Assembly (NCBI GenBank): GCA_000002435.2 | Contig: CM018793.1 | Origin: Giardia intestinalis | Taxonomy: Eukaryota | DNA: 64,000 nt | Strand: one strand, 5' to 3' | Shown here: positions 1-64,000 of the stretch, piece by piece | Numbering within the stretch: position 1 is the first letter of the stretch | Layout: the number at the start of each line of letters is the position of its first letter | Made by a program: the position numbers and the translations under genes | The notes under the pieces: generated by a model | What the model was told of the DNA's origin: nothing | Seen by the model: only the letters and a program-made list of their open reading frames with translations | The model's database searches: none

Positions 1-1
1 G

Positions 2-802
2 GCCGTCATCTTCATCGACGAGATTGACGCCCTTGCCTCTGCTAGGGGCGGCGGAGAGGAGAGCGACGCGTCTCGCCAGATCAAGACCGAGTTCCTCGTG
101 CAGATGCAGGGCGTCGGCAAGACCGGCGGGAACGTCCTGGTTCTGGGCGCGACAAACTACCCGGAGGCGCTCGACAGCGCCATCCGCCGCCGCTTCGAGA
201 AGCGCATCGAGATCGTCCTCCCAGACGCCGCTGCCAGAAAGAATATCCTACGAAGTGGTATCGGCTCCACGCCTAACGTGTTGACAGATAGTGACTTTGC
301 TGAGCTAGGAGAAAAGACAGCCAATTACTCTGGCTCCGATCTTAGTGTATTGTGCAGAGAGGCTCTCATGGTTCCGATTCGCGAACTACAGCGCGCTGAA
401 TACTTCACTAAAAAGGACGGGTTCTACTATCCATGCGAAGCCAACGATCCTGGTGCAGAGAAGCTTTCTCTAACCGATTTCACACTCAATAGTGACGATA
501 GAAAGCTCGGCGTGCCGCCGGTTACCAGGAGACATATGGACATGGCCCTGAGTACTACAAAATCCTCAGTTTCAAAAGCTGACATAGAAAGAATTAATAT
601 GTTTTCCAAAGAGTTCGGTGAAAGTGGTGCCTATAATCCAGACGTAGAAGCAGAACCAGAACAGAACCCAAGCCATGATCAACCGAAGGCAGATTCATCC
701 GCTTCTGCGGGGAATGCTGGTAAGAAGAATACATCTCCTGCAAAGAAGTCGCATTCGAGGGCATCTACGGGTGGATCAAAATCTGGAAAAACTTCCAAGT
801 AA
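2..802 (+). CDS. VPS4: Vps4-type AAA+ ATPase (ESCRT-III disassembly), C-terminal part; the 5' end lies outside the window
   Basis: The frame is open from base 2. The translation begins AVIFIDEIDALASARGG...LVLGATNYPEALDSAIRRRFEKRIEIVLPD, giving Walker B (IFIDEID) and the arginine-finger region of meiotic-clade AAA ATPases. It also has the Vps4-specific beta-domain (YYPCEANDPGAEKL) and the C-terminal helix (FSKEFGESG), followed by an S/K-rich tail. Confidence 0.85.
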   Translation, partial: AVIFIDEIDALASARGGGEESDASRQIKTEFLVQMQGVGKTGGNVLVLGATNYPEALDSAIRRRFEKRIEIVLPDAAARKNILRSGIGSTPNVLTDSDFAELGEKTANYSGSDLSVLCREALMVPIRELQRAEYFTKKDGFYYPCEANDPGAEKLSLTDFTLNSDDRKLGVPPVTRRHMDMALSTTKSSVSKADIERINMFSKEFGESGAYNPDVEAEPEQNPSHDQPKADSSASAGNAGKKNTSPAKKSHSRASTGGSKSGKTSK

Positions 803-804
803 AT
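798..804 (+). promoter_or_regulatory. Putative polyadenylation signal AGTAAAT overlapping the VPS4 stop codon
   Basis: AGTAAAT matches the AGTRAAY motif known as the Giardia poly(A) signal. It overlaps the TAA stop at 800-802. The next gene starts only 10 bp later. Confidence 0.4.
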
Positions 805-812
805 AAAAATGA

Positions 813-2441
813 ATGGATCCTAATGTAGCCATGCGCTTTGTTCAGGATAAGTTGACGCTCTACCGCAAGCGCATGGATGTGAGCGCAATCAAAGATTTGA
901 TATCCAGAATCAGAGTTTTGAAAACACCGGAGGACGCCGAGGATCTCGTGATGAGGGTCATTCTTTGCTCAACCGGAGCTATGATTACGAGCGATATCTA
1001 TGCGAATATTGTAACCGCACTAGAGTCCCAAGGATCGGACATTTTCAAAGCAAGCGCGATTCTGTCTCTGGGTAATACGACTCCATTTTATTCTGTACAT
1101 GAGGACCACCTAATCCTGACCTCAGGCGTGCAGAAACATACACGCGAGACTATCTCCAATACTATCAAGCTTCGCATAGCCTTTCTGCAGAGACATCTTT
1201 TGCAGTATGTTAATACTACCTTTCCCATTGGCTCTAAGGATGCGCTGTTTGCTTCGTGTTTAAATTCTTGTAAGCACCTCTCATCACTAGCTTTGCTGGA
1301 AGGAAATAACAGCTCTTGTGTCCTGGTTGCGGGAGTGCTCCATGACACTCACGACGCTTTGCAACTAGAAGATGAAACTGCCCTTGTTACTTTGTTATTA
1401 GACAAAATAAAATACAACAATATTCAAAATTTTGACACATTTTTTTTAGAAAATCAGACTCAAGTTTCCTTGCCTCTTCTAAACCAGGCAGTTGTGGCAG
1501 TGGTTGGATCGGTGGAAGGCGGGAAGCTACGGGCTAACGCAATATTTACTCCACTGATCGAAACGCCGGAGAGCTTCAATGCCTTGATGGGCACAGATAA
1601 GACGCCTGCATATAAAAGCATCTTCAGTACAGTTCATACAAACACACCCGAATTCGGTTTAGTATTTTCCCAGGTATTCTTCTCCGACAGTCGATGTGTT
1701 AATGACCTCCTGCTCATGCTAAAAGAATACGACAGGAACACAGAGAGCAAACACATACCTTCGCACATAATTATTTTCGGAGTTTTTTGCGAGGGAAGAC
1801 AATCTTCTCCGTCTAATGCGCTTCTGAACATAAAAAAGTTTCTTGATGCGTTAATTACCGAGCAGCTGACCAAGATGACTGAACATACACTTTTTGTGTT
1901 TGCTCCCCACAAAGCTGACCCGTCATTGACAGGTGATGTATATCCTCGACAACTCTTTTCCAAAAAAACTGTCGATACATTAAGGACAGACTATCAGACA
2001 CTAAAGCTGTCCTTTCCCACAACGCCATTCCACCTCGCGTACGGGCACCAAACATTAGTACTTTCGAGCATGCCCCATGAGGAAGTATTTCTCAATCTCA
2101 CAAAAGATAGTACAGTGATGACGGAGATTGAGGAGTACTATGCGACGCACGAGGAGCTCGCAAACTTCATCGTCGCCCAGAAAAACTTATTTCCATTTCC
2201 CCACAGCACGGCCCCTTGGCTCTGGGGCGCAGACCCTTTGCTAAATCTTCTTCCACTTCCAAATAGCATTATACTAGCTGATGGTGCGTTTGCACGGTGT
2301 TCTGTAGCTTCGGGAGTAACTGTTGCGAGTCCTGGAAGTTTTTATACTGATAGAACGTATGTTGTCTTCCACGCGGCCAAAACCAACTCACCCATTGACA
2401 TTCTTCAATTGAGCAAGCAGATGGACAGCGCAGAGTTGTAA
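813..2441 (+). CDS. DNA polymerase epsilon subunit B (Dpb2/POLE2-like)
   Basis: This 542-aa ORF is collinear with the family. It has LQLEDETALVTL in the OB-fold region and degenerate phosphoesterase-fold motifs GLVFSQVFFSD, HIIIFGVFCEG and TLFVFAPHKADPS. The C-terminal LPLPNSIILAD...ASPGSF resembles the family signature PxPDxxxxAD...NPGSF. Confidence 0.7.
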   Translation: MDPNVAMRFVQDKLTLYRKRMDVSAIKDLISRIRVLKTPEDAEDLVMRVILCSTGAMITSDIYANIVTALESQGSDIFKASAILSLGNTTPFYSVHEDHLILTSGVQKHTRETISNTIKLRIAFLQRHLLQYVNTTFPIGSKDALFASCLNSCKHLSSLALLEGNNSSCVLVAGVLHDTHDALQLEDETALVTLLLDKIKYNNIQNFDTFFLENQTQVSLPLLNQAVVAVVGSVEGGKLRANAIFTPLIETPESFNALMGTDKTPAYKSIFSTVHTNTPEFGLVFSQVFFSDSRCVNDLLLMLKEYDRNTESKHIPSHIIIFGVFCEGRQSSPSNALLNIKKFLDALITEQLTKMTEHTLFVFAPHKADPSLTGDVYPRQLFSKKTVDTLRTDYQTLKLSFPTTPFHLAYGHQTLVLSSMPHEEVFLNLTKDSTVMTEIEEYYATHEELANFIVAQKNLFPFPHSTAPWLWGADPLLNLLPLPNSIILADGAFARCSVASGVTVASPGSFYTDRTYVVFHAAKTNSPIDILQLSKQMDSAEL

Positions 2442-2471
2442 ATAACTAAGTCTACAGGAAAATCACGAGGA

Positions 2472-3257
2472 TCACATGATGAAGCACCCACCCTGCTTAT
2501 CCGCAGAGCTCTTGAAGTTGTCCCACGACGCGCCATCAATGAAATCATAGTCGTCTGCGACACCTCTGGCCAGACAGAGGACAGACCGGACGATCGACTC
2601 GGTATACACGCTCACCTCAGCCCAACGTAGCTCTCTGTCGAGCACAAAGTTGCGCATTTGTGCCTTTAGCTGCTGATCTACCACATTCTCAACATTGCAA
2701 ACAGCCAAGATGTGTGGCACAAAGCGAGGAGCAGTCATGGCACGCTTCAAGGTGTCTAGTGTCAGGCCAGAGGAAGGATCAGACGACGCTGGGAGAAGAG
2801 CCGCATTATAGATGCTCTGGAGTCGGACAGACTCTTTTCTGAGGATGACAGTCACCTCGTCTACGTGTGCCTTCATGAAGGCTACTGATGCGTCTGAGGA
2901 CAGATCGCAAACGAAGACACATGCAGAAGTAAGAGGATAGTCCTTCTGAATTCTTGTTATCCCCTTTTCAGGCACATTAATAATCTTAAGGCACAACTGC
3001 TTGCTGTCGATGAAGCTGGCAACCGTTAGAGAGTTGCTTTTTTCTCCCTTTTCCCCGCACGGAATCTGAAAATACTCTCGCAAAAGCTCAAATAGTTGTG
3101 TCTTACTAGAGTCATCTGTCCCCAGCAACAGTATAGTGAGCGTGTATTCCCGTGATTCCTGGGGCCGTGGGGCTGTCCTCTCTTCTATCAAAGATACTAT
3201 TGATTCAACAACTGCCGGCTTGAGTGGCGCTGTTGTAGAATTAACGATTACTTCCAT
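2472..3257 (-). CDS. Divergent Ras-superfamily-like protein with a C-terminal CaaX box
   Basis: This is a 261-aa ORF. The P-loop-like ILLLGTDDSSKTQL follows GxxxxGK[ST] with the second Gly replaced by Ser. It has a hydrophobic strand plus Asp (VFVCDLS) and ends in CFIM, a CaaX prenylation motif. The G3 and G4 motifs are not convincing. Confidence 0.55.
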   Translation of the reverse strand: MEVIVNSTTAPLKPAVVESIVSLIEERTAPRPQESREYTLTILLLGTDDSSKTQLFELLREYFQIPCGEKGEKSNSLTVASFIDSKQLCLKIINVPEKGITRIQKDYPLTSACVFVCDLSSDASVAFMKAHVDEVTVILRKESVRLQSIYNAALLPASSDPSSGLTLDTLKRAMTAPRFVPHILAVCNVENVVDQQLKAQMRNFVLDRELRWAEVSVYTESIVRSVLCLARGVADDYDFIDGASWDNFKSSADKQGGCFIM

Positions 3258-3350
3258 CTTTTTTGTGATGATGGCAGAATTTAAGTTTTTTGTCCTCTCT
3301 TGATTCTGTTCTGGAGATCTAAAGCCGGGGCCGTTTTTACTGCTTACCCC

Positions 3351-4118
3351 CTACTTCTTGCGTCCACGGCCCTGCACCTGCTCCAGTTGTGTCAATATCT
3401 TCTGTCCCTGGCCTTTGTCTCCACTGTGCTCGTCCATATAGCAGACATAGAACTTCAGCACGGTTTCAAAGAAGGGACAGGGGCCACATAGCGCGAGAAT
3501 AGAGCGCTGGAAGACGTAAAGATCGACAGCCATCGTCTCTGGGGTGATTGGCGACCTAGAGGCTAACCCAAAATCTATGACACTGAGCCTGCGCTCATCT
3601 CTATTATAAAGTAAATTACTTGTAGTCAGGTCGTTATGAACTATGCGAGCCATATGAAGCCTCGCAATGGTAGACCCTACGAGCTTTGCAAACGCCTCAT
3701 CGAATAATAAATCGGTGCTGTCAGCCAGGTGGGTGGAGACGGAGGAATCACGTATCCAGGACATGTATATACACCCGTTGGGCTCATCAACATAAAGCAC
3801 ACTAGGAACAGCTAGGCCAGCTGCGTGTGCCGCTTCCAAGGCTCGTGCTTCAGCTCTAGTTCGCCTCTGTCGAATCTGCCTGTCTAGTGCAGGGTGCCTG
3901 TATTCTTTAGGGAAGCGGTGCTTTGCGATAGCATCCTTCCCTGACGTGGACAGAGTCCCGGAATAGATGCGCGCCTCAGCGCCCTGAAATAGAAGGGAGC
4001 AGTTGTCCAGGGCTACGGTGAAGTTAGATGTGCCTGGAGGTCCCGTTTTCATTGCCGTGGTCCCAGATTCAATCATTAAAACTTTTTGACCACATGTTCC
4101 CCTCATTGCATTTGTCAA
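3351..4118 (-). CDS. BUD32: Bud32/PRPK atypical kinase (KEOPS complex)
   Basis: Diagnostic motifs are QGAEARIY, KHRFPKEYRHPALD, RRTRAEARAL, IVHNDLTTSNLL, VIDFGLA, AVDLYV and the C-terminal GRGRKK. The start could be a downstream Met (M23, at 4052), because the first Mets overlap the divergent neighbour. Confidence 0.85.
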   Translation of the reverse strand: MTNAMRGTCGQKVLMIESGTTAMKTGPPGTSNFTVALDNCSLLFQGAEARIYSGTLSTSGKDAIAKHRFPKEYRHPALDRQIRQRRTRAEARALEAAHAAGLAVPSVLYVDEPNGCIYMSWIRDSSVSTHLADSTDLLFDEAFAKLVGSTIARLHMARIVHNDLTTSNLLYNRDERRLSVIDFGLASRSPITPETMAVDLYVFQRSILALCGPCPFFETVLKFYVCYMDEHSGDKGQGQKILTQLEQVQGRGRKK

Positions 4119-7100
4119 TTAGGCCGAACTTTTCGCAGAGGAGTGTCATTGGTGTGGCCATCTACACCTACTCCACTCCCCTCAAGCTTCCCCTTCCCAT
4201 TATACCCATATTCTGCAGGTCTTCTATCATCAAACAAATTCTGCTTAATGGTATTGAATGCCCTTCAGAGGCTTTGTTTCCCATCAACCACAGCTTACTA
4301 TACTCGGCGGAAAGTGCACCGAAACCCTCAAAGTCTTACACCTCTCTTTTAGACCTTCAGGATCTCGTTTACACAGCGCGCACCGTCAGGTACCGTGTCG
4401 GGGACTTCTATTTAGATCTCAGCTCACTTCTTCCTCAGTTTGCTTTAGCGGAACAACTCAAGGCATCAAGCACGGCATTGGGTGGATCCCTGGACCCAGA
4501 CGCTACAGACACCGTCAAGGATCCGCTACACGCATCAGCTGCAGCCCCCCGATTCAACCTCATGACCATCACTATTATTTTCGAGACCTGCAACAGATCT
4601 CTTTTTATTGAGTACCCCAGTACCTCCACTCTCATGTCTGGACGGCTGAGCACAATGTTAGTCGTTGGAAACACTGGCAACTCAGCTGATTGGTTGCCCA
4701 TTCCATTGTTTTCTATGTCGGTTAGCCACAACATTACTCTTCAGTTCGCTTCGTTACCACAGGAGTATAGGCCAATCTGTGGGGGCCGGCTGTGTATCTG
4801 CAGCCGAGCTGGTAGTCAATCTCTTCCCGCTACACAGGTCACATGTGCCTCGACGGGATATCTATTTACGGATCTTTTCGGGAGTTTGCACAAGCTGTGC
4901 TTTATTATTGCACGTGCTAATGGATTTCTTCACATGGAACCCTTCCATACTCCAGATGCTAAGAATGTAAAAGATGGAACATCAGCTAATAGAAAGGAGT
5001 CTCAGCATAGCTTTGACTTCCTCAGAACAGAGTACCATAAGCTTATTGACCAGCACAGAACAATTAGTATTTACGAATTAGTGAGATTGTCACCAATTCT
5101 CCAAAGCATCTTCACGTTTCCTCATAACGCCAAAGATGGAGGGTTCATCGGGTTAAATCTCGTTTGCTATACATTAACAAATATGAGGCAGTACGATCTT
5201 TCTGCACAGGTGTATACTCTTTATAAAGCGTTTAGGCTGGCCATAGACTTCCTGTCACTCACACCGCACAGGGGCCGAAATTTCAATATTGCTATCTTTT
5301 TTGATGGCTGTGGTCGCACGATAATCGGAAATGGCATCATTGTTATCCCACTGATGCCCTGCAACTATATGGCTGCATGCATGAGCTATATGAGGGTTAT
5401 TTCCGAGGTCGTCGCCAAGTACATATTTGGGGTTCACGTTCCCGCTGCAGACTACGCTAGTCAGCCCGTATGCACGGTTCTTCAGCAGGCTCTCATGCTT
5501 CACATACGGCACGCGTTGCTTGGTGCTGTGGATACTCGTCGGTTCTATTACGAAGTGAGCATTCGAGGGGCGTCGGAGGTTTCCGCGTCAAGTCCTGCAC
5601 TTTGGCATCAGTACCTTACGCATGATGTTGAAGAACGGTACAACCCAGGCCAGTTTTACCTCCATCACATCAAGGGAGCTCTCAATTATGGCTTGTATGG
5701 CACACCAATGGATAGGATTGATGGCCTCTTGAAGAATGTTGGCTGTACATCCAAAGGCACACTGAACGCCAGCATAAAAAAGGCATCAATCAAGGCACCT
5801 GCGTGCATAAGTCATCTGGAGGCAGTCTATAACTTCTTAGATACTTCTTTCGGCACATCCTACAGCGTAAAGCCAAGCAATAAAAATGTATGGTTAGCAG
5901 AAAGTGACAAGGATCGCTTGCACTTTCTGAACAGTCAGGGATCATATAAAAGCGCAAATTTGAAGCTGAAGAAAGGGAAAAAGTCCCATGCCTCAAAGTC
6001 CCACGAGTACTATCCGTCCGATTGCCAGATTTATACCACACATTTAAAGGAAACAAATCCTATTGAGGTTGCTGCGCTGACAGCAGACAAGTCTCGATGG
6101 TTTAATCATAATACTCTTTACAATGTTGATTTTCTATTGAATTTGTATCGATCAACAGCCGCAACAGCTTTCACACAGATGGGTGCACTCACTAATAAGC
6201 ATGTAGAAGATCTTGCGCAGACAACTATCCATCATTCCAAACATGCAGTCTCATTGGATCCAGATAACTTCTCGCTCGGCAATTCCTTTTCCTCTCCTAC
6301 TATGCCGCGTAAGATGGGGATGCAGCTCTCAACGGCACTTAAGGTAGACCAGTCTTTTGAGGTTGATGATGTTGTGACAGATTTCGGTGTAGACATTGAT
6401 AGTCAATCGGCAGCATCAAGTTCAGTTTTTGCTGGAGGAAAGCAATCTGGAACGTTCCGTAGCGTCGATACCCAAGCAGCATATACACTGTACGGCACTC
6501 AGAAGTCCGGGATTCTCAAAGGAAGCCAGTACTCGGCCAATATGTCTGACGGAGTAGATGGCGATTCAGCCCTTCTACTGTCGCTTAAGCGACCCATGGA
6601 TGCATGCATTCAATCACTGGCCAACTCTCTTTGCCTGGACATGGAATCGCTGTCTTTGATGTACTTTTATATTAATGAGCCATTCTTCCCCATAGCATAT
6701 GCGGTTCCCGAAGATAAGATCCGCACCCGTGCAGAGATTATTGGGATGACCATCAGGAACAACCTCACTACTCAGGGTTTTCGCAGCTTTCTCCAGAGCT
6801 TTCTTGACATAGGGTATGTGCAAATTAATTTGTTCTTTAAGTTCCTGGACGAGGTTTGCTCAAATAAAAGCTACTTCACCGGGGGAACGTGGCTTAAGAC
6901 AGTAGCAAGCGATGCACCAGACATTTCTCCGGAGAAAGATGCAGGGGTTGACTTTCCGGATCCTAACCTTTCACTTTTGCCCGACACAGGTGAGTATAGT
7001 TTGAACATCACAGTACTAAAAGGAGCCGCTGGAGCGGGTGAAGGCTTCTCTGCTGAGCAGTACAAGTTGGGCCACGAAACGCTTCATGCCAGTTTTTCTT

Positions 7101-10100
7101 TAGATGCTTCTTTACGTGAAGCCTCTTTTGACCCTAGAGCTGATATTGAAGGTGTTTACGCTAGTATGTCTCCTACAGCACGACTCGGTGACGACGGATA
7201 TAATAAGCTCGAACAAAACCAAAGCGACACACAAGCAGCTTCCAGTCCTCATCCATTTACATTTCTAATCCACAAATTGGGTATTATGCCCAATTACATA
7301 TCAATAGCATACTCCTGTCAGCAGGATAGCACAAACAATCAGTTCACAGACCAATTTGATATCATTCTCTTAAATATGACTACAGGGCTAACAGACTGTT
7401 TAAAAGACACATGCACGAAAATAGGTCTACCATTAATCAATAGAGGAGAGTCTGCGGCTGGATGCAGACGCTTGCTATTCTTCCCCAACATAGAAGGGCC
7501 ACATGAGTTCAGCAAGAGCTACGATTTTACTACTTTTAGAGGCACTATGGCATCGGATGCTAACCTTGCGGTGCATGAAATTACTGACATGCAGCATGCG
7601 GAAAGACACGATAGCCGCTCCTTCACAGTTATAAAAGGCGCAAGCAGCAACCTTTATGCTAGCATTCATATGCTCCAGCAGCCGGGACGGATGGGCAGTG
7701 GTGGATCCGGGACCTTGAGCTTTAACCTGTTGACAAGGATTGGAAGTGAGTTTCTAGAGAATATAAAAGCTGAAACCTTTATTGAGAAGAGCTTTTACGA
7801 TACTATCAAGACCAAGAAGTTTGCACACGTGATTATAGACCCTTATAATCAGCTCCCGTTTGCATATAAGCACCACTATGCGGAAAAGAACGATAAAGAT
7901 AATAACAATTGCTACAGATCTATCGCCAAGGTCGATTGTGAACGAGACATAGCTGTGCAGCTAGAGTCTTTGAACTCACTTAGCTATAATTGTAACAATG
8001 ACGTCATTCCCCTTCTCTTGGGTATTCTTTATTCTGAGGCAGTAGCACCAGCACTCCAAGAGACCGCGTTCAAAATTCTCATCTATAAAATAACCCGCGA
8101 TAACTTCTATGAGGCTGTTAACAAAGAAATGAGCCGTCTTGAAATGAATAGCAAGGTTAAAGAGCAAAAGCAGTGGATTCTCTTGTTGAACATATACTTC
8201 TTCGGCCATAGACGCCTGTTGAACGCATTTCCCATTCTTCCAGATGGGTACACCGGGCTAACGGCACACAGATATGATCACGAATGCATTATGAAGCTAG
8301 ATGTAGGATCGTTGGTCGCTTATGCCCTGCTGTGTGGGTATGTCTCTATGTCCAAAGCCACTGACCTGCTCTCCTTGTTAAACAAGGACAGTGATACTGC
8401 CTCCTCTAGTCACGCACTAACGATAGCGGTTCTTCAGGCACTTACCTGGCAAATAATCCGTAAAGTGATCGTTATTAATACAGAAGTCTACATGGTCTTG
8501 CTCATCTTCATCAACTTTCTTATTAGCAACGCCACTATGATCTCTGTTCGCCGAATGGCCATTTGCTCGTTGACATTAATCGTATCGACGGCCTGGGAAA
8601 ATCCTGGAGTAGCGACTGCTCTTATTGATCTTTTCAATGAAAAGGAGCTTATTTCGGAAAAGATACGCCTCCTTATTAGTTGCTTATTTGGTGGTGGTTG
8701 TTGCGACCAGGATTTGCATGCTATTAGACCCAGTTTGCTCGATACAAAAGATCGTCCTAGATGCTCCTGTAATTGCTGCAACTGTGCACTTATAAACAGC
8801 GATAAATCACTCGGTCCCTTTATTATTATAAGGGTGATTTTTGTCCACATTCTGTTAGATATCATAGATTTATACCTTGAGAACAATAGAAATTCATCTG
8901 AATCCAGTATGGACGCGACACACCTGCATTACTCTCCAGCTGTGGCCGGGATGTTCATCAGCCGGGAGGTTGTGGACGAGTGCTTCCACTGCCTGGACTT
9001 GCTGGGAACAAATAACTACATGACCTCCAGCGACTCAACCGCGTACATCGTCCAGCCGCTCTCGAGCCGCTTCGTCGCGGCCCTGTACAGAGGGACGGTC
9101 TACTCCCAGACACACAGCATGGACCCGTGCAACCGCTACGCCATGTCCAACGCGGAGGCGCTGGTCTTCATGATGGCCTACGTGACCCATCTCTTCACCC
9201 TTCCCCTTAACGAGTCCAAACAGGTTGAGTGGGACGTGCTGCGCGGGTGCCCCGTATGCCTCGTCAACGGGGGCTGCCGGTGCGTACGAGTGAGCTGGCC
9301 TGCCGTCAGGAGCCCCGACTCAAAGTCTGCCCCACAGAACTACGTGACCGTTCGGTGCCTGACGTCGGACTTCTTCTGGACATACGAGCAAAGCTCTAGC
9401 AGCTATGCTAGCCTTGAGGAGTACTTCGATAAGCATTACGTGGCCCAGGACCCCATCACAGCCGCAGTGTTTGAAAACGGCAGGCTGGTCAACGCCCACT
9501 TCAATCCCAAGAAGCGCTACGACGCGGTCCTGTTCAGACGAGCGGACAGGGCGGACAGAGAAGACAATAGCACAAACCCCGAGCCCCGGGCGAGCTCGTG
9601 CTACCCGGAATTCATGCTTCCGTGCCTCTACAACCCGACCACGCGCATCAACTATCCCGGGTACCTATTCAGACAGTGCCTCTTCGACGCCGCGGGCTGC
9701 ATGATCGGGCAGTCTGTCGCATCCCGGCTCATCGACATGCTCTTGTATCCGGCAGGGCCCCGGGTGCAGCAGAAGGAGGAAGCCGGCGATGCCTGCACTC
9801 CCGCCGCCTTAGAGTTGTTCAAGAGAGCAGCAGGATTTGGAGAAGACATGCCACTTCTTATCCTTAACGCCATCAGCACGCTGCACGGCGTGAATCTCCT
9901 TAGGGCTCTGCCGCCCTCTCAATTCGACAGTGAGGCAGAGATCGAGGCCCTGGCAGAGCACCAGAGGACGGCATCTTTCAAGGACGCACTGCTGGCAGCA
10001 ACGCACAGCCACAGCGAATACGTCAACGTTATGACGACGTTCTGCGAAGAGAATGTCACGCTGAAGGCGGGAATGAACGACAACGTGTGCAAGATGGAGC

Positions 10101-10207
10101 ACAACATGGGGTACCTCATCCACGCGCGGTATGAGTCGTCCAACGACCAGGTTCGAGGAACGGTGCTGCGGTTCGCTGGATTTGTAATAGGTTACATGCC
10201 CAACTGA
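4028..10207 (+). CDS. Large hypothetical protein (2059 aa), no domain recognised
   Basis: One uninterrupted 6.2-kb ORF. All antisense ORFs within it are short. The start is uncertain because the first 91 nt overlap BUD32 on the other strand. The last ~430 codons (from ~8910) are encoded by markedly GC-richer DNA. Confidence 0.8.
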   Translation: MCLEVPFSLPWSQIQSLKLFDHMFPSLHLSIRPNFSQRSVIGVAIYTYSTPLKLPLPIIPIFCRSSIIKQILLNGIECPSEALFPINHSLLYSAESAPKPSKSYTSLLDLQDLVYTARTVRYRVGDFYLDLSSLLPQFALAEQLKASSTALGGSLDPDATDTVKDPLHASAAAPRFNLMTITIIFETCNRSLFIEYPSTSTLMSGRLSTMLVVGNTGNSADWLPIPLFSMSVSHNITLQFASLPQEYRPICGGRLCICSRAGSQSLPATQVTCASTGYLFTDLFGSLHKLCFIIARANGFLHMEPFHTPDAKNVKDGTSANRKESQHSFDFLRTEYHKLIDQHRTISIYELVRLSPILQSIFTFPHNAKDGGFIGLNLVCYTLTNMRQYDLSAQVYTLYKAFRLAIDFLSLTPHRGRNFNIAIFFDGCGRTIIGNGIIVIPLMPCNYMAACMSYMRVISEVVAKYIFGVHVPAADYASQPVCTVLQQALMLHIRHALLGAVDTRRFYYEVSIRGASEVSASSPALWHQYLTHDVEERYNPGQFYLHHIKGALNYGLYGTPMDRIDGLLKNVGCTSKGTLNASIKKASIKAPACISHLEAVYNFLDTSFGTSYSVKPSNKNVWLAESDKDRLHFLNSQGSYKSANLKLKKGKKSHASKSHEYYPSDCQIYTTHLKETNPIEVAALTADKSRWFNHNTLYNVDFLLNLYRSTAATAFTQMGALTNKHVEDLAQTTIHHSKHAVSLDPDNFSLGNSFSSPTMPRKMGMQLSTALKVDQSFEVDDVVTDFGVDIDSQSAASSSVFAGGKQSGTFRSVDTQAAYTLYGTQKSGILKGSQYSANMSDGVDGDSALLLSLKRPMDACIQSLANSLCLDMESLSLMYFYINEPFFPIAYAVPEDKIRTRAEIIGMTIRNNLTTQGFRSFLQSFLDIGYVQINLFFKFLDEVCSNKSYFTGGTWLKTVASDAPDISPEKDAGVDFPDPNLSLLPDTGEYSLNITVLKGAAGAGEGFSAEQYKLGHETLHASFSLDASLREASFDPRADIEGVYASMSPTARLGDDGYNKLEQNQSDTQAASSPHPFTFLIHKLGIMPNYISIAYSCQQDSTNNQFTDQFDIILLNMTTGLTDCLKDTCTKIGLPLINRGESAAGCRRLLFFPNIEGPHEFSKSYDFTTFRGTMASDANLAVHEITDMQHAERHDSRSFTVIKGASSNLYASIHMLQQPGRMGSGGSGTLSFNLLTRIGSEFLENIKAETFIEKSFYDTIKTKKFAHVIIDPYNQLPFAYKHHYAEKNDKDNNNCYRSIAKVDCERDIAVQLESLNSLSYNCNNDVIPLLLGILYSEAVAPALQETAFKILIYKITRDNFYEAVNKEMSRLEMNSKVKEQKQWILLLNIYFFGHRRLLNAFPILPDGYTGLTAHRYDHECIMKLDVGSLVAYALLCGYVSMSKATDLLSLLNKDSDTASSSHALTIAVLQALTWQIIRKVIVINTEVYMVLLIFINFLISNATMISVRRMAICSLTLIVSTAWENPGVATALIDLFNEKELISEKIRLLISCLFGGGCCDQDLHAIRPSLLDTKDRPRCSCNCCNCALINSDKSLGPFIIIRVIFVHILLDIIDLYLENNRNSSESSMDATHLHYSPAVAGMFISREVVDECFHCLDLLGTNNYMTSSDSTAYIVQPLSSRFVAALYRGTVYSQTHSMDPCNRYAMSNAEALVFMMAYVTHLFTLPLNESKQVEWDVLRGCPVCLVNGGCRCVRVSWPAVRSPDSKSAPQNYVTVRCLTSDFFWTYEQSSSSYASLEEYFDKHYVAQDPITAAVFENGRLVNAHFNPKKRYDAVLFRRADRADREDNSTNPEPRASSCYPEFMLPCLYNPTTRINYPGYLFRQCLFDAAGCMIGQSVASRLIDMLLYPAGPRVQQKEEAGDACTPAALELFKRAAGFGEDMPLLILNAISTLHGVNLLRALPPSQFDSEAEIEALAEHQRTASFKDALLAATHSHSEYVNVMTTFCEENVTLKAGMNDNVCKMEHNMGYLIHARYESSNDQVRGTVLRFAGFVIGYMPN

Positions 10208-11367
10208 GCAGCACTGAGACCAGGAGGCAGCAGCTCGTGCCGGCGCCAGTTGTCCCTCACAAGAGAAAGCGCCTCGTCCCTGGATAGGCTGCGCTCAGAC
10301 GCAAGAACCTCAATCGCGGTCGCCATTGACCTGTCCCAGTCGTCCTGGTCCTCGCGGTACCAGTCCGTCTCCAGAAGCAGGCACTCCTTGTCAGACTTCC
10401 GTATGCACGCCCGGGTGGCCTTGTTTGCCTCTGTGAAGTGGGACACGGAAAGGAGCACGCGTCCGTGGCATGTAGAGACGGCAGCCTGCAGCTTGCGGAA
10501 TGTCTCGTGGGTCCCGTTGTAGGAGTGCATTATAATGCTGCGATTGTAGCTGGCATACTTCCTGGCCATGGCCTCCAGCTGCTCCGTGAAGATAGGCCAG
10601 AGGCCAGGCTTACGAGAGATGATGTGGACGTTGCAGTCCCTGTTCATCTCGAAGGCCATCTCCAGCTGCGGGGAAAAGTAGCGGGTCTGTGTGTCCAGTG
10701 GAGAGTCAGCCAGCGCGGCCGGCCGAGTGTCCAGGCCTATCTCCCCCACAAACGCGGTCTGGTCCGCAGCCAGTCTTGCTCTGACTTCAGCCAGTGTCGC
10801 TGCAAGATCGGGGTGCATGTGCAGGTAGTACGGGTGCACTCCGTACCCGACTCGTACAGAGAGGGGATGGATCCTCCTGAACTCGGCAAGGTCTTCGAAC
10901 TGAGTCGGGTCTGTGGCGTTCAGGAGATAGACGTGGTCCGGCCTGAACCAGGTGCCGACAAACGCCGAACTGAAGTGGCAGTGAGCGTCAAGCATTTTAA
11001 GTGTCGCCCCTGGGGGCATCGGAGAGATCAGCGTGGGTCTGGAAGAACCGTCGGACGTCCTCAGCAGTAGCAGGGGCTCCTCGAGCTGGCCGCTCCGCTG
11101 GCGGTGGGCCTCGGACGACAGGTGTTGCACCAGGGCCAGGGAGTCCTTGAAGGCGAGATCGCACAGCGTGCACCTCAGACAACCGCTGGATGCACGCTTC
11201 CCGTCGTCGATGACGGTCTGGGTGCCAGAGAGGGCGACCAGCTGCGCATACCTCGACATGCGGACGGTGTCCGTGCGGTCAATTTTCGTTGGTCCATTCA
11301 CTCCTATATCTCCGGACGCTTCACCGCGCCAGGACCTAGAAGGGCTCTGGCGGTACGTATCCTTCAT
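10192..11367 (-). CDS. TatD-family metal-dependent hydrolase/DNase with an N-terminal C2H2 zinc finger
   Basis: TatD motifs appear in order: LDAHCH, GYGVHPYY, FVGEIGLD, the TQTRYFSPQLEMA...NVHIIS region, IIMHSYNG and LLLETDW. The N-terminal CTLCDLAFKDSLALVQHLSSEAH has CX2CX12HX6H spacing, the U1/JAZ type. It converges on the previous gene with a 16-bp overlap. Confidence 0.85.
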   Translation of the reverse strand: MKDTYRQSPSRSWRGEASGDIGVNGPTKIDRTDTVRMSRYAQLVALSGTQTVIDDGKRASSGCLRCTLCDLAFKDSLALVQHLSSEAHRQRSGQLEEPLLLLRTSDGSSRPTLISPMPPGATLKMLDAHCHFSSAFVGTWFRPDHVYLLNATDPTQFEDLAEFRRIHPLSVRVGYGVHPYYLHMHPDLAATLAEVRARLAADQTAFVGEIGLDTRPAALADSPLDTQTRYFSPQLEMAFEMNRDCNVHIISRKPGLWPIFTEQLEAMARKYASYNRSIIMHSYNGTHETFRKLQAAVSTCHGRVLLSVSHFTEANKATRACIRKSDKECLLLETDWYREDQDDWDRSMATAIEVLASERSLSRDEALSLVRDNWRRHELLPPGLSAAQLGM

Positions 11368-11561
11368 CTGTGCGTTTTTCTTCTCACTTATCTCCCTTAT
11401 ATCTTAGGGATACTTCTTTCTGGAGGACTTAGAAGCTACCAATAGGGCAGAGAAGTTAGAGGTTAAGGAAATGGAGGCAAAGCCATTGATGACTGATTTA
11501 TGACGTTGTTTGCACAGCAATTATCACAGGCTTAGGAGACATCCCCCTGTAAGTAGGAAAC

Positions 11562-12233
11562 TCACGAGACAATGAAGCTATTGATCCACGTACACAGGTC
11601 TTTCTGCTCGGCCAATGAACAAAAAATATCCGCTACGCTCACCCCTCCTGGAAATCTTTTCATCATATCATTAATCTCTTCGCCAAAAACGTCTATTTTA
11701 TCGGACACGTGTGTAAATAATAACTTATCATTTTTCGGAACTTTGATCTTCTTTTCGGCCTCTACCAGGGTTTCGTTGACTTCCTCTGAATTGGACACAA
11801 TATCCTGAAGCTGTTTCAGTGCTTGGTACTGACTATTACTAATGGCTTCGACTCTATTCTTGGCACTTTTTAGTTCGTCCCGCAGGCGGTGTAGCTCCAA
11901 GTCAAGCTCGTACGCGTACTTGTAGTGAGTAGCGAACGCTGCGATATGGCGGGATGTCTCTTCTGCAAATTCTCTGTAGAGCTGCTTAAGCTTTGAGAGC
12001 GCCATCTTGCTGGGCGGCCCCTCAGACGCCCTAGTTAATTGATCTGCGGCACCACTTGCCGAGTGAACCAGTCCTGGCTTCTGACCAAAGTTGAAAGCAG
12101 AGCTTGTTGTGTTCAACTGTGAGAGGCCTAGCTCACTCCCACTCAATGGAGCCACCCCGAATCCACCGGTAGACCCTCGAGATAGGTCCACCGCCGGTGC
12201 CAACGAGCCCCCGAATGAGAAGCCGCTCTGCAT
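11562..12233 (-). CDS. FG-repeat plus coiled-coil protein; candidate Nup62/Nsp1-family nucleoporin
   Basis: This is a 223-aa ORF. The N-terminal ~60 aa are G/S-rich with FSFG, GGFG and FNFG. The remainder is heptad-like (LKQLYREFAEE...LELHRLRDELKSAKNRVEAI...). Confidence 0.6.
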   Translation of the reverse strand: MQSGFSFGGSLAPAVDLSRGSTGGFGVAPLSGSELGLSQLNTTSSAFNFGQKPGLVHSASGAADQLTRASEGPPSKMALSKLKQLYREFAEETSRHIAAFATHYKYAYELDLELHRLRDELKSAKNRVEAISNSQYQALKQLQDIVSNSEEVNETLVEAEKKIKVPKNDKLLFTHVSDKIDVFGEEINDMMKRFPGGVSVADIFCSLAEQKDLCTWINSFIVS

Positions 12234-15200
12234 TAATAAAAATCTTTCGCGGAGAGCAGCTCGCTATGCTGGAGGTCTTCATCTCCGTTTTTGTTTTTCT
12301 TCGACATCACTCCTTTGATGCTAGCCCTGCTGTTTTACTAATGTCCATCTTTTGGGTTATTGCCGGTACCACACTACTGCTGAGCCCCCAGCTGGGTTCG
12401 CCTTATCTTCTAAGCCATTACATATATAACGTCATAATGTCTATGCTTTTGATAAAAGATGTTTACTTTTTTCCCAGCAAGGCGAGTGTACTGCTCCTTC
12501 TAATTCCTCTTTTAAATTTACTTCCATTATTTATGATAATCTTGATAAGATTTTTTACTCCACGTCCTCCTAACACCTTCATTTACATATTATGTTATTT
12601 AACGCAAATTTTTATGTTTCTGTGGCTAGAAGGCTGTGGGCCGTATGCGTTTTACAAGTTGTCCGGGTCGCTGGCCCTTTTGCTCAAGCGCATTGCGGAA
12701 GGTATCGCCACCAGGGGGTTTTTTCCTGCCATCTTTAGCACCGATTCTCTTGTACTAATCTACTATAGCGTGCTTACCGTGTTCCACTACCAAATCAATC
12801 TATCCTTTATGCATGCCCAGAACACTGCAGCCATAAGGGAAACAAAGCTGTTCTTTGCGCCCTCGTTCATTCCTCTGCAGCGGTTTCGTCTACTTTATCT
12901 CATTTCCTTGATCGTCCAGCAGTTCTTTGAAAACATAGTCTTTTCCATCTACTTTGTCTATTGCGCTCTGGTCTTTGTTAACGCTTATCTCATTGCTTCG
13001 CGCGGTTCGCTCTCCCATGTTCACAACGGTCCCTGGATAACCCTATCCCTTTCAACCTTCATTTTATTTTACAGCTGCTACAATATATTAATAACCATAT
13101 TTCCGTTGATCGTAGGTAAGGTCTCTAGATACAGTACTCTTTTAATGATTTGTCTACCAATCTCTTTGGCTGTTTCAGTCGGTGTGACTGTAACGCTCCT
13201 TGTGCTCGGAAAACGAATTAGGATAAACGTCATTAACGATCATAAGCGGATCAAGGTACGGCACTCTTCTAGCTTTCGTGGACGACACAGGTGCCTTACA
13301 ATCAGACTTCTGTCCACCATTCCGGCAAAGAATGTTAGCGTTAAGGTTCTGACTTCAGATGGCCATCATCCTGCCATGCAGAAGGACACTGCTGTTCTCC
13401 TGGATCCTACTGCAATCCAGAACTATACCCTTCATACTCCTCTCTCTAAATCTATGGTGATGATATTGGCGTTCTATTTTGACATTCATACAGTCGCTAG
13501 CTTTGTTTTACCAAATGACTACACGTTCACAACCGATGATATCAATAGCTTGGTGTACCTCATAAAGGATAGCAAGTCCACCAGGCGTCTGCCAGAAGAG
13601 CGCGTCAAGGAAAGACCAGGAGCACATCCCAATTCTATTGTTTCTTTACCACAGCTGCATAGCGACGCGAACAATCTAATCGGCTCCCCGCCCCTTACCA
13701 GCTCTATTGTGGATTCATCAAATATTGAGCGGCCACGTTCAGCCAGTGCTACCCACCGACATACCACTTTCCTACACCACGCCTTTTCAATTCCCGACAC
13801 TAGCCTCACCATGAATAGAGAGGCACTGGCGGTTGAGCACTTGGTGAGCTGCTCGACAGATGCACCAGCGCCCTGTTACAAGTCATCGAATGACGCTCTC
13901 ACTTATCCATCTAATAGCTCGTCCGAAGACTCGCCCAATTTGTATGGCATATCAGCTACACAAGGCGCTAACTGCCCGTTGCCAACTGGACATACATCCA
14001 AGGCTTCGACCACCCCTAAAACGGGCTGTGAGACACCAAAAGAGCTTCCCCTTACGCCAAATCAAAAGATTTTTAGGGATTTTCTGGGCACATTAGACCC
14101 TCAGAAAATCTTCACATATGTTGTACAAGCAGAGAACCTTCTAGAGGATTTCAGACTTTTCTATGAGAATATATATGCATCGCTGTTTCTTTCTTATTGC
14201 GCTGCGTCGCAAACTTTAGAGTCTATGACGTTACTGGACATTGAGGAATGCCTGCCTATCCCTCTTCTTTTACGCTATCTGCGTGCATGGAAGACGCCTA
14301 GTGACGCATATAACAGTATTATATACTACATTGATCAGTTAAAGAGCGTAGACGACTTGAAGCGGGAATACCAAGCAGCGCGAGCCACCCGTCGAGAACT
14401 TGAACATGCATCCACTGCCCCTAATGCAACGCGCAGCCTTACTCTCAAGCCCATTTTCGTGGAAGCAAGGAAAATACCATCTTTCACTTGTAGCAACTCG
14501 TGCACAAACTGCCCTCGGTGTAGGGTACACGCAGTCTGCAACCACTGTCATGCAAAAATAGCAATCCTTCTAAAATCCACATTTAACTTTGTTATGGGGA
14601 GAATGAAGACAGATAAACCGCCATCTAGAGGCTTCAATTGTCCAGATTGCAATCGGCCATGTTCGCTCAAGATTGTAGAGTCACTCTCAAAGAAACAGAA
14701 TAGGAAGATCCCCGGCACAACTCTGCACACCACATCTGTCAAGCCAAGGATACCTCAAAATTACACAACATTTCTAAACAAATTGACCCCTCTTGGGCGG
14801 CGCATTCAAACACCCACAGCCTACTCCAGAAAAAAGCTACCAGCCGTGGACTTCTTAAGCTTTGAGACTGTATCAGAGCAAACAGACGCAAACCTACCTC
14901 ACTCTCGCCAGCATTCAAAGCGCTTGTCGCGGGATGTTGTGCAGTTATTACTAAAGGCATTTATAAATGACATGGAAAACAGCATAAACGAAGAGACCCC
15001 CATGATATGCGAGTGGGCCACACAAAAGTATGCGTCCACTAATGCTACTGATCAGGCCAGTCTCGATGCAAAGCAGCGGCCAAACTCAAACACAGACTCT
15101 AAGATGTTTTCCCGAGATCAAAATATTGGACTTCTGCACAAGAGTTACTCCGTCATCTCTCCTCAGAACTTCAATGGATCAATCTACTTTTTATCGCCCG

Positions 15201-18200
15201 AGATATTTGCAGATGTCACCATATCCGAGGAATCGAAATCTTTCCTCTATAACTGTAGAAAGCAGAATTATCTCTTTACGATCTTCCTCCCAACAATTAC
15301 AAGCACATCAAGCACAACAGGCAACATCCATCGTTTAAGTTTTGCCTATGACAGAGCGGCAAGCCTCACTAGCCCCCTGAGAATTCTACGGATGAAGGTG
15401 CTAATCCACCTGGCTCGGATGCTTTTCCCTGTCCATCTGTATGTGGATAGTATTTACCCAATCCAGCTTGTCCCATGCTACAAGTTTTATACACTTGGAA
15501 GAAGCTATATAGAAAATGCCACAAACCGTGTTTCTATGATCTATAGTCCTGAATTTTTATTAAAAAGACAAAAGGACTCGGAGGTCCGTGTAATTAGTAA
15601 GAACACGAGCCTGAAGAAAAGCATACAAGCAATGTATCATCAAGAGCCTCTCTACCTATATTGTCTTGCTCAGAATGCTCTAACTATAAAGACACAAGAC
15701 AAAATGGATAGCTCTATTCTGCAGTTTGTTAACGTAGAGTATTTATTTATGCAGGCTGCATTTACTGGTATCAGTAGCTCCTATCTATCGTTCTTCTATC
15801 GCTTGTACTATACCAATAACGTCTCCTTTTTCACCCACTTGCTATCTCTCTCGAAACACTCCAGCGACGCCGATTTTCCAGTGGATCTGACAACGAAACT
15901 GGACAAGCACGGATCCAGCCTTTCTACTATTCCTGGGTCCATAGCTATCAATGGACTATCAATAGCTTTGAACTGCCACACCTTATCAGATCAAACGGCG
16001 GATGCCTACGCAGTGATTGATAGGTTGCTAGGTGGAATGTATTCGGTTCAAATACCGATCTATACTTGGCTGGAAATGGCAAAGATACGCCTCTCTACAT
16101 GCACTGTTTATTTGGAGCTTTTGCGCGGACTTAACTCTGACATATTTTCAAGATACGAGAGTGTGCCTGCAATCACCAGCAGCCACTCTGTCCCCATGGA
16201 AATGTCAAGCATACCAAGCATACCATCGGGTTTGGAACTGGATGCTGATGAGAAACGGACTCCATTGGTATTTGAACACGGCATTACAAACGCAGAAAGG
16301 CAGGACAAAACGCGTCTCAGACACGGGCACTCCTTTAATGTGTCTACACTTGAAGATTACCACCGTCTGCATGATGCCATTGCCGAGCTGCTCTCTGTAT
16401 GCCAAACCCTCCTGGATAAACAAGTGAGTGAGCTAGGATTTCCTAATGAATCACATGAGGTCCAGATGACAAGAATATTAGATGGTTGTAAGAGCTTTTT
16501 TAGGCATTACTATGTGTTCTCCACGCAGCACTTGCTTCACGTTGTCTTTGATCTTCCTGGTATAGTGAAGTACGCTCCTCGCAACACTCGTAGTAAGCCT
16601 ATTTATCGTTATCGCAACGGTATCCCAGAGCTCATTACTCACTCACGAAAGTATTCTAATCATCCGACTGATACCCTAGATGCAGCAAGCGCTGATACTG
16701 AAGAACTTGGGAGCGAGTCTAGCAGCGACTATCTGGAATCTCCCCCCTTGCGTCTGGAGCCTGACATTGAGGACAGTGGGTCCGATGTCCAGGACAATTC
16801 TACTGCCTTTGTGGCACACTCCCCGGCGCTAGCATTGGATGGCTTCAACAAGTTATTTATTCCGCAGCTCCCTCACATGGCGACCTCCTCCCACCCAAAA
16901 GCCTTAGTGATTTCCAAAAAGCAGATTGCGGCTAATTTATTTGCTATTTATGAGCATGTGATCCTAGAGAATGATATGTTGGAGACTATATTATTAAATA
17001 ATATTACCATCAACGGACTGCCATCAATTGACATCAATGGCATGCCCTTTTCTCTTCTATCTCTTTTGGGAAAGACCCCATCTCGGTGTGTCGATGGTTC
17101 CCCGACAAAAGACTCGAGCGATACCCCGCACGGGTGTACCCCTACCACGTCCATAGACGTAGCCAAATTGCAAGATTTACTGAGCTCACATGCACAAGCA
17201 CTAGCAAAAGAGAAATACATTGATAAGCTCATGCAGCATTTTAGCTCTCGATCTCTCTATGACAAGGTGGGCTCTGATCATTACTCGCAAATCTCCGCGC
17301 CTCGTCTGCGTCAAATTATTCTCTCTCTTATTACAGATAATGCAAGCGACTACCAGAGTAGTGCTTCGGGTTACGGTAACATGTCCTTGGATAATGCCCC
17401 GCCCTCGTCGAGCGTCTTGGATTCCGAGCCATGTGCTGGTGCGGCTCCGGCCCTCCCCAATGTATCGGCAACATTTAGCGCAACGTTTAGCACCAGTGCC
17501 AGCACAACCTATTCTCACGTAACAGAGGCCCAAAACACGTTTACTGAGCCCCTAGTTTCTGCTAAAGACTTCGCATTCTTGGGGCCAACAATGGCGAGTA
17601 ATGTAGATCGGTTTGGCATAAAGAGGAAAGCAGGCTACAAGTCCTCCAAGCTTTCAAGTTGGAAGTTCTCGCTTTCCTCATTAAACTCATCAAAGCTACT
17701 TCGTAGGTTTATCAGCAAAGGAAGCAAGAGCTCATCGCTGTCTCTTTTGGAACCGGAAAAAATCAAGCTCTTCTTAAAAGCAGGTTCCGCATATGTCCCA
17801 TTTGATTTTCCTCTTTCAGGCGGCTCAGTGTCATCTTCACTTGCAAGCGATCCTGTTAGCACGCAGCAGCTACTCCTTGCGATGATTGTGATGCTCAATT
17901 TACTTCACCTGTACTCCTCTTCTAACGTGCTCACAACTTATGAATATCGTGGCCGGCAGCTTCTAACTCTTCAGCAAAATCGCTTCATTGTGGACTCGAC
18001 TGGAGAGTATTATCCGGCAGCCTATAGACAAGAGCTAGAGCAATCCTATACCCTTAACTTTAATACTCAAAATCCAGACGACGCTGTCAAGAAGTTTATC
18101 TATTGCTTTGATGAATCCTTCACGGGACTGTTCCCAATCAAAAGCCCGATCCTGTGCAAGCGCTACCTTAACACAGACTTTGATCTGACGATACCTATTG

Positions 18201-21200
18201 ATGGTATGAAGTATATCCACGTGTCAGATTCCCCCAGTAACCTTCTAGCACCTACATCGCGCTCTAAGTGGCTTGAGAACTTAAAGCAGCCAGATTTCAA
18301 TACACCAATCAACGTTTATGAATGTATAGAAGCACAAGTATCAATGAACATGGGATTCTCGCTGATTAGATATAGACTGAGGTTTAGGAACTTGCTACTA
18401 TATAATAGTATTGTCTTCGACACTCTTATTCAGTTGCGGAATATAATTAGGGTAGATAGCACCTTGAGAGCAAAGATACATGCCTATAAGATGCTCCCTC
18501 GCTTAGGAATGTTCTCTAACCACTCTGATGTCCTGCTAAAGAGCTTCTTTGAGAAAATAATAAATATCCAGGACTCCATTCTTACATCAGATCCATCTGC
18601 ACTCCACATACCTCATGGTGGGGCCACCATGAAGGCCTCAATTGCTGACACGAGAAACAGCGCGCCCACACCCATGCTAATCCATCACTGTAAGCGCCTC
18701 CACGAGTGCCTAGATGTACTGTGCAGATATGAGCACATCCTTCAGAGTCTTTGGACCATGAGACTTACGCTGTTGCGCCACAGCTATGCAGAAGAGGACT
18801 TTCTTCTTCTGCTACAAAACGAGTGTCTCAGAGCCCTCTCCACAAGCTATGGGATTCCCAGTGAGTACTTCTTTGCGCTCTTTTCTAATATTATGAACTT
18901 GGACCCCGAGACGAAGCAGTGCTACATGTCCTCGTCCATAGAGCATGCGTTCCCGAAACATTATGCACTATTGTACCAATTACGATCCAGTAACCAAGAT
19001 GATAGGGAGGTTACTCTATCGTATCCACTATTGGATGAAAGCACATATGCCCGACAGCAAAACGTTATTCGTTACTTTTCGGCGATGGAGTATGACGCAA
19101 AGAGAATCGAGACGGCAAACAGAAAGTTCTTTATCACGATAGCAGAGCTGTTCGCATTAGGAAAAGATCCGCTCGGGCAGATAGAACATATCTTGGCAGC
19201 GTCACCCAGGGCCGCAGGAGCTTACATTCTCGGACCAACTTTTGATACCTTACAATTATTTAAAGGAACTATTGGGGTTGATGCGGCTTTTCCTCACTCC
19301 AATATCTCAATTGCAACAAAAGACCCTCTAGACAAAGCCGAGGAACCCAAGGATTTCGATGATCTTGCATATTCTAGCTCAGTCTTAACAGATGACCCAA
19401 CCAATAGCCTGTGTCCTTCGTCAGAGACGACCTTATCAATGACGCAAAATTCTCATCCTCCATTGGCCAAAACAACCGCCAAAGACGTGCAGCATTCTGA
19501 TTTTCAGAGTATCTTTCGCAAAGACAACTCCACAATATCAAATGTTAAGGATGACTCGTTCAATCGGAACAAACGTAGCTGTGGAAAACCAGATCTTAAT
19601 TCAGGAGCCTGTGCGCGCATACATACGCAACATTGGCGGATTGTAGCTTGTCTCTATACAAACAGCTCACTGATCCTGATAACGCTCTTTTACATTTTCC
19701 TTGTGTGCTACCTTCTCTTTATCTACTCATACTCCCTAACAAACCACGTAATAGCTAAGAGCTTGCTTCAGCAAGGCGGGCATATCTCAGGCATGATGGC
19801 GGCCCTCTCAGACTTGCAGACTGAGATAAACATGAATGTGGCCCTCCAGCAAACCAAGAATAATCCCTTTGAGATTCTTTCCAGCTATGCCGAACGGTTT
19901 AATGAAATTGCAAACAATGCTTATTCTGCCCACGTAATCACGGCTGCCATGTACAATGGTTTATCTATTAACGATGTTGTTCAAAGGGAGCTGGAGCTCT
20001 CTGCCTTCTGGCCACCCCCGATGTTATACTATTCTGGAGAGCAGATAATGAACGTAGAAGACTTGAATGTTAATAGTGGTCATCAAAATATCACTTGCAC
20101 AGTTACAATGGGTACCCTTTCCGACCAGTCTATTGCCACCTTGACGAACTCCAGGGACAAGTGGCCAGCGAACTTAAGCTATTTGAAATCGAAATTATTG
20201 CCACTTAAAAATCTAAAGTACCTTTTAAACTTTAAAGTTTGGACGCAGACAAGGGATTTTCTACAATTGCAACAATCAGATATAAAAGAGTACCTCGACA
20301 CTTACAATGAGTTTAGCATAGGACTATATGATGGGAGCTTCCGTAATTTTATCACTAACTACCCTGTTACAATCCCAATTACCTCATCTTATTCGATTGA
20401 GCAACCAGATGGCACACTAAAAGACCAACTCAATTCTCACAGTACTAATTATTTTGAAACTACTGATATACTCGTCAATAGGGTAGTGTGCATAGCTGCC
20501 TCTATGATATATATTTCTCAGCAAGCCTCTAGCTTTAATCCTCAATACATATCCTCCAAAGAGTCCTCAATGTTGACTCTTTATAGGCCAATGGCCAGCC
20601 TGATGTTGGAAACAGATTTCTTACAAACAACTTACCAGAGCATGTATGTTAATCTTCAAGAGATTATGATAAACACGTGGGCAATGTACTCTAGATACAC
20701 GCTTAACAGGCTGGTTCTTCTTGCATTTACATTTCTGGCAGTTGGACTTTTTATTCCCCTCTATTACTTAAGCTTTCAGAGAGTGCAGCGAAGGCTTTTG
20801 AAGGCAAAGCTTGACCGCGCCTGCACCCTTGCCAACATCCTCTCCTTACCAAAAGCTATATTAGAGAGCCTAATGGACAATTATGCTCAAGCCTCGATGA
20901 TCCCCTTCAAGCAATTCTTGTGGGGGAATAAGGGGTATTCGGCAACAGACATAGACTTGCCCAGAGAATACTACTCCGACATATACTCATATACTCAGAG
21001 CAAATCAGTGTACAATCAGACACACTTTAACTTGGCGGAGCTCACCATACATTCCTCCAAAGTCATTGAAAATAACGTGAAAATCAAGCAACACAACGAC
21101 CCCGACTGCAGCTTAAAATTTTATTCGCACACAGACGAGATCTCCCTTATTCTTCGCCTTGTTGCTATCTACGACAATTTAAGCAATAGCAAGATGCACA

Positions 21201-23971
21201 TCTTATTATATACCTTTGCCTGTATGGTGTTCTTTTTCTTTTTCATCGTTAACATGACATTTCCACTTCATTTTCGGAGTCCCTTTGTCTCCTCTGGGCT
21301 AGACATCAACAGCTACTACGGACACTGGGGTAACATCTCTCACTTAGCTTTCCAGCTTCCTGTCAATGGCTGGGACTCTGCAACGATATATACGGAGCAA
21401 CTAGCGCAGCGGCAACTATATAACATTAGCCAAATCACAAAGTATTGGGCAGCAGTCCAGTCAACCCCGTCTTCTTTTATCGTCGATGGCAGCGACCTAG
21501 TGGCATACATGACTGGAATTCGCGCCACCGAATTTGCTTCCGACAAACTTTATTCCCCATTCTACATTAACAAGTACATGGATGAGCTTGTGCAGACACC
21601 GTTTCTATATGCTTTTGACTACATTAAGGATCATACTAAACTGGTTGTGTCGCTTCTGCAATGGTTAGATGATGTCAGCTTTATAAGCTCCGCATCCTAT
21701 GGCGCCTCGAGATGCTTGGAATGTACCACAATATACTACCTCTTGCAGTATGTTCTAAAAGTCTCTCCTGTGTCGCTAATATACCAGATAGAACTATTAT
21801 CCCATCTTTCTAGCGTCAGCACAGAGGATCTTATAAAAGCTGACTATTATCTGGATTTCTTCACGGTACACAAACGCTTTTTAGACGTGTTTTCAAATAT
21901 TCATGATAAGCTGTGGCAGGGACTTGCCTCTTCTGCAGACGTATCCACCATTTCTGCATTTATGCAGCGCTATAAGTACTTTGCCAACTATAATACCACA
22001 GGGGCTGCCAATTACGATGAAAGCGCAGCTATTGCCCTGGTGAACAGTGTGCCGCCTAATACTGCCCTACCGAGCATGATCAGCAAGCATGGAAACCTTG
22101 TGCGCAAATTACTCGAACGTCTCTATGGAGGGTCTATTATTTTTGATGCTATCATCTTCTTGCTATTCTTGATCTCCTTGACTGCATACTTAATAGTAGG
22201 CTGTGTATTTGTATACAAGAGCGTTCTGTTGACGGTTAGAATGTATACGAAAATCTCTGCTGTCACACGGTGCGCGTGTAGTATCAAATACCTTGTTTCT
22301 TGCTTTCTGCCCCTTGACTTAATGTTTTTGGTTCCGGCTCTGTTAGTCGTGGCCCTTATTATGTCGCTGCCGATCATTTATGACGCAAGCACAACCATGG
22401 TAGCAATACTTGGCAACTACATAAACTATCCTCTATCTGCTGAGGCCATTTTGCGTGAAAATGCCGCATTTTCTCATCAGCTGACTCCTTTGTCATATAC
22501 AAAGTTCTCCACGATGCAGACTATCACAAACTACCTTGCTCTTCTAATCTTCTTGTTGTCCTCGCTGTCTCACCACGTAATTCTTCGTAGCAGAACGGTT
22601 ATTGATACCGTAGGCTACATCAGGTATACCAAGGGACAAGAGCAAGAGCTGTTCAACGCAGAGAAGAATCCATTTGTGCTTTCTATTAAGGAAAAGGTTA
22701 CTATCTGCAGGCCTGCGAACAACTCGGCTATGGATCATGACAAAAATGATGATAGTAACGACAGTAACGCTTACTTTAATTTGTATGATGATTATATACC
22801 TACAGCTGATAGTCTAGCATGCGATGATGCTAAAAGCATTGGGAAGGCTGGCGCCCATAAGCCAAATAAGGACCCTTTCCTGCGAGAAGAGTGCGAAACA
22901 ACTGCTACTTATGACCTACCCGTTTTTCTTCCACCGTTGTTCATACCTAAACAGAAGTTGGAATATGTTGAGGTCTTCTTGCGCTACGCTCTGATCTGCT
23001 TGCTTATCTGTTCAATACACTTACTTCTTTCTGCATCTCGTTTGGCAGACTACAATCCAAGGAACATCCCAATTGCGTTTCTTGATCAATTAATACATAA
23101 TTATAATGTGCTACGGGGGCAACTCTCACAGATGTATGCATATCCGCCGACAAAGTACAGAGAGTCCCATCTGATCGTCACTACCTTTAGATGCTTTAGA
23201 CAACTGATCACCTTTCTCTTGGCCAACAAGTACACGCAAAGGACCCTATCCATCCCCATTCAAAGCATGCGCGTCTTCAAAAATATAGGCATAGACAACG
23301 CCTTCTACCAGTATGGCCAACACATTAAAGACTTTCTCCAGTCAAACATATATGGCTATACCAATAAAGTGATGGACTTCTCAGGATCAAGTGTGGAATA
23401 TGACCCCGTAATGCCGACCACGTGGATGAGTGGGAGCAAGTATTATAACATGTGGTCCAACCTTCCACCTAACAACAGGTCACGACTGTTTGTGTCAACC
23501 AAGATTCCTAACTATCACAAAGACGGGTTTGCTGACAACAGTGTCCTTTTTCCGCTCTACCAAAAGCTTCTTCTTTTTGAGTATGCATACTATCAGCCGA
23601 ACTTCGCCAATATTCAGAAGGACCTGGATAACTTGTTAACGCGCTCGGCTACTGGTACGTATGGATATAACTTTCCTAATTTTCTCCCTGAGCACAAGAA
23701 GATCATATTCTTTGACATACTGAGGAACCAGATGTGGACGGAGAGCCTCTATTGTAACCATTACCTTAGAATGGCCGGCATACTTCTACACTCTATTTCA
23801 ATCCTCCGAGCGCTCACAGAGCTGTCGGTTCTTTTAATTATCATTCTAGTTGTTGCAATTATTCATATAACGGCATACAAGCTTCTGTTACTGTTTTACA
23901 ATAAGAAGTTGACTCTATATGAGGTTTTTACGGTCCTGTTGTTGAAGCGGATTCGTGGCCTCGTGAATTAG
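12197..23971 (+). CDS. Giant multi-pass membrane protein (3924 aa), hypothetical
   Basis: A single 11.8-kb ORF. There are clusters of hydrophobic helices at the N-terminus (first ~330 aa), around aa ~2470, ~2830 and 3300-3420, and at the extreme C-terminus. A Cys cluster CTNCPRCRVHAVCNHCH...CPDCNRPC lies near aa ~760. The true start is probably a downstream Met (for example 12266), because the first codons overlap the divergent neighbour. Confidence 0.85.
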   Translation: MPTSPRMRSRSALIKIFRGEQLAMLEVFISVFVFLRHHSFDASPAVLLMSIFWVIAGTTLLLSPQLGSPYLLSHYIYNVIMSMLLIKDVYFFPSKASVLLLLIPLLNLLPLFMIILIRFFTPRPPNTFIYILCYLTQIFMFLWLEGCGPYAFYKLSGSLALLLKRIAEGIATRGFFPAIFSTDSLVLIYYSVLTVFHYQINLSFMHAQNTAAIRETKLFFAPSFIPLQRFRLLYLISLIVQQFFENIVFSIYFVYCALVFVNAYLIASRGSLSHVHNGPWITLSLSTFILFYSCYNILITIFPLIVGKVSRYSTLLMICLPISLAVSVGVTVTLLVLGKRIRINVINDHKRIKVRHSSSFRGRHRCLTIRLLSTIPAKNVSVKVLTSDGHHPAMQKDTAVLLDPTAIQNYTLHTPLSKSMVMILAFYFDIHTVASFVLPNDYTFTTDDINSLVYLIKDSKSTRRLPEERVKERPGAHPNSIVSLPQLHSDANNLIGSPPLTSSIVDSSNIERPRSASATHRHTTFLHHAFSIPDTSLTMNREALAVEHLVSCSTDAPAPCYKSSNDALTYPSNSSSEDSPNLYGISATQGANCPLPTGHTSKASTTPKTGCETPKELPLTPNQKIFRDFLGTLDPQKIFTYVVQAENLLEDFRLFYENIYASLFLSYCAASQTLESMTLLDIEECLPIPLLLRYLRAWKTPSDAYNSIIYYIDQLKSVDDLKREYQAARATRRELEHASTAPNATRSLTLKPIFVEARKIPSFTCSNSCTNCPRCRVHAVCNHCHAKIAILLKSTFNFVMGRMKTDKPPSRGFNCPDCNRPCSLKIVESLSKKQNRKIPGTTLHTTSVKPRIPQNYTTFLNKLTPLGRRIQTPTAYSRKKLPAVDFLSFETVSEQTDANLPHSRQHSKRLSRDVVQLLLKAFINDMENSINEETPMICEWATQKYASTNATDQASLDAKQRPNSNTDSKMFSRDQNIGLLHKSYSVISPQNFNGSIYFLSPEIFADVTISEESKSFLYNCRKQNYLFTIFLPTITSTSSTTGNIHRLSFAYDRAASLTSPLRILRMKVLIHLARMLFPVHLYVDSIYPIQLVPCYKFYTLGRSYIENATNRVSMIYSPEFLLKRQKDSEVRVISKNTSLKKSIQAMYHQEPLYLYCLAQNALTIKTQDKMDSSILQFVNVEYLFMQAAFTGISSSYLSFFYRLYYTNNVSFFTHLLSLSKHSSDADFPVDLTTKLDKHGSSLSTIPGSIAINGLSIALNCHTLSDQTADAYAVIDRLLGGMYSVQIPIYTWLEMAKIRLSTCTVYLELLRGLNSDIFSRYESVPAITSSHSVPMEMSSIPSIPSGLELDADEKRTPLVFEHGITNAERQDKTRLRHGHSFNVSTLEDYHRLHDAIAELLSVCQTLLDKQVSELGFPNESHEVQMTRILDGCKSFFRHYYVFSTQHLLHVVFDLPGIVKYAPRNTRSKPIYRYRNGIPELITHSRKYSNHPTDTLDAASADTEELGSESSSDYLESPPLRLEPDIEDSGSDVQDNSTAFVAHSPALALDGFNKLFIPQLPHMATSSHPKALVISKKQIAANLFAIYEHVILENDMLETILLNNITINGLPSIDINGMPFSLLSLLGKTPSRCVDGSPTKDSSDTPHGCTPTTSIDVAKLQDLLSSHAQALAKEKYIDKLMQHFSSRSLYDKVGSDHYSQISAPRLRQIILSLITDNASDYQSSASGYGNMSLDNAPPSSSVLDSEPCAGAAPALPNVSATFSATFSTSASTTYSHVTEAQNTFTEPLVSAKDFAFLGPTMASNVDRFGIKRKAGYKSSKLSSWKFSLSSLNSSKLLRRFISKGSKSSSLSLLEPEKIKLFLKAGSAYVPFDFPLSGGSVSSSLASDPVSTQQLLLAMIVMLNLLHLYSSSNVLTTYEYRGRQLLTLQQNRFIVDSTGEYYPAAYRQELEQSYTLNFNTQNPDDAVKKFIYCFDESFTGLFPIKSPILCKRYLNTDFDLTIPIDGMKYIHVSDSPSNLLAPTSRSKWLENLKQPDFNTPINVYECIEAQVSMNMGFSLIRYRLRFRNLLLYNSIVFDTLIQLRNIIRVDSTLRAKIHAYKMLPRLGMFSNHSDVLLKSFFEKIINIQDSILTSDPSALHIPHGGATMKASIADTRNSAPTPMLIHHCKRLHECLDVLCRYEHILQSLWTMRLTLLRHSYAEEDFLLLLQNECLRALSTSYGIPSEYFFALFSNIMNLDPETKQCYMSSSIEHAFPKHYALLYQLRSSNQDDREVTLSYPLLDESTYARQQNVIRYFSAMEYDAKRIETANRKFFITIAELFALGKDPLGQIEHILAASPRAAGAYILGPTFDTLQLFKGTIGVDAAFPHSNISIATKDPLDKAEEPKDFDDLAYSSSVLTDDPTNSLCPSSETTLSMTQNSHPPLAKTTAKDVQHSDFQSIFRKDNSTISNVKDDSFNRNKRSCGKPDLNSGACARIHTQHWRIVACLYTNSSLILITLFYIFLVCYLLFIYSYSLTNHVIAKSLLQQGGHISGMMAALSDLQTEINMNVALQQTKNNPFEILSSYAERFNEIANNAYSAHVITAAMYNGLSINDVVQRELELSAFWPPPMLYYSGEQIMNVEDLNVNSGHQNITCTVTMGTLSDQSIATLTNSRDKWPANLSYLKSKLLPLKNLKYLLNFKVWTQTRDFLQLQQSDIKEYLDTYNEFSIGLYDGSFRNFITNYPVTIPITSSYSIEQPDGTLKDQLNSHSTNYFETTDILVNRVVCIAASMIYISQQASSFNPQYISSKESSMLTLYRPMASLMLETDFLQTTYQSMYVNLQEIMINTWAMYSRYTLNRLVLLAFTFLAVGLFIPLYYLSFQRVQRRLLKAKLDRACTLANILSLPKAILESLMDNYAQASMIPFKQFLWGNKGYSATDIDLPREYYSDIYSYTQSKSVYNQTHFNLAELTIHSSKVIENNVKIKQHNDPDCSLKFYSHTDEISLILRLVAIYDNLSNSKMHILLYTFACMVFFFFFIVNMTFPLHFRSPFVSSGLDINSYYGHWGNISHLAFQLPVNGWDSATIYTEQLAQRQLYNISQITKYWAAVQSTPSSFIVDGSDLVAYMTGIRATEFASDKLYSPFYINKYMDELVQTPFLYAFDYIKDHTKLVVSLLQWLDDVSFISSASYGASRCLECTTIYYLLQYVLKVSPVSLIYQIELLSHLSSVSTEDLIKADYYLDFFTVHKRFLDVFSNIHDKLWQGLASSADVSTISAFMQRYKYFANYNTTGAANYDESAAIALVNSVPPNTALPSMISKHGNLVRKLLERLYGGSIIFDAIIFLLFLISLTAYLIVGCVFVYKSVLLTVRMYTKISAVTRCACSIKYLVSCFLPLDLMFLVPALLVVALIMSLPIIYDASTTMVAILGNYINYPLSAEAILRENAAFSHQLTPLSYTKFSTMQTITNYLALLIFLLSSLSHHVILRSRTVIDTVGYIRYTKGQEQELFNAEKNPFVLSIKEKVTICRPANNSAMDHDKNDDSNDSNAYFNLYDDYIPTADSLACDDAKSIGKAGAHKPNKDPFLREECETTATYDLPVFLPPLFIPKQKLEYVEVFLRYALICLLICSIHLLLSASRLADYNPRNIPIAFLDQLIHNYNVLRGQLSQMYAYPPTKYRESHLIVTTFRCFRQLITFLLANKYTQRTLSIPIQSMRVFKNIGIDNAFYQYGQHIKDFLQSNIYGYTNKVMDFSGSSVEYDPVMPTTWMSGSKYYNMWSNLPPNNRSRLFVSTKIPNYHKDGFADNSVLFPLYQKLLLFEYAYYQPNFANIQKDLDNLLTRSATGTYGYNFPNFLPEHKKIIFFDILRNQMWTESLYCNHYLRMAGILLHSISILRALTELSVLLIIILVVAIIHITAYKLLLLFYNKKLTLYEVFTVLLLKRIRGLVN

Positions 23972-24140
23972 TGTTTCTTTTTTGACTACTATGAACGTTG
24001 TCTACCGACAATCGTTGCGAAGTCGTGGATACCACGGTTTGGGGTTCGCATAACTGTTCAGGTTCTAACTGATTAACCGACTATTTAATTTTGTCTTCAA
24101 TTACAATTAGACTTTTCCTTAAAAAGGCGAAAGATCCTGG

Positions 24141-25688
24141 ATGAGTGACCGACTTTTTCACAGTGGCTGGATTTTAAAGACTGACAGCGTGTCAGCGTCG
24201 CACGGTCATGGAGCAAAGCCTGTGTTAGCATCTCGGCGGGGCGGATCGGTGCCTAGCAATATTCGGCGCATAAGGACATTGAATCAATCTGGGCCGACTG
24301 TGGCGACGCCACCGTCAAAGCGACGCAATCATTTCAATGTCCCGGTAAGCCAGGTGATGTCGAAAGGGAACCTCCCTGGGCATGTTATTGCGTCAACTCC
24401 TGGGCACACCTTCGGAGAGACGTCAGAATCGCTCCAGCAGGACATGCGGCTAAGCAATCCGGCCCGGCAGAACACTCCGCAATCAAACATTTTCTCCGAA
24501 TCAGCCCTGCACCTCAGCGGCGAGCACATTAACATTGGACGCAGTAAAGAAAAGTCGTCCCGATTTGACGACTTCAGTCAGTACTACGCCGTTCTTGTGG
24601 GCACGATAGCTTCAGCGGACAATCCAGCTATTGCGGAAGTGAGTGAGTCATGTAACTTTTACACCGGCCTTACGGACAAGCAAGCTCTTGAGCTTAAGAG
24701 CCTCGTCAAAAATAAAATAGCAGCAAAGAACGCATTTGATGAAGTAAGTGTTGTGCAATTTCTCACGTCATTGTATTATTCTAACCAATCTCTCAATAAA
24801 GTCGGACTAGTAGAGCTTATTGAGGACTTAGGCGCTGCATATGTTGTCACTGACCCTCTGCGATTGATCAAAGAAAGAAATAAGAGAAAGGGCTTGAACA
24901 TTTACGGTGAACCATTGGAGGCAACTACTGCTCGAACTCTAGGTAAACCGCCAGAAGCTCCTCGCAAACAATCAAAGGAGCTGTCTCCGCAAGAGCTTCA
25001 GCTGAAAGATGAGCAAGTCATCAATCGGTTGGATTCTCCTGATCCCGTACCTATTTTATCTAGCATATCTTCAGTCTTACGCCAACGCCCAGAGGAGGTT
25101 TCTGTTGGAGTCGGCTCTATAAATATTACTACCAACGCAGACGAGCCAGAATCAGAAGAGGTCTCTGCTGCTGGAGCGCAACAATCGAGTAACAAATATG
25201 GGCTCAGACTCAACTTACTTCCCAATGCTCCTCCACTTATGCACGAATCGCTATTATTGTCGTCACGACGCCGATCTCCAAGTATTGTAGGGATGGGAGG
25301 AACTCCGCGACCTGATCCATATGCCAAAGCAACCTTTGTCGAAGGCTCAATCCCTCCTCAATCTGATATCGACCTTGTGGGTGGCACTCCACGTGTTTTT
25401 GATACCCAGCCGATTCAACATGCTAATCACGCTACCTCTCCTATCCGTAATAAAGATGCTATCACTATAAATTATGCAGAGGCCTCTGGTCTTCTGGGAG
25501 GACCTGACAAAAGCGGCATATCTCTTGTTACGGAGGATTACCAACGCGATCATTGCAATCTCGGTAATTATACTCTAAATTATCTCACGGGCCTCGAGAG
25601 CGAATCCATAATAGGATATGAAGGTCCAGCAGATACCAACAAAGAGCCCTATGTAATGGGCCGTTTTATAGATCCATATGACAATTAA
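24141..25688 (+). CDS. Hypothetical protein (515 aa), largely low-complexity or disordered
   Basis: It is the only long ORF in this interval and follows an A-rich stretch just upstream of the ATG. An AGTGAAT motif lies 17 nt after the stop. No domain recognised. Confidence 0.65.
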   Translation: MSDRLFHSGWILKTDSVSASHGHGAKPVLASRRGGSVPSNIRRIRTLNQSGPTVATPPSKRRNHFNVPVSQVMSKGNLPGHVIASTPGHTFGETSESLQQDMRLSNPARQNTPQSNIFSESALHLSGEHINIGRSKEKSSRFDDFSQYYAVLVGTIASADNPAIAEVSESCNFYTGLTDKQALELKSLVKNKIAAKNAFDEVSVVQFLTSLYYSNQSLNKVGLVELIEDLGAAYVVTDPLRLIKERNKRKGLNIYGEPLEATTARTLGKPPEAPRKQSKELSPQELQLKDEQVINRLDSPDPVPILSSISSVLRQRPEEVSVGVGSINITTNADEPESEEVSAAGAQQSSNKYGLRLNLLPNAPPLMHESLLLSSRRRSPSIVGMGGTPRPDPYAKATFVEGSIPPQSDIDLVGGTPRVFDTQPIQHANHATSPIRNKDAITINYAEASGLLGGPDKSGISLVTEDYQRDHCNLGNYTLNYLTGLESESIIGYEGPADTNKEPYVMGRFIDPYDN

Positions 25689-25704
25689 ATTTTTTTAGAT
25701 TAAT

Positions 25705-25711
25705 AGTGAAT
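25705..25711 (+). promoter_or_regulatory. Putative polyadenylation signal AGTGAAT
   Basis: It matches AGTRAAY and lies 17 nt downstream of the TAA stop at 25686-25688. Confidence 0.35.
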
Positions 25712-28700
25712 TATTTAGATTGGAATTTATTCAACACTCATTTTTAGATTAAAGATCAAGAGTAAAGGGTTGATAAGTTATGTTTCTAACGTTAGTCGTA
25801 TCTGTGCCTTGGCTCTATTGGCCTGTAATGTGGAGTATATGAAGCGTCGTGACATGGTATGCCAAGAAGCGCCCGGCGAGCAGGTATGCGCTAATAACCA
25901 TGGAAAAAAGCACTAGGGCTCTAAGGAAAACATGACCACGCGCGCCTAAGTTTATGAGGGAATTGCCTAATAACAAGTCCATTAGAAGCAAATTGATCCG
26001 AAGGAATTCAAAGATGCCTTGAAAGACGAACCTTCCCTGATAAGCATGTTCATCCGATATCTAAAAGTGTTACTTAATATACGAATTCTGTGAGATAAAG
26101 GGTAAAGGGGGCACTTTCTTATAAGATATGAATCATGTACTAACTGCTACAGATTCTTCTGACCTGGAGATCCTATGCTAATGATCTTTACTATGTATTC
26201 ATTGTGACTCTCAGACCATGGTATGTTGATTTTCTTTGGCAGTCTTCCAGACATGCCTTACGACGCGGGCCTCTGCCTGCTGGCCCTTGCTGCGGGGGGA
26301 CGCCCTTGCCGTAGCGCCCTGGTGGCCCGCGTCGCCGCTGAGTGTCCGCCGGCGCGTAGAAGACGAGGCAGGCCGAAGACGGCCTCCGTTGCCGGACGGG
26401 CGACGCACGGAGAGCATCCTGCCTCTAGCGCTATGCGTTACAGCAGGCTCGGCGAGCTGCCCTGGTGACCTCTAGTCTGTCCAGGCCAGCTGCAAGAGCG
26501 GGGGACTCGAAGGAGACGAGCCTCGTATGTTGTGGGCAGATGACATCCCGGACTAGCGATAGGAGCATGCTATCTAAAGCCTGCTCTCGAGCTTTGTAGG
26601 AAGAGCCTGGGATCTGGATGGCAGAGGCGCGATCGTGCAGATGCTTCGGGCCAAGCGGTGTGTTCGCCTAGCCATTGAGTGTGCTGAGTACCTCGATGCT
26701 GGTCACAGCTACCGGAGACTCGCAACAGAGACAGGCTCTGTGCAGTTGCTTAAGAGTTCTCGGTGCAGCATCAGATTCCCCGTACTCTTTCGATGACCAA
26801 GTACAGGCTGCCCGATGGTTCTAGATTTCAAAAGAAGAGGCTCCTCTGCCGGTTTGCCTATCTCGCACGACGGAGAGAGCAGTTGGGGCTATAAGGAACA
26901 TCGCAAGCGGCACTACTCAGGCCTGCTGGCTCCCTATAAGCACAGAAGAGAACCTTTTAGGTTCTGAGAGCATCTCGGGGGTCCTTGCCATACGCAGCAC
27001 GATAATTGAGAGCATCGCCTCCATACTGCAACTAGCAGGGTAGCTCTGCCGCAAGTGCCGAACCTCCCCAAAGAGAAGAATATAGTGATGAGACATCTGG
27101 ATCTCTGCACATTCTGAGAGCCTGGCTTGAGATACTAGCTGCTGTGCCCTTCGGTATCTCTGTGAAGCAACGGGCACTGCCACGGTGCCCGTTCACTGTC
27201 CCTGTGCATTCTTCGGCACGTGACAAAAACCACACAAAAGAGGCTGCTACTGGCTATGATATTGCCGATAGAAATTCTGACACCATTTACTTCGACCGAG
27301 TGAAGAGCGCAGGCCCGCTTCTATTCTCTCATAGAGGAACTTGGCTCTAGAGCTTTGATCTCTGTTCACACCTATTGGCCCCTGTGATCTGGCTTTTGTT
27401 CGGGGACGCGCAGATAGACCGTTTACAATAGATCGCGTCCGCGGCTTCTAGCCTTCGACAAAAGCTTAGCGACCGCCCAAGTATGTCCAAAGGACAATAG
27501 CAAAGAGAAAGCATACATGCTCAGATACACGGTCACACTGGATGTACTCGACTTGCCTGACGACGGTGATAACCCAGCCATTCAAGCAGGGAATACTATG
27601 ACCGCGAGTATAGAAGAAGCACCCTATCCAAGGGTCTACACTTGCTGATGGCACGGTGGTGCCCGTCCAACCACTTTTCTGATCCGGACTGGAGTCCCTG
27701 CCCACCTCTCTGCGCTGCATGCTCTGTTATGCAAGGGTCTCTGCACAGAGTCCGCTTGCTCGGTAGGACCGGCCAGTCCAGCAAGGCCGCATGTAAGCAT
27801 CAGTAGAGCTAGCCTTCTACCTTCTGCATCGATAAAGATCCGCCTTGAAAGGAGATGGATCGGGTACTAGAAGAGTAGACTGTCCGTCGAGATATCCGCG
27901 TCTTGAATTCCGTGGCACTATAGGTAGTGACTCTCGATCTCGATCTCGGTCACGGAAGACCGAGAGGAGGAGTGGCCCTCGCAGAGAAATCACCGAAAAG
28001 GCTGGGCCGCAACAGCGTTAGAAGCTACATTGCACAGCCTTCCAGCGTATGTTCAGCATGTCACCAGCGACGACTAGCGGGGACTACAAGATGGCGCGCT
28101 GCAGCAAATCTCGGCCTGCCGTCAGGTCTCTTGGGGCCTGGGTCTGACATGTGCGCATCAACATCAGAAGGATATGCATGCGTACTACAAGGGCCTAGAA
28201 AAGATCGTTGAGGATACTCTGCCGGGTATTAAAGATAAGAGGGAGCCATTTGCGAAACTAGCGTGCACGTAATATAGTCGGGTGGGCACATACTGGATAC
28301 CTGTTAAGAGAACGCTGCTTTATGCTAACGCATTTTTGGGACCACAGAAGAGCACTTCGGACGATTCTAATAAGGGCACAACCATACTCGTCAGGGCTGG
28401 CAGATGCTTCTCTTAAGTCTAGGCACTTCGAGACATCTCAAGCGATCGAGCAAAGAGCTCTGGGATTTTGTACTAAGGTTATGCTTAGACTGAAAGAGGC
28501 GAAGGAAGGATCCACAAACCATAGTGTTGTCTGTTAATAGAAGGATGCCTTGGGCAGACTCTCTAGAACATCTATCAGCGTGTATCAAAACTGATCTGCA
28601 GCATAGTACGGCTTAATTTTAGGAACTTCTGTCCAGGCTATGGCATGCTAAATATAGTCACTACGTAAGAAGATTGGTTTTCAGGGTACCACATTGCGCG

Positions 28701-31390
28701 CAATACACAGTGTGGTTCATTGGAAAATTTGTGTCTAATCATTGTGGCAACAGGGCTTCCATCTTGGTAGGTCATTGTCTGGCCAGTAACAAGACTTGCT
28801 TTCGATTCAGAAAAATGAGCGTCTAGGAAAAAATCGCGCACTCCAATGTGCATAGACACTCCGCCCGGCCTATTTTCCTGGGCAGAGCCACCTGTTGGCG
28901 CCTGCGTTGCATATGCCAGAGTTGGAAGGGGCCTCGAAGAAGCCAGCAGCTCACCATGGCTATTGCTGAGGAGCTGGATCGGATCCTCTGTGGCCTGTGC
29001 TATGCTAGGGAAGAACAAGCTGAGGGACGCAAGATCTTAAGCAAGGGCCCGTTGTTCTTACCGCTACGACGGACTACATTAATCATTACGCTTGAGCCTT
29101 GATTACGTCCTTAAAGCAATACTATAGCATAGCAGCAGAGACTGTGAGAATGCTAACTGACCCTAGTAATATATGCTATTGCTAGTGCAGCCCCAGGAGT
29201 GACGTGTCCTTTCTATTCTGCTATGTTACTCTGCACTGTTGCGTGTCACTTCCCACGTCTGGGGCCATGGATCACAGCAGCGAGCCATTGGGCCGCTCGA
29301 AGATGTGCTTTAATTATTCCGAAGGTGCATGGCCTTCGTTATCTGTCTGGATCAGTAGATGAGCCAATATTCTGGCCATTGCGGCTAAAAGTTCCCACAT
29401 GATCTTTTGTGACCCAACAGTACACGACCAGTAGACAGCCAGATGGGTTATTGCCGGTCCATTCTCCACCCTGGGCTAGATGGGCGCGCATCCTCAGCAG
29501 AGTGGGCTCCCCTGGAACTTCTGTGGTCTCAGATCATTTAGAGCATTCTGGGAGCATCCTTGATTCAAACTTGCATTAGACAAGCACGAACCGTTACATG
29601 ACTCAGAGGATCTCTAACTGCTCGACTACCCTACAACCAATGGTCAAACAGGCATTACAATGAGCGCGCCGGAATATCGGTTAATAGCTGTAATAATTGT
29701 GTCATCGATAGTCATCTAGAACGCTACGCTGCAGCTAACATCAAGGAACGCACTTCTGGAAGTGCCGCAGCCCGTTCAGCCACGGCTTCTGCTACCCTCA
29801 GGCCTAGTCAAATTGCTTCGCCAGGACAGAGAGTCATATGACTCCACAGTAGGTAGCTATGCGGCTCTCACCAGGACACTCGGCTTAGGCCAGCAACTGA
29901 TTCAACTTCCCTAACACGGGAACGCATGTTGACCCACTTCGCAATACGCAGTATGGCATCTTTTGAGCGTCGTCTTTGCACTTTGATGCACGGGAGAAAG
30001 CTTCCTGTTTCTGGCTAATTGGCACAGTGTTCACCGTACACTACACCCAGACCCTGCTTAGTTTCTGTGCATAACGCTTATCAGTGCTAGCAGGCGCAAT
30101 GAGTCTGCTATGGGCCGGGCATTCGTGGAACTGTAGACTGGCACAACGATATTCCAACCGCCGTATACTTCTGTGGTCAGAAGGCCTGGACAAACATACG
30201 AACTAAGCACCGTCTCTTAGGCGTTACTGCAGTAGCAGATCGGGTAGAGAGGACGGGAGGAGACCTGGGCAGAGAATCAGACATGGATCCAATTGAGTTT
30301 GGCTGCAAGGGCTATAAAGACCGGGATCGTACAAACAGCAAACGAACTTCTCCAGTAAAAAATATGCAAGACGAAGCATGGGCCTGTGGGAGGGTGCCAC
30401 TCCTATGGTCAATTACGATTAGCTTAACTCATTAGGATGAATAGGACAGTTTCTTCAATGTAGCCCGCCTAATGAAAAGATAATGTGCTAAATACTGCTC
30501 CACAAATAGATTTGTGTAAGCAGCCATGCGTGGCGTAAGGTAATTACTTGTAAACAGATACAAGTAGGGAGATACGTTGCTAATTTTAACGGCCTGACTT
30601 TGCGGAAGGCAACTTAATACCTGTTATGCAGGGGGCAGCTGACTGATGATTTATGCAACCCTGTATTTGGAGAAAGATACCTTGTGAGGGTCAGATAGTT
30701 TTCAGCCATACGCAATCTGACACCAACCGGTAGATCCTCTGATTCTATCGCATTCTGGTCTACCTCTATCTCTTTGCGTCTCTTCCCATTACCTGGACGG
30801 CCTATCTTTTTGGATACATCATGGCAGCTTTCTAGGCCTGCAAGATGCCTCAAAGTTTCTGCTTGAAACTATAGTAATTCGTACCTCTCGATGACGGTGC
30901 GTACTAGAGCTGAGTACCAACTACATATTGTGGTGGTTGTCAACGGAAGCGATACTCTGCGTAGTATCTCTTAAGCTTGCCGTAACAGGCCCCATAGATA
31001 TAAAGGCCACATGTAGTCTCCAGAGAAGCCCTTGAAAGTATCTGTGTTTGGTGACACAACGCACCAGAAACGAAGGGGAACGCCAAAGCGTCGTATGTTG
31101 AGTCGAAATAAGCCAATCTAATGGCTAGGGGTTTGGAGGCTACTTGATGCATTAGTCGTACACGGATAACAAGGAGATCGGGCTTTCATGCGTACAGGAG
31201 TCACTATCTCGGTCAGCTACTGTCTTCTATCGTTTGGCTCTAGGCCCCTAGTCTGCACTCATTATGAAGGGCCCCCTGCATTCGCGGTATAGGATTTGCT
31301 TTGTGTTCAAGCCATTGTGATCCTTATGGATCTGCTGTTGAGGAAGACCGAGCGAGCAGCCACTAAAAACCATAATAAAGAAATAGGGTC

Positions 31391-31420
31391 TGTGATCTTT
31401 CCACGCAAGCCACCGCCACC
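31391..31420 (-). repeat. 30-nt inverted-terminus core of the retroelement relic
   Basis: On this strand it reads tgtgatctttccacgcaagccaccgccacc. It matches 26 of 30 positions with the reverse complement of 34542-34571. Confidence 0.7.
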
Positions 31421-32335
31421 CTGGGCAAGCGGGTATCTCCCACCCTTGCATGGCTGAGATCCACAATCCACAATCCAGAATCCAGAAATTGAAATCTGAA
31501 GTCTGAGATCGGATGTCTTCGATCTCGGCAGGAGGAGAAGAAGTTTTGTTCTGCCGCTCGGGAGTCTCTGCTGCTTCTCGCGGTGTCTTCTGAGGATTCA
31601 TCCCATCCTTTGGCTCGTCGGGGTCACTACCGTTTGGCACCAGTGAGCACACACTATCTCAGGGTCCTGCGTCAGTCGCGACGGCAAGCTTGGCCTTGAG
31701 GGAGCAGCTGACCCTGGTCATGTACTCCAAGGTCTTGGTTCTCTATGATGAAGATCGCATGCCATGAACTTCGGGATATCAACCTCTAGTTCTTCGAGGT
31801 GCTTCTTCGTCTTCTCACGGATTGTATCATCGGTCCCGAGTATGATCAGAGGGTGCGCTCCCCGTGCGCCTCTATCTTGGAGTCATAGTACGCGTTTGTG
31901 GATGTCGATGGAGCACTCCCATGTGTTGTGTCGGGGAAGAGGCTCGGCCCTCTGCTCATGGATCGCAGTGCGCTCTTGCAGGTGGTCCGTCACTCAGCAC
32001 GAGATCATGTCGACGCTCACCCTGTGCAGTGCGTCTAGCTCAGTGATGTGTGGGCTCCATCCATCCTCGCATCACATGGTGTGCTTGGGGTGATGCTTCG
32101 GTCTGTCGAGGCGTCATCCAAAGCATCACGAGCGATCGGGACCGGTTCGCCGTTAGGCCGTCTCTCTCTACAACCGGCGCCCGTCTACTCGAGGGTGTCA
32201 GGCACTGCCAGCTGCTGTGGCAGATGCCCGGCAGGTGGCCCAGGTCACCACTCTTCGGTGCGGGCAGGATCAGTCCACTTCTGTCAGCCAGACACTCCAA
32301 GGATCCCGACTTGCCTGTCGAGGGATTCACATGGG

Positions 32336-32769
32336 TCACGTGTGGGTCCATCCTGGCCAGCTTGGCGAGTGATTGGTGCCATCACTGGCTTCGGCCCTCG
32401 GTTGTCTTGGGGGATCCTTGAGACCGGCCAGGAAGGAGGCCTCCTGCCCCTCAGTGCTCCTACACCCAGTGCTGACCGTCAAGCCATGTTGCTTCGCCAG
32501 GCCTGTCGCCTCTGTGACTGTCCCCATCGCGTCACTGTCGTCAATATAGACACTGAGTGGGGCATCTCCTTCAGTTCCTGGTGAGCAGGTTCTGTACCAC
32601 GCCGCACAGAAGCATGCGCAGGGCCCTGAGGGACCGAGTCCAGATACCTCGTGTGTCGCGGCCGAAGGAAGGCCTCGACGCAGCTCCTCGGGATGAGGGG
32701 TACACTTGCCTGGGCGAGGCCGTCTGCTGTTGGGGCTCTCGTTATGTCGAGCAAGACCGCTGTGCCCAT
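32336..32769 (-). pseudogene. Reverse transcriptase core, frameshifted (left-arm copy)
   Basis: Mirror of 41859-42292. V-Y-I-D-D is encoded at 32537-32551 on the minus strand. Confidence 0.55.
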
Positions 32770-34541
32770 CAGTCTGCGTCTCCCTGCACCGTGCGAACGC
32801 CGCCCATGTACATCCAGTGGAACGCAGTCTGCTAGGTCTCGAGGAAGGCCAGGGTCTGGGTCTCCAAGCGGCTCGGGACTACCTTGTGAAGCGAATCATG
32901 ATCGTCTGCTGATCGTGGTTGTCCTGTCCCATTCTTGGGGAAGGGCCAGGCGGAACCGTACGGAGCACGCATCCCATCCTATGGATCGCACTGAGGATCT
33001 CGTTGAAGGCCTGTTTAGGGGCCCCGGAACGCCTGCACCCGGATGGACTCGCCAGCGCAGGCCCGGGGACTTCGAGCCCCGCGGACTGGCCGTCCGTGCT
33101 CTCCGATGGCTGAGGGGGCTCTTGTCTCTCAGGGGCCAGGCCGTCCTGATCCGGCCCTCTGGATAGCAAGGTGCTGGTCGTCGGTGGCGCTGTCAGGGTG
33201 CAGCTCCCCCTCGAGGCGAGGCAGAGGCTGCAGGCCGGGCAGTAGGATGGTGATGCCGCTCCTCCGCTTCCCCGCTGTGTGAGCGAGGCGCGTCTCCTCG
33301 GCTCTCGACTGGAGCTCTGCGGGGTGGTAGGTACCCTCCCCTGAGCACGTTCGCACGACGGGTGCTGAAGAGGACGTCCTTCTCTATCCCCGTTGCCCCA
33401 CTCAGTAGCACCCTACATCCGGTGTCTGTGCTGTAGTGCGTCTGGACGGCCTCGCCGCGGAGGGTCTTCGCGCAGGACAGGCACGTGCTCTTCCGCTCCT
33501 ACTACTTTGGCGTTCGCCCGGTGCCGCTCCAGCGCAGAGTGCTCCTCTCCGTCAGGTTCCTAAGGTCCTCGTTCTCGCTGTGATACCTGATCTATCCCTC
33601 TTGAGGGGTGGGGTTCACGGTGCACTGGTGCGTGTCCGGGGCGACGTCTCCCTTGTAGAGTTCTGCAGGTTCCACGACCCTCTGGGGATAGCCAGCGACT
33701 GGGACCCCTGTTTGAGGCTAGGGCTGGCCTGGCTCCACCGGGCCGCGAACAACTCAAGGGCGCTCTGGTGTTGCTGGTCTCTCAACCGCACAGACTTGGC
33801 CTGTCCTGGCAGATAGTTGGGGTCGTCCCTGAGCGCCTCCGAGGAGTCTGGGAAGCGCTCCGGTCCGATGCTTTCTGTCCGGGGCATCATGGCAGGCAAT
33901 GGTGAGGGCCCACGCGGGACACCGCGCTCGGGCGCCGAGACCTGGTGCGTGGGCTGGCACCGTCTGTCTGTCGCAAGGCTGCAGAAGGAGCTCAGACGGA
34001 GAGGGTTTCCCAAACGTGTTGCTCGAGGCCCTTCGAGAGTCGAAGGAGGCGTGATAGGAGACGCAGAAGTGGCCGAGTGGCTCCTCGTGCTGTGGATGAT
34101 GTAGGAGGTCCTCAAGGGTACAGGCCCGTAAGTGAACTCCGACATTCGTGAGCCAGTTCGTATAGTCAGTGATTGACCCTGTCGGGGCCAGGTGGTCTCC
34201 TGGAGAAACGGTCATTGAGAGCCTTGCCACCACGCAATCGTTCTTTGACACAGGGAGGTTCGGTGGGGGGAAGAGAATGTGGGAGTTCCCTTACTCTCGT
34301 CTCCTGGCCTCTTCGTTCACGTTGCTGGGCGCTTTCTTGGCGTTTCGCTCCAGGGTCCTAGGGACCTTCCTCAGTGGCGCCTCATGGGAGCAGTCGCGGA
34401 TTTATTGCTTACTGGGGACTGGACATCGGGGCCGTCAGCTTTCTGTTTGGGCTTCTTCTCCCGCCGGAACTGGACGACGTCTGATTTCTGAACTCTGGGT
34501 TCAGGTCTTGGCTGGAAGCAAGCAAAGGCCTGCTTGCCTAA

Positions 34542-34571
34542 GGTGGTGGTGGCTTGCACGGGAAGATCACA
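34542..34571 (+). repeat. 30-nt inverted-terminus core of the retroelement relic
   Basis: It reads ggtggtggtggcttgcacgggaagatcaca. It pairs as an inverted repeat with 31391-31420 about 3.1 kb away. Confidence 0.7.
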
Positions 34572-34666
34572 CTCAGACAGCAGGTGACAACCTCACCCCA
34601 ATGAAACAGAGAGAGTAAACCTTTTATAATAAAGAACTAGCCTTCATTATCATCGGCCGCTCGCTG

Positions 34667-34761
34667 TGGGGCGTGGTGCAGCGGGAGCATACTGACACTT
34701 GACATATTTGGCCGGTTTCCGGTTGTTGAGTCACGACCCGGGTTCGACTCCCGGCGCCTCA
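34667..34761 (+). tRNA. tRNA-like Pol III gene or pseudogene, isotype undetermined (left-arm copy)
   Basis: The acceptor stem TGGGGCG/CGCCTCA has 7 bp including one G-U. The D-arm is GTGC-AGCGGGA-GCAT. The T-arm CCGGG-TTCGACT-CCCGG is canonical, giving a perfect B box GGTTCGACTCC, and there is an A-box-like TGGTGCAGCGG. The discriminator is G, and a TTTT run lies at 34772-34775. The gene is 95 nt because ~26-31 extra nt in the anticodon region form their own hairpin (GGCCGG-TTT-CCGGTT). I could not place a clean 7-nt anticodon loop with U33. Confidence 0.45.
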
Positions 34762-35796
34762 GTTGTTCGCCTTTTCCCCTTCTGTCCTTTCTCCGCATCC
34801 CTGAGAGGCCACGTTTTAATCTTATTAACCTTAATAGGTGCCCAGTCCACAGGTCGGCGCCTCTGCATGCGGCGAGAAGGCTACTAGAAATCGCCGGTAA
34901 TGCCGATCATTCCAACCTGCTCTATGGCGCGGCGGTAGCAGAGCCTGTCTGCGCCACGGCCACCCATCACATCGCAAATTGCGACTACTCGTTAAGGAGC
35001 AGCGCTTCTGGAAGTATGTTTGCATGGAAGTGGCCACGCTGCAATGATCTCAAGTCCCTAGGATTGCTCTCTTTTCAGGACAGAACAAAGTTACGGAAGA
35101 TGAAGCCAGATATGCTGATGAATTCTGCAACAGACCCCTTGTGTCTGTAAGCAAAGCATCGACACCTATGTGCTCTGGGCATTGTGATATGAGGCGTAGA
35201 AAAGCCGCAATGCATCCCAAGTCACGGTGTATTGCTCTCGAACTGCCCGCTTAGTTACTCCACGACGTGAGGTAACATATGGCTCTTCACGCTTATATAC
35301 TAATCGGTGTAAAGTCGCGCTACAGAACCTCTGCGCTAATGTTGGCGATCTCCTAAAACCGCAACCCACCAGTTGAGGCAGCGAGCCTGAAAGCCAGACC
35401 ACCATGGTATCCCGGCGTGTGCTGTGTGCCGCTTGCTGAGGCTTTCACTATGGATTCTGTGCTCAAGTGGAATCGTACTCACCTTTACTTTGAGCCGGCC
35501 GAGACTCCGTGCCCTAGCCACTGCAGGCTAGAATAGTACCCCGTCGGCCGGCCGGGCGGAGAGCACCTAGCTACATGAGTCGTTGCCTTAGAGAATTGGT
35601 ATACTGCTTTGTTCAGTCATTCTTACTACTTTGTCGTTTTCAAGTAAAACATGCTTTAAATGGCTCTGGTAATTGTAATGTGTTCCCAACCGTAAATATT
35701 ACTTGTTAGCTTTCATTTTCGCAAGTATCTAGCTTCGACATTTTTGTACCATTACCATCGAAAATAATTTGAGTAGCTTTGCTTTCATAAAAATCC

Positions 35797-38700
35797 ATGA
35801 CAATGCACGACCCTGACCAGCTGAGTCAACCAACTGAACCCCTACGAGTGGACCAATGTAATCCTGTGGCGTGCGGTGTCATTGGAACTGTTTATTCTCT
35901 TAAAAATTATCCTGACGCTGTGGTCAGGGAAATCAAAATCGGCGACCTTCCTCCGGATATTATGACAGCTTTGGAGACAGAAATAGACATTCTGCCTCGA
36001 CTCGCACATCAAAACGTGCTTGAGTATCATCAAGTTTTAACAGCCAAGGATGTAGTCTACATTTGCTTACCCCGTTATTGTTGGACCCTCTCTGCAATAA
36101 TTGCTATTTCCGATATAAAAAACAAGCGTTTTTCCGAGCAGACTGTCTGCATTATATTTGGTCAGATTGCTTCTGCTCTGGCATATCTCCACGATCCAAA
36201 TAAATGTGATATCAAGGGAAATCCCCTCCCAGTCTTTATTCACCAGGATCTCAAGCCAGACAGTATCTTGGTCAGCGCAGACGAAACTCAATATGTTATT
36301 ACAGACTTTGGATTCTGTAGAGAAGACCTAGATAGAGGATCTGTTGTTTTGGGTGTGCCTGAATATGCTGCTCCCGAGGCGCTTATTCTTAAAAAGTATA
36401 CTTCTGCCTCTGATGTATGGAGCTTAGGCTGTATTGTTTATGAACTTATAACTTTAAAAAGGCCTAACTTTGTAGGAACTCGCAAACCAGCCGAAGTTTT
36501 TGTCGATGATTGGAGTCCTAACTTAAGTGCTATCAAGAGTACGTTTCTGAAAGAAATGCTCAGACGCATTTTTGTTGTTAAGCCTGAAAATCGTGTCTCG
36601 GCTAAGGAGCTTGCAGAAATACTTGAGACGTGGAAAAGCTCACGCTATATAATTAGAGAGCTTAAGCACAAGGAGCAACAAATAAAGTGGAATCAGATGC
36701 TCATCGATCGTTCTAAGAGATTAGAGGAAAATTGCAGACAGTTGAAAGCAACGCTAGAAGATTCCAAAGCAGAAGTTAGAAACCAAATAGATACTATAGC
36801 TAAACTTGAAAACCAGAGTAACGAGTCTTCTTTGAGAATTAAACTATTGGAAAAGGAGATTGCTACCTTGAGAAGAACTATAGCATATCTAAGTCCCACT
36901 ACTGAAAGCGCCTCGTCAACTACTCTTATAGATGCTGTGAAAAACAATAGTATTGATTCAGTTAAGTCATTGGTCCAAAACTTAGAAGGACTTGGCCTCC
37001 GTGACGCTACGGATACGACAACTCTTATGTGCGCTGTTCACCAAGGAAAGTCTGAACTTGTTGAGCTTTTGGCAACTCTAAAAATGGGACTGCAGGATAA
37101 TAATGATAGAAATTCTCTTATGCATACTGCGATTCATGATTATCTCCAGGTTTCCAAGATTCTTCTCCCACATGAAACAGAGATTAAAGATGGCAACAAT
37201 AACACAGCCGCGATTCTCACTGCAAAGGAAAGGCATGGAGATATTGTGGATCTTTTCACTTTCTTGAACAAGGATGGTACTACAGCGCTTATGCAGGCAG
37301 TGCTACAAAATAATATTAAAGCAATAGATGTCCTCATTCCCCTCCAAAAGGGCGCCAGAGATAATAAGGGCATGACGGCACTAATGTATGCTGCTGCGAA
37401 TGGTCATACAGATGCCGTGCGTTTTCTTCTTGAGTACGAGAAAGGAATAAAGGACAAAAATGGTCATAATGCACTTTGCCATGCTCTTAAAAATAATCAC
37501 CTAGAAATTGCTAATAGTATTCTTCAGCATGATGATCCTACTGACACCGAAGGAGTTACAGCACTTATGCGAGCAGCCGCGAATAACAATGTAGCAATTG
37601 CAAGGCTACTTTTGCCAATACAAAAATGCCTAAAAGACAATAAGGGAGCAACTGCACTCATGCACGCAGCTAAAGCAGGTAGACTAGAGATGGTTGACTT
37701 GCTCGCTGAGTACGAGTCCAAGTGCAGGGATAATAATGGTCAGACCGCACTTATGTATGCAGCTTCTAATGGCTATTTTCAAGCAACTAAGGCTCTTCTA
37801 AAGTACGAGGTACAAATGAAGGATAATTATAATAACACTGCGCTCTCCTTGGCTATTAAACACAGACACACAGAGATAACTAAGCTTCTTCTTTGGTACG
37901 AAAACGATCCTTCTTGGACTGCTCTCATGTGCGCTGCGGTTACTGGTGATTTTGAAACAGCTAGGAGGCATATCAGTGAAAGAGATCTAGTGGACAATAA
38001 TGGGAGAACAGCTTTAGATCTTGCTAAGGAAGCAGGACATGGATCAGTTATTGAAATTCTTGACCATCTGGATGAAAAGGGTTTTACAGCTCTCATGCGG
38101 GCTGCTGCGCAAGGAGACCTGGATATGGTAAAGGTTCTCATTCCTGTTCAGAAGGGCATGCAAACTGTTACAGATGGAGAATGCTCTTGTAAAAATGATA
38201 AGTACTGGTTCAATAAGGGCACAACGGCACTTATGCTTGCTGCCCACTATGGTCATGTAGACATTGTAAAGGAGCTTGTGAAGCATGAGTACAATGTGCA
38301 CGATACTCGTGGCCGAACTGCTCTCATGATAGCCGCTGCATGGGGGAAGATTAATGTTGTAAGGGATCTTATACCTTTTCAAAAAGGGATGCAAACCACT
38401 GGTGATGGAGAATACGAAGCTGGGGAGCAGGGATTTTGGTTTAATAAAGGCTCTACAGCACTTATATTTGCCTCAAGACATTGCAGACTAAACGTTATCA
38501 AAGAACTTATAGAACATGAAAGCCGAATGCATGATGAGTTTGGTGGAACCGCTCTCATGTGGGCTGCACGACATGGACACACCCAAGCTATTTCACTCCT
38601 AATGGAGAGGGAAGGTCGAATGCAGAATGAACGAGGGTGGACAGCTCTGATGTGGGCTGTGCATAGTATTAAGTTAGAGGCTGTGAAGCTACTAATAGAG

Positions 38701-38907
38701 TATGAAAAGGGAATGAAGAGTACACGTGAATCAGAAACTATTCAGCATAATTCAAGCAGTCTTTCTGTTATTTTCAATGTAATACCGGACTCCTTTCCCT
38801 CGGGCTCAACAGCACTTGCGATAGCTAAGAAATGCAGCAAACTATTCGTTGGAAATTATCACCCCATTATCAATCTTCTTTCTCAGTATCCTGAAGAACG
38901 TTATTAG
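35797..38907 (+). CDS. NEK-type protein kinase fused to a coiled coil and ~18-20 ankyrin repeats (Giardia 21.1-like architecture)
   Basis: This is a 1036-aa ORF. Kinase motifs are HQDLKPDS, ITDFGFC, YAAPE and DVWSLGCIVYEL. The VAIK position reads VVREI, so Lys is apparently Arg. A coiled coil spans aa ~290-360. It is followed by tandem ~33-aa repeats of the form G.TALM.AA..GH...V..L. It is the only gene in the palindrome spacer. Confidence 0.9.
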   Translation: MTMHDPDQLSQPTEPLRVDQCNPVACGVIGTVYSLKNYPDAVVREIKIGDLPPDIMTALETEIDILPRLAHQNVLEYHQVLTAKDVVYICLPRYCWTLSAIIAISDIKNKRFSEQTVCIIFGQIASALAYLHDPNKCDIKGNPLPVFIHQDLKPDSILVSADETQYVITDFGFCREDLDRGSVVLGVPEYAAPEALILKKYTSASDVWSLGCIVYELITLKRPNFVGTRKPAEVFVDDWSPNLSAIKSTFLKEMLRRIFVVKPENRVSAKELAEILETWKSSRYIIRELKHKEQQIKWNQMLIDRSKRLEENCRQLKATLEDSKAEVRNQIDTIAKLENQSNESSLRIKLLEKEIATLRRTIAYLSPTTESASSTTLIDAVKNNSIDSVKSLVQNLEGLGLRDATDTTTLMCAVHQGKSELVELLATLKMGLQDNNDRNSLMHTAIHDYLQVSKILLPHETEIKDGNNNTAAILTAKERHGDIVDLFTFLNKDGTTALMQAVLQNNIKAIDVLIPLQKGARDNKGMTALMYAAANGHTDAVRFLLEYEKGIKDKNGHNALCHALKNNHLEIANSILQHDDPTDTEGVTALMRAAANNNVAIARLLLPIQKCLKDNKGATALMHAAKAGRLEMVDLLAEYESKCRDNNGQTALMYAASNGYFQATKALLKYEVQMKDNYNNTALSLAIKHRHTEITKLLLWYENDPSWTALMCAAVTGDFETARRHISERDLVDNNGRTALDLAKEAGHGSVIEILDHLDEKGFTALMRAAAQGDLDMVKVLIPVQKGMQTVTDGECSCKNDKYWFNKGTTALMLAAHYGHVDIVKELVKHEYNVHDTRGRTALMIAAAWGKINVVRDLIPFQKGMQTTGDGEYEAGEQGFWFNKGSTALIFASRHCRLNVIKELIEHESRMHDEFGGTALMWAARHGHTQAISLLMEREGRMQNERGWTALMWAVHSIKLEAVKLLIEYEKGMKSTRESETIQHNSSSLSVIFNVIPDSFPSGSTALAIAKKCSKLFVGNYHPIINLLSQYPEERY

Positions 38908-39865
38908 CCTTTTCGATAGCAGCGTCAATCCTCCACTTCGAGACATCAAAAAACATGCTGAGTTCGTTAGCTTTGGTTTCTCTGCCTTTATTAAAGCTAT
39001 AGCACATTTAAATAGAGAAGTGTTGAAGTAGTTCTCTAAGGCAACGACTCATGTAGCTAGGTGCTCTCCGCCCGGCCGGCCGACGGGGTACTATTCTAGC
39101 CTGCAGTGGCTAGGGCACGGAGTCTCGGCCGGCTCAAAGTAAAGGTGAGTACGATTCCACTTGAGCACAGAATCCATAGTGAAAGCCTCAGCAAGCGGCA
39201 CACAGCACACGCCGGGATACCATGGTGGTCTGGCTTTCAGGCTCGCTGCCTCAACTGGTGGGTTGCGGTTTTAGGAGATCGCCAACATTAGCGCAGAGGT
39301 TCTGTAGCGCGACTTTACACCGATTAGTATATAAGCGTGAAGAGCCATATGTTACCTCACGTCGTGGAGTAACTAAGCGGGCAGTTCGAGAGCAATACAC
39401 CGTGACTTGGGATGCATTGCGGCTTTTCTACGCCTCATATCACAATGCCCAGAGCACATAGGTGTCGATGCTTTGCTTACAGACACAAGGGGTCTGTTGC
39501 AGAATTCATCAGCATATCTGGCTTCATCTTCCGTAACTTTGTTCTGTCCTGAAAAGAGAGCAATCCTAGGGACTTGAGATCATTGCAGCGTGGCCACTTC
39601 CATGCAAACATACTTCCAGAAGCGCTGCTCCTTAACGAGTAGTCGCAATTTGCGATGTGATGGGTGGCCGTGGCGCAGACAGGCTCTGCTACCGCCGCGC
39701 CATAGAGCAGGTTGGAATGATCGGCATTACCGGCGATTTCTAGTAGCCTTCTCGCCGCATGCAGAGGCGCCGACCTGTGGACTGGGCACCTATTAAGGTT
39801 AATAAGATTAAAACGTGGCCTCTCAGGGATGCGGAGAAAGGACAGAAGGGGAAAAGGCGAACAAC

Positions 39866-39960
39866 TGAGGCGCCGGGAGTCGAACCCGGGTCGTGACTCA
39901 ACAACCGGAAACCGGCCAAATATGTCAAGTGTCAGTATGCTCCCGCTGCACCACGCCCCA
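39866..39960 (-). tRNA. tRNA-like Pol III gene or pseudogene, isotype undetermined (right-arm copy)
   Basis: Exact mirror of 34667-34761. Its 5' end at 39960 lies 1-2 nt from the retroelement terminus at 39962. Confidence 0.45.
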
Positions 39961-40055
39961 CAGCGAGCGGCCGATGATAATGAAGGCTAGTTCTTTATTA
40001 TAAAAGGTTTACTCTCTCTGTTTCATTGGGGTGAGGTTGTCACCTGCTGTCTGAG

Positions 40056-40085
40056 TGTGATCTTCCCGTGCAAGCCACCACCACC
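40056..40085 (-). repeat. 30-nt inverted-terminus core of the retroelement relic
   Basis: Mirror of 34542-34571. It pairs as an inverted repeat with 43208-43237. Confidence 0.7.
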
Positions 40086-41858
40086 TTAGGCAAGCAGGCC
40101 TTTGCTTGCTTCCAGCCAAGACCTGAACCCAGAGTTCAGAAATCAGACGTCGTCCAGTTCCGGCGGGAGAAGAAGCCCAAACAGAAAGCTGACGGCCCCG
40201 ATGTCCAGTCCCCAGTAAGCAATAAATCCGCGACTGCTCCCATGAGGCGCCACTGAGGAAGGTCCCTAGGACCCTGGAGCGAAACGCCAAGAAAGCGCCC
40301 AGCAACGTGAACGAAGAGGCCAGGAGACGAGAGTAAGGGAACTCCCACATTCTCTTCCCCCCACCGAACCTCCCTGTGTCAAAGAACGATTGCGTGGTGG
40401 CAAGGCTCTCAATGACCGTTTCTCCAGGAGACCACCTGGCCCCGACAGGGTCAATCACTGACTATACGAACTGGCTCACGAATGTCGGAGTTCACTTACG
40501 GGCCTGTACCCTTGAGGACCTCCTACATCATCCACAGCACGAGGAGCCACTCGGCCACTTCTGCGTCTCCTATCACGCCTCCTTCGACTCTCGAAGGGCC
40601 TCGAGCAACACGTTTGGGAAACCCTCTCCGTCTGAGCTCCTTCTGCAGCCTTGCGACAGACAGACGGTGCCAGCCCACGCACCAGGTCTCGGCGCCCGAG
40701 CGCGGTGTCCCGCGTGGGCCCTCACCATTGCCTGCCATGATGCCCCGGACAGAAAGCATCGGACCGGAGCGCTTCCCAGACTCCTCGGAGGCGCTCAGGG
40801 ACGACCCCAACTATCTGCCAGGACAGGCCAAGTCTGTGCGGTTGAGAGACCAGCAACACCAGAGCGCCCTTGAGTTGTTCGCGGCCCGGTGGAGCCAGGC
40901 CAGCCCTAGCCTCAAACAGGGGTCCCAGTCGCTGGCTATCCCCAGAGGGTCGTGGAACCTGCAGAACTCTACAAGGGAGACGTCGCCCCGGACACGCACC
41001 AGTGCACCGTGAACCCCACCCCTCAAGAGGGATAGATCAGGTATCACAGCGAGAACGAGGACCTTAGGAACCTGACGGAGAGGAGCACTCTGCGCTGGAG
41101 CGGCACCGGGCGAACGCCAAAGTAGTAGGAGCGGAAGAGCACGTGCCTGTCCTGCGCGAAGACCCTCCGCGGCGAGGCCGTCCAGACGCACTACAGCACA
41201 GACACCGGATGTAGGGTGCTACTGAGTGGGGCAACGGGGATAGAGAAGGACGTCCTCTTCAGCACCCGTCGTGCGAACGTGCTCAGGGGAGGGTACCTAC
41301 CACCCCGCAGAGCTCCAGTCGAGAGCCGAGGAGACGCGCCTCGCTCACACAGCGGGGAAGCGGAGGAGCGGCATTCACCATCCTACTGCCCGGCCTGCAG
41401 CCTCTGCCTCGCCTCGAGGGGGAGCTGCACCCTGACAGCGCCACCGACGACCAGCACCTTGCTATCCAGAGGGCCGGATCAGGACGGCCTGGCCCCTGAG
41501 AGACAAGAGCCCCCTCAGCCATCGGAGAGCACGGACGGCCAGTCCGCGGGGCTCGAAGTCCCCGGGCCTGCGCTGGCGAGTCCATCCGGGTGCAGGCGTT
41601 CCGGGGCCCCTAAACAGGCCTTCAACGAGATCCTCAGTGCGATCCATAGGATGGGATGCGTGCTCCGTACGGTTCCGCCTGGCCCTTCCCCAAGAATGGG
41701 ACAGGACAACCACGATCAGCAGACGATCATGATTCGCTTCACAAGGTAGTCCCGAGCCGCTTGGAGACCCAGACCCTGGCCTTCCTCGAGACCTAGCAGA
41801 CTGCGTTCCACTGGATGTACATGGGCGGCGTTCGCACGGTGCAGGGAGACGCAGACTG

Positions 41859-42292
41859 ATGGGCACAGCGGTCTTGCTCGACATAACGAGAGCCCCAACA
41901 GCAGACGGCCTCGCCCAGGCAAGTGTACCCCTCATCCCGAGGAGCTGCGTCGAGGCCTTCCTTCGGCCGCGACACACGAGGTATCTGGACTCGGTCCCTC
42001 AGGGCCCTGCGCATGCTTCTGTGCGGCGTGGTACAGAACCTGCTCACCAGGAACTGAAGGAGATGCCCCACTCAGTGTCTATATTGACGACAGTGACGCG
42101 ATGGGGACAGTCACAGAGGCGACAGGCCTGGCGAAGCAACATGGCTTGACGGTCAGCACTGGGTGTAGGAGCACTGAGGGGCAGGAGGCCTCCTTCCTGG
42201 CCGGTCTCAAGGATCCCCCAAGACAACCGAGGGCCGAAGCCAGTGATGGCACCAATCACTCGCCAAGCTGGCCAGGATGGACCCACACGTGA
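41859..42292 (+). pseudogene. Reverse transcriptase core, frameshifted (right-arm copy)
   Basis: Frame 0 gives LLDITRA...PLIPRSCVEAFLRPRHTRYLDSVPQGPAHAS. Frame 2 gives LSVYIDDSDAMGTVTEATGLAKQHGLTVSTGCRSTEGQEASFLAGLKD and then TGA. The spacings from F-to-PQG and from PQG-to-YIDD match LTR/DIRS-type RTs as I remember them. The distance from YIDD to TEAS is ~150 codons, as expected for RT to RNase H. Confidence 0.55.
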
Positions 42293-43207
42293 CCCATGTG
42301 AATCCCTCGACAGGCAAGTCGGGATCCTTGGAGTGTCTGGCTGACAGAAGTGGACTGATCCTGCCCGCACCGAAGAGTGGTGACCTGGGCCACCTGCCGG
42401 GCATCTGCCACAGCAGCTGGCAGTGCCTGACACCCTCGAGTAGACGGGCGCCGGTTGTAGAGAGAGACGGCCTAACGGCGAACCGGTCCCGATCGCTCGT
42501 GATGCTTTGGATGACGCCTCGACAGACCGAAGCATCACCCCAAGCACACCATGTGATGCGAGGATGGATGGAGCCCACACATCACTGAGCTAGACGCACT
42601 GCACAGGGTGAGCGTCGACATGATCTCGTGCTGAGTGACGGACCACCTGCAAGAGCGCACTGCGATCCATGAGCAGAGGGCCGAGCCTCTTCCCCGACAC
42701 AACACATGGGAGTGCTCCATCGACATCCACAAACGCGTACTATGACTCCAAGATAGAGGCGCACGGGGAGCGCACCCTCTGATCATACTCGGGACCGATG
42801 ATACAATCCGTGAGAAGACGAAGAAGCACCTCGAAGAACTAGAGGTTGATATCCCGAAGTTCATGGCATGCGATCTTCATCATAGAGAACCAAGACCTTG
42901 GAGTACATGACCAGGGTCAGCTGCTCCCTCAAGGCCAAGCTTGCCGTCGCGACTGACGCAGGACCCTGAGATAGTGTGTGCTCACTGGTGCCAAACGGTA
43001 GTGACCCCGACGAGCCAAAGGATGGGATGAATCCTCAGAAGACACCGCGAGAAGCAGCAGAGACTCCCGAGCGGCAGAACAAAACTTCTTCTCCTCCTGC
43101 CGAGATCGAAGACATCCGATCTCAGACTTCAGATTTCAATTTCTGGATTCTGGATTGTGGATTGTGGATCTCAGCCATGCAAGGGTGGGAGATACCCGCT
43201 TGCCCAG

Positions 43208-43237
43208 GGTGGCGGTGGCTTGCGTGGAAAGATCACA
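43208..43237 (+). repeat. 30-nt inverted-terminus core of the retroelement relic
   Basis: It reads ggtggcggtggcttgcgtggaaagatcaca. It matches 26 of 30 positions with the reverse complement of 40056-40085. Confidence 0.7.
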
Positions 43238-46200
43238 GACCCTATTTCTTTATTATGGTTTTTAGTGGCTGCTCGCTCGGTCTTCCTCAACAGCAGATCC
43301 ATAAGGATCACAATGGCTTGAACACAAAGCAAATCCTATACCGCGAATGCAGGGGGCCCTTCATAATGAGTGCAGACTAGGGGCCTAGAGCCAAACGATA
43401 GAAGACAGTAGCTGACCGAGATAGTGACTCCTGTACGCATGAAAGCCCGATCTCCTTGTTATCCGTGTACGACTAATGCATCAAGTAGCCTCCAAACCCC
43501 TAGCCATTAGATTGGCTTATTTCGACTCAACATACGACGCTTTGGCGTTCCCCTTCGTTTCTGGTGCGTTGTGTCACCAAACACAGATACTTTCAAGGGC
43601 TTCTCTGGAGACTACATGTGGCCTTTATATCTATGGGGCCTGTTACGGCAAGCTTAAGAGATACTACGCAGAGTATCGCTTCCGTTGACAACCACCACAA
43701 TATGTAGTTGGTACTCAGCTCTAGTACGCACCGTCATCGAGAGGTACGAATTACTATAGTTTCAAGCAGAAACTTTGAGGCATCTTGCAGGCCTAGAAAG
43801 CTGCCATGATGTATCCAAAAAGATAGGCCGTCCAGGTAATGGGAAGAGACGCAAAGAGATAGAGGTAGACCAGAATGCGATAGAATCAGAGGATCTACCG
43901 GTTGGTGTCAGATTGCGTATGGCTGAAAACTATCTGACCCTCACAAGGTATCTTTCTCCAAATACAGGGTTGCATAAATCATCAGTCAGCTGCCCCCTGC
44001 ATAACAGGTATTAAGTTGCCTTCCGCAAAGTCAGGCCGTTAAAATTAGCAACGTATCTCCCTACTTGTATCTGTTTACAAGTAATTACCTTACGCCACGC
44101 ATGGCTGCTTACACAAATCTATTTGTGGAGCAGTATTTAGCACATTATCTTTTCATTAGGCGGGCTACATTGAAGAAACTGTCCTATTCATCCTAATGAG
44201 TTAAGCTAATCGTAATTGACCATAGGAGTGGCACCCTCCCACAGGCCCATGCTTCGTCTTGCATATTTTTTACTGGAGAAGTTCGTTTGCTGTTTGTACG
44301 ATCCCGGTCTTTATAGCCCTTGCAGCCAAACTCAATTGGATCCATGTCTGATTCTCTGCCCAGGTCTCCTCCCGTCCTCTCTACCCGATCTGCTACTGCA
44401 GTAACGCCTAAGAGACGGTGCTTAGTTCGTATGTTTGTCCAGGCCTTCTGACCACAGAAGTATACGGCGGTTGGAATATCGTTGTGCCAGTCTACAGTTC
44501 CACGAATGCCCGGCCCATAGCAGACTCATTGCGCCTGCTAGCACTGATAAGCGTTATGCACAGAAACTAAGCAGGGTCTGGGTGTAGTGTACGGTGAACA
44601 CTGTGCCAATTAGCCAGAAACAGGAAGCTTTCTCCCGTGCATCAAAGTGCAAAGACGACGCTCAAAAGATGCCATACTGCGTATTGCGAAGTGGGTCAAC
44701 ATGCGTTCCCGTGTTAGGGAAGTTGAATCAGTTGCTGGCCTAAGCCGAGTGTCCTGGTGAGAGCCGCATAGCTACCTACTGTGGAGTCATATGACTCTCT
44801 GTCCTGGCGAAGCAATTTGACTAGGCCTGAGGGTAGCAGAAGCCGTGGCTGAACGGGCTGCGGCACTTCCAGAAGTGCGTTCCTTGATGTTAGCTGCAGC
44901 GTAGCGTTCTAGATGACTATCGATGACACAATTATTACAGCTATTAACCGATATTCCGGCGCGCTCATTGTAATGCCTGTTTGACCATTGGTTGTAGGGT
45001 AGTCGAGCAGTTAGAGATCCTCTGAGTCATGTAACGGTTCGTGCTTGTCTAATGCAAGTTTGAATCAAGGATGCTCCCAGAATGCTCTAAATGATCTGAG
45101 ACCACAGAAGTTCCAGGGGAGCCCACTCTGCTGAGGATGCGCGCCCATCTAGCCCAGGGTGGAGAATGGACCGGCAATAACCCATCTGGCTGTCTACTGG
45201 TCGTGTACTGTTGGGTCACAAAAGATCATGTGGGAACTTTTAGCCGCAATGGCCAGAATATTGGCTCATCTACTGATCCAGACAGATAACGAAGGCCATG
45301 CACCTTCGGAATAATTAAAGCACATCTTCGAGCGGCCCAATGGCTCGCTGCTGTGATCCATGGCCCCAGACGTGGGAAGTGACACGCAACAGTGCAGAGT
45401 AACATAGCAGAATAGAAAGGACACGTCACTCCTGGGGCTGCACTAGCAATAGCATATATTACTAGGGTCAGTTAGCATTCTCACAGTCTCTGCTGCTATG
45501 CTATAGTATTGCTTTAAGGACGTAATCAAGGCTCAAGCGTAATGATTAATGTAGTCCGTCGTAGCGGTAAGAACAACGGGCCCTTGCTTAAGATCTTGCG
45601 TCCCTCAGCTTGTTCTTCCCTAGCATAGCACAGGCCACAGAGGATCCGATCCAGCTCCTCAGCAATAGCCATGGTGAGCTGCTGGCTTCTTCGAGGCCCC
45701 TTCCAACTCTGGCATATGCAACGCAGGCGCCAACAGGTGGCTCTGCCCAGGAAAATAGGCCGGGCGGAGTGTCTATGCACATTGGAGTGCGCGATTTTTT
45801 CCTAGACGCTCATTTTTCTGAATCGAAAGCAAGTCTTGTTACTGGCCAGACAATGACCTACCAAGATGGAAGCCCTGTTGCCACAATGATTAGACACAAA
45901 TTTTCCAATGAACCACACTGTGTATTGCGCGCAATGTGGTACCCTGAAAACCAATCTTCTTACGTAGTGACTATATTTAGCATGCCATAGCCTGGACAGA
46001 AGTTCCTAAAATTAAGCCGTACTATGCTGCAGATCAGTTTTGATACACGCTGATAGATGTTCTAGAGAGTCTGCCCAAGGCATCCTTCTATTAACAGACA
46101 ACACTATGGTTTGTGGATCCTTCCTTCGCCTCTTTCAGTCTAAGCATAACCTTAGTACAAAATCCCAGAGCTCTTTGCTCGATCGCTTGAGATGTCTCGA

Positions 46201-48567
46201 AGTGCCTAGACTTAAGAGAAGCATCTGCCAGCCCTGACGAGTATGGTTGTGCCCTTATTAGAATCGTCCGAAGTGCTCTTCTGTGGTCCCAAAAATGCGT
46301 TAGCATAAAGCAGCGTTCTCTTAACAGGTATCCAGTATGTGCCCACCCGACTATATTACGTGCACGCTAGTTTCGCAAATGGCTCCCTCTTATCTTTAAT
46401 ACCCGGCAGAGTATCCTCAACGATCTTTTCTAGGCCCTTGTAGTACGCATGCATATCCTTCTGATGTTGATGCGCACATGTCAGACCCAGGCCCCAAGAG
46501 ACCTGACGGCAGGCCGAGATTTGCTGCAGCGCGCCATCTTGTAGTCCCCGCTAGTCGTCGCTGGTGACATGCTGAACATACGCTGGAAGGCTGTGCAATG
46601 TAGCTTCTAACGCTGTTGCGGCCCAGCCTTTTCGGTGATTTCTCTGCGAGGGCCACTCCTCCTCTCGGTCTTCCGTGACCGAGATCGAGATCGAGAGTCA
46701 CTACCTATAGTGCCACGGAATTCAAGACGCGGATATCTCGACGGACAGTCTACTCTTCTAGTACCCGATCCATCTCCTTTCAAGGCGGATCTTTATCGAT
46801 GCAGAAGGTAGAAGGCTAGCTCTACTGATGCTTACATGCGGCCTTGCTGGACTGGCCGGTCCTACCGAGCAAGCGGACTCTGTGCAGAGACCCTTGCATA
46901 ACAGAGCATGCAGCGCAGAGAGGTGGGCAGGGACTCCAGTCCGGATCAGAAAAGTGGTTGGACGGGCACCACCGTGCCATCAGCAAGTGTAGACCCTTGG
47001 ATAGGGTGCTTCTTCTATACTCGCGGTCATAGTATTCCCTGCTTGAATGGCTGGGTTATCACCGTCGTCAGGCAAGTCGAGTACATCCAGTGTGACCGTG
47101 TATCTGAGCATGTATGCTTTCTCTTTGCTATTGTCCTTTGGACATACTTGGGCGGTCGCTAAGCTTTTGTCGAAGGCTAGAAGCCGCGGACGCGATCTAT
47201 TGTAAACGGTCTATCTGCGCGTCCCCGAACAAAAGCCAGATCACAGGGGCCAATAGGTGTGAACAGAGATCAAAGCTCTAGAGCCAAGTTCCTCTATGAG
47301 AGAATAGAAGCGGGCCTGCGCTCTTCACTCGGTCGAAGTAAATGGTGTCAGAATTTCTATCGGCAATATCATAGCCAGTAGCAGCCTCTTTTGTGTGGTT
47401 TTTGTCACGTGCCGAAGAATGCACAGGGACAGTGAACGGGCACCGTGGCAGTGCCCGTTGCTTCACAGAGATACCGAAGGGCACAGCAGCTAGTATCTCA
47501 AGCCAGGCTCTCAGAATGTGCAGAGATCCAGATGTCTCATCACTATATTCTTCTCTTTGGGGAGGTTCGGCACTTGCGGCAGAGCTACCCTGCTAGTTGC
47601 AGTATGGAGGCGATGCTCTCAATTATCGTGCTGCGTATGGCAAGGACCCCCGAGATGCTCTCAGAACCTAAAAGGTTCTCTTCTGTGCTTATAGGGAGCC
47701 AGCAGGCCTGAGTAGTGCCGCTTGCGATGTTCCTTATAGCCCCAACTGCTCTCTCCGTCGTGCGAGATAGGCAAACCGGCAGAGGAGCCTCTTCTTTTGA
47801 AATCTAGAACCATCGGGCAGCCTGTACTTGGTCATCGAAAGAGTACGGGGAATCTGATGCTGCACCGAGAACTCTTAAGCAACTGCACAGAGCCTGTCTC
47901 TGTTGCGAGTCTCCGGTAGCTGTGACCAGCATCGAGGTACTCAGCACACTCAATGGCTAGGCGAACACACCGCTTGGCCCGAAGCATCTGCACGATCGCG
48001 CCTCTGCCATCCAGATCCCAGGCTCTTCCTACAAAGCTCGAGAGCAGGCTTTAGATAGCATGCTCCTATCGCTAGTCCGGGATGTCATCTGCCCACAACA
48101 TACGAGGCTCGTCTCCTTCGAGTCCCCCGCTCTTGCAGCTGGCCTGGACAGACTAGAGGTCACCAGGGCAGCTCGCCGAGCCTGCTGTAACGCATAGCGC
48201 TAGAGGCAGGATGCTCTCCGTGCGTCGCCCGTCCGGCAACGGAGGCCGTCTTCGGCCTGCCTCGTCTTCTACGCGCCGGCGGACACTCAGCGGCGACGCG
48301 GGCCACCAGGGCGCTACGGCAAGGGCGTCCCCCCGCAGCAAGGGCCAGCAGGCAGAGGCCCGCGTCGTGAGGCGTATTCAGGAGAAGAGATCATCCTATG
48401 GCGGGACATGTGACTATATCATTTTCACGTGACAATGTCATCTTTTTTGTACCACCAAGGTTGCAGATCCATTAGTGCGTCTACTTTTTCTTTGTTAAGG
48501 CAAAACCTCATTGGCTCTTGAATTCCTTAGCGAATTTCCTTTTCACTTTGTATATTATTAACGCACA

Positions 48568-50367
48568 ATGACTATAGACTTTAGAACCATTAGGCTCCAG
48601 GAGGATAGAACCCGAGGCTTGCATATCAATGAGCGGTGTACATCTGCACTAGGATCTACTGTGACAGATGCTATCGAGGACCTTGAAGGCACAGAAATAA
48701 TACTTAAAAGCAGATACTTGCAAACACCACAAATGTCAACTACACATCGCACTGTCTTTCTTTCGTTGTTACTTAAGCTGCGGGAGGGCATTCGGTATAT
48801 CTTCAACATGTTTTCGTCATTTAAAAAGGAAACGTACCTAATTGGCATTCTTTTGCATACTCATGACGACGGTTTTATGATACTGCAAATTAACACGCAC
48901 GGAATTCTGGACATTCTTCTAGACGAACCCACAGAGCCCTCCACTTCTACAAAATACCTGGCCAAGTTAAAGAAGGCCCTCCTTCAGATTGAGAGCTTTC
49001 CGATGGTCAAGCTAACTATGATGGCTTCTCATACAAATAACATTTCAGTGCTTTTTCTCGGAGCGCTCTTGGGTCTTGAGGGTTTATACTATGATCAAGA
49101 AAATTTCTGTGTAACATCTATTGTTCAATACTACAATGATGCTGCTACCGTTCAGCAGAACCAGGCCAGTTCCCAAGACACCGGTACCTTAGGAGTTACC
49201 TTAAAAGGGATGAGCATGCAACAAACCATAACAGTATCTAAGAGTTTTCGCCTTCTGGTGCTCAGAGGGCCATTTATAAAACCTTATTACTCCATTAAAA
49301 TGGCGGTAGATGTAATACATAAATTGGTAGAGAAGTTCGAGGCGTCCGTTGTTCTCCTGACGGGTCCACTTTTGTTAGAGTACCCTTCCGACCCTACGGA
49401 CTATAACAGTAAGGAGCCCCATAGCCTAGCCCAACAGTACCTTTTGACCTTTCTTCTGGCCTTGCACATCTCCATGCTTGAAAACAGGTGTCATGCTATT
49501 TTGATTACAGATTGTAACTGCCTACTTGCCCCAGATTCATATTACCCTACTCTACCTCATAGTACAATGCTACCAGATACTACTTCACTTTACAAGACAA
49601 TATCGTTTGGCGGTGATCCCCTTTGCTTTTCTATTTGCGGCGTCAATCTTGCGTACTTCAGCAGTGCATTACTTGGATTTCAGTTTATTGAAAGTAGCTA
49701 TCTAAGTCGTCACAAAGAAGCCTTGCCGTCATCTCCACAACCTTCTCATAGTAAGCCTAGTGCGTCAAGTCCTCGTTCGCCTGAATGCCCGTTTGTATCC
49801 TCCTTACCAACTACCTCTCAGTCCAGTCCTTTTAAAAGAGTTACAGTCCCAGATTCGCCATCCCGCAATCTATCTAACGGCCCTCCCATTCTATCTAAAG
49901 TACCCCCTACACCGACACGCTCAGATGAGACCACCGATACACCCCGAACTATACTTCCAAATGAGAACCTCTTGGGTCTATGTGACAGTCTTATTGAAGG
50001 CAGAATACTTGCTCAATCCACTGACGCTGGTATCCTCGTAGGATTGGAACAAAAACGCCTTTTATACTATATCAACGCATCACTTGAGCTTCAAACATCA
50101 ATACCAGAGTTTCCTTCTTCGCGACCTTTGCTTCATTCTAGAACACCAAATGCGTGGTTGAACCCGGAGACAGACATAGTCATAACCACTCTACCAGCAT
50201 TCTCAGCACCCTTATTAGTGACGATATATGGAAAGCCCCGCATAATTGTTCCCCTATTGGAGAAGGATGGACAAGGAGCAGTCATTACGTTACGACAAGG
50301 AAATGGTACTATCGATAATTTGGCACACTGTGAAACCTACAGCTTTGCCATTAACTTTGCAGAATGA
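48568..50367 (+). CDS. DNA polymerase alpha subunit B-like (POLA2/Pol12 family)
   Basis: This 599-aa ORF is collinear with the B-subunit phosphoesterase fold. Matching segments are LLVLRGPF, VVLLTGPLLLEYPS, HAILITDCNCLLAP, YYPTLPHS, GGDPLCFSICGVNLAYFSS and the C-terminal TDIVITTLPAFSAP. An S/P-rich insertion occupies aa ~390-450. Confidence 0.65.
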   Translation: MTIDFRTIRLQEDRTRGLHINERCTSALGSTVTDAIEDLEGTEIILKSRYLQTPQMSTTHRTVFLSLLLKLREGIRYIFNMFSSFKKETYLIGILLHTHDDGFMILQINTHGILDILLDEPTEPSTSTKYLAKLKKALLQIESFPMVKLTMMASHTNNISVLFLGALLGLEGLYYDQENFCVTSIVQYYNDAATVQQNQASSQDTGTLGVTLKGMSMQQTITVSKSFRLLVLRGPFIKPYYSIKMAVDVIHKLVEKFEASVVLLTGPLLLEYPSDPTDYNSKEPHSLAQQYLLTFLLALHISMLENRCHAILITDCNCLLAPDSYYPTLPHSTMLPDTTSLYKTISFGGDPLCFSICGVNLAYFSSALLGFQFIESSYLSRHKEALPSSPQPSHSKPSASSPRSPECPFVSSLPTTSQSSPFKRVTVPDSPSRNLSNGPPILSKVPPTPTRSDETTDTPRTILPNENLLGLCDSLIEGRILAQSTDAGILVGLEQKRLLYYINASLELQTSIPEFPSSRPLLHSRTPNAWLNPETDIVITTLPAFSAPLLVTIYGKPRIIVPLLEKDGQGAVITLRQGNGTIDNLAHCETYSFAINFAE

Positions 50368-50416
50368 CGTAGTCTAGTTGAAATGTATTCTATATAATTA
50401 ACATTGGAAATTATAA

Positions 50417-50863
50417 ATGACCGAGACAGCAGGTTCACGCGTCAGCACAAGACCACGGGGAAAGCGAGTTCGTCACCCACCTGGGTATAGATCCTCTACG
50501 ATTATCTCTTCTGAACTCGATACAGCGCCGCTTCAATCGCGCCCCTGGCTTGCAAGAATGGAGTATCTATACAAGCTGTCCCACCTGCTTCCGTTTCATT
50601 CACAGCACTATCTCAAGCGCATGCTAGGAATCGCGGCAATGACAACTCTTCGTTTAGACCCTTCAATTAAGGGTACTATATGTAAGAGATGTAAATACCT
50701 TCTGATCCCGCACCAGACTGCAACACTTAGCGTCTATCGCCGTGCCCCACAACTACAGTGTCTAAATTGCGGAGCGATGCGTATCCTTGCCCAAACTAAA
50801 AAATCTAAAGCTCTTCATGAAGCACATAGGTCTCCACAAAAATCTGGGACACAAGGCTTATGA
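50417..50863 (+). CDS. RPR2: RNase P/MRP protein subunit Rpr2/RPP21
   Basis: RMEYLYKLSH resembles the RLNFLYQAAH motif. LRLDPSIKGTICKRCKYLLIPH...LQCLNCG gives the Rpr2 zinc ribbon (CxxC...CxxC). Confidence 0.75.
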   Translation: MTETAGSRVSTRPRGKRVRHPPGYRSSTIISSELDTAPLQSRPWLARMEYLYKLSHLLPFHSQHYLKRMLGIAAMTTLRLDPSIKGTICKRCKYLLIPHQTATLSVYRRAPQLQCLNCGAMRILAQTKKSKALHEAHRSPQKSGTQGL

Positions 50864-52511
50864 GCATAGAGACGTGTATTCTAATAGGTCGTTTCCTTTA
50901 TGCATAGTCAGCAATGTCATTGACGCAAGTTTTGCTTGTACATTAAGCCTATTGCATGTGCTATCAACCCTCTCACAGATTTACTTTTGGCTCCTGGCTA
51001 CTACAGCTCTGTGTGCTTGCACCCATTACTCGCATTTTCCGACGGAGTTAGATGACAGTCAGACATCAGTGCACTTCAGTATGACCGAGACAGGTTTGTG
51101 CAAGTACATAGCCAGCGGATTTGATATTGCACCAATGGCTGCTCAGGGCGTCGCTGGAATGGAGATGGATCTCACCATAGGTGTAATTAAAGTCAAGGTA
51201 TCGGATTTGTCCGTGAATGAGCTATCAGTTGAGAGCTATAAAACCCCCCTCATTGAAAATGCAGATAGTCGCTATGTTGAGTTTACTGGAATTACCATTG
51301 AAATTCAGTTGAAAATCGCTGTTACTGTCTTGCTTGTCCCCATGGAGGCTGTGATCTCGATTGGGATACCGCGTGCGAACGGCTACGCTTCCGGCCAAGT
51401 TGATATCAGCAACACGTGTCCTTACCATATATCTATAGACATCACTAACACGAAGATTGATTTTGATGAGATCACTCTTCAAGTTGTTGATGGGGATTCA
51501 GGGCTGTTGGGGTCGTTCTTACCTGGCTTCAAGTCTCAGATAGAGTCGGTCTTGAAGGGCGACCAGATGTCTTCTACTATGGCACAGGCATTCAATGCGA
51601 TCAAAGATGGGATGGAGAGTAGTGCCGACTACATTATCAACTTCTATGAGGACTCGGCAAAGAAGAAGACGCTCGTTGATGTACGCTATACTGGGTTTCT
51701 TTGGGGTCGTAACTTAGTCACGTTGAAGGCAGGTGGATACACTTATCCGTTTCTTGATGCTGGTGCCGATGGCTCCACACAGATACATTATGAAGGACAA
51801 CGAGAGACAGCGACTATGCCAACACAACTAAATGACAAGGACTGGCAGTTTATCATTGATGTGTCCGCATTTAAGTCTAACCTGGACGTGAACAATCGAG
51901 AAGCAAAGCTTTACGATGTCCAGTTCCGGTCTGACGACCTTAAATCTGTTTTTGGTAAAGCGTCGGCACCGGGTCATCTGATGGTGGCCGTTACAAACAA
52001 CGCCTCTCCAACTGTGTTAAAGGTAGGGGGCGCGGGCCTCAAGTGCTCTTTTGACATCACCGCAAAGATGTGGATTACCAAGAGTGATACGGACATGGAG
52101 AAGCAAGAGGATATTGGGTCTGTGCACCTTGTTTTTAGTGGTCTGGCGGCAGTCGGAGCAGACCAGTATCTCTGGACGGAGACTCTGAACACTACCATAA
52201 TATATCCTTCCTTTGAACAAATAATAGACATTAAGGGAGAAGTGTTGGAGAACCACGCTTCGTTTACACCAGGGGATGAGTACTGGTATAAGGAGATAGG
52301 CTCTGCCCTGGAGGTGGATTATTTCGGTGCACTCCACCCTATTCTTAGAAGGACCGGTCTTACATGGACTAATTTGAATTTTGCTAATTTCTCCGGTGTC
52401 CAGATAGTGTACCTCCCCGAGACGCTGGTCCTTGTCAGTGGGGACTTCTTTGACACTGCTGCTTCTGCAAGTAGTAGGGGTCACAGACGGCAGCCCCTTT
52501 CTCTTCGCTAA
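50787..52511 (+). CDS. Hypothetical secreted or membrane protein; possible BPI/LBP/TULIP-like lipid-binding fold
   Basis: This is a 574-aa ORF. It has long runs of alternating beta-strand pattern. The segment TCPYHISIDITNTKIDF...GLLGSFLPGFKSQIESVLKGDQMSSTMAQAFNAI resembles the Cys-containing strand plus helix of the BPI N-domain. The start is uncertain: 50787 overlaps RPR2 by 77 nt, and the next candidate ATGs are 50817 and 51081. Confidence 0.65.
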   Translation: MPKLKNLKLFMKHIGLHKNLGHKAYEHRDVYSNRSFPLCIVSNVIDASFACTLSLLHVLSTLSQIYFWLLATTALCACTHYSHFPTELDDSQTSVHFSMTETGLCKYIASGFDIAPMAAQGVAGMEMDLTIGVIKVKVSDLSVNELSVESYKTPLIENADSRYVEFTGITIEIQLKIAVTVLLVPMEAVISIGIPRANGYASGQVDISNTCPYHISIDITNTKIDFDEITLQVVDGDSGLLGSFLPGFKSQIESVLKGDQMSSTMAQAFNAIKDGMESSADYIINFYEDSAKKKTLVDVRYTGFLWGRNLVTLKAGGYTYPFLDAGADGSTQIHYEGQRETATMPTQLNDKDWQFIIDVSAFKSNLDVNNREAKLYDVQFRSDDLKSVFGKASAPGHLMVAVTNNASPTVLKVGGAGLKCSFDITAKMWITKSDTDMEKQEDIGSVHLVFSGLAAVGADQYLWTETLNTTIIYPSFEQIIDIKGEVLENHASFTPGDEYWYKEIGSALEVDYFGALHPILRRTGLTWTNLNFANFSGVQIVYLPETLVLVSGDFFDTAASASSRGHRRQPLSLR

Positions 52512-52597
52512 TGTGTGAAAGACCACTGTGAGTGCAAACACTGCCTTTGATGTTCTGGCTTGTGTAAATATGTCTTCTATTAAGTACTACCACTTTA

Positions 52598-53110
52598 CTA
52601 GTCCCAAAATGCTCCTAGGGCTTTAGATTCTTTGAGAAATGTATCTTTCCACGTCATGACTCTCTTTAAGGAAATGTACTCTTGGCCTCCATGAGTAACA
52701 ATAGAAGGTGCTAGATAACGCTTAAAGTGGTCAACCATCTTGATAGTGGCTCGGTTCAAAAGAGTGAGCTCATAGTCAGTTGGCTGATACGGTAGGTTCT
52801 GGTCCACAGACTCTAAAGGAACCAAGGTCAAGCAAAGAGAGAATGGCAGCTCTGCCTTATTAAGCCGCTCTAACCCAGTGACAAACGTAATGCTAGGAGA
52901 ATACTCTGTCAGGTAACCAATCTTCTCGTAAAATCCATCAGCAGAAACAGCAACCTCGACGGCGCAACTGGTCAAGCTGGCAGGGGTAAATGTAAAAACG
53001 CTGATGTTTCCGAGGCCGAAGGAATTAGGAAACGAAAGAACATAGTTCCCTTCTGTGGTCTGCTGGAATTGGTCTGAGTACCCCAGATGACAAACAACGC
53101 AGCCAAACAT
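52598..53110 (-). CDS. Hikeshi/OPI10 (DUF775) family protein
   Basis: This is a 170-aa ORF. It starts with MFGC as in Hikeshi. Its C-terminal KRVMTWKDTFLKESKALGAFWD parallels LKWYENFQRRLAQNPLFWK. Confidence 0.75.
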   Translation of the reverse strand: MFGCVVCHLGYSDQFQQTTEGNYVLSFPNSFGLGNISVFTFTPASLTSCAVEVAVSADGFYEKIGYLTEYSPSITFVTGLERLNKAELPFSLCLTLVPLESVDQNLPYQPTDYELTLLNRATIKMVDHFKRYLAPSIVTHGGQEYISLKRVMTWKDTFLKESKALGAFWD

Positions 53111-53179
53111 GGCAGGTCCAGATCAATCTTTATTAATTTAAAATTTCTTTTTTGAGACAAAGACCACCCTCCCCGTTCT

Positions 53180-54340
53180 ATGATTGACATCCAGGCAAAG
53201 ATTCGACACCAGGCACTCAGCAACGCTGCCGCGCTCAAAGAGGTCGGGGAATTTGTTGAGCGTATCTCCAAGAAGGACGAGGAAGCCACACACGCTGCCG
53301 CCACATTTGATCCATCGACCGTTAAAGTGCCCCCCATCCGGTGCTATGAGATTCCACTTGAGGAAGAAAAATCGGGGCTGTACACCGCTGAAGAGTATAA
53401 GGCTGTTGGTAACAAGCTGTTTGGAGAGCGCAAGTTTGAGAAGGCATTGGACTACTACGAGTGTGCCGGACGCATAGACCCAGGTATGGCGGCTGCCTTT
53501 GGGAATGCAGGCCTCTGCTACCAAAAGCTTAAGCGCGAAGATGAGGCCCTTGCCTCCTTCTCACGAGCTATAGGGATAGACCCTCAATATACGAAGATAC
53601 TCGTAAGACGTGGACGTCTGTATCTAGATCGAGGAGACTACCAAGCCTCATACGCCGACCTGTCCTTGGCACTCACTCTCCTTCCTGAGAAGGGGCGACA
53701 GGAGGTGCAGCAGGACTTAGAGCTTGTTAAATCAAAGTTAGTACCGGTGACTACTGTCACTACTACCACTGTAGGAGCAGCCGATATATTTGCTACTCAA
53801 AACACAGCAAGCAGAGGGAAATCCATCGCCATAGACATGAGCTGTCTCGATGAGGCGGTCGAGTCAAAGTCTCCCATAGGCTCTCCGTCACGCCCAACAG
53901 CCGTTCGGTTACGAGATTGCAAGAGAAACATCCCTTCCAACAAAGCCAAGCCTTCCGTTCCTCCTCCACCAACTTCAGCATTTTCTTTGTATAGCGACGT
54001 GCTTCATCTAAGTGAGCACTTGGACGTCTTGGCAGAATATCTTAACTCCTTCCACAGTGCGGTATTAGAATCTTACCTGTCAAGCCAGTTGACTGATAAG
54101 GAAATCAAGAGCATCGTGGCTGCCATTGGCCTACACAAGCTTTCCGCAAAGAAAACCATCAATACCCTTTATGCACTGACTCGCTTACCAAATCTCTCCT
54201 TCCTAAGCCCCTTTTTGTCAGAGGAGATAAAAACGACCATGCGTGCTACTCTTGAGTGGGCATTGCATCAGATTCCAGAGGACCAGGCTGAAGTATATAA
54301 TGAGAGAAACGATGAGGTGCGCGAGGCCTTTTGTCTCTAG
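53180..54340 (+). CDS. TPR protein, RPAP3/Tah1-like (R2TP co-chaperone family)
   Basis: The N-terminal AALKEVGEFVERISKKDEEA...VPPIR parallels the RPAP3 N-terminus. Three TPR motifs follow (YKAVGNKLFGERKFEKALDYYECAGRIDP, and so on). A C-terminal helical domain is present. Confidence 0.65.
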   Translation: MIDIQAKIRHQALSNAAALKEVGEFVERISKKDEEATHAAATFDPSTVKVPPIRCYEIPLEEEKSGLYTAEEYKAVGNKLFGERKFEKALDYYECAGRIDPGMAAAFGNAGLCYQKLKREDEALASFSRAIGIDPQYTKILVRRGRLYLDRGDYQASYADLSLALTLLPEKGRQEVQQDLELVKSKLVPVTTVTTTTVGAADIFATQNTASRGKSIAIDMSCLDEAVESKSPIGSPSRPTAVRLRDCKRNIPSNKAKPSVPPPPTSAFSLYSDVLHLSEHLDVLAEYLNSFHSAVLESYLSSQLTDKEIKSIVAAIGLHKLSAKKTINTLYALTRLPNLSFLSPFLSEEIKTTMRATLEWALHQIPEDQAEVYNERNDEVREAFCL

Positions 54341-54535
54341 TTGTACTCGTATCTGTGTCCTGAGAGGGACATAGATCGATCCCTGAAGCCGTGTAGGTGT
54401 AAGAACCTATAGCAGCACGTTCTAAAGTAAACAGCCAGGTTTTAAAAGCACCCACTATTTACAGTCCCCCCGAAGGATAGAAAAATGAAGTAAGATAGAA
54501 CTAGTCTCCCATCATAGCTGAGTTGAAGTTGAGAA

Positions 54536-55663
54536 TCAATACACATCAACGTCCATCTGCTGACGTCGGATGTTGGCAGCTGCATCTTTGATTAGAGAAG
54601 GTGGTAAACTGATCCCCTTCGCCTTAAGCATTTGGCGAAGCTCGGTGACCTCTATTTTAGGATGCTCAGCTAAGATAGCTGCGATTGTTGAGTGCATTTC
54701 GGGGGAAACAACCTTCTTGGATCTCCGCCCCCTCGGCCCCACCTCAAGCTGACCACAATCTCGGAACTTTCTAACGATGTTTATTGCTGCACTATACTTT
54801 AGGTTGAGTTGCTTCACTGCTGATTGCACGTTCATCCCATCAATGCACACCATGTGAATAAGCCGCTCACGCGTTTCCTGGGGTATGATTAAATACTCTC
54901 TTTTGTTGCTAGCTGATCTCCCTCGTTGAGGGATATGAATAGAATGATCTTCAGGGCCAAGCTCACTAATGCTTAGTTGGTCATGTTCGTGGATTTGATT
55001 CTGGTTATAATCTTGGTGACCGTTGTTCTCTTCTGGCATGGTGTTGATCCCTAAAGTGAGGCTAAGCTTAGGATCAGAAGCCGGTCCATGATCATGAGGC
55101 AGGTCAGGGTCGTGGACAAGAGTGATAGTATTATCGGGAGCCGAGTTAGAATCGGAGCCGAGGCTAGTGCCAATCCGCTGCTCAACGTGCTTAACTATGC
55201 CTTGCTGATTTTGGCCAGGACCCAGATTGGCGGGTGGCATGAAGTCATCTCTGAAGAGCTGCCCATTGTCGACTTGCGGTAGCTCAAAGACATGATCCAT
55301 GTCTGGTCTATAGAATGTACAGCCCATGCTCCTTTTCCCGCTGCTGCTAGATAGCGATACATTAATCGATGGTGGGTCATTCAACCCTATTCGACTGGCC
55401 TTCAGAGAAGATGAATGCGAGCTAGGAGTGCTGCCATTTGAGCCTATATCTTTAAAAACAGGTAACATGTCACCATCTCCAGGGATAGCTGAGATGGTGG
55501 ATCGCCGCAAATTCCGAGCGGATGTGATAAGCCCCGGGGGCAACTGTCTAAACAATGGGGAGGTTAATTCCCGACTAAGCTCGGTCATCAGGTCTGTACC
55601 GCTTCCTGAGAAGACAGGAGCATGCTCATCATACTCGGACATTGGCAATGTATAGGTGAGCAA
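54536..55663 (-). CDS. Pax-like protein with a C-terminal bipartite paired/Tc1-type HTH domain
   Basis: This is a 375-aa ORF. IIPQETRERLIHMVCIDGMNVQSAVKQLNLKYSAAINIVRKFRDCGQLEVGPRGRRSKKVVSPEMHSTIAAILAEHPKIEVTELRQMLKAKGISLPPSLI is collinear with the PAI and RED subdomains of paired domains. The N-terminal 250 aa are low-complexity. Confidence 0.6.
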   Translation of the reverse strand: MLTYTLPMSEYDEHAPVFSGSGTDLMTELSRELTSPLFRQLPPGLITSARNLRRSTISAIPGDGDMLPVFKDIGSNGSTPSSHSSSLKASRIGLNDPPSINVSLSSSSGKRSMGCTFYRPDMDHVFELPQVDNGQLFRDDFMPPANLGPGQNQQGIVKHVEQRIGTSLGSDSNSAPDNTITLVHDPDLPHDHGPASDPKLSLTLGINTMPEENNGHQDYNQNQIHEHDQLSISELGPEDHSIHIPQRGRSASNKREYLIIPQETRERLIHMVCIDGMNVQSAVKQLNLKYSAAINIVRKFRDCGQLEVGPRGRRSKKVVSPEMHSTIAAILAEHPKIEVTELRQMLKAKGISLPPSLIKDAAANIRRQQMDVDVY

Positions 55664-55745
55664 GACCGAGAGGTCTGCAACCGACAGGTATTTTTTTAGG
55701 CTGACGAATCAGAAGACGGTTTACTTTGGACGGGGGTATACAATC

Positions 55746-56462
55746 TTAGATAAAAGATCCAGGAGTACTGAGCAGGGACGTACCTTCAGGTTGGAGGATG
55801 CCCGAGTTTGGTTTTATGGGCGCGGAGGATCTCTTTTGCCTTTTAATGAGGAAATAGAAAGCCAGAGTTGTCATAACTGCACAGAGAAGTACGGTGACTA
55901 TCACTGAGATGGCTACGGCTGCGCCTGCCGAAAGACACTTATCAGAATTTCCAAAACCTGCACAGATGCAATCTCCATAGGCCATAGTCCACCCATTCTT
56001 GCATGATACGCAGTGTTCTCGCTCTCTGTCGTACGAGTCGTTATATCGAAAGCACATTCCTCGACTCAGAGATCGATAGCAGCCGTTCCCGATTTTCTGA
56101 TACCCTTTGCTACAATCGTGACACGTTGGGACAATCTGGTCTCCCTCATGCTTAAGGTTGCAGTTTCCAAATTCAAACTGCTTCCAGCAACTTTTATCTA
56201 TAAGGACGTGGTCGTTCGTGCAAGCCGTACATCTGATTTCCTCGTCATTATAATGAAAGCAATTCTCGTTGAAGCAATATGTGCATGTAGGGTAGCACAA
56301 TCTGTCCGCGTCAGTGTCTTGGGGATTCACGTAGGGCGTGTATCCTACCTGGCACGTGCAAGCGTCTGTACCCGCACCAGTTATGCAAGGAGCGGGATCA
56401 GTTGCACCTTTAAATCTATATGGCAGAAGCCACAGTGTAGCTGCAACTAGAGTAGCAGCCAT
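55746..56462 (-). CDS. Cysteine-rich type-I membrane protein (high-cysteine membrane protein / VSP-like, without a CRGKA tail)
   Basis: This is a 238-aa ORF. It has a hydrophobic N-terminal signal and many Cys residues, including the CXXC motifs CTYC, CTAC, CHDC and CVSC. It has one C-terminal TM helix (AAVAISVIVTVLLCAVMTTLAFYFLI) and a basic cytoplasmic tail. Confidence 0.75.
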   Translation of the reverse strand: MAATLVAATLWLLPYRFKGATDPAPCITGAGTDACTCQVGYTPYVNPQDTDADRLCYPTCTYCFNENCFHYNDEEIRCTACTNDHVLIDKSCWKQFEFGNCNLKHEGDQIVPTCHDCSKGYQKIGNGCYRSLSRGMCFRYNDSYDREREHCVSCKNGWTMAYGDCICAGFGNSDKCLSAGAAVAISVIVTVLLCAVMTTLAFYFLIKRQKRSSAPIKPNSGILQPEGTSLLSTPGSFI

Positions 56463-56602
56463 CTATAAACAAGCGAGAGATTTATTTTCCCTTACAAGAG
56501 AAAAGATTTGCTTTCTAAACTCAGAGAGAGGCCCTTAGTGTAAAATAGTAGAGTAAAGTTAAGGCAGATCAAGGCGGAGTACCTTTTACACGCTATAGTA
56601 AT

Positions 56603-57652
56603 TTACATCATCCTTTTAGCGGCTTCAGCTATGTTTTCTAGACAGGGTCTTTCCGCTGGGTCTATAGATAGACAGGCGTTTAAGACGTGCCTCAATTCAT
56701 CACTAAATTGGCTCTGTGACTGTTGCATCACGTTCGGGCTACCATTATTAGATGGAATCTGCTTCGTAGGAAGCCTTGTAGGAAGTTCGATGGGCCTGGG
56801 AAGACGTGTTATGCTTAAGTAGAGGTCTATTTCGCGTCCTGTGGTAAATGGGCGCTTCTTGAAGATCAGCTCGTACAAGTAGCAGCCAAGGGCCCATATA
56901 TCGCCCGACAGAAGAGTATTTGTCGCTCCAGGGACGCTGTCACCGTTGCTGTTGGTTTCAAGTTGCTCGGGCGCCTTGTACAAGTCTATGGCTACGGATA
57001 TGTGCAGATTTAGGGGTGCGGTTATTTTCAGCTCTGACGACATCCCCACATCCATGAGCTTCACACTCCCATCTTTGTCCAGGTATATGTTTTCGGGCTT
57101 AAGAGAGGCATGTGCCACAGGGCCCCTACCAAGGGGGTTTCCGTGCAAATATCTGAGCGCGGACACTATCTGACTCAAGGTCTTCCATATCATGGACTCA
57201 GTCATGGGCTCGTGGCTTCCAGAAGCACCCATGCTCTCTCTCAAGCTGGGACGGGCCTCATCACGCGAAACTAGCTCTCTAGCGTCCCCGAGGAGAGGGG
57301 AGATAATGTACAATCGAAGGATAGTTGAATCATATATGGCATCGATGGGCGAATTGATGTTTGGATGGCATAGCTGCAGCTGGATACTCGCACACTCAAG
57401 GAGCTGCTTTTGATGAGGCTCAGTATACATGTCACAAGGTATTTCTTTGCATGCAAAAACCGTTTTGGTATTTTTCTTACGAACGACATATACGCGGCCG
57501 TGTGGACCCAGGCCCACCGAGGCTGACATTATGAAGTACGTTTTTGTCTCATCACTATAAGGGTTTAGTTTGACAGTCTTTTCAACAGGGATTTCCTCTT
57601 TATCATAATACTCAGCCAGGCTACCACTCCTAATCCCCGCGGGAAACGCCAT
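56603..57652 (-). CDS. NEK-like Ser/Thr kinase homologue, probable pseudokinase
   Basis: This is a 349-aa ORF. Its kinase fold shows FACKEI, LYKAPEQL and DIWALGCYLYEL. The catalytic loop reads HASLKPEN, so the HRD Asp is Ser. DFG reads DVG. Confidence 0.8.
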   Translation of the reverse strand: MAFPAGIRSGSLAEYYDKEEIPVEKTVKLNPYSDETKTYFIMSASVGLGPHGRVYVVRKKNTKTVFACKEIPCDMYTEPHQKQLLECASIQLQLCHPNINSPIDAIYDSTILRLYIISPLLGDARELVSRDEARPSLRESMGASGSHEPMTESMIWKTLSQIVSALRYLHGNPLGRGPVAHASLKPENIYLDKDGSVKLMDVGMSSELKITAPLNLHISVAIDLYKAPEQLETNSNGDSVPGATNTLLSGDIWALGCYLYELIFKKRPFTTGREIDLYLSITRLPRPIELPTRLPTKQIPSNNGSPNVMQQSQSQFSDELRHVLNACLSIDPAERPCLENIAEAAKRMM

Positions 57653-57718
57653 CTAGCGACCTTTTTTTGTTTACATGTAAATATTTAGTGTTTTAGATGT
57701 GGCGTCGATGCAGCACCG

Positions 57719-58624
57719 CTACCGCCTCCCAACGTGCATGGCCCGCATCAAGACCACTAACATACCCACGACATCGGAGTATATCTTCAAGGTGTATTTG
57801 GCCCAATCAGAGCAAGTACTCTTATTGACTGCCAACCACACATCAACTATCAAAAACAAAGCATATACAAGGCAAATAAGGACAGAAACTACCACAGTGG
57901 TTATTGAGTAAGATTTTTGGCTCCCGAAGAGATTCCAAATGAAGAGCATGGGGTACAGTAGCCAGAGGAGCTGACTGCAGCAAATGGCTATCAGAATCAT
58001 CACCCAAACCTTTGTCTCGCTCTTAATGCACAGCGCTATAGATGTACAGAAGACCAAAATGAACAGAACACAGAGTAATGATGATCCAAAAACTATGATG
58101 TTGGTCACCATTGAAAGGCCGATAAAGAGTATGCTCGAGAAAACTGGCCCAATTATCAGCAGGGTGATCGTGCCACACTTTCCAATAGAATCCATGCAGC
58201 ACGAATTGATCATAGAAATTACGATATACCCTATGCAGCCGACAGCAATCAGGATTACCTCGGTGATAAAGTACGTATACAGTAGTTCAGGTGAAACGAC
58301 TCCGTTATGAACTTTGAAAATAACAGTCGTTACTAATATGTATAACCCGATTGTTAAGATTGCAGTTCCCATTATCATTATTGCCAGGGTCAAATATATC
58401 TTAATAGTCAATGATCGGCGGATTGATGTCTCAAAACCATTAACGGTCTGTTCATACAAACTGTTACTGCCTCTTGTGTTGACATTGCTCGTGTATTTGT
58501 GGCCATCCTCGATTCTATTCATTCTTAGCGTTTCCTCATTCTCCTGCCTTCTACTGAATCCAGCAGGAGCCAAATAGGGCTGGGGGCATCTCGCTTGGTC
58601 GTACGATGTCATGAGCTTCTCCAC
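57719..58624 (-). CDS. TMBIM/Bax-inhibitor-1 (Lifeguard) family membrane protein
   Basis: This is a 301-aa ORF with ~7 TM helices. SIRRSLTIKIYLTLAIMIMGTA parallels [21 protein letters not shown]. The C-terminal LIVDVW...YTLKIYSDVVGMLVVLMRAM parallels IIYDT...ISLYLDIINLFLHILRIL. Confidence 0.7.
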   Translation of the reverse strand: MEKLMTSYDQARCPQPYLAPAGFSRRQENEETLRMNRIEDGHKYTSNVNTRGSNSLYEQTVNGFETSIRRSLTIKIYLTLAIMIMGTAILTIGLYILVTTVIFKVHNGVVSPELLYTYFITEVILIAVGCIGYIVISMINSCCMDSIGKCGTITLLIIGPVFSSILFIGLSMVTNIIVFGSSLLCVLFILVFCTSIALCIKSETKVWVMILIAICCSQLLWLLYPMLFIWNLFGSQKSYSITTVVVSVLICLVYALFLIVDVWLAVNKSTCSDWAKYTLKIYSDVVGMLVVLMRAMHVGRR

Positions 58625-58877
58625 CTGATTTTTTAAATCTCTTTTTTAAACCTGCGATGTCTATCATTAATGCATAAAGTTATTAAGCAAATTGTAAAGC
58701 CTTTAGCCTTTCAGCAATTGTCTTTTAAATCAACACCTTGAGAACAAAACATAACGCATCAGCGGTTGAACCATGGCCATCTAGAACCAGTGCGCTGTAC
58801 ATACTATAAACCCTGTGCATACTATTTTTACACTCCTTCAACACATACGTTGCGGTGTTCAGCCAATTTTTCGGAAG

Positions 58878-61800
58878 TTATGTTGTCAAGAGAACATCTA
58901 AGAAAAACCTCGCTCCATATTCCTCGAGCTGCTCTCGGAGTGGCTTACTATTGGATTTTAGATCTCTATGTTGCGATAGAATAGATAATACATTGTTGAT
59001 ATGGCAGCCCCGGATGTAACTCAGCCCTGCCATGATCACGTCAGCCATTCTCTTGTACGCGCCCTTAAATCCGGTGCTACGATAGATGATGTCAAGCAAG
59101 GATTGAGCCAGATAATCGGCTGACCTTTGGGAGATAACTGCGGTATCGACTACGGCAATGTGCACTAGAGCGACGCGGGTAAACGTTAGAATGTTGATAA
59201 ACCCATGAGACGTGGGTGGGAATATCTGGAGAACTCGCCGGGCCACATAGAGTGCTTTTACGAGTAGGCCTGCTCGAGCATACGCCTCCAGCAGCACGGA
59301 GCAAACAAGCTTAGAGGGCAAGAGCGTTGCGTCGGAGCGCATGTATTGAATGCTTAATATCGAAATGCTGTCAAAGTCGGGAAGGGACTCCTTGTAGATT
59401 GCCTTGGCACCCTTGCTAGTAAAGGGAGTGGATTCAGAGTCGTCAGTGGGAGCCCCCTCTGACTTCTGTGTAGAGATAAAGGTAATGTTGTCCTTTTCAA
59501 GCAGTTCCGCCTCATTTCTAATTCTGAAATACTTGCAGCAGCACGCAATCACAAAGATGCATACATTGAATACGCATTCCTTTATAGCCACCATGTTGTT
59601 GTAAGCGACCTGGCACTCAAAGGCCAGCGTTTCCAGCTCACTAGCATTTCTGAAGGAGAGGAAAGCACTGGTCGCATAGAGGCACAGAGCGAGAGGCTGC
59701 GATATAACATTCTCTACCACATCGCTGGATAGGAGATAGATCGTCTGTTTGTACGAAATAAGGTGAGCACGCACGGTTTGATCAATGTGGGGAAGAATGT
59801 GTATTGACGTTAGCTCAAAGATGTAAGATAGTAGAGGAGGAATAAAGTTGTAACTCTGTAACGACCTCTCCGCAGAGCCCATTGTTTTTTGAGACTTTGT
59901 TTCTTCTAGCTGCAGCATCTCTGCAACGGCCTTCACAATGTGGAACATTGCGGCCTTGGGGAGCTCGTGAATGTAACTTGGAGCAATAGCTGCAAGAATC
60001 CCTATCATGGCAATTCCCTCAATTGTTGTCCCATACAAGAGGCACCGCTCCACCATAGCTGCTGCCAGTGACAAGTACAGCTCCGTTAAGTCCCGTAAGA
60101 AAAGCGCATAAAAGATAAGGAAGAGGAGCTTTTGGATGGATCTCTCCAGCAACGATGCCCTCTTCATATATTGCATAAGCGCATAGGGGGTCGAGGGAGA
60201 CTTCAGTGAGTCAAAAGCAACCATGATTGCAGCCTGTGGATGCGGCTTCAGTCCATTACCCTCAACAAGATTGGTAGTGAAGAGAAGAGAGAGGGTCGCA
60301 ACAATAGTGTCCCGGTGAATGCTTTTATTCATGGTTATCATAGGTAGGAAAGCGTTGATGTGCGCCTCATCTCCAAGCAACTTCTGCAGCATTGAGACAG
60401 CGATTGAGACAGCCCGCGCCGGCTTGTTACTCTGTATCATGCCCAGTGTCCACTCCCATATAAGTCCCAGCCAGTAATGCTTGTACACCTCATTTGATAG
60501 TTTGTCGGTTACATATGTGGACTGCACCAGATTGTATCTTGTGGTGAAGCGGATTGACTGTACCGAATAGCAGATGCTGTTTGCACATGTAAAGTTAAAT
60601 AGCAAGGGAAATGCATTGTACAACGCGGTAAGTTCAGAATCGGTACCGACCTGTATGGTCTCATTATACATTGTGTCAATCATGTCTGTCGGATCCGTCC
60701 CATTGGGGTCTGACTTTGAAACCAGGCTTTGGAGCGCATTTGGTTTACCAGGCAGAGCATCTGCATTGCCACTGGTAATGGGAGAGCTGTGGGCACTGTT
60801 AGGGTTTGAGAGTACACCTATGGTACACTTGAGTAGCGAGTCTAGGTCAAGGGAATTAGCAGTTTTGAACGTCAGCAGGGGCCTCTTCTGGGCAACAACC
60901 TTATAGTTCGACAGGGACCAGTTCTGCCTTTCCATTGGATTGAGACATAGCATGGCCATAGCAGTCCAGATTTCGTGCTCAGCTGACTTTGCCATTGAAA
61001 GGTATTTGCTGATGTCAGCAAAGCTCTTAGAGAGGATGTCGCATGCATATGTGTTTAGTCTCAGAAGTTCATACTGGTCATAAATGTCGAGCAATTTGCT
61101 TGCACACGGATTGAGGCACTTCAGAAGCTTGGTTATGTCCACAAAAAGTCCATCATATTGCTCTAGGAGACATGCCCGTGTGCTTGGTGTTCTGAGGTCG
61201 GCTTCCATTTGCTTAAGAAAAGCCTCTTGCTGTTGCCAGTTGTTTACCCCCATGTTATGGTCAAAAAAGAAGGTCTTGTGAGTGCGCAAAGCAATCCGTA
61301 ATGAAAGAGAGGCCTTGTTAATCTGAAGATCATTTAATGAAACATCTGCCGCCTTACCCGAAGCCCTCAATAGAGAAACAAAGTCCAAGTGGAGCTTTCT
61401 GATTAGTTCTCCCGTCTCCAGCTCTCTGGGATCATAGTTTCTTATATAGAGGGACGGCTTAAGGTCGGATTTTCTCTCCAAAACAGAGTCCCGTGCAATC
61501 CACCTCTTCCGAAGATATAGTGCGATCAGGAATAGCTTTTGGCTCATGCCAGATGTAAATGACTCTTCCAGAACCTTGCATAGACTGATATTATTAAACA
61601 GAAAAATGTAGCCTATCCGATTTGTAGATTTGTTAGGATTGTAGGGATTGTGGGCTAGGTCCACGCCATGGTCTGCACCTCCTTGTGCATAAAGCGGATG
61701 CCTAAGCTGTACAAATTGTGGGGCGCAAGAAATTAGATGCATATTAGAAAGCTCAGTGAGAGACGTGAGGATCACATCGTCGTTACTGTAATTGAGGGCA

Positions 61801-64000
61801 CTTGTAAGCCAGCGCATGTCGAAAATAGTGCCAAAGACAGACGATGCGCAAAGTATACCCATGTCCCCGTCCGATAGCTTCTTAGAGTTTCTCAAACCAA
61901 GAAAGCGTCTTAAGATAACCTGATCTATGTCAGGAATCGCGTCTAGAGCAGTCTTGCTATAGCGCGCTTGCGAGCCTGTGATGCCAGAAATACCATACAG
62001 CGTCAGAATCAGCAATTTGATGTTGAGCATTATTGACCCTGATTTCCTCAAGATCTGCTCCACCAAGTCCACCGTATTAACAGATGGGAGTCCTCCCTTT
62101 CCTTCTGGGCCATCTGGCGATAACATGAGGGACTTCAATATAAAGGTTTGTGCCATGTCATCTGGAACTTGATCCAGTAAGATGTAAGACGGGTTAAGCA
62201 AGCGTTTGACTGCTAAGTTGAAGCTGTATGGCCGGGCAAATAGGTCTTTAATCTTTAGCTCTTGGTTGGAATTGCGTGCAGAAGCAGAATATCCTTGAAC
62301 ATAGCTTTGCTTTATACCAGAAGAGAGAACCGATGCCCCTGAGGCGCTGTTGACGCTAGTTGATGAGCGTGCGTCATCAACTGTCGACTGAGCCTGCGTC
62401 TTGGTACTAGCTTGATGAGTGGGAGACTCTTTGGATAGCACCTTGAAGGACGATAAGATCTTTTTTGCTCTGCTGTACTGCTTGCCAGAAACAGGAGAGA
62501 CAGCATCATCCTTTGTATTCGGCGCAGAGTCAGGTGTTCCAGTCCATGAAAAGCTCTCGGGATATATGCAAGGGGAAAGAGACTCACTTAAAATGACATA
62601 AAATCTATCAACATTGAGATTGCCTACGAAAGAATAAAATCTTTTGATGAAGTCCTTACTGCACTCAGAGACTAGGTCGTCGAGAACAAGGACAAAGACA
62701 GATGCACGGGTAAGCACAGAGCGAACCAAAATCCCAAAGACGGACTCATAGTAATCTATGGAGACAGCAGTTTTAATATCATCTAGCTTCCCGCGTATGT
62801 TCATTGCTGCAGCCAGAGATGGTAGAACAAAGGGTAACTTAGCTAGTATACTGGGATTCATCTTTTCTCCGATGCTACTGAGCAAGGGCTTGTCATCTAA
62901 CCTAGCGATATACCTAGCAAGATAGAGATCTATCAAATGAAACTCACCGTCGAACTCAATGTACGAGTGTGTGAGCTTGCACTTTATATCATCTTCTGTG
63001 AGATACAACATGGGCGACAATTCTGGGCCTGAAATACAAGACAGCACATCACCATTATCCTCTGTTTGTATGTGACTTTCAAATCGCTTCAGTTGCTCGG
63101 GTGTTTCAATTTCTTGCATACTTTTAGGCAACTCCCTAATCAGGTGTGAAGTTGTGTGACACATTCTGTAGTAGGTAGCATCGCATGTGTAAAGGTTGCG
63201 CTCATCATCAAACGCAAAAGAGCTAGAGATTTGCTTGAAAGGCACATAAAGGCAGAAGCCGAGCAGGCTATCTCTGACTATACGCATTAGGTCCCCAAGC
63301 AACACAGACCTGCCAGATCCCCGTAGGCCAGCCAAGCAGCAAATCTTTTTCAGAGGTCGAGCTGCACACTGGGTCTTAGTTGAAGAATAGGCAAATAAGT
63401 TTTGCTGAAGGGCCGGAGTCTCCTTTTTTATATTTTCGAACGCTAACATTGCTTTTCTAGTGGCTAAAATGTCATATATCTCTGGAAGCTCTACCGAATA
63501 ATGGGACGCCGTATAGCACTCGACTACATAGTTAGTATCTGTCTTGAAAAGAGCTCGACGAAATTCAACCGGAAAAGTCTCTGAAATGTTCTTCAGTATT
63601 GCTTGAATGTGTATGTCATTGAATGAGAGCCGTATGGAGAGCATTCTCTTCACCATCACCTCAGAGGATAGAGGGTTTATGGGCATGTTCTTAGGTAAGG
63701 ATGCCTCGAGAAGCATTGCTGGGTTTGCGTTGACCGCCTTCCAATAATTCAAAATGTCAGTGTGAGCCTCTGCTGCAGAAAGATAGATCCGAGACTCTGA
63801 AAGGCACAGCAGGCGTAAGATAAACTCGTTGCAGAATGGACCCAAGCTGTACTGCTGGAGCTTCTTGAGCGCGTCCTCCCTTGCTCGTCTCCACCCCGGT
63901 TCTGCGTCATGATATTTCAGTGAGAACGGGGAGGGTGGACACTCTTGCGTGAGAAGCTTGTAGAGGAAAAACCCCATTTGGTAAAGGTCTGTAAGTGGGC
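58878..64000 (-). CDS. Very large protein: kinase domain (only the C-lobe is in the window), a P-loop-like region and long helical repeats; 5' end outside the window
   Basis: The frame stays open upstream of the first Met to base 64000. It reads ...PLTDLYQMGFFLYKLLTQECPP, which is kinase subdomain IX, and then FILRLLCLSESRIYLSAAEAHTD, subdomain XI. GLRGSGRS at 63306-63329 is Walker-A-like with Lys replaced by Arg. VFVLVLDDLVSEC lies near 62670-62700. The remaining ~1200 aa are alpha-helical repeat-like. Confidence 0.8.
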   Translation of the reverse strand, partial: PLTDLYQMGFFLYKLLTQECPPSPFSLKYHDAEPGWRRAREDALKKLQQYSLGPFCNEFILRLLCLSESRIYLSAAEAHTDILNYWKAVNANPAMLLEASLPKNMPINPLSSEVMVKRMLSIRLSFNDIHIQAILKNISETFPVEFRRALFKTDTNYVVECYTASHYSVELPEIYDILATRKAMLAFENIKKETPALQQNLFAYSSTKTQCAARPLKKICCLAGLRGSGRSVLLGDLMRIVRDSLLGFCLYVPFKQISSSFAFDDERNLYTCDATYYRMCHTTSHLIRELPKSMQEIETPEQLKRFESHIQTEDNGDVLSCISGPELSPMLYLTEDDIKCKLTHSYIEFDGEFHLIDLYLARYIARLDDKPLLSSIGEKMNPSILAKLPFVLPSLAAAMNIRGKLDDIKTAVSIDYYESVFGILVRSVLTRASVFVLVLDDLVSECSKDFIKRFYSFVGNLNVDRFYVILSESLSPCIYPESFSWTGTPDSAPNTKDDAVSPVSGKQYSRAKKILSSFKVLSKESPTHQASTKTQAQSTVDDARSSTSVNSASGASVLSSGIKQSYVQGYSASARNSNQELKIKDLFARPYSFNLAVKRLLNPSYILLDQVPDDMAQTFILKSLMLSPDGPEGKGGLPSVNTVDLVEQILRKSGSIMLNIKLLILTLYGISGITGSQARYSKTALDAIPDIDQVILRRFLGLRNSKKLSDGDMGILCASSVFGTIFDMRWLTSALNYSNDDVILTSLTELSNMHLISCAPQFVQLRHPLYAQGGADHGVDLAHNPYNPNKSTNRIGYIFLFNNISLCKVLEESFTSGMSQKLFLIALYLRKRWIARDSVLERKSDLKPSLYIRNYDPRELETGELIRKLHLDFVSLLRASGKAADVSLNDLQINKASLSLRIALRTHKTFFFDHNMGVNNWQQQEAFLKQMEADLRTPSTRACLLEQYDGLFVDITKLLKCLNPCASKLLDIYDQYELLRLNTYACDILSKSFADISKYLSMAKSAEHEIWTAMAMLCLNPMERQNWSLSNYKVVAQKRPLLTFKTANSLDLDSLLKCTIGVLSNPNSAHSSPITSGNADALPGKPNALQSLVSKSDPNGTDPTDMIDTMYNETIQVGTDSELTALYNAFPLLFNFTCANSICYSVQSIRFTTRYNLVQSTYVTDKLSNEVYKHYWLGLIWEWTLGMIQSNKPARAVSIAVSMLQKLLGDEAHINAFLPMITMNKSIHRDTIVATLSLLFTTNLVEGNGLKPHPQAAIMVAFDSLKSPSTPYALMQYMKRASLLERSIQKLLFLIFYALFLRDLTELYLSLAAAMVERCLLYGTTIEGIAMIGILAAIAPSYIHELPKAAMFHIVKAVAEMLQLEETKSQKTMGSAERSLQSYNFIPPLLSYIFELTSIHILPHIDQTVRAHLISYKQTIYLLSSDVVENVISQPLALCLYATSAFLSFRNASELETLAFECQVAYNNMVAIKECVFNVCIFVIACCCKYFRIRNEAELLEKDNITFISTQKSEGAPTDDSESTPFTSKGAKAIYKESLPDFDSISILSIQYMRSDATLLPSKLVCSVLLEAYARAGLLVKALYVARRVLQIFPPTSHGFINILTFTRVALVHIAVVDTAVISQRSADYLAQSLLDIIYRSTGFKGAYKRMADVIMAGLSYIRGCHINNVLSILSQHRDLKSNSKPLREQLEEYGARFFLDVLLTT

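Follow-up and report, generated by a model that had tools for sequence, protein, structure and literature searches.

A conserved tRNA-like gene with an intron-like insert next to a retroelement relic in Giardia intestinalis

Introduction

The locus analysed here lies in a window of 64,000 nt from contig CM018793.1 of the Giardia intestinalis WB assembly GCA_000002435.2, on chromosome 5. Of ten long ORFs in the window, nine are identical throughout to proteins of WB C6 from a 4.02-Mb chromosome (KAE8305498 to KAE8305514). The locus contains a tRNA-like gene with surplus bases in its anticodon region, next to the relic of a retroelement, and it raises two questions: what kind of gene this is, and whether the element came to lie there because of it. 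A previous sequence-only reading of the window described a tRNA-type gene transcribed by Pol III, voiced doubt as to whether it was an intron-bearing tRNA, a disrupted tRNA or a tRNA-derived element, and likened the arrangement to retroelements that integrate next to Pol III start sites, such as Ty3 in yeast and the tRNA-targeting elements of Dictyostelium. The doubt was genuine, as the same gene is annotated as a 'tRNA-Gln' pseudogenic_transcript in WB (assemblage A) and as 'tRNA-Ser' in P15 (assemblage E). The gene is, thus, already annotated, and intron-bearing tRNAs are already known in Giardia: five intron-containing tRNAs were counted in P15 and seven in GS, while WB was reported to have 63 tRNA genes, with two predicted pseudogenes (PMC3091692).

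Results

The first copy of the gene runs from 34667 to 34762 on the plus strand, 96 nt with the discriminator base G34762 included, limits that rest on the Rfam tRNA family (RF00005), on ARAGORN with introns allowed (-i) and on the P15 orthologue. Read from the gene sequence, the acceptor stem has 7 bp (TGGGGCG/CGCCTCA) and the D-arm has the form GTGC-AGCGGGA-GCAT. An A-box-like stretch (34674-34685, plus strand) is contained in the proposed 5' exon, and the B box GGTTCGACTCC (34741-34751, plus strand) is located in the T-arm, within the proposed 3' exon. The conserved tertiary and promoter nucleotides U8, A14, G18, G19, A21, G53, T54, T55, C56, A58 and C61 are present, according to the sequence and its alignment with the model. 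Downstream, a TTTT run (34772..34775, plus strand) may act as the Pol III terminator; P15 does not share its position, and the WB/P15 alignment places a TTT there nearer to the gene. The stems, arms, promoter boxes and T-run on which the sequence-only reading had built its case at 34667-34761 were all found, with G34762 added. The same holds for the hairpin-bearing insertion that it had placed in the anticodon region, where about 24-26 surplus bases include a GGCCGG/CCGGTT hairpin and the Rfam alignment puts 31 nt at the model's 7-nt loop.

Default ARAGORN and a gathering-threshold Rfam scan of the whole window both missed the gene. With permissive filters, the Rfam tRNA model matched it over its full length (model positions 1-71) with 34.1 bits (E=1.5e-5), above the gathering score (GA) of 29 bits, so that the relaxed Infernal/Rfam search suggested earlier does return a tRNA call. 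ARAGORN -i likewise recovered the gene at 34667-34762. The P15 orthologue scored 34.4 bits, again with full-length model coverage; the permissive Rfam scan missed it in a 501-nt stretch and recovered it only with a 151-nt stretch. Unconstrained MFE folding did not distinguish the gene from shuffled sequences (z = -0.8 for the whole gene and -1.3 for the arm), and neither a search of a phage database nor a metagenome scan with the exons yielded a match. Together, the architecture and the model score support a tRNA-type gene, transcribed by Pol III, whose anticodon loop carries an intron-like insert.

The gene is present twice because it lies inside an inverted repeat with arms of 9.3 kb, the left at 26255..35595 and the right at 39032..48373, which enclose a unique centre of 3.4 kb (35596-39031). 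The second copy, at 39865..39960 on the minus strand (proposed intron 39899-39924), is the exact reverse complement of the first, as had been read from the letters; this match is far above chance, with 0 occurrences expected from shuffles. The arms differ by only one mismatch at the outer edge (26259) and a 1-nt indel at 33253 / 41374-41375 (GGTGATGCC versus GGTGAATGCC), which points either to very recent homogenisation or to an artefact of assembly polishing. The repeat itself is real, given that independent short-read contigs stop precisely at the boundaries of the arms and have inverted ends of 30 nt. Contigs of a relative with 87% identity also carry 30-nt inverted ends, indicating that the repeat is conserved, and the P15 centre is turned around with respect to the outer flank, the outcome that flip-flop recombination between the arms would produce. 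The centre contains an ORF of 1036 aa of the NEK-kinase/ankyrin type (35797-38907), whose cluster representative is found only in read-archive (Logan) assemblies and has no NCBI name.

The P15 contig ACVC01000656 spans the homologous arm, with the orthologue of the tRNA-like gene at positions 19300-19391 of the P15 locus (L007). The two lineages are identical over a 5' block (42/42 bases) and over a 3' block that includes six trailer bases (44/44), in flanks that retain 73% identity over the 41 nt upstream of the gene and 72% over the 789 nt downstream. At a background identity of 72%, the probability of finding 86 unchanged bases is approximately 5e-13. These blocks cover both proposed exons, tRNA positions 1-37 (34667..34702, plus strand, numbered from the end of the D stem) and 38-72 (34729..34761, plus strand), each 100% identical to P15, with the trailer bases GTTGTT included on the 3' side. 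The only part of the gene that differs is the central hairpin, 15 nt in WB versus 11 nt in P15 (variable block 34709-34723); the insert measures 26 nt in WB versus 22 nt in P15, and both retain the potential to form a hairpin.

Since all 86 bases are identical amid flanks at 72%, this alignment argues that the gene is under purifying selection, with the tip of the insert evolving freely. Likewise, a change confined to the central hairpin suggests an intron-like insert in a selected gene, and frozen exons around a variable insert that keeps its hairpin would be the pattern expected of a tRNA intron. The comparison is between two lineages with invariant exons and, hence, offers no covariation signal to read. 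Short-read contigs of assemblages B, C and D end at or near the repeat boundaries, short of the gene. The syntenic locus of G. muris contains neither a tRNA nor the repeat, and a concatenated six-frame query for spurious ORFs from other assemblages returned nothing.

A published table lists two tRNA-Gln genes of 96 nt each on chromosome 5, GL50803_t0050 (+) and t0051 (-), with 529 and 551 reads, respectively (PMC10253879). Their outer ends are 5293 bp apart, the plus-strand gene preceding the minus-strand one; length, orientation and spacing are those of the pair in the window, which corresponds to t0050 and t0051. In the GiardiaDB-derived tables of the same study, their biotype is pseudogenic_transcript, and P15 has two genes of 92 nt labelled tRNA-Ser, GLP15_4365 (ACVC01000656 4888-4979, minus strand; 428 reads) and GLP15_4341 (ACVC01000647 2534-2625, plus strand; 449 reads) (PMC10253879). 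GLP15_4365 coincides exactly with L007 19300-19391, and the gene is present in two copies in WB as well as in P15.

The small-RNA data that the sequence-only reading had recommended consulting do contain a processed 5' product. A 22-nt RNA, UGGGGCGUGGUGCAGCGGGAGC, named 'tsRNA-Gln, GL50803_t0051' in WB and 'tsRNA-Ser, GLP15_4341' in P15, was both sequenced and detected by qRT-PCR, with trophozoite Ct values of 26.4 in WB and 22.5 in P15 (PMC10253879). It is identical to the first 22 nt of the tRNA-like gene, starting at U1. In the vesicle libraries of WB and P15, this 5' fragment is the most abundant tRNA-derived species, and each copy of the gene yields about 4-6 times as many reads as the next tRNA (85 reads, tRNA-Pro, in WB; 121 in P15); among the tRNA-Gln entries of assemblage B, none is abundant (PMC10253879). 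All three assemblages contain further tRNA-Gln genes, with lengths of 83-99 nt, and for P15 a tRNA-Gln entry of 73 nt is listed in addition. A second inverted tRNA-Gln pair in WB, t0015 (-) and t0014 (+), of 95 nt, flanks the VSP AS8 gene outside the window (old WB chr5 4328510-4332001), and GS has tRNA-Gln pairs of 99 nt and 83 nt.

The WB label implies that the gene is a decaying tRNA-Gln pseudogene without function, which we consider improbable. Its biotype, pseudogenic_transcript, and the prediction of two pseudogenes among WB tRNA genes (PMC3091692) speak for such decay, as do a low Rfam score (34 bits), the missing U33 and a weakened anticodon stem. However, decay is difficult to reconcile with the agreement of assemblages A and E at all 86 bases, in a neighbourhood whose DNA has diverged by 28%, all the more so given that the aberrant positions themselves are conserved. 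Moreover, the gene is transcribed and 5'-processed in both WB and P15, and both have kept two copies.

The isotype depends on the register in which the anticodon arm is read. Numbering from the D stem gives a Gln register, with CUGAC at positions 27-31, the loop ACUUGA|...|A, the candidate anticodon TTG (UUG in the RNA; 34699-34701, plus strand, in the 5' exon) at positions 34-36 and A34702 at position 37. The 26-nt insert (34703..34728, plus strand; central hairpin GGCCGG-TTT-CCGGTT) would then sit at the canonical 37/38 intron position, with boundaries that are predicted from this numbering and with which its conserved ends are compatible. The register has its oddities: positions 32 and 33 read A32-C33, so that U33 is replaced by C, C27 is mismatched with C43 and the variable loop has 3 nt. 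Only four Watson-Crick pairs (UGAC/GUCA) form the anticodon stem, which falls short of a 5-bp stem with a 7-nt loop and U33. The Rfam alignment shifts the arm by one base to a Ser register (UGACA/AGUCA), which restores C32-U33 and gives the anticodon UGA, but mismatches A31 with A39, puts C at position 37 and requires one more base behind position 26; its posterior probabilities in the anticodon arm are only about 0.5. The labels Gln in WB and Ser in P15 match these two registers derived for the same exons. At the junction of 5' exon and insert, a direct repeat UGACA-CU-UGACA (34692-34704) allows either UGAC to pair with GUCA, and UUGA occurs at both ends of the insert (34699-34729); register and splice sites are, thus, ambiguous. 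The repeat at the junction may be a trace of the insert's origin.

A tRNA-Ser(UGA), with UGACA at 27-31 and a loop beginning CUUGAC, as the P15 annotation has it, is barely credible. In its favour, this register has the regular C32-U33 and was chosen by both the Rfam alignment and the P15 annotators, but position 37 would be C, A31 would face A39 and the WB annotation reads the same exons as Gln. Eukaryotic tRNA-Ser is defined by its long variable arm. In this gene, 3-4 nt separate the anticodon stem from the T stem and such an arm is absent, which excludes Ser by established identity rules. Treating the hairpin as a long variable arm of the Ser/Leu/Sec type was rejected, since 12 nt would lie between it and the T stem. 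The pair U1-A72 together with G73 resembles the identity set of E. coli tRNA-Gln. ARAGORN intron calls of Pro(tgg) in WB and Arg(tcg) in P15 were discarded because their anticodon bases are drawn from the hairpin that differs between assemblages. Rerunning ARAGORN after every possible deletion of the insert was uninformative, as nearly every deletion gives some 'tRNA'.

Splicing of eukaryotic pre-tRNAs involves a pair between anticodon loop and intron, with the 3' splice site in a 3-nt bulge. In both WB and P15, A32:U(-3) and C33:G(-4) could pair and close a 3-nt bulge, U(-2) G(-1) A38, at the predicted 3' splice site. A competing 8-bp helix would bury that site, and alternative long-hairpin folds of the anticodon arm are energetically competitive. 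A systematic scan for strict bulge-helix-bulge structures (two 3-nt bulges and a 4-bp helix) found no motif common to WB and P15 that leaves a sensible tRNA.

Upstream of the gene lies a dead, GC-rich retroelement relic of 3.24 kb (31387..34625, minus strand), mirrored in the other arm of the inverted repeat at 40002-43241. It is bounded by a 15-nt target-site duplication, with the left copy ATAATAAAGAAATAG at 31372..31386 (plus strand, from a repeat search) and the right copy ATAATAAAGAACTAG at 34626..34640 (plus strand), 27-41 nt upstream of the tRNA-like gene. P15 lacks the element at this site and has a single copy of the duplicated sequence, ATAATAAAGAAACAG, at L007 19258-19272. Bases 34626-34666 are host sequence common to WB and P15 and include a conserved TATA-like element, ATAATAAAGAA, which the right duplication copy also represents. 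The empty site and the duplication place the end of the element (34625) 41 nt upstream of the first base of the tRNA. The sequence-only reading was, therefore, right that a retroelement relic lies upstream, and its distance of 1-2 nt between gene and terminus did not hold.

Within the relic, a 43-nt inverted repeat at the left (31391..31433) is 84% complementary to one at the right (34529..34571), which is followed by a 54-nt tail (34572-34625) also carried by the P15 copy described below. The GC content of the relic is 60.5%, versus 51.2% in the rest of the arm, and a tandem repeat of ATCCACA (x3.7; 31459-31484) lies just within its left end. Its minus-strand open frames retain YADD-type remnants, 'VYIDD...GLTV...FLAG', and a related copy in P15 has the remnant 'LTAYADDTLIL'. 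Reverse transcriptase (RT) homology was not detected statistically, either by Pfam searches of the open segments of at least 100 aa in the arm and of the YADD-bearing ORFs or by sequence and profile searches of the PDB. GilD elements are described as dead and riddled with deletions, and their copies as occurring in gene-poor stretches beside VSP genes (PMC2861651). With an RT visible as motif remnants only, the relic nonetheless appears to match this dead family by its other features. Its inverted repeats likewise make it resemble Genie 2. Further short, decayed copies occur in Giardia assemblies and databases.

The related P15 copy is located at L007 ~15400-17480, has inverted repeats of ~137 nt and lies ~1.7 kb from the tRNA orthologue. 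The corresponding site in WB is empty (~29595-29687, versus L007 ~15399-17481), and the P15 insertion has a target-site duplication of approximately TTTTAACYACC. The different places within the arm indicate that members of the same family inserted independently in WB and P15 within one repeat arm. Between the two copies, the interior of the element is inverted, while the tail on the 3' side, ATGAAAYAGAGAG..TAAAC..TTTT, has the same orientation at the right end of both, which suggests that the interior was flipped between the element's own inverted repeats. About 1.16 kb of the WB element (33113-34272) is missing from the P15 copy.

That the Pol III machinery guided the element to the tRNA gene, in the manner of Ty3 in yeast or TRE5 in Dictyostelium, is quite improbable. 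TRE5 integrates ~48 bp upstream of its targets. Such guidance would be consistent with the position of the insertion, 27-41 nt ahead of a Pol III gene that stayed intact and expressed, and with its target-site duplication of 15 bp, but this is a single case, and the distance is 41 nt rather than 1-2 nt. The two copies examined share no fixed distance, with 41 nt in WB versus ~1.7 kb in P15; no tRNA gene other than the orthologue was found in the 21.5-kb P15 locus, and none adjoins the P15 element. In addition, the target is simply AT-rich, and GilD copies are described in gene-poor regions beside VSP genes (PMC2861651). Pol III targeting is, hence, not supported and is contradicted by the second copy, and with it falls the analogy drawn earlier with Ty3 and the Dictyostelium elements. 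We infer that the proximity of relic and gene is incidental: the retroelement would have inserted in one lineage, at an AT-rich site 27-41 nt ahead of the gene, and the target-site duplication would have restored the upstream element without damage to the gene.

Discussion

The most likely reading, to which we assign a probability of roughly 60%, is a functional gene transcribed by Pol III. Its transcript is processed at the 5' end, as the published small RNA demonstrates, and in this reading would undergo splicing at 37/38 and serve as an atypical tRNA-Gln(UUG). Transcription would be driven by the internal A and B boxes, bound by a TFIIIC-type factor and possibly aided by the conserved TATA-like element at -41 to -30, and would stop in the T-rich trailer. 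RNase P would cleave at U1, which is supported by the published 22-nt RNA beginning exactly there. The 26-nt insert (34703-34728) would be excised by the tRNA-splicing endonuclease and the exons joined by an RtcB-type ligase; a tRNA ligase of this type has been reported in Giardia (bioRxiv 10.64898/2026.08.16.745097). The predicted product is a 70-nt class-I tRNA with the anticodon loop A-C-U-U-G-A-A and the anticodon UUG, which would be aminoacylated with glutamine and used in translation.

Several observations weigh against a functional tRNA-Gln. C replaces U33 in the Gln register, and the anticodon stem has either four pairs and a C:C mismatch or, in the other register, a 2-nt 26 linker; C33, the four-pair stem and the 3-nt variable loop call efficient decoding by the product into question. 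The same exons were read as Ser(UGA) by the P15 annotators, the WB biotype is pseudogenic_transcript, in a genome with two predicted tRNA pseudogenes (PMC3091692), and the scan of WB and P15 found no strict bulge-helix-bulge motif. Furthermore, other tRNA-Gln genes (95 nt in WB and P15, 73 nt in P15) may make this one redundant for decoding.

These points lend some weight to a second possibility, which we regard as unlikely, that the gene derives from an intron-bearing tRNA-Gln and is maintained as a non-decoding tRNA-like RNA, its arm having degenerated to a long hairpin and its role being that of a precursor of the 22-nt 5' small RNA or a structural or regulatory one. The aberrant arm (C33, 4-bp stem), with two competing folds that turn it into one long hairpin common to WB and P15, would fit such a role, as would the other tRNA-Gln genes, the perfect conservation of the exons despite the pseudogene label in WB and the read counts (529/551 in WB and 428/449 in P15, ~4-6x per copy over the next tRNA). 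Nevertheless, fragment counts in small-RNA libraries are biased by modification and stability, assemblage B shows no abundant tRNA-Gln entry and no target or partner is known, while an excised intron would explain a variable tip between conserved insert ends at least equally well.

What remains of interest at this locus is modest: an annotation conflict, an anticodon arm that lacks U33 and is yet frozen, and an unusually abundant 5' fragment. For the most part, the matter is one of annotation hygiene, with one gene labelled Gln and given a pseudogene biotype in WB and labelled Ser in P15, and with default tRNA and Rfam scans missing a gene apparently frozen by selection that is the source of the top tRNA-derived small RNA in two assemblages. 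If this were the only Gln gene with a UUG anticodon, Giardia would decode CAA with a tRNA lacking U33, which would be of interest to tRNA specialists; should it turn out not to decode, the gene becomes a candidate for a dedicated small-RNA gene. The analysis also removes a tempting claim of Pol III-directed integration in an early-branching eukaryote.

Among known systems, the relic is closest to the dead non-LTR retrotransposons GilD and Genie 2 of Giardia (Arkhipova & Morrison 2001; Burke et al. 2002), to which we liken it by description, with RT represented only by the motif remnants YADD / GL..V / FLG. Like them, it is ~3 kb long, GC-rich, multi-copy, decayed by deletions and frameshifts and located in a gene-poor region, with internal or terminal inverted repeats (43 nt in WB, ~137 nt in P15) and a long, variable target-site duplication. 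It shares with Ty3 and TRE5-A a position upstream of a tRNA gene, a target-site duplication and a gene left functional. However, Ty3 integrates at the transcription start, whereas the end of the relic lies at -41 and recurs at no fixed distance. As for the insert, a short hairpin in the anticodon region is also found in archaeal-type bulge-helix-bulge introns, although WB and P15 share no 3-4-3 motif.

The closest likeness is to eukaryotic pre-tRNAs with an intron at 37/38, such as yeast pre-tRNA-Phe and pre-tRNA-Tyr. The likeness extends to the internal promoter, with its A and B boxes, and to the place of the insert, which measures 26 nt in WB (22 nt in P15) and is separated from the 3' side of the anticodon by a single base. 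It also covers the bulge of 3 nt at the 3' splice site, which a pair 32:(-3) could close, and an insert that evolves fast between frozen exons. Unlike these pre-tRNAs, the Giardia gene has C33 for U33 and a 4-bp anticodon stem, and its splicing is predicted. Introns in the Gln isotype are unusual elsewhere. Within Giardia, the same annotated isotype is shared by GL50803_t0014/t0015 (95 nt), the 83- and 99-nt genes of GS and GLP15_4021 of P15 (95 nt), whose lengths imply inserts of similar size. These other tRNA-Gln genes have the biotype 'trna', in contrast to the pseudogene label here, and their paralogy is suggested by annotation only. The t0015/t0014 pair, inverted and flanking a single gene (VSP AS8), has an architecture like that of the pair in the window.
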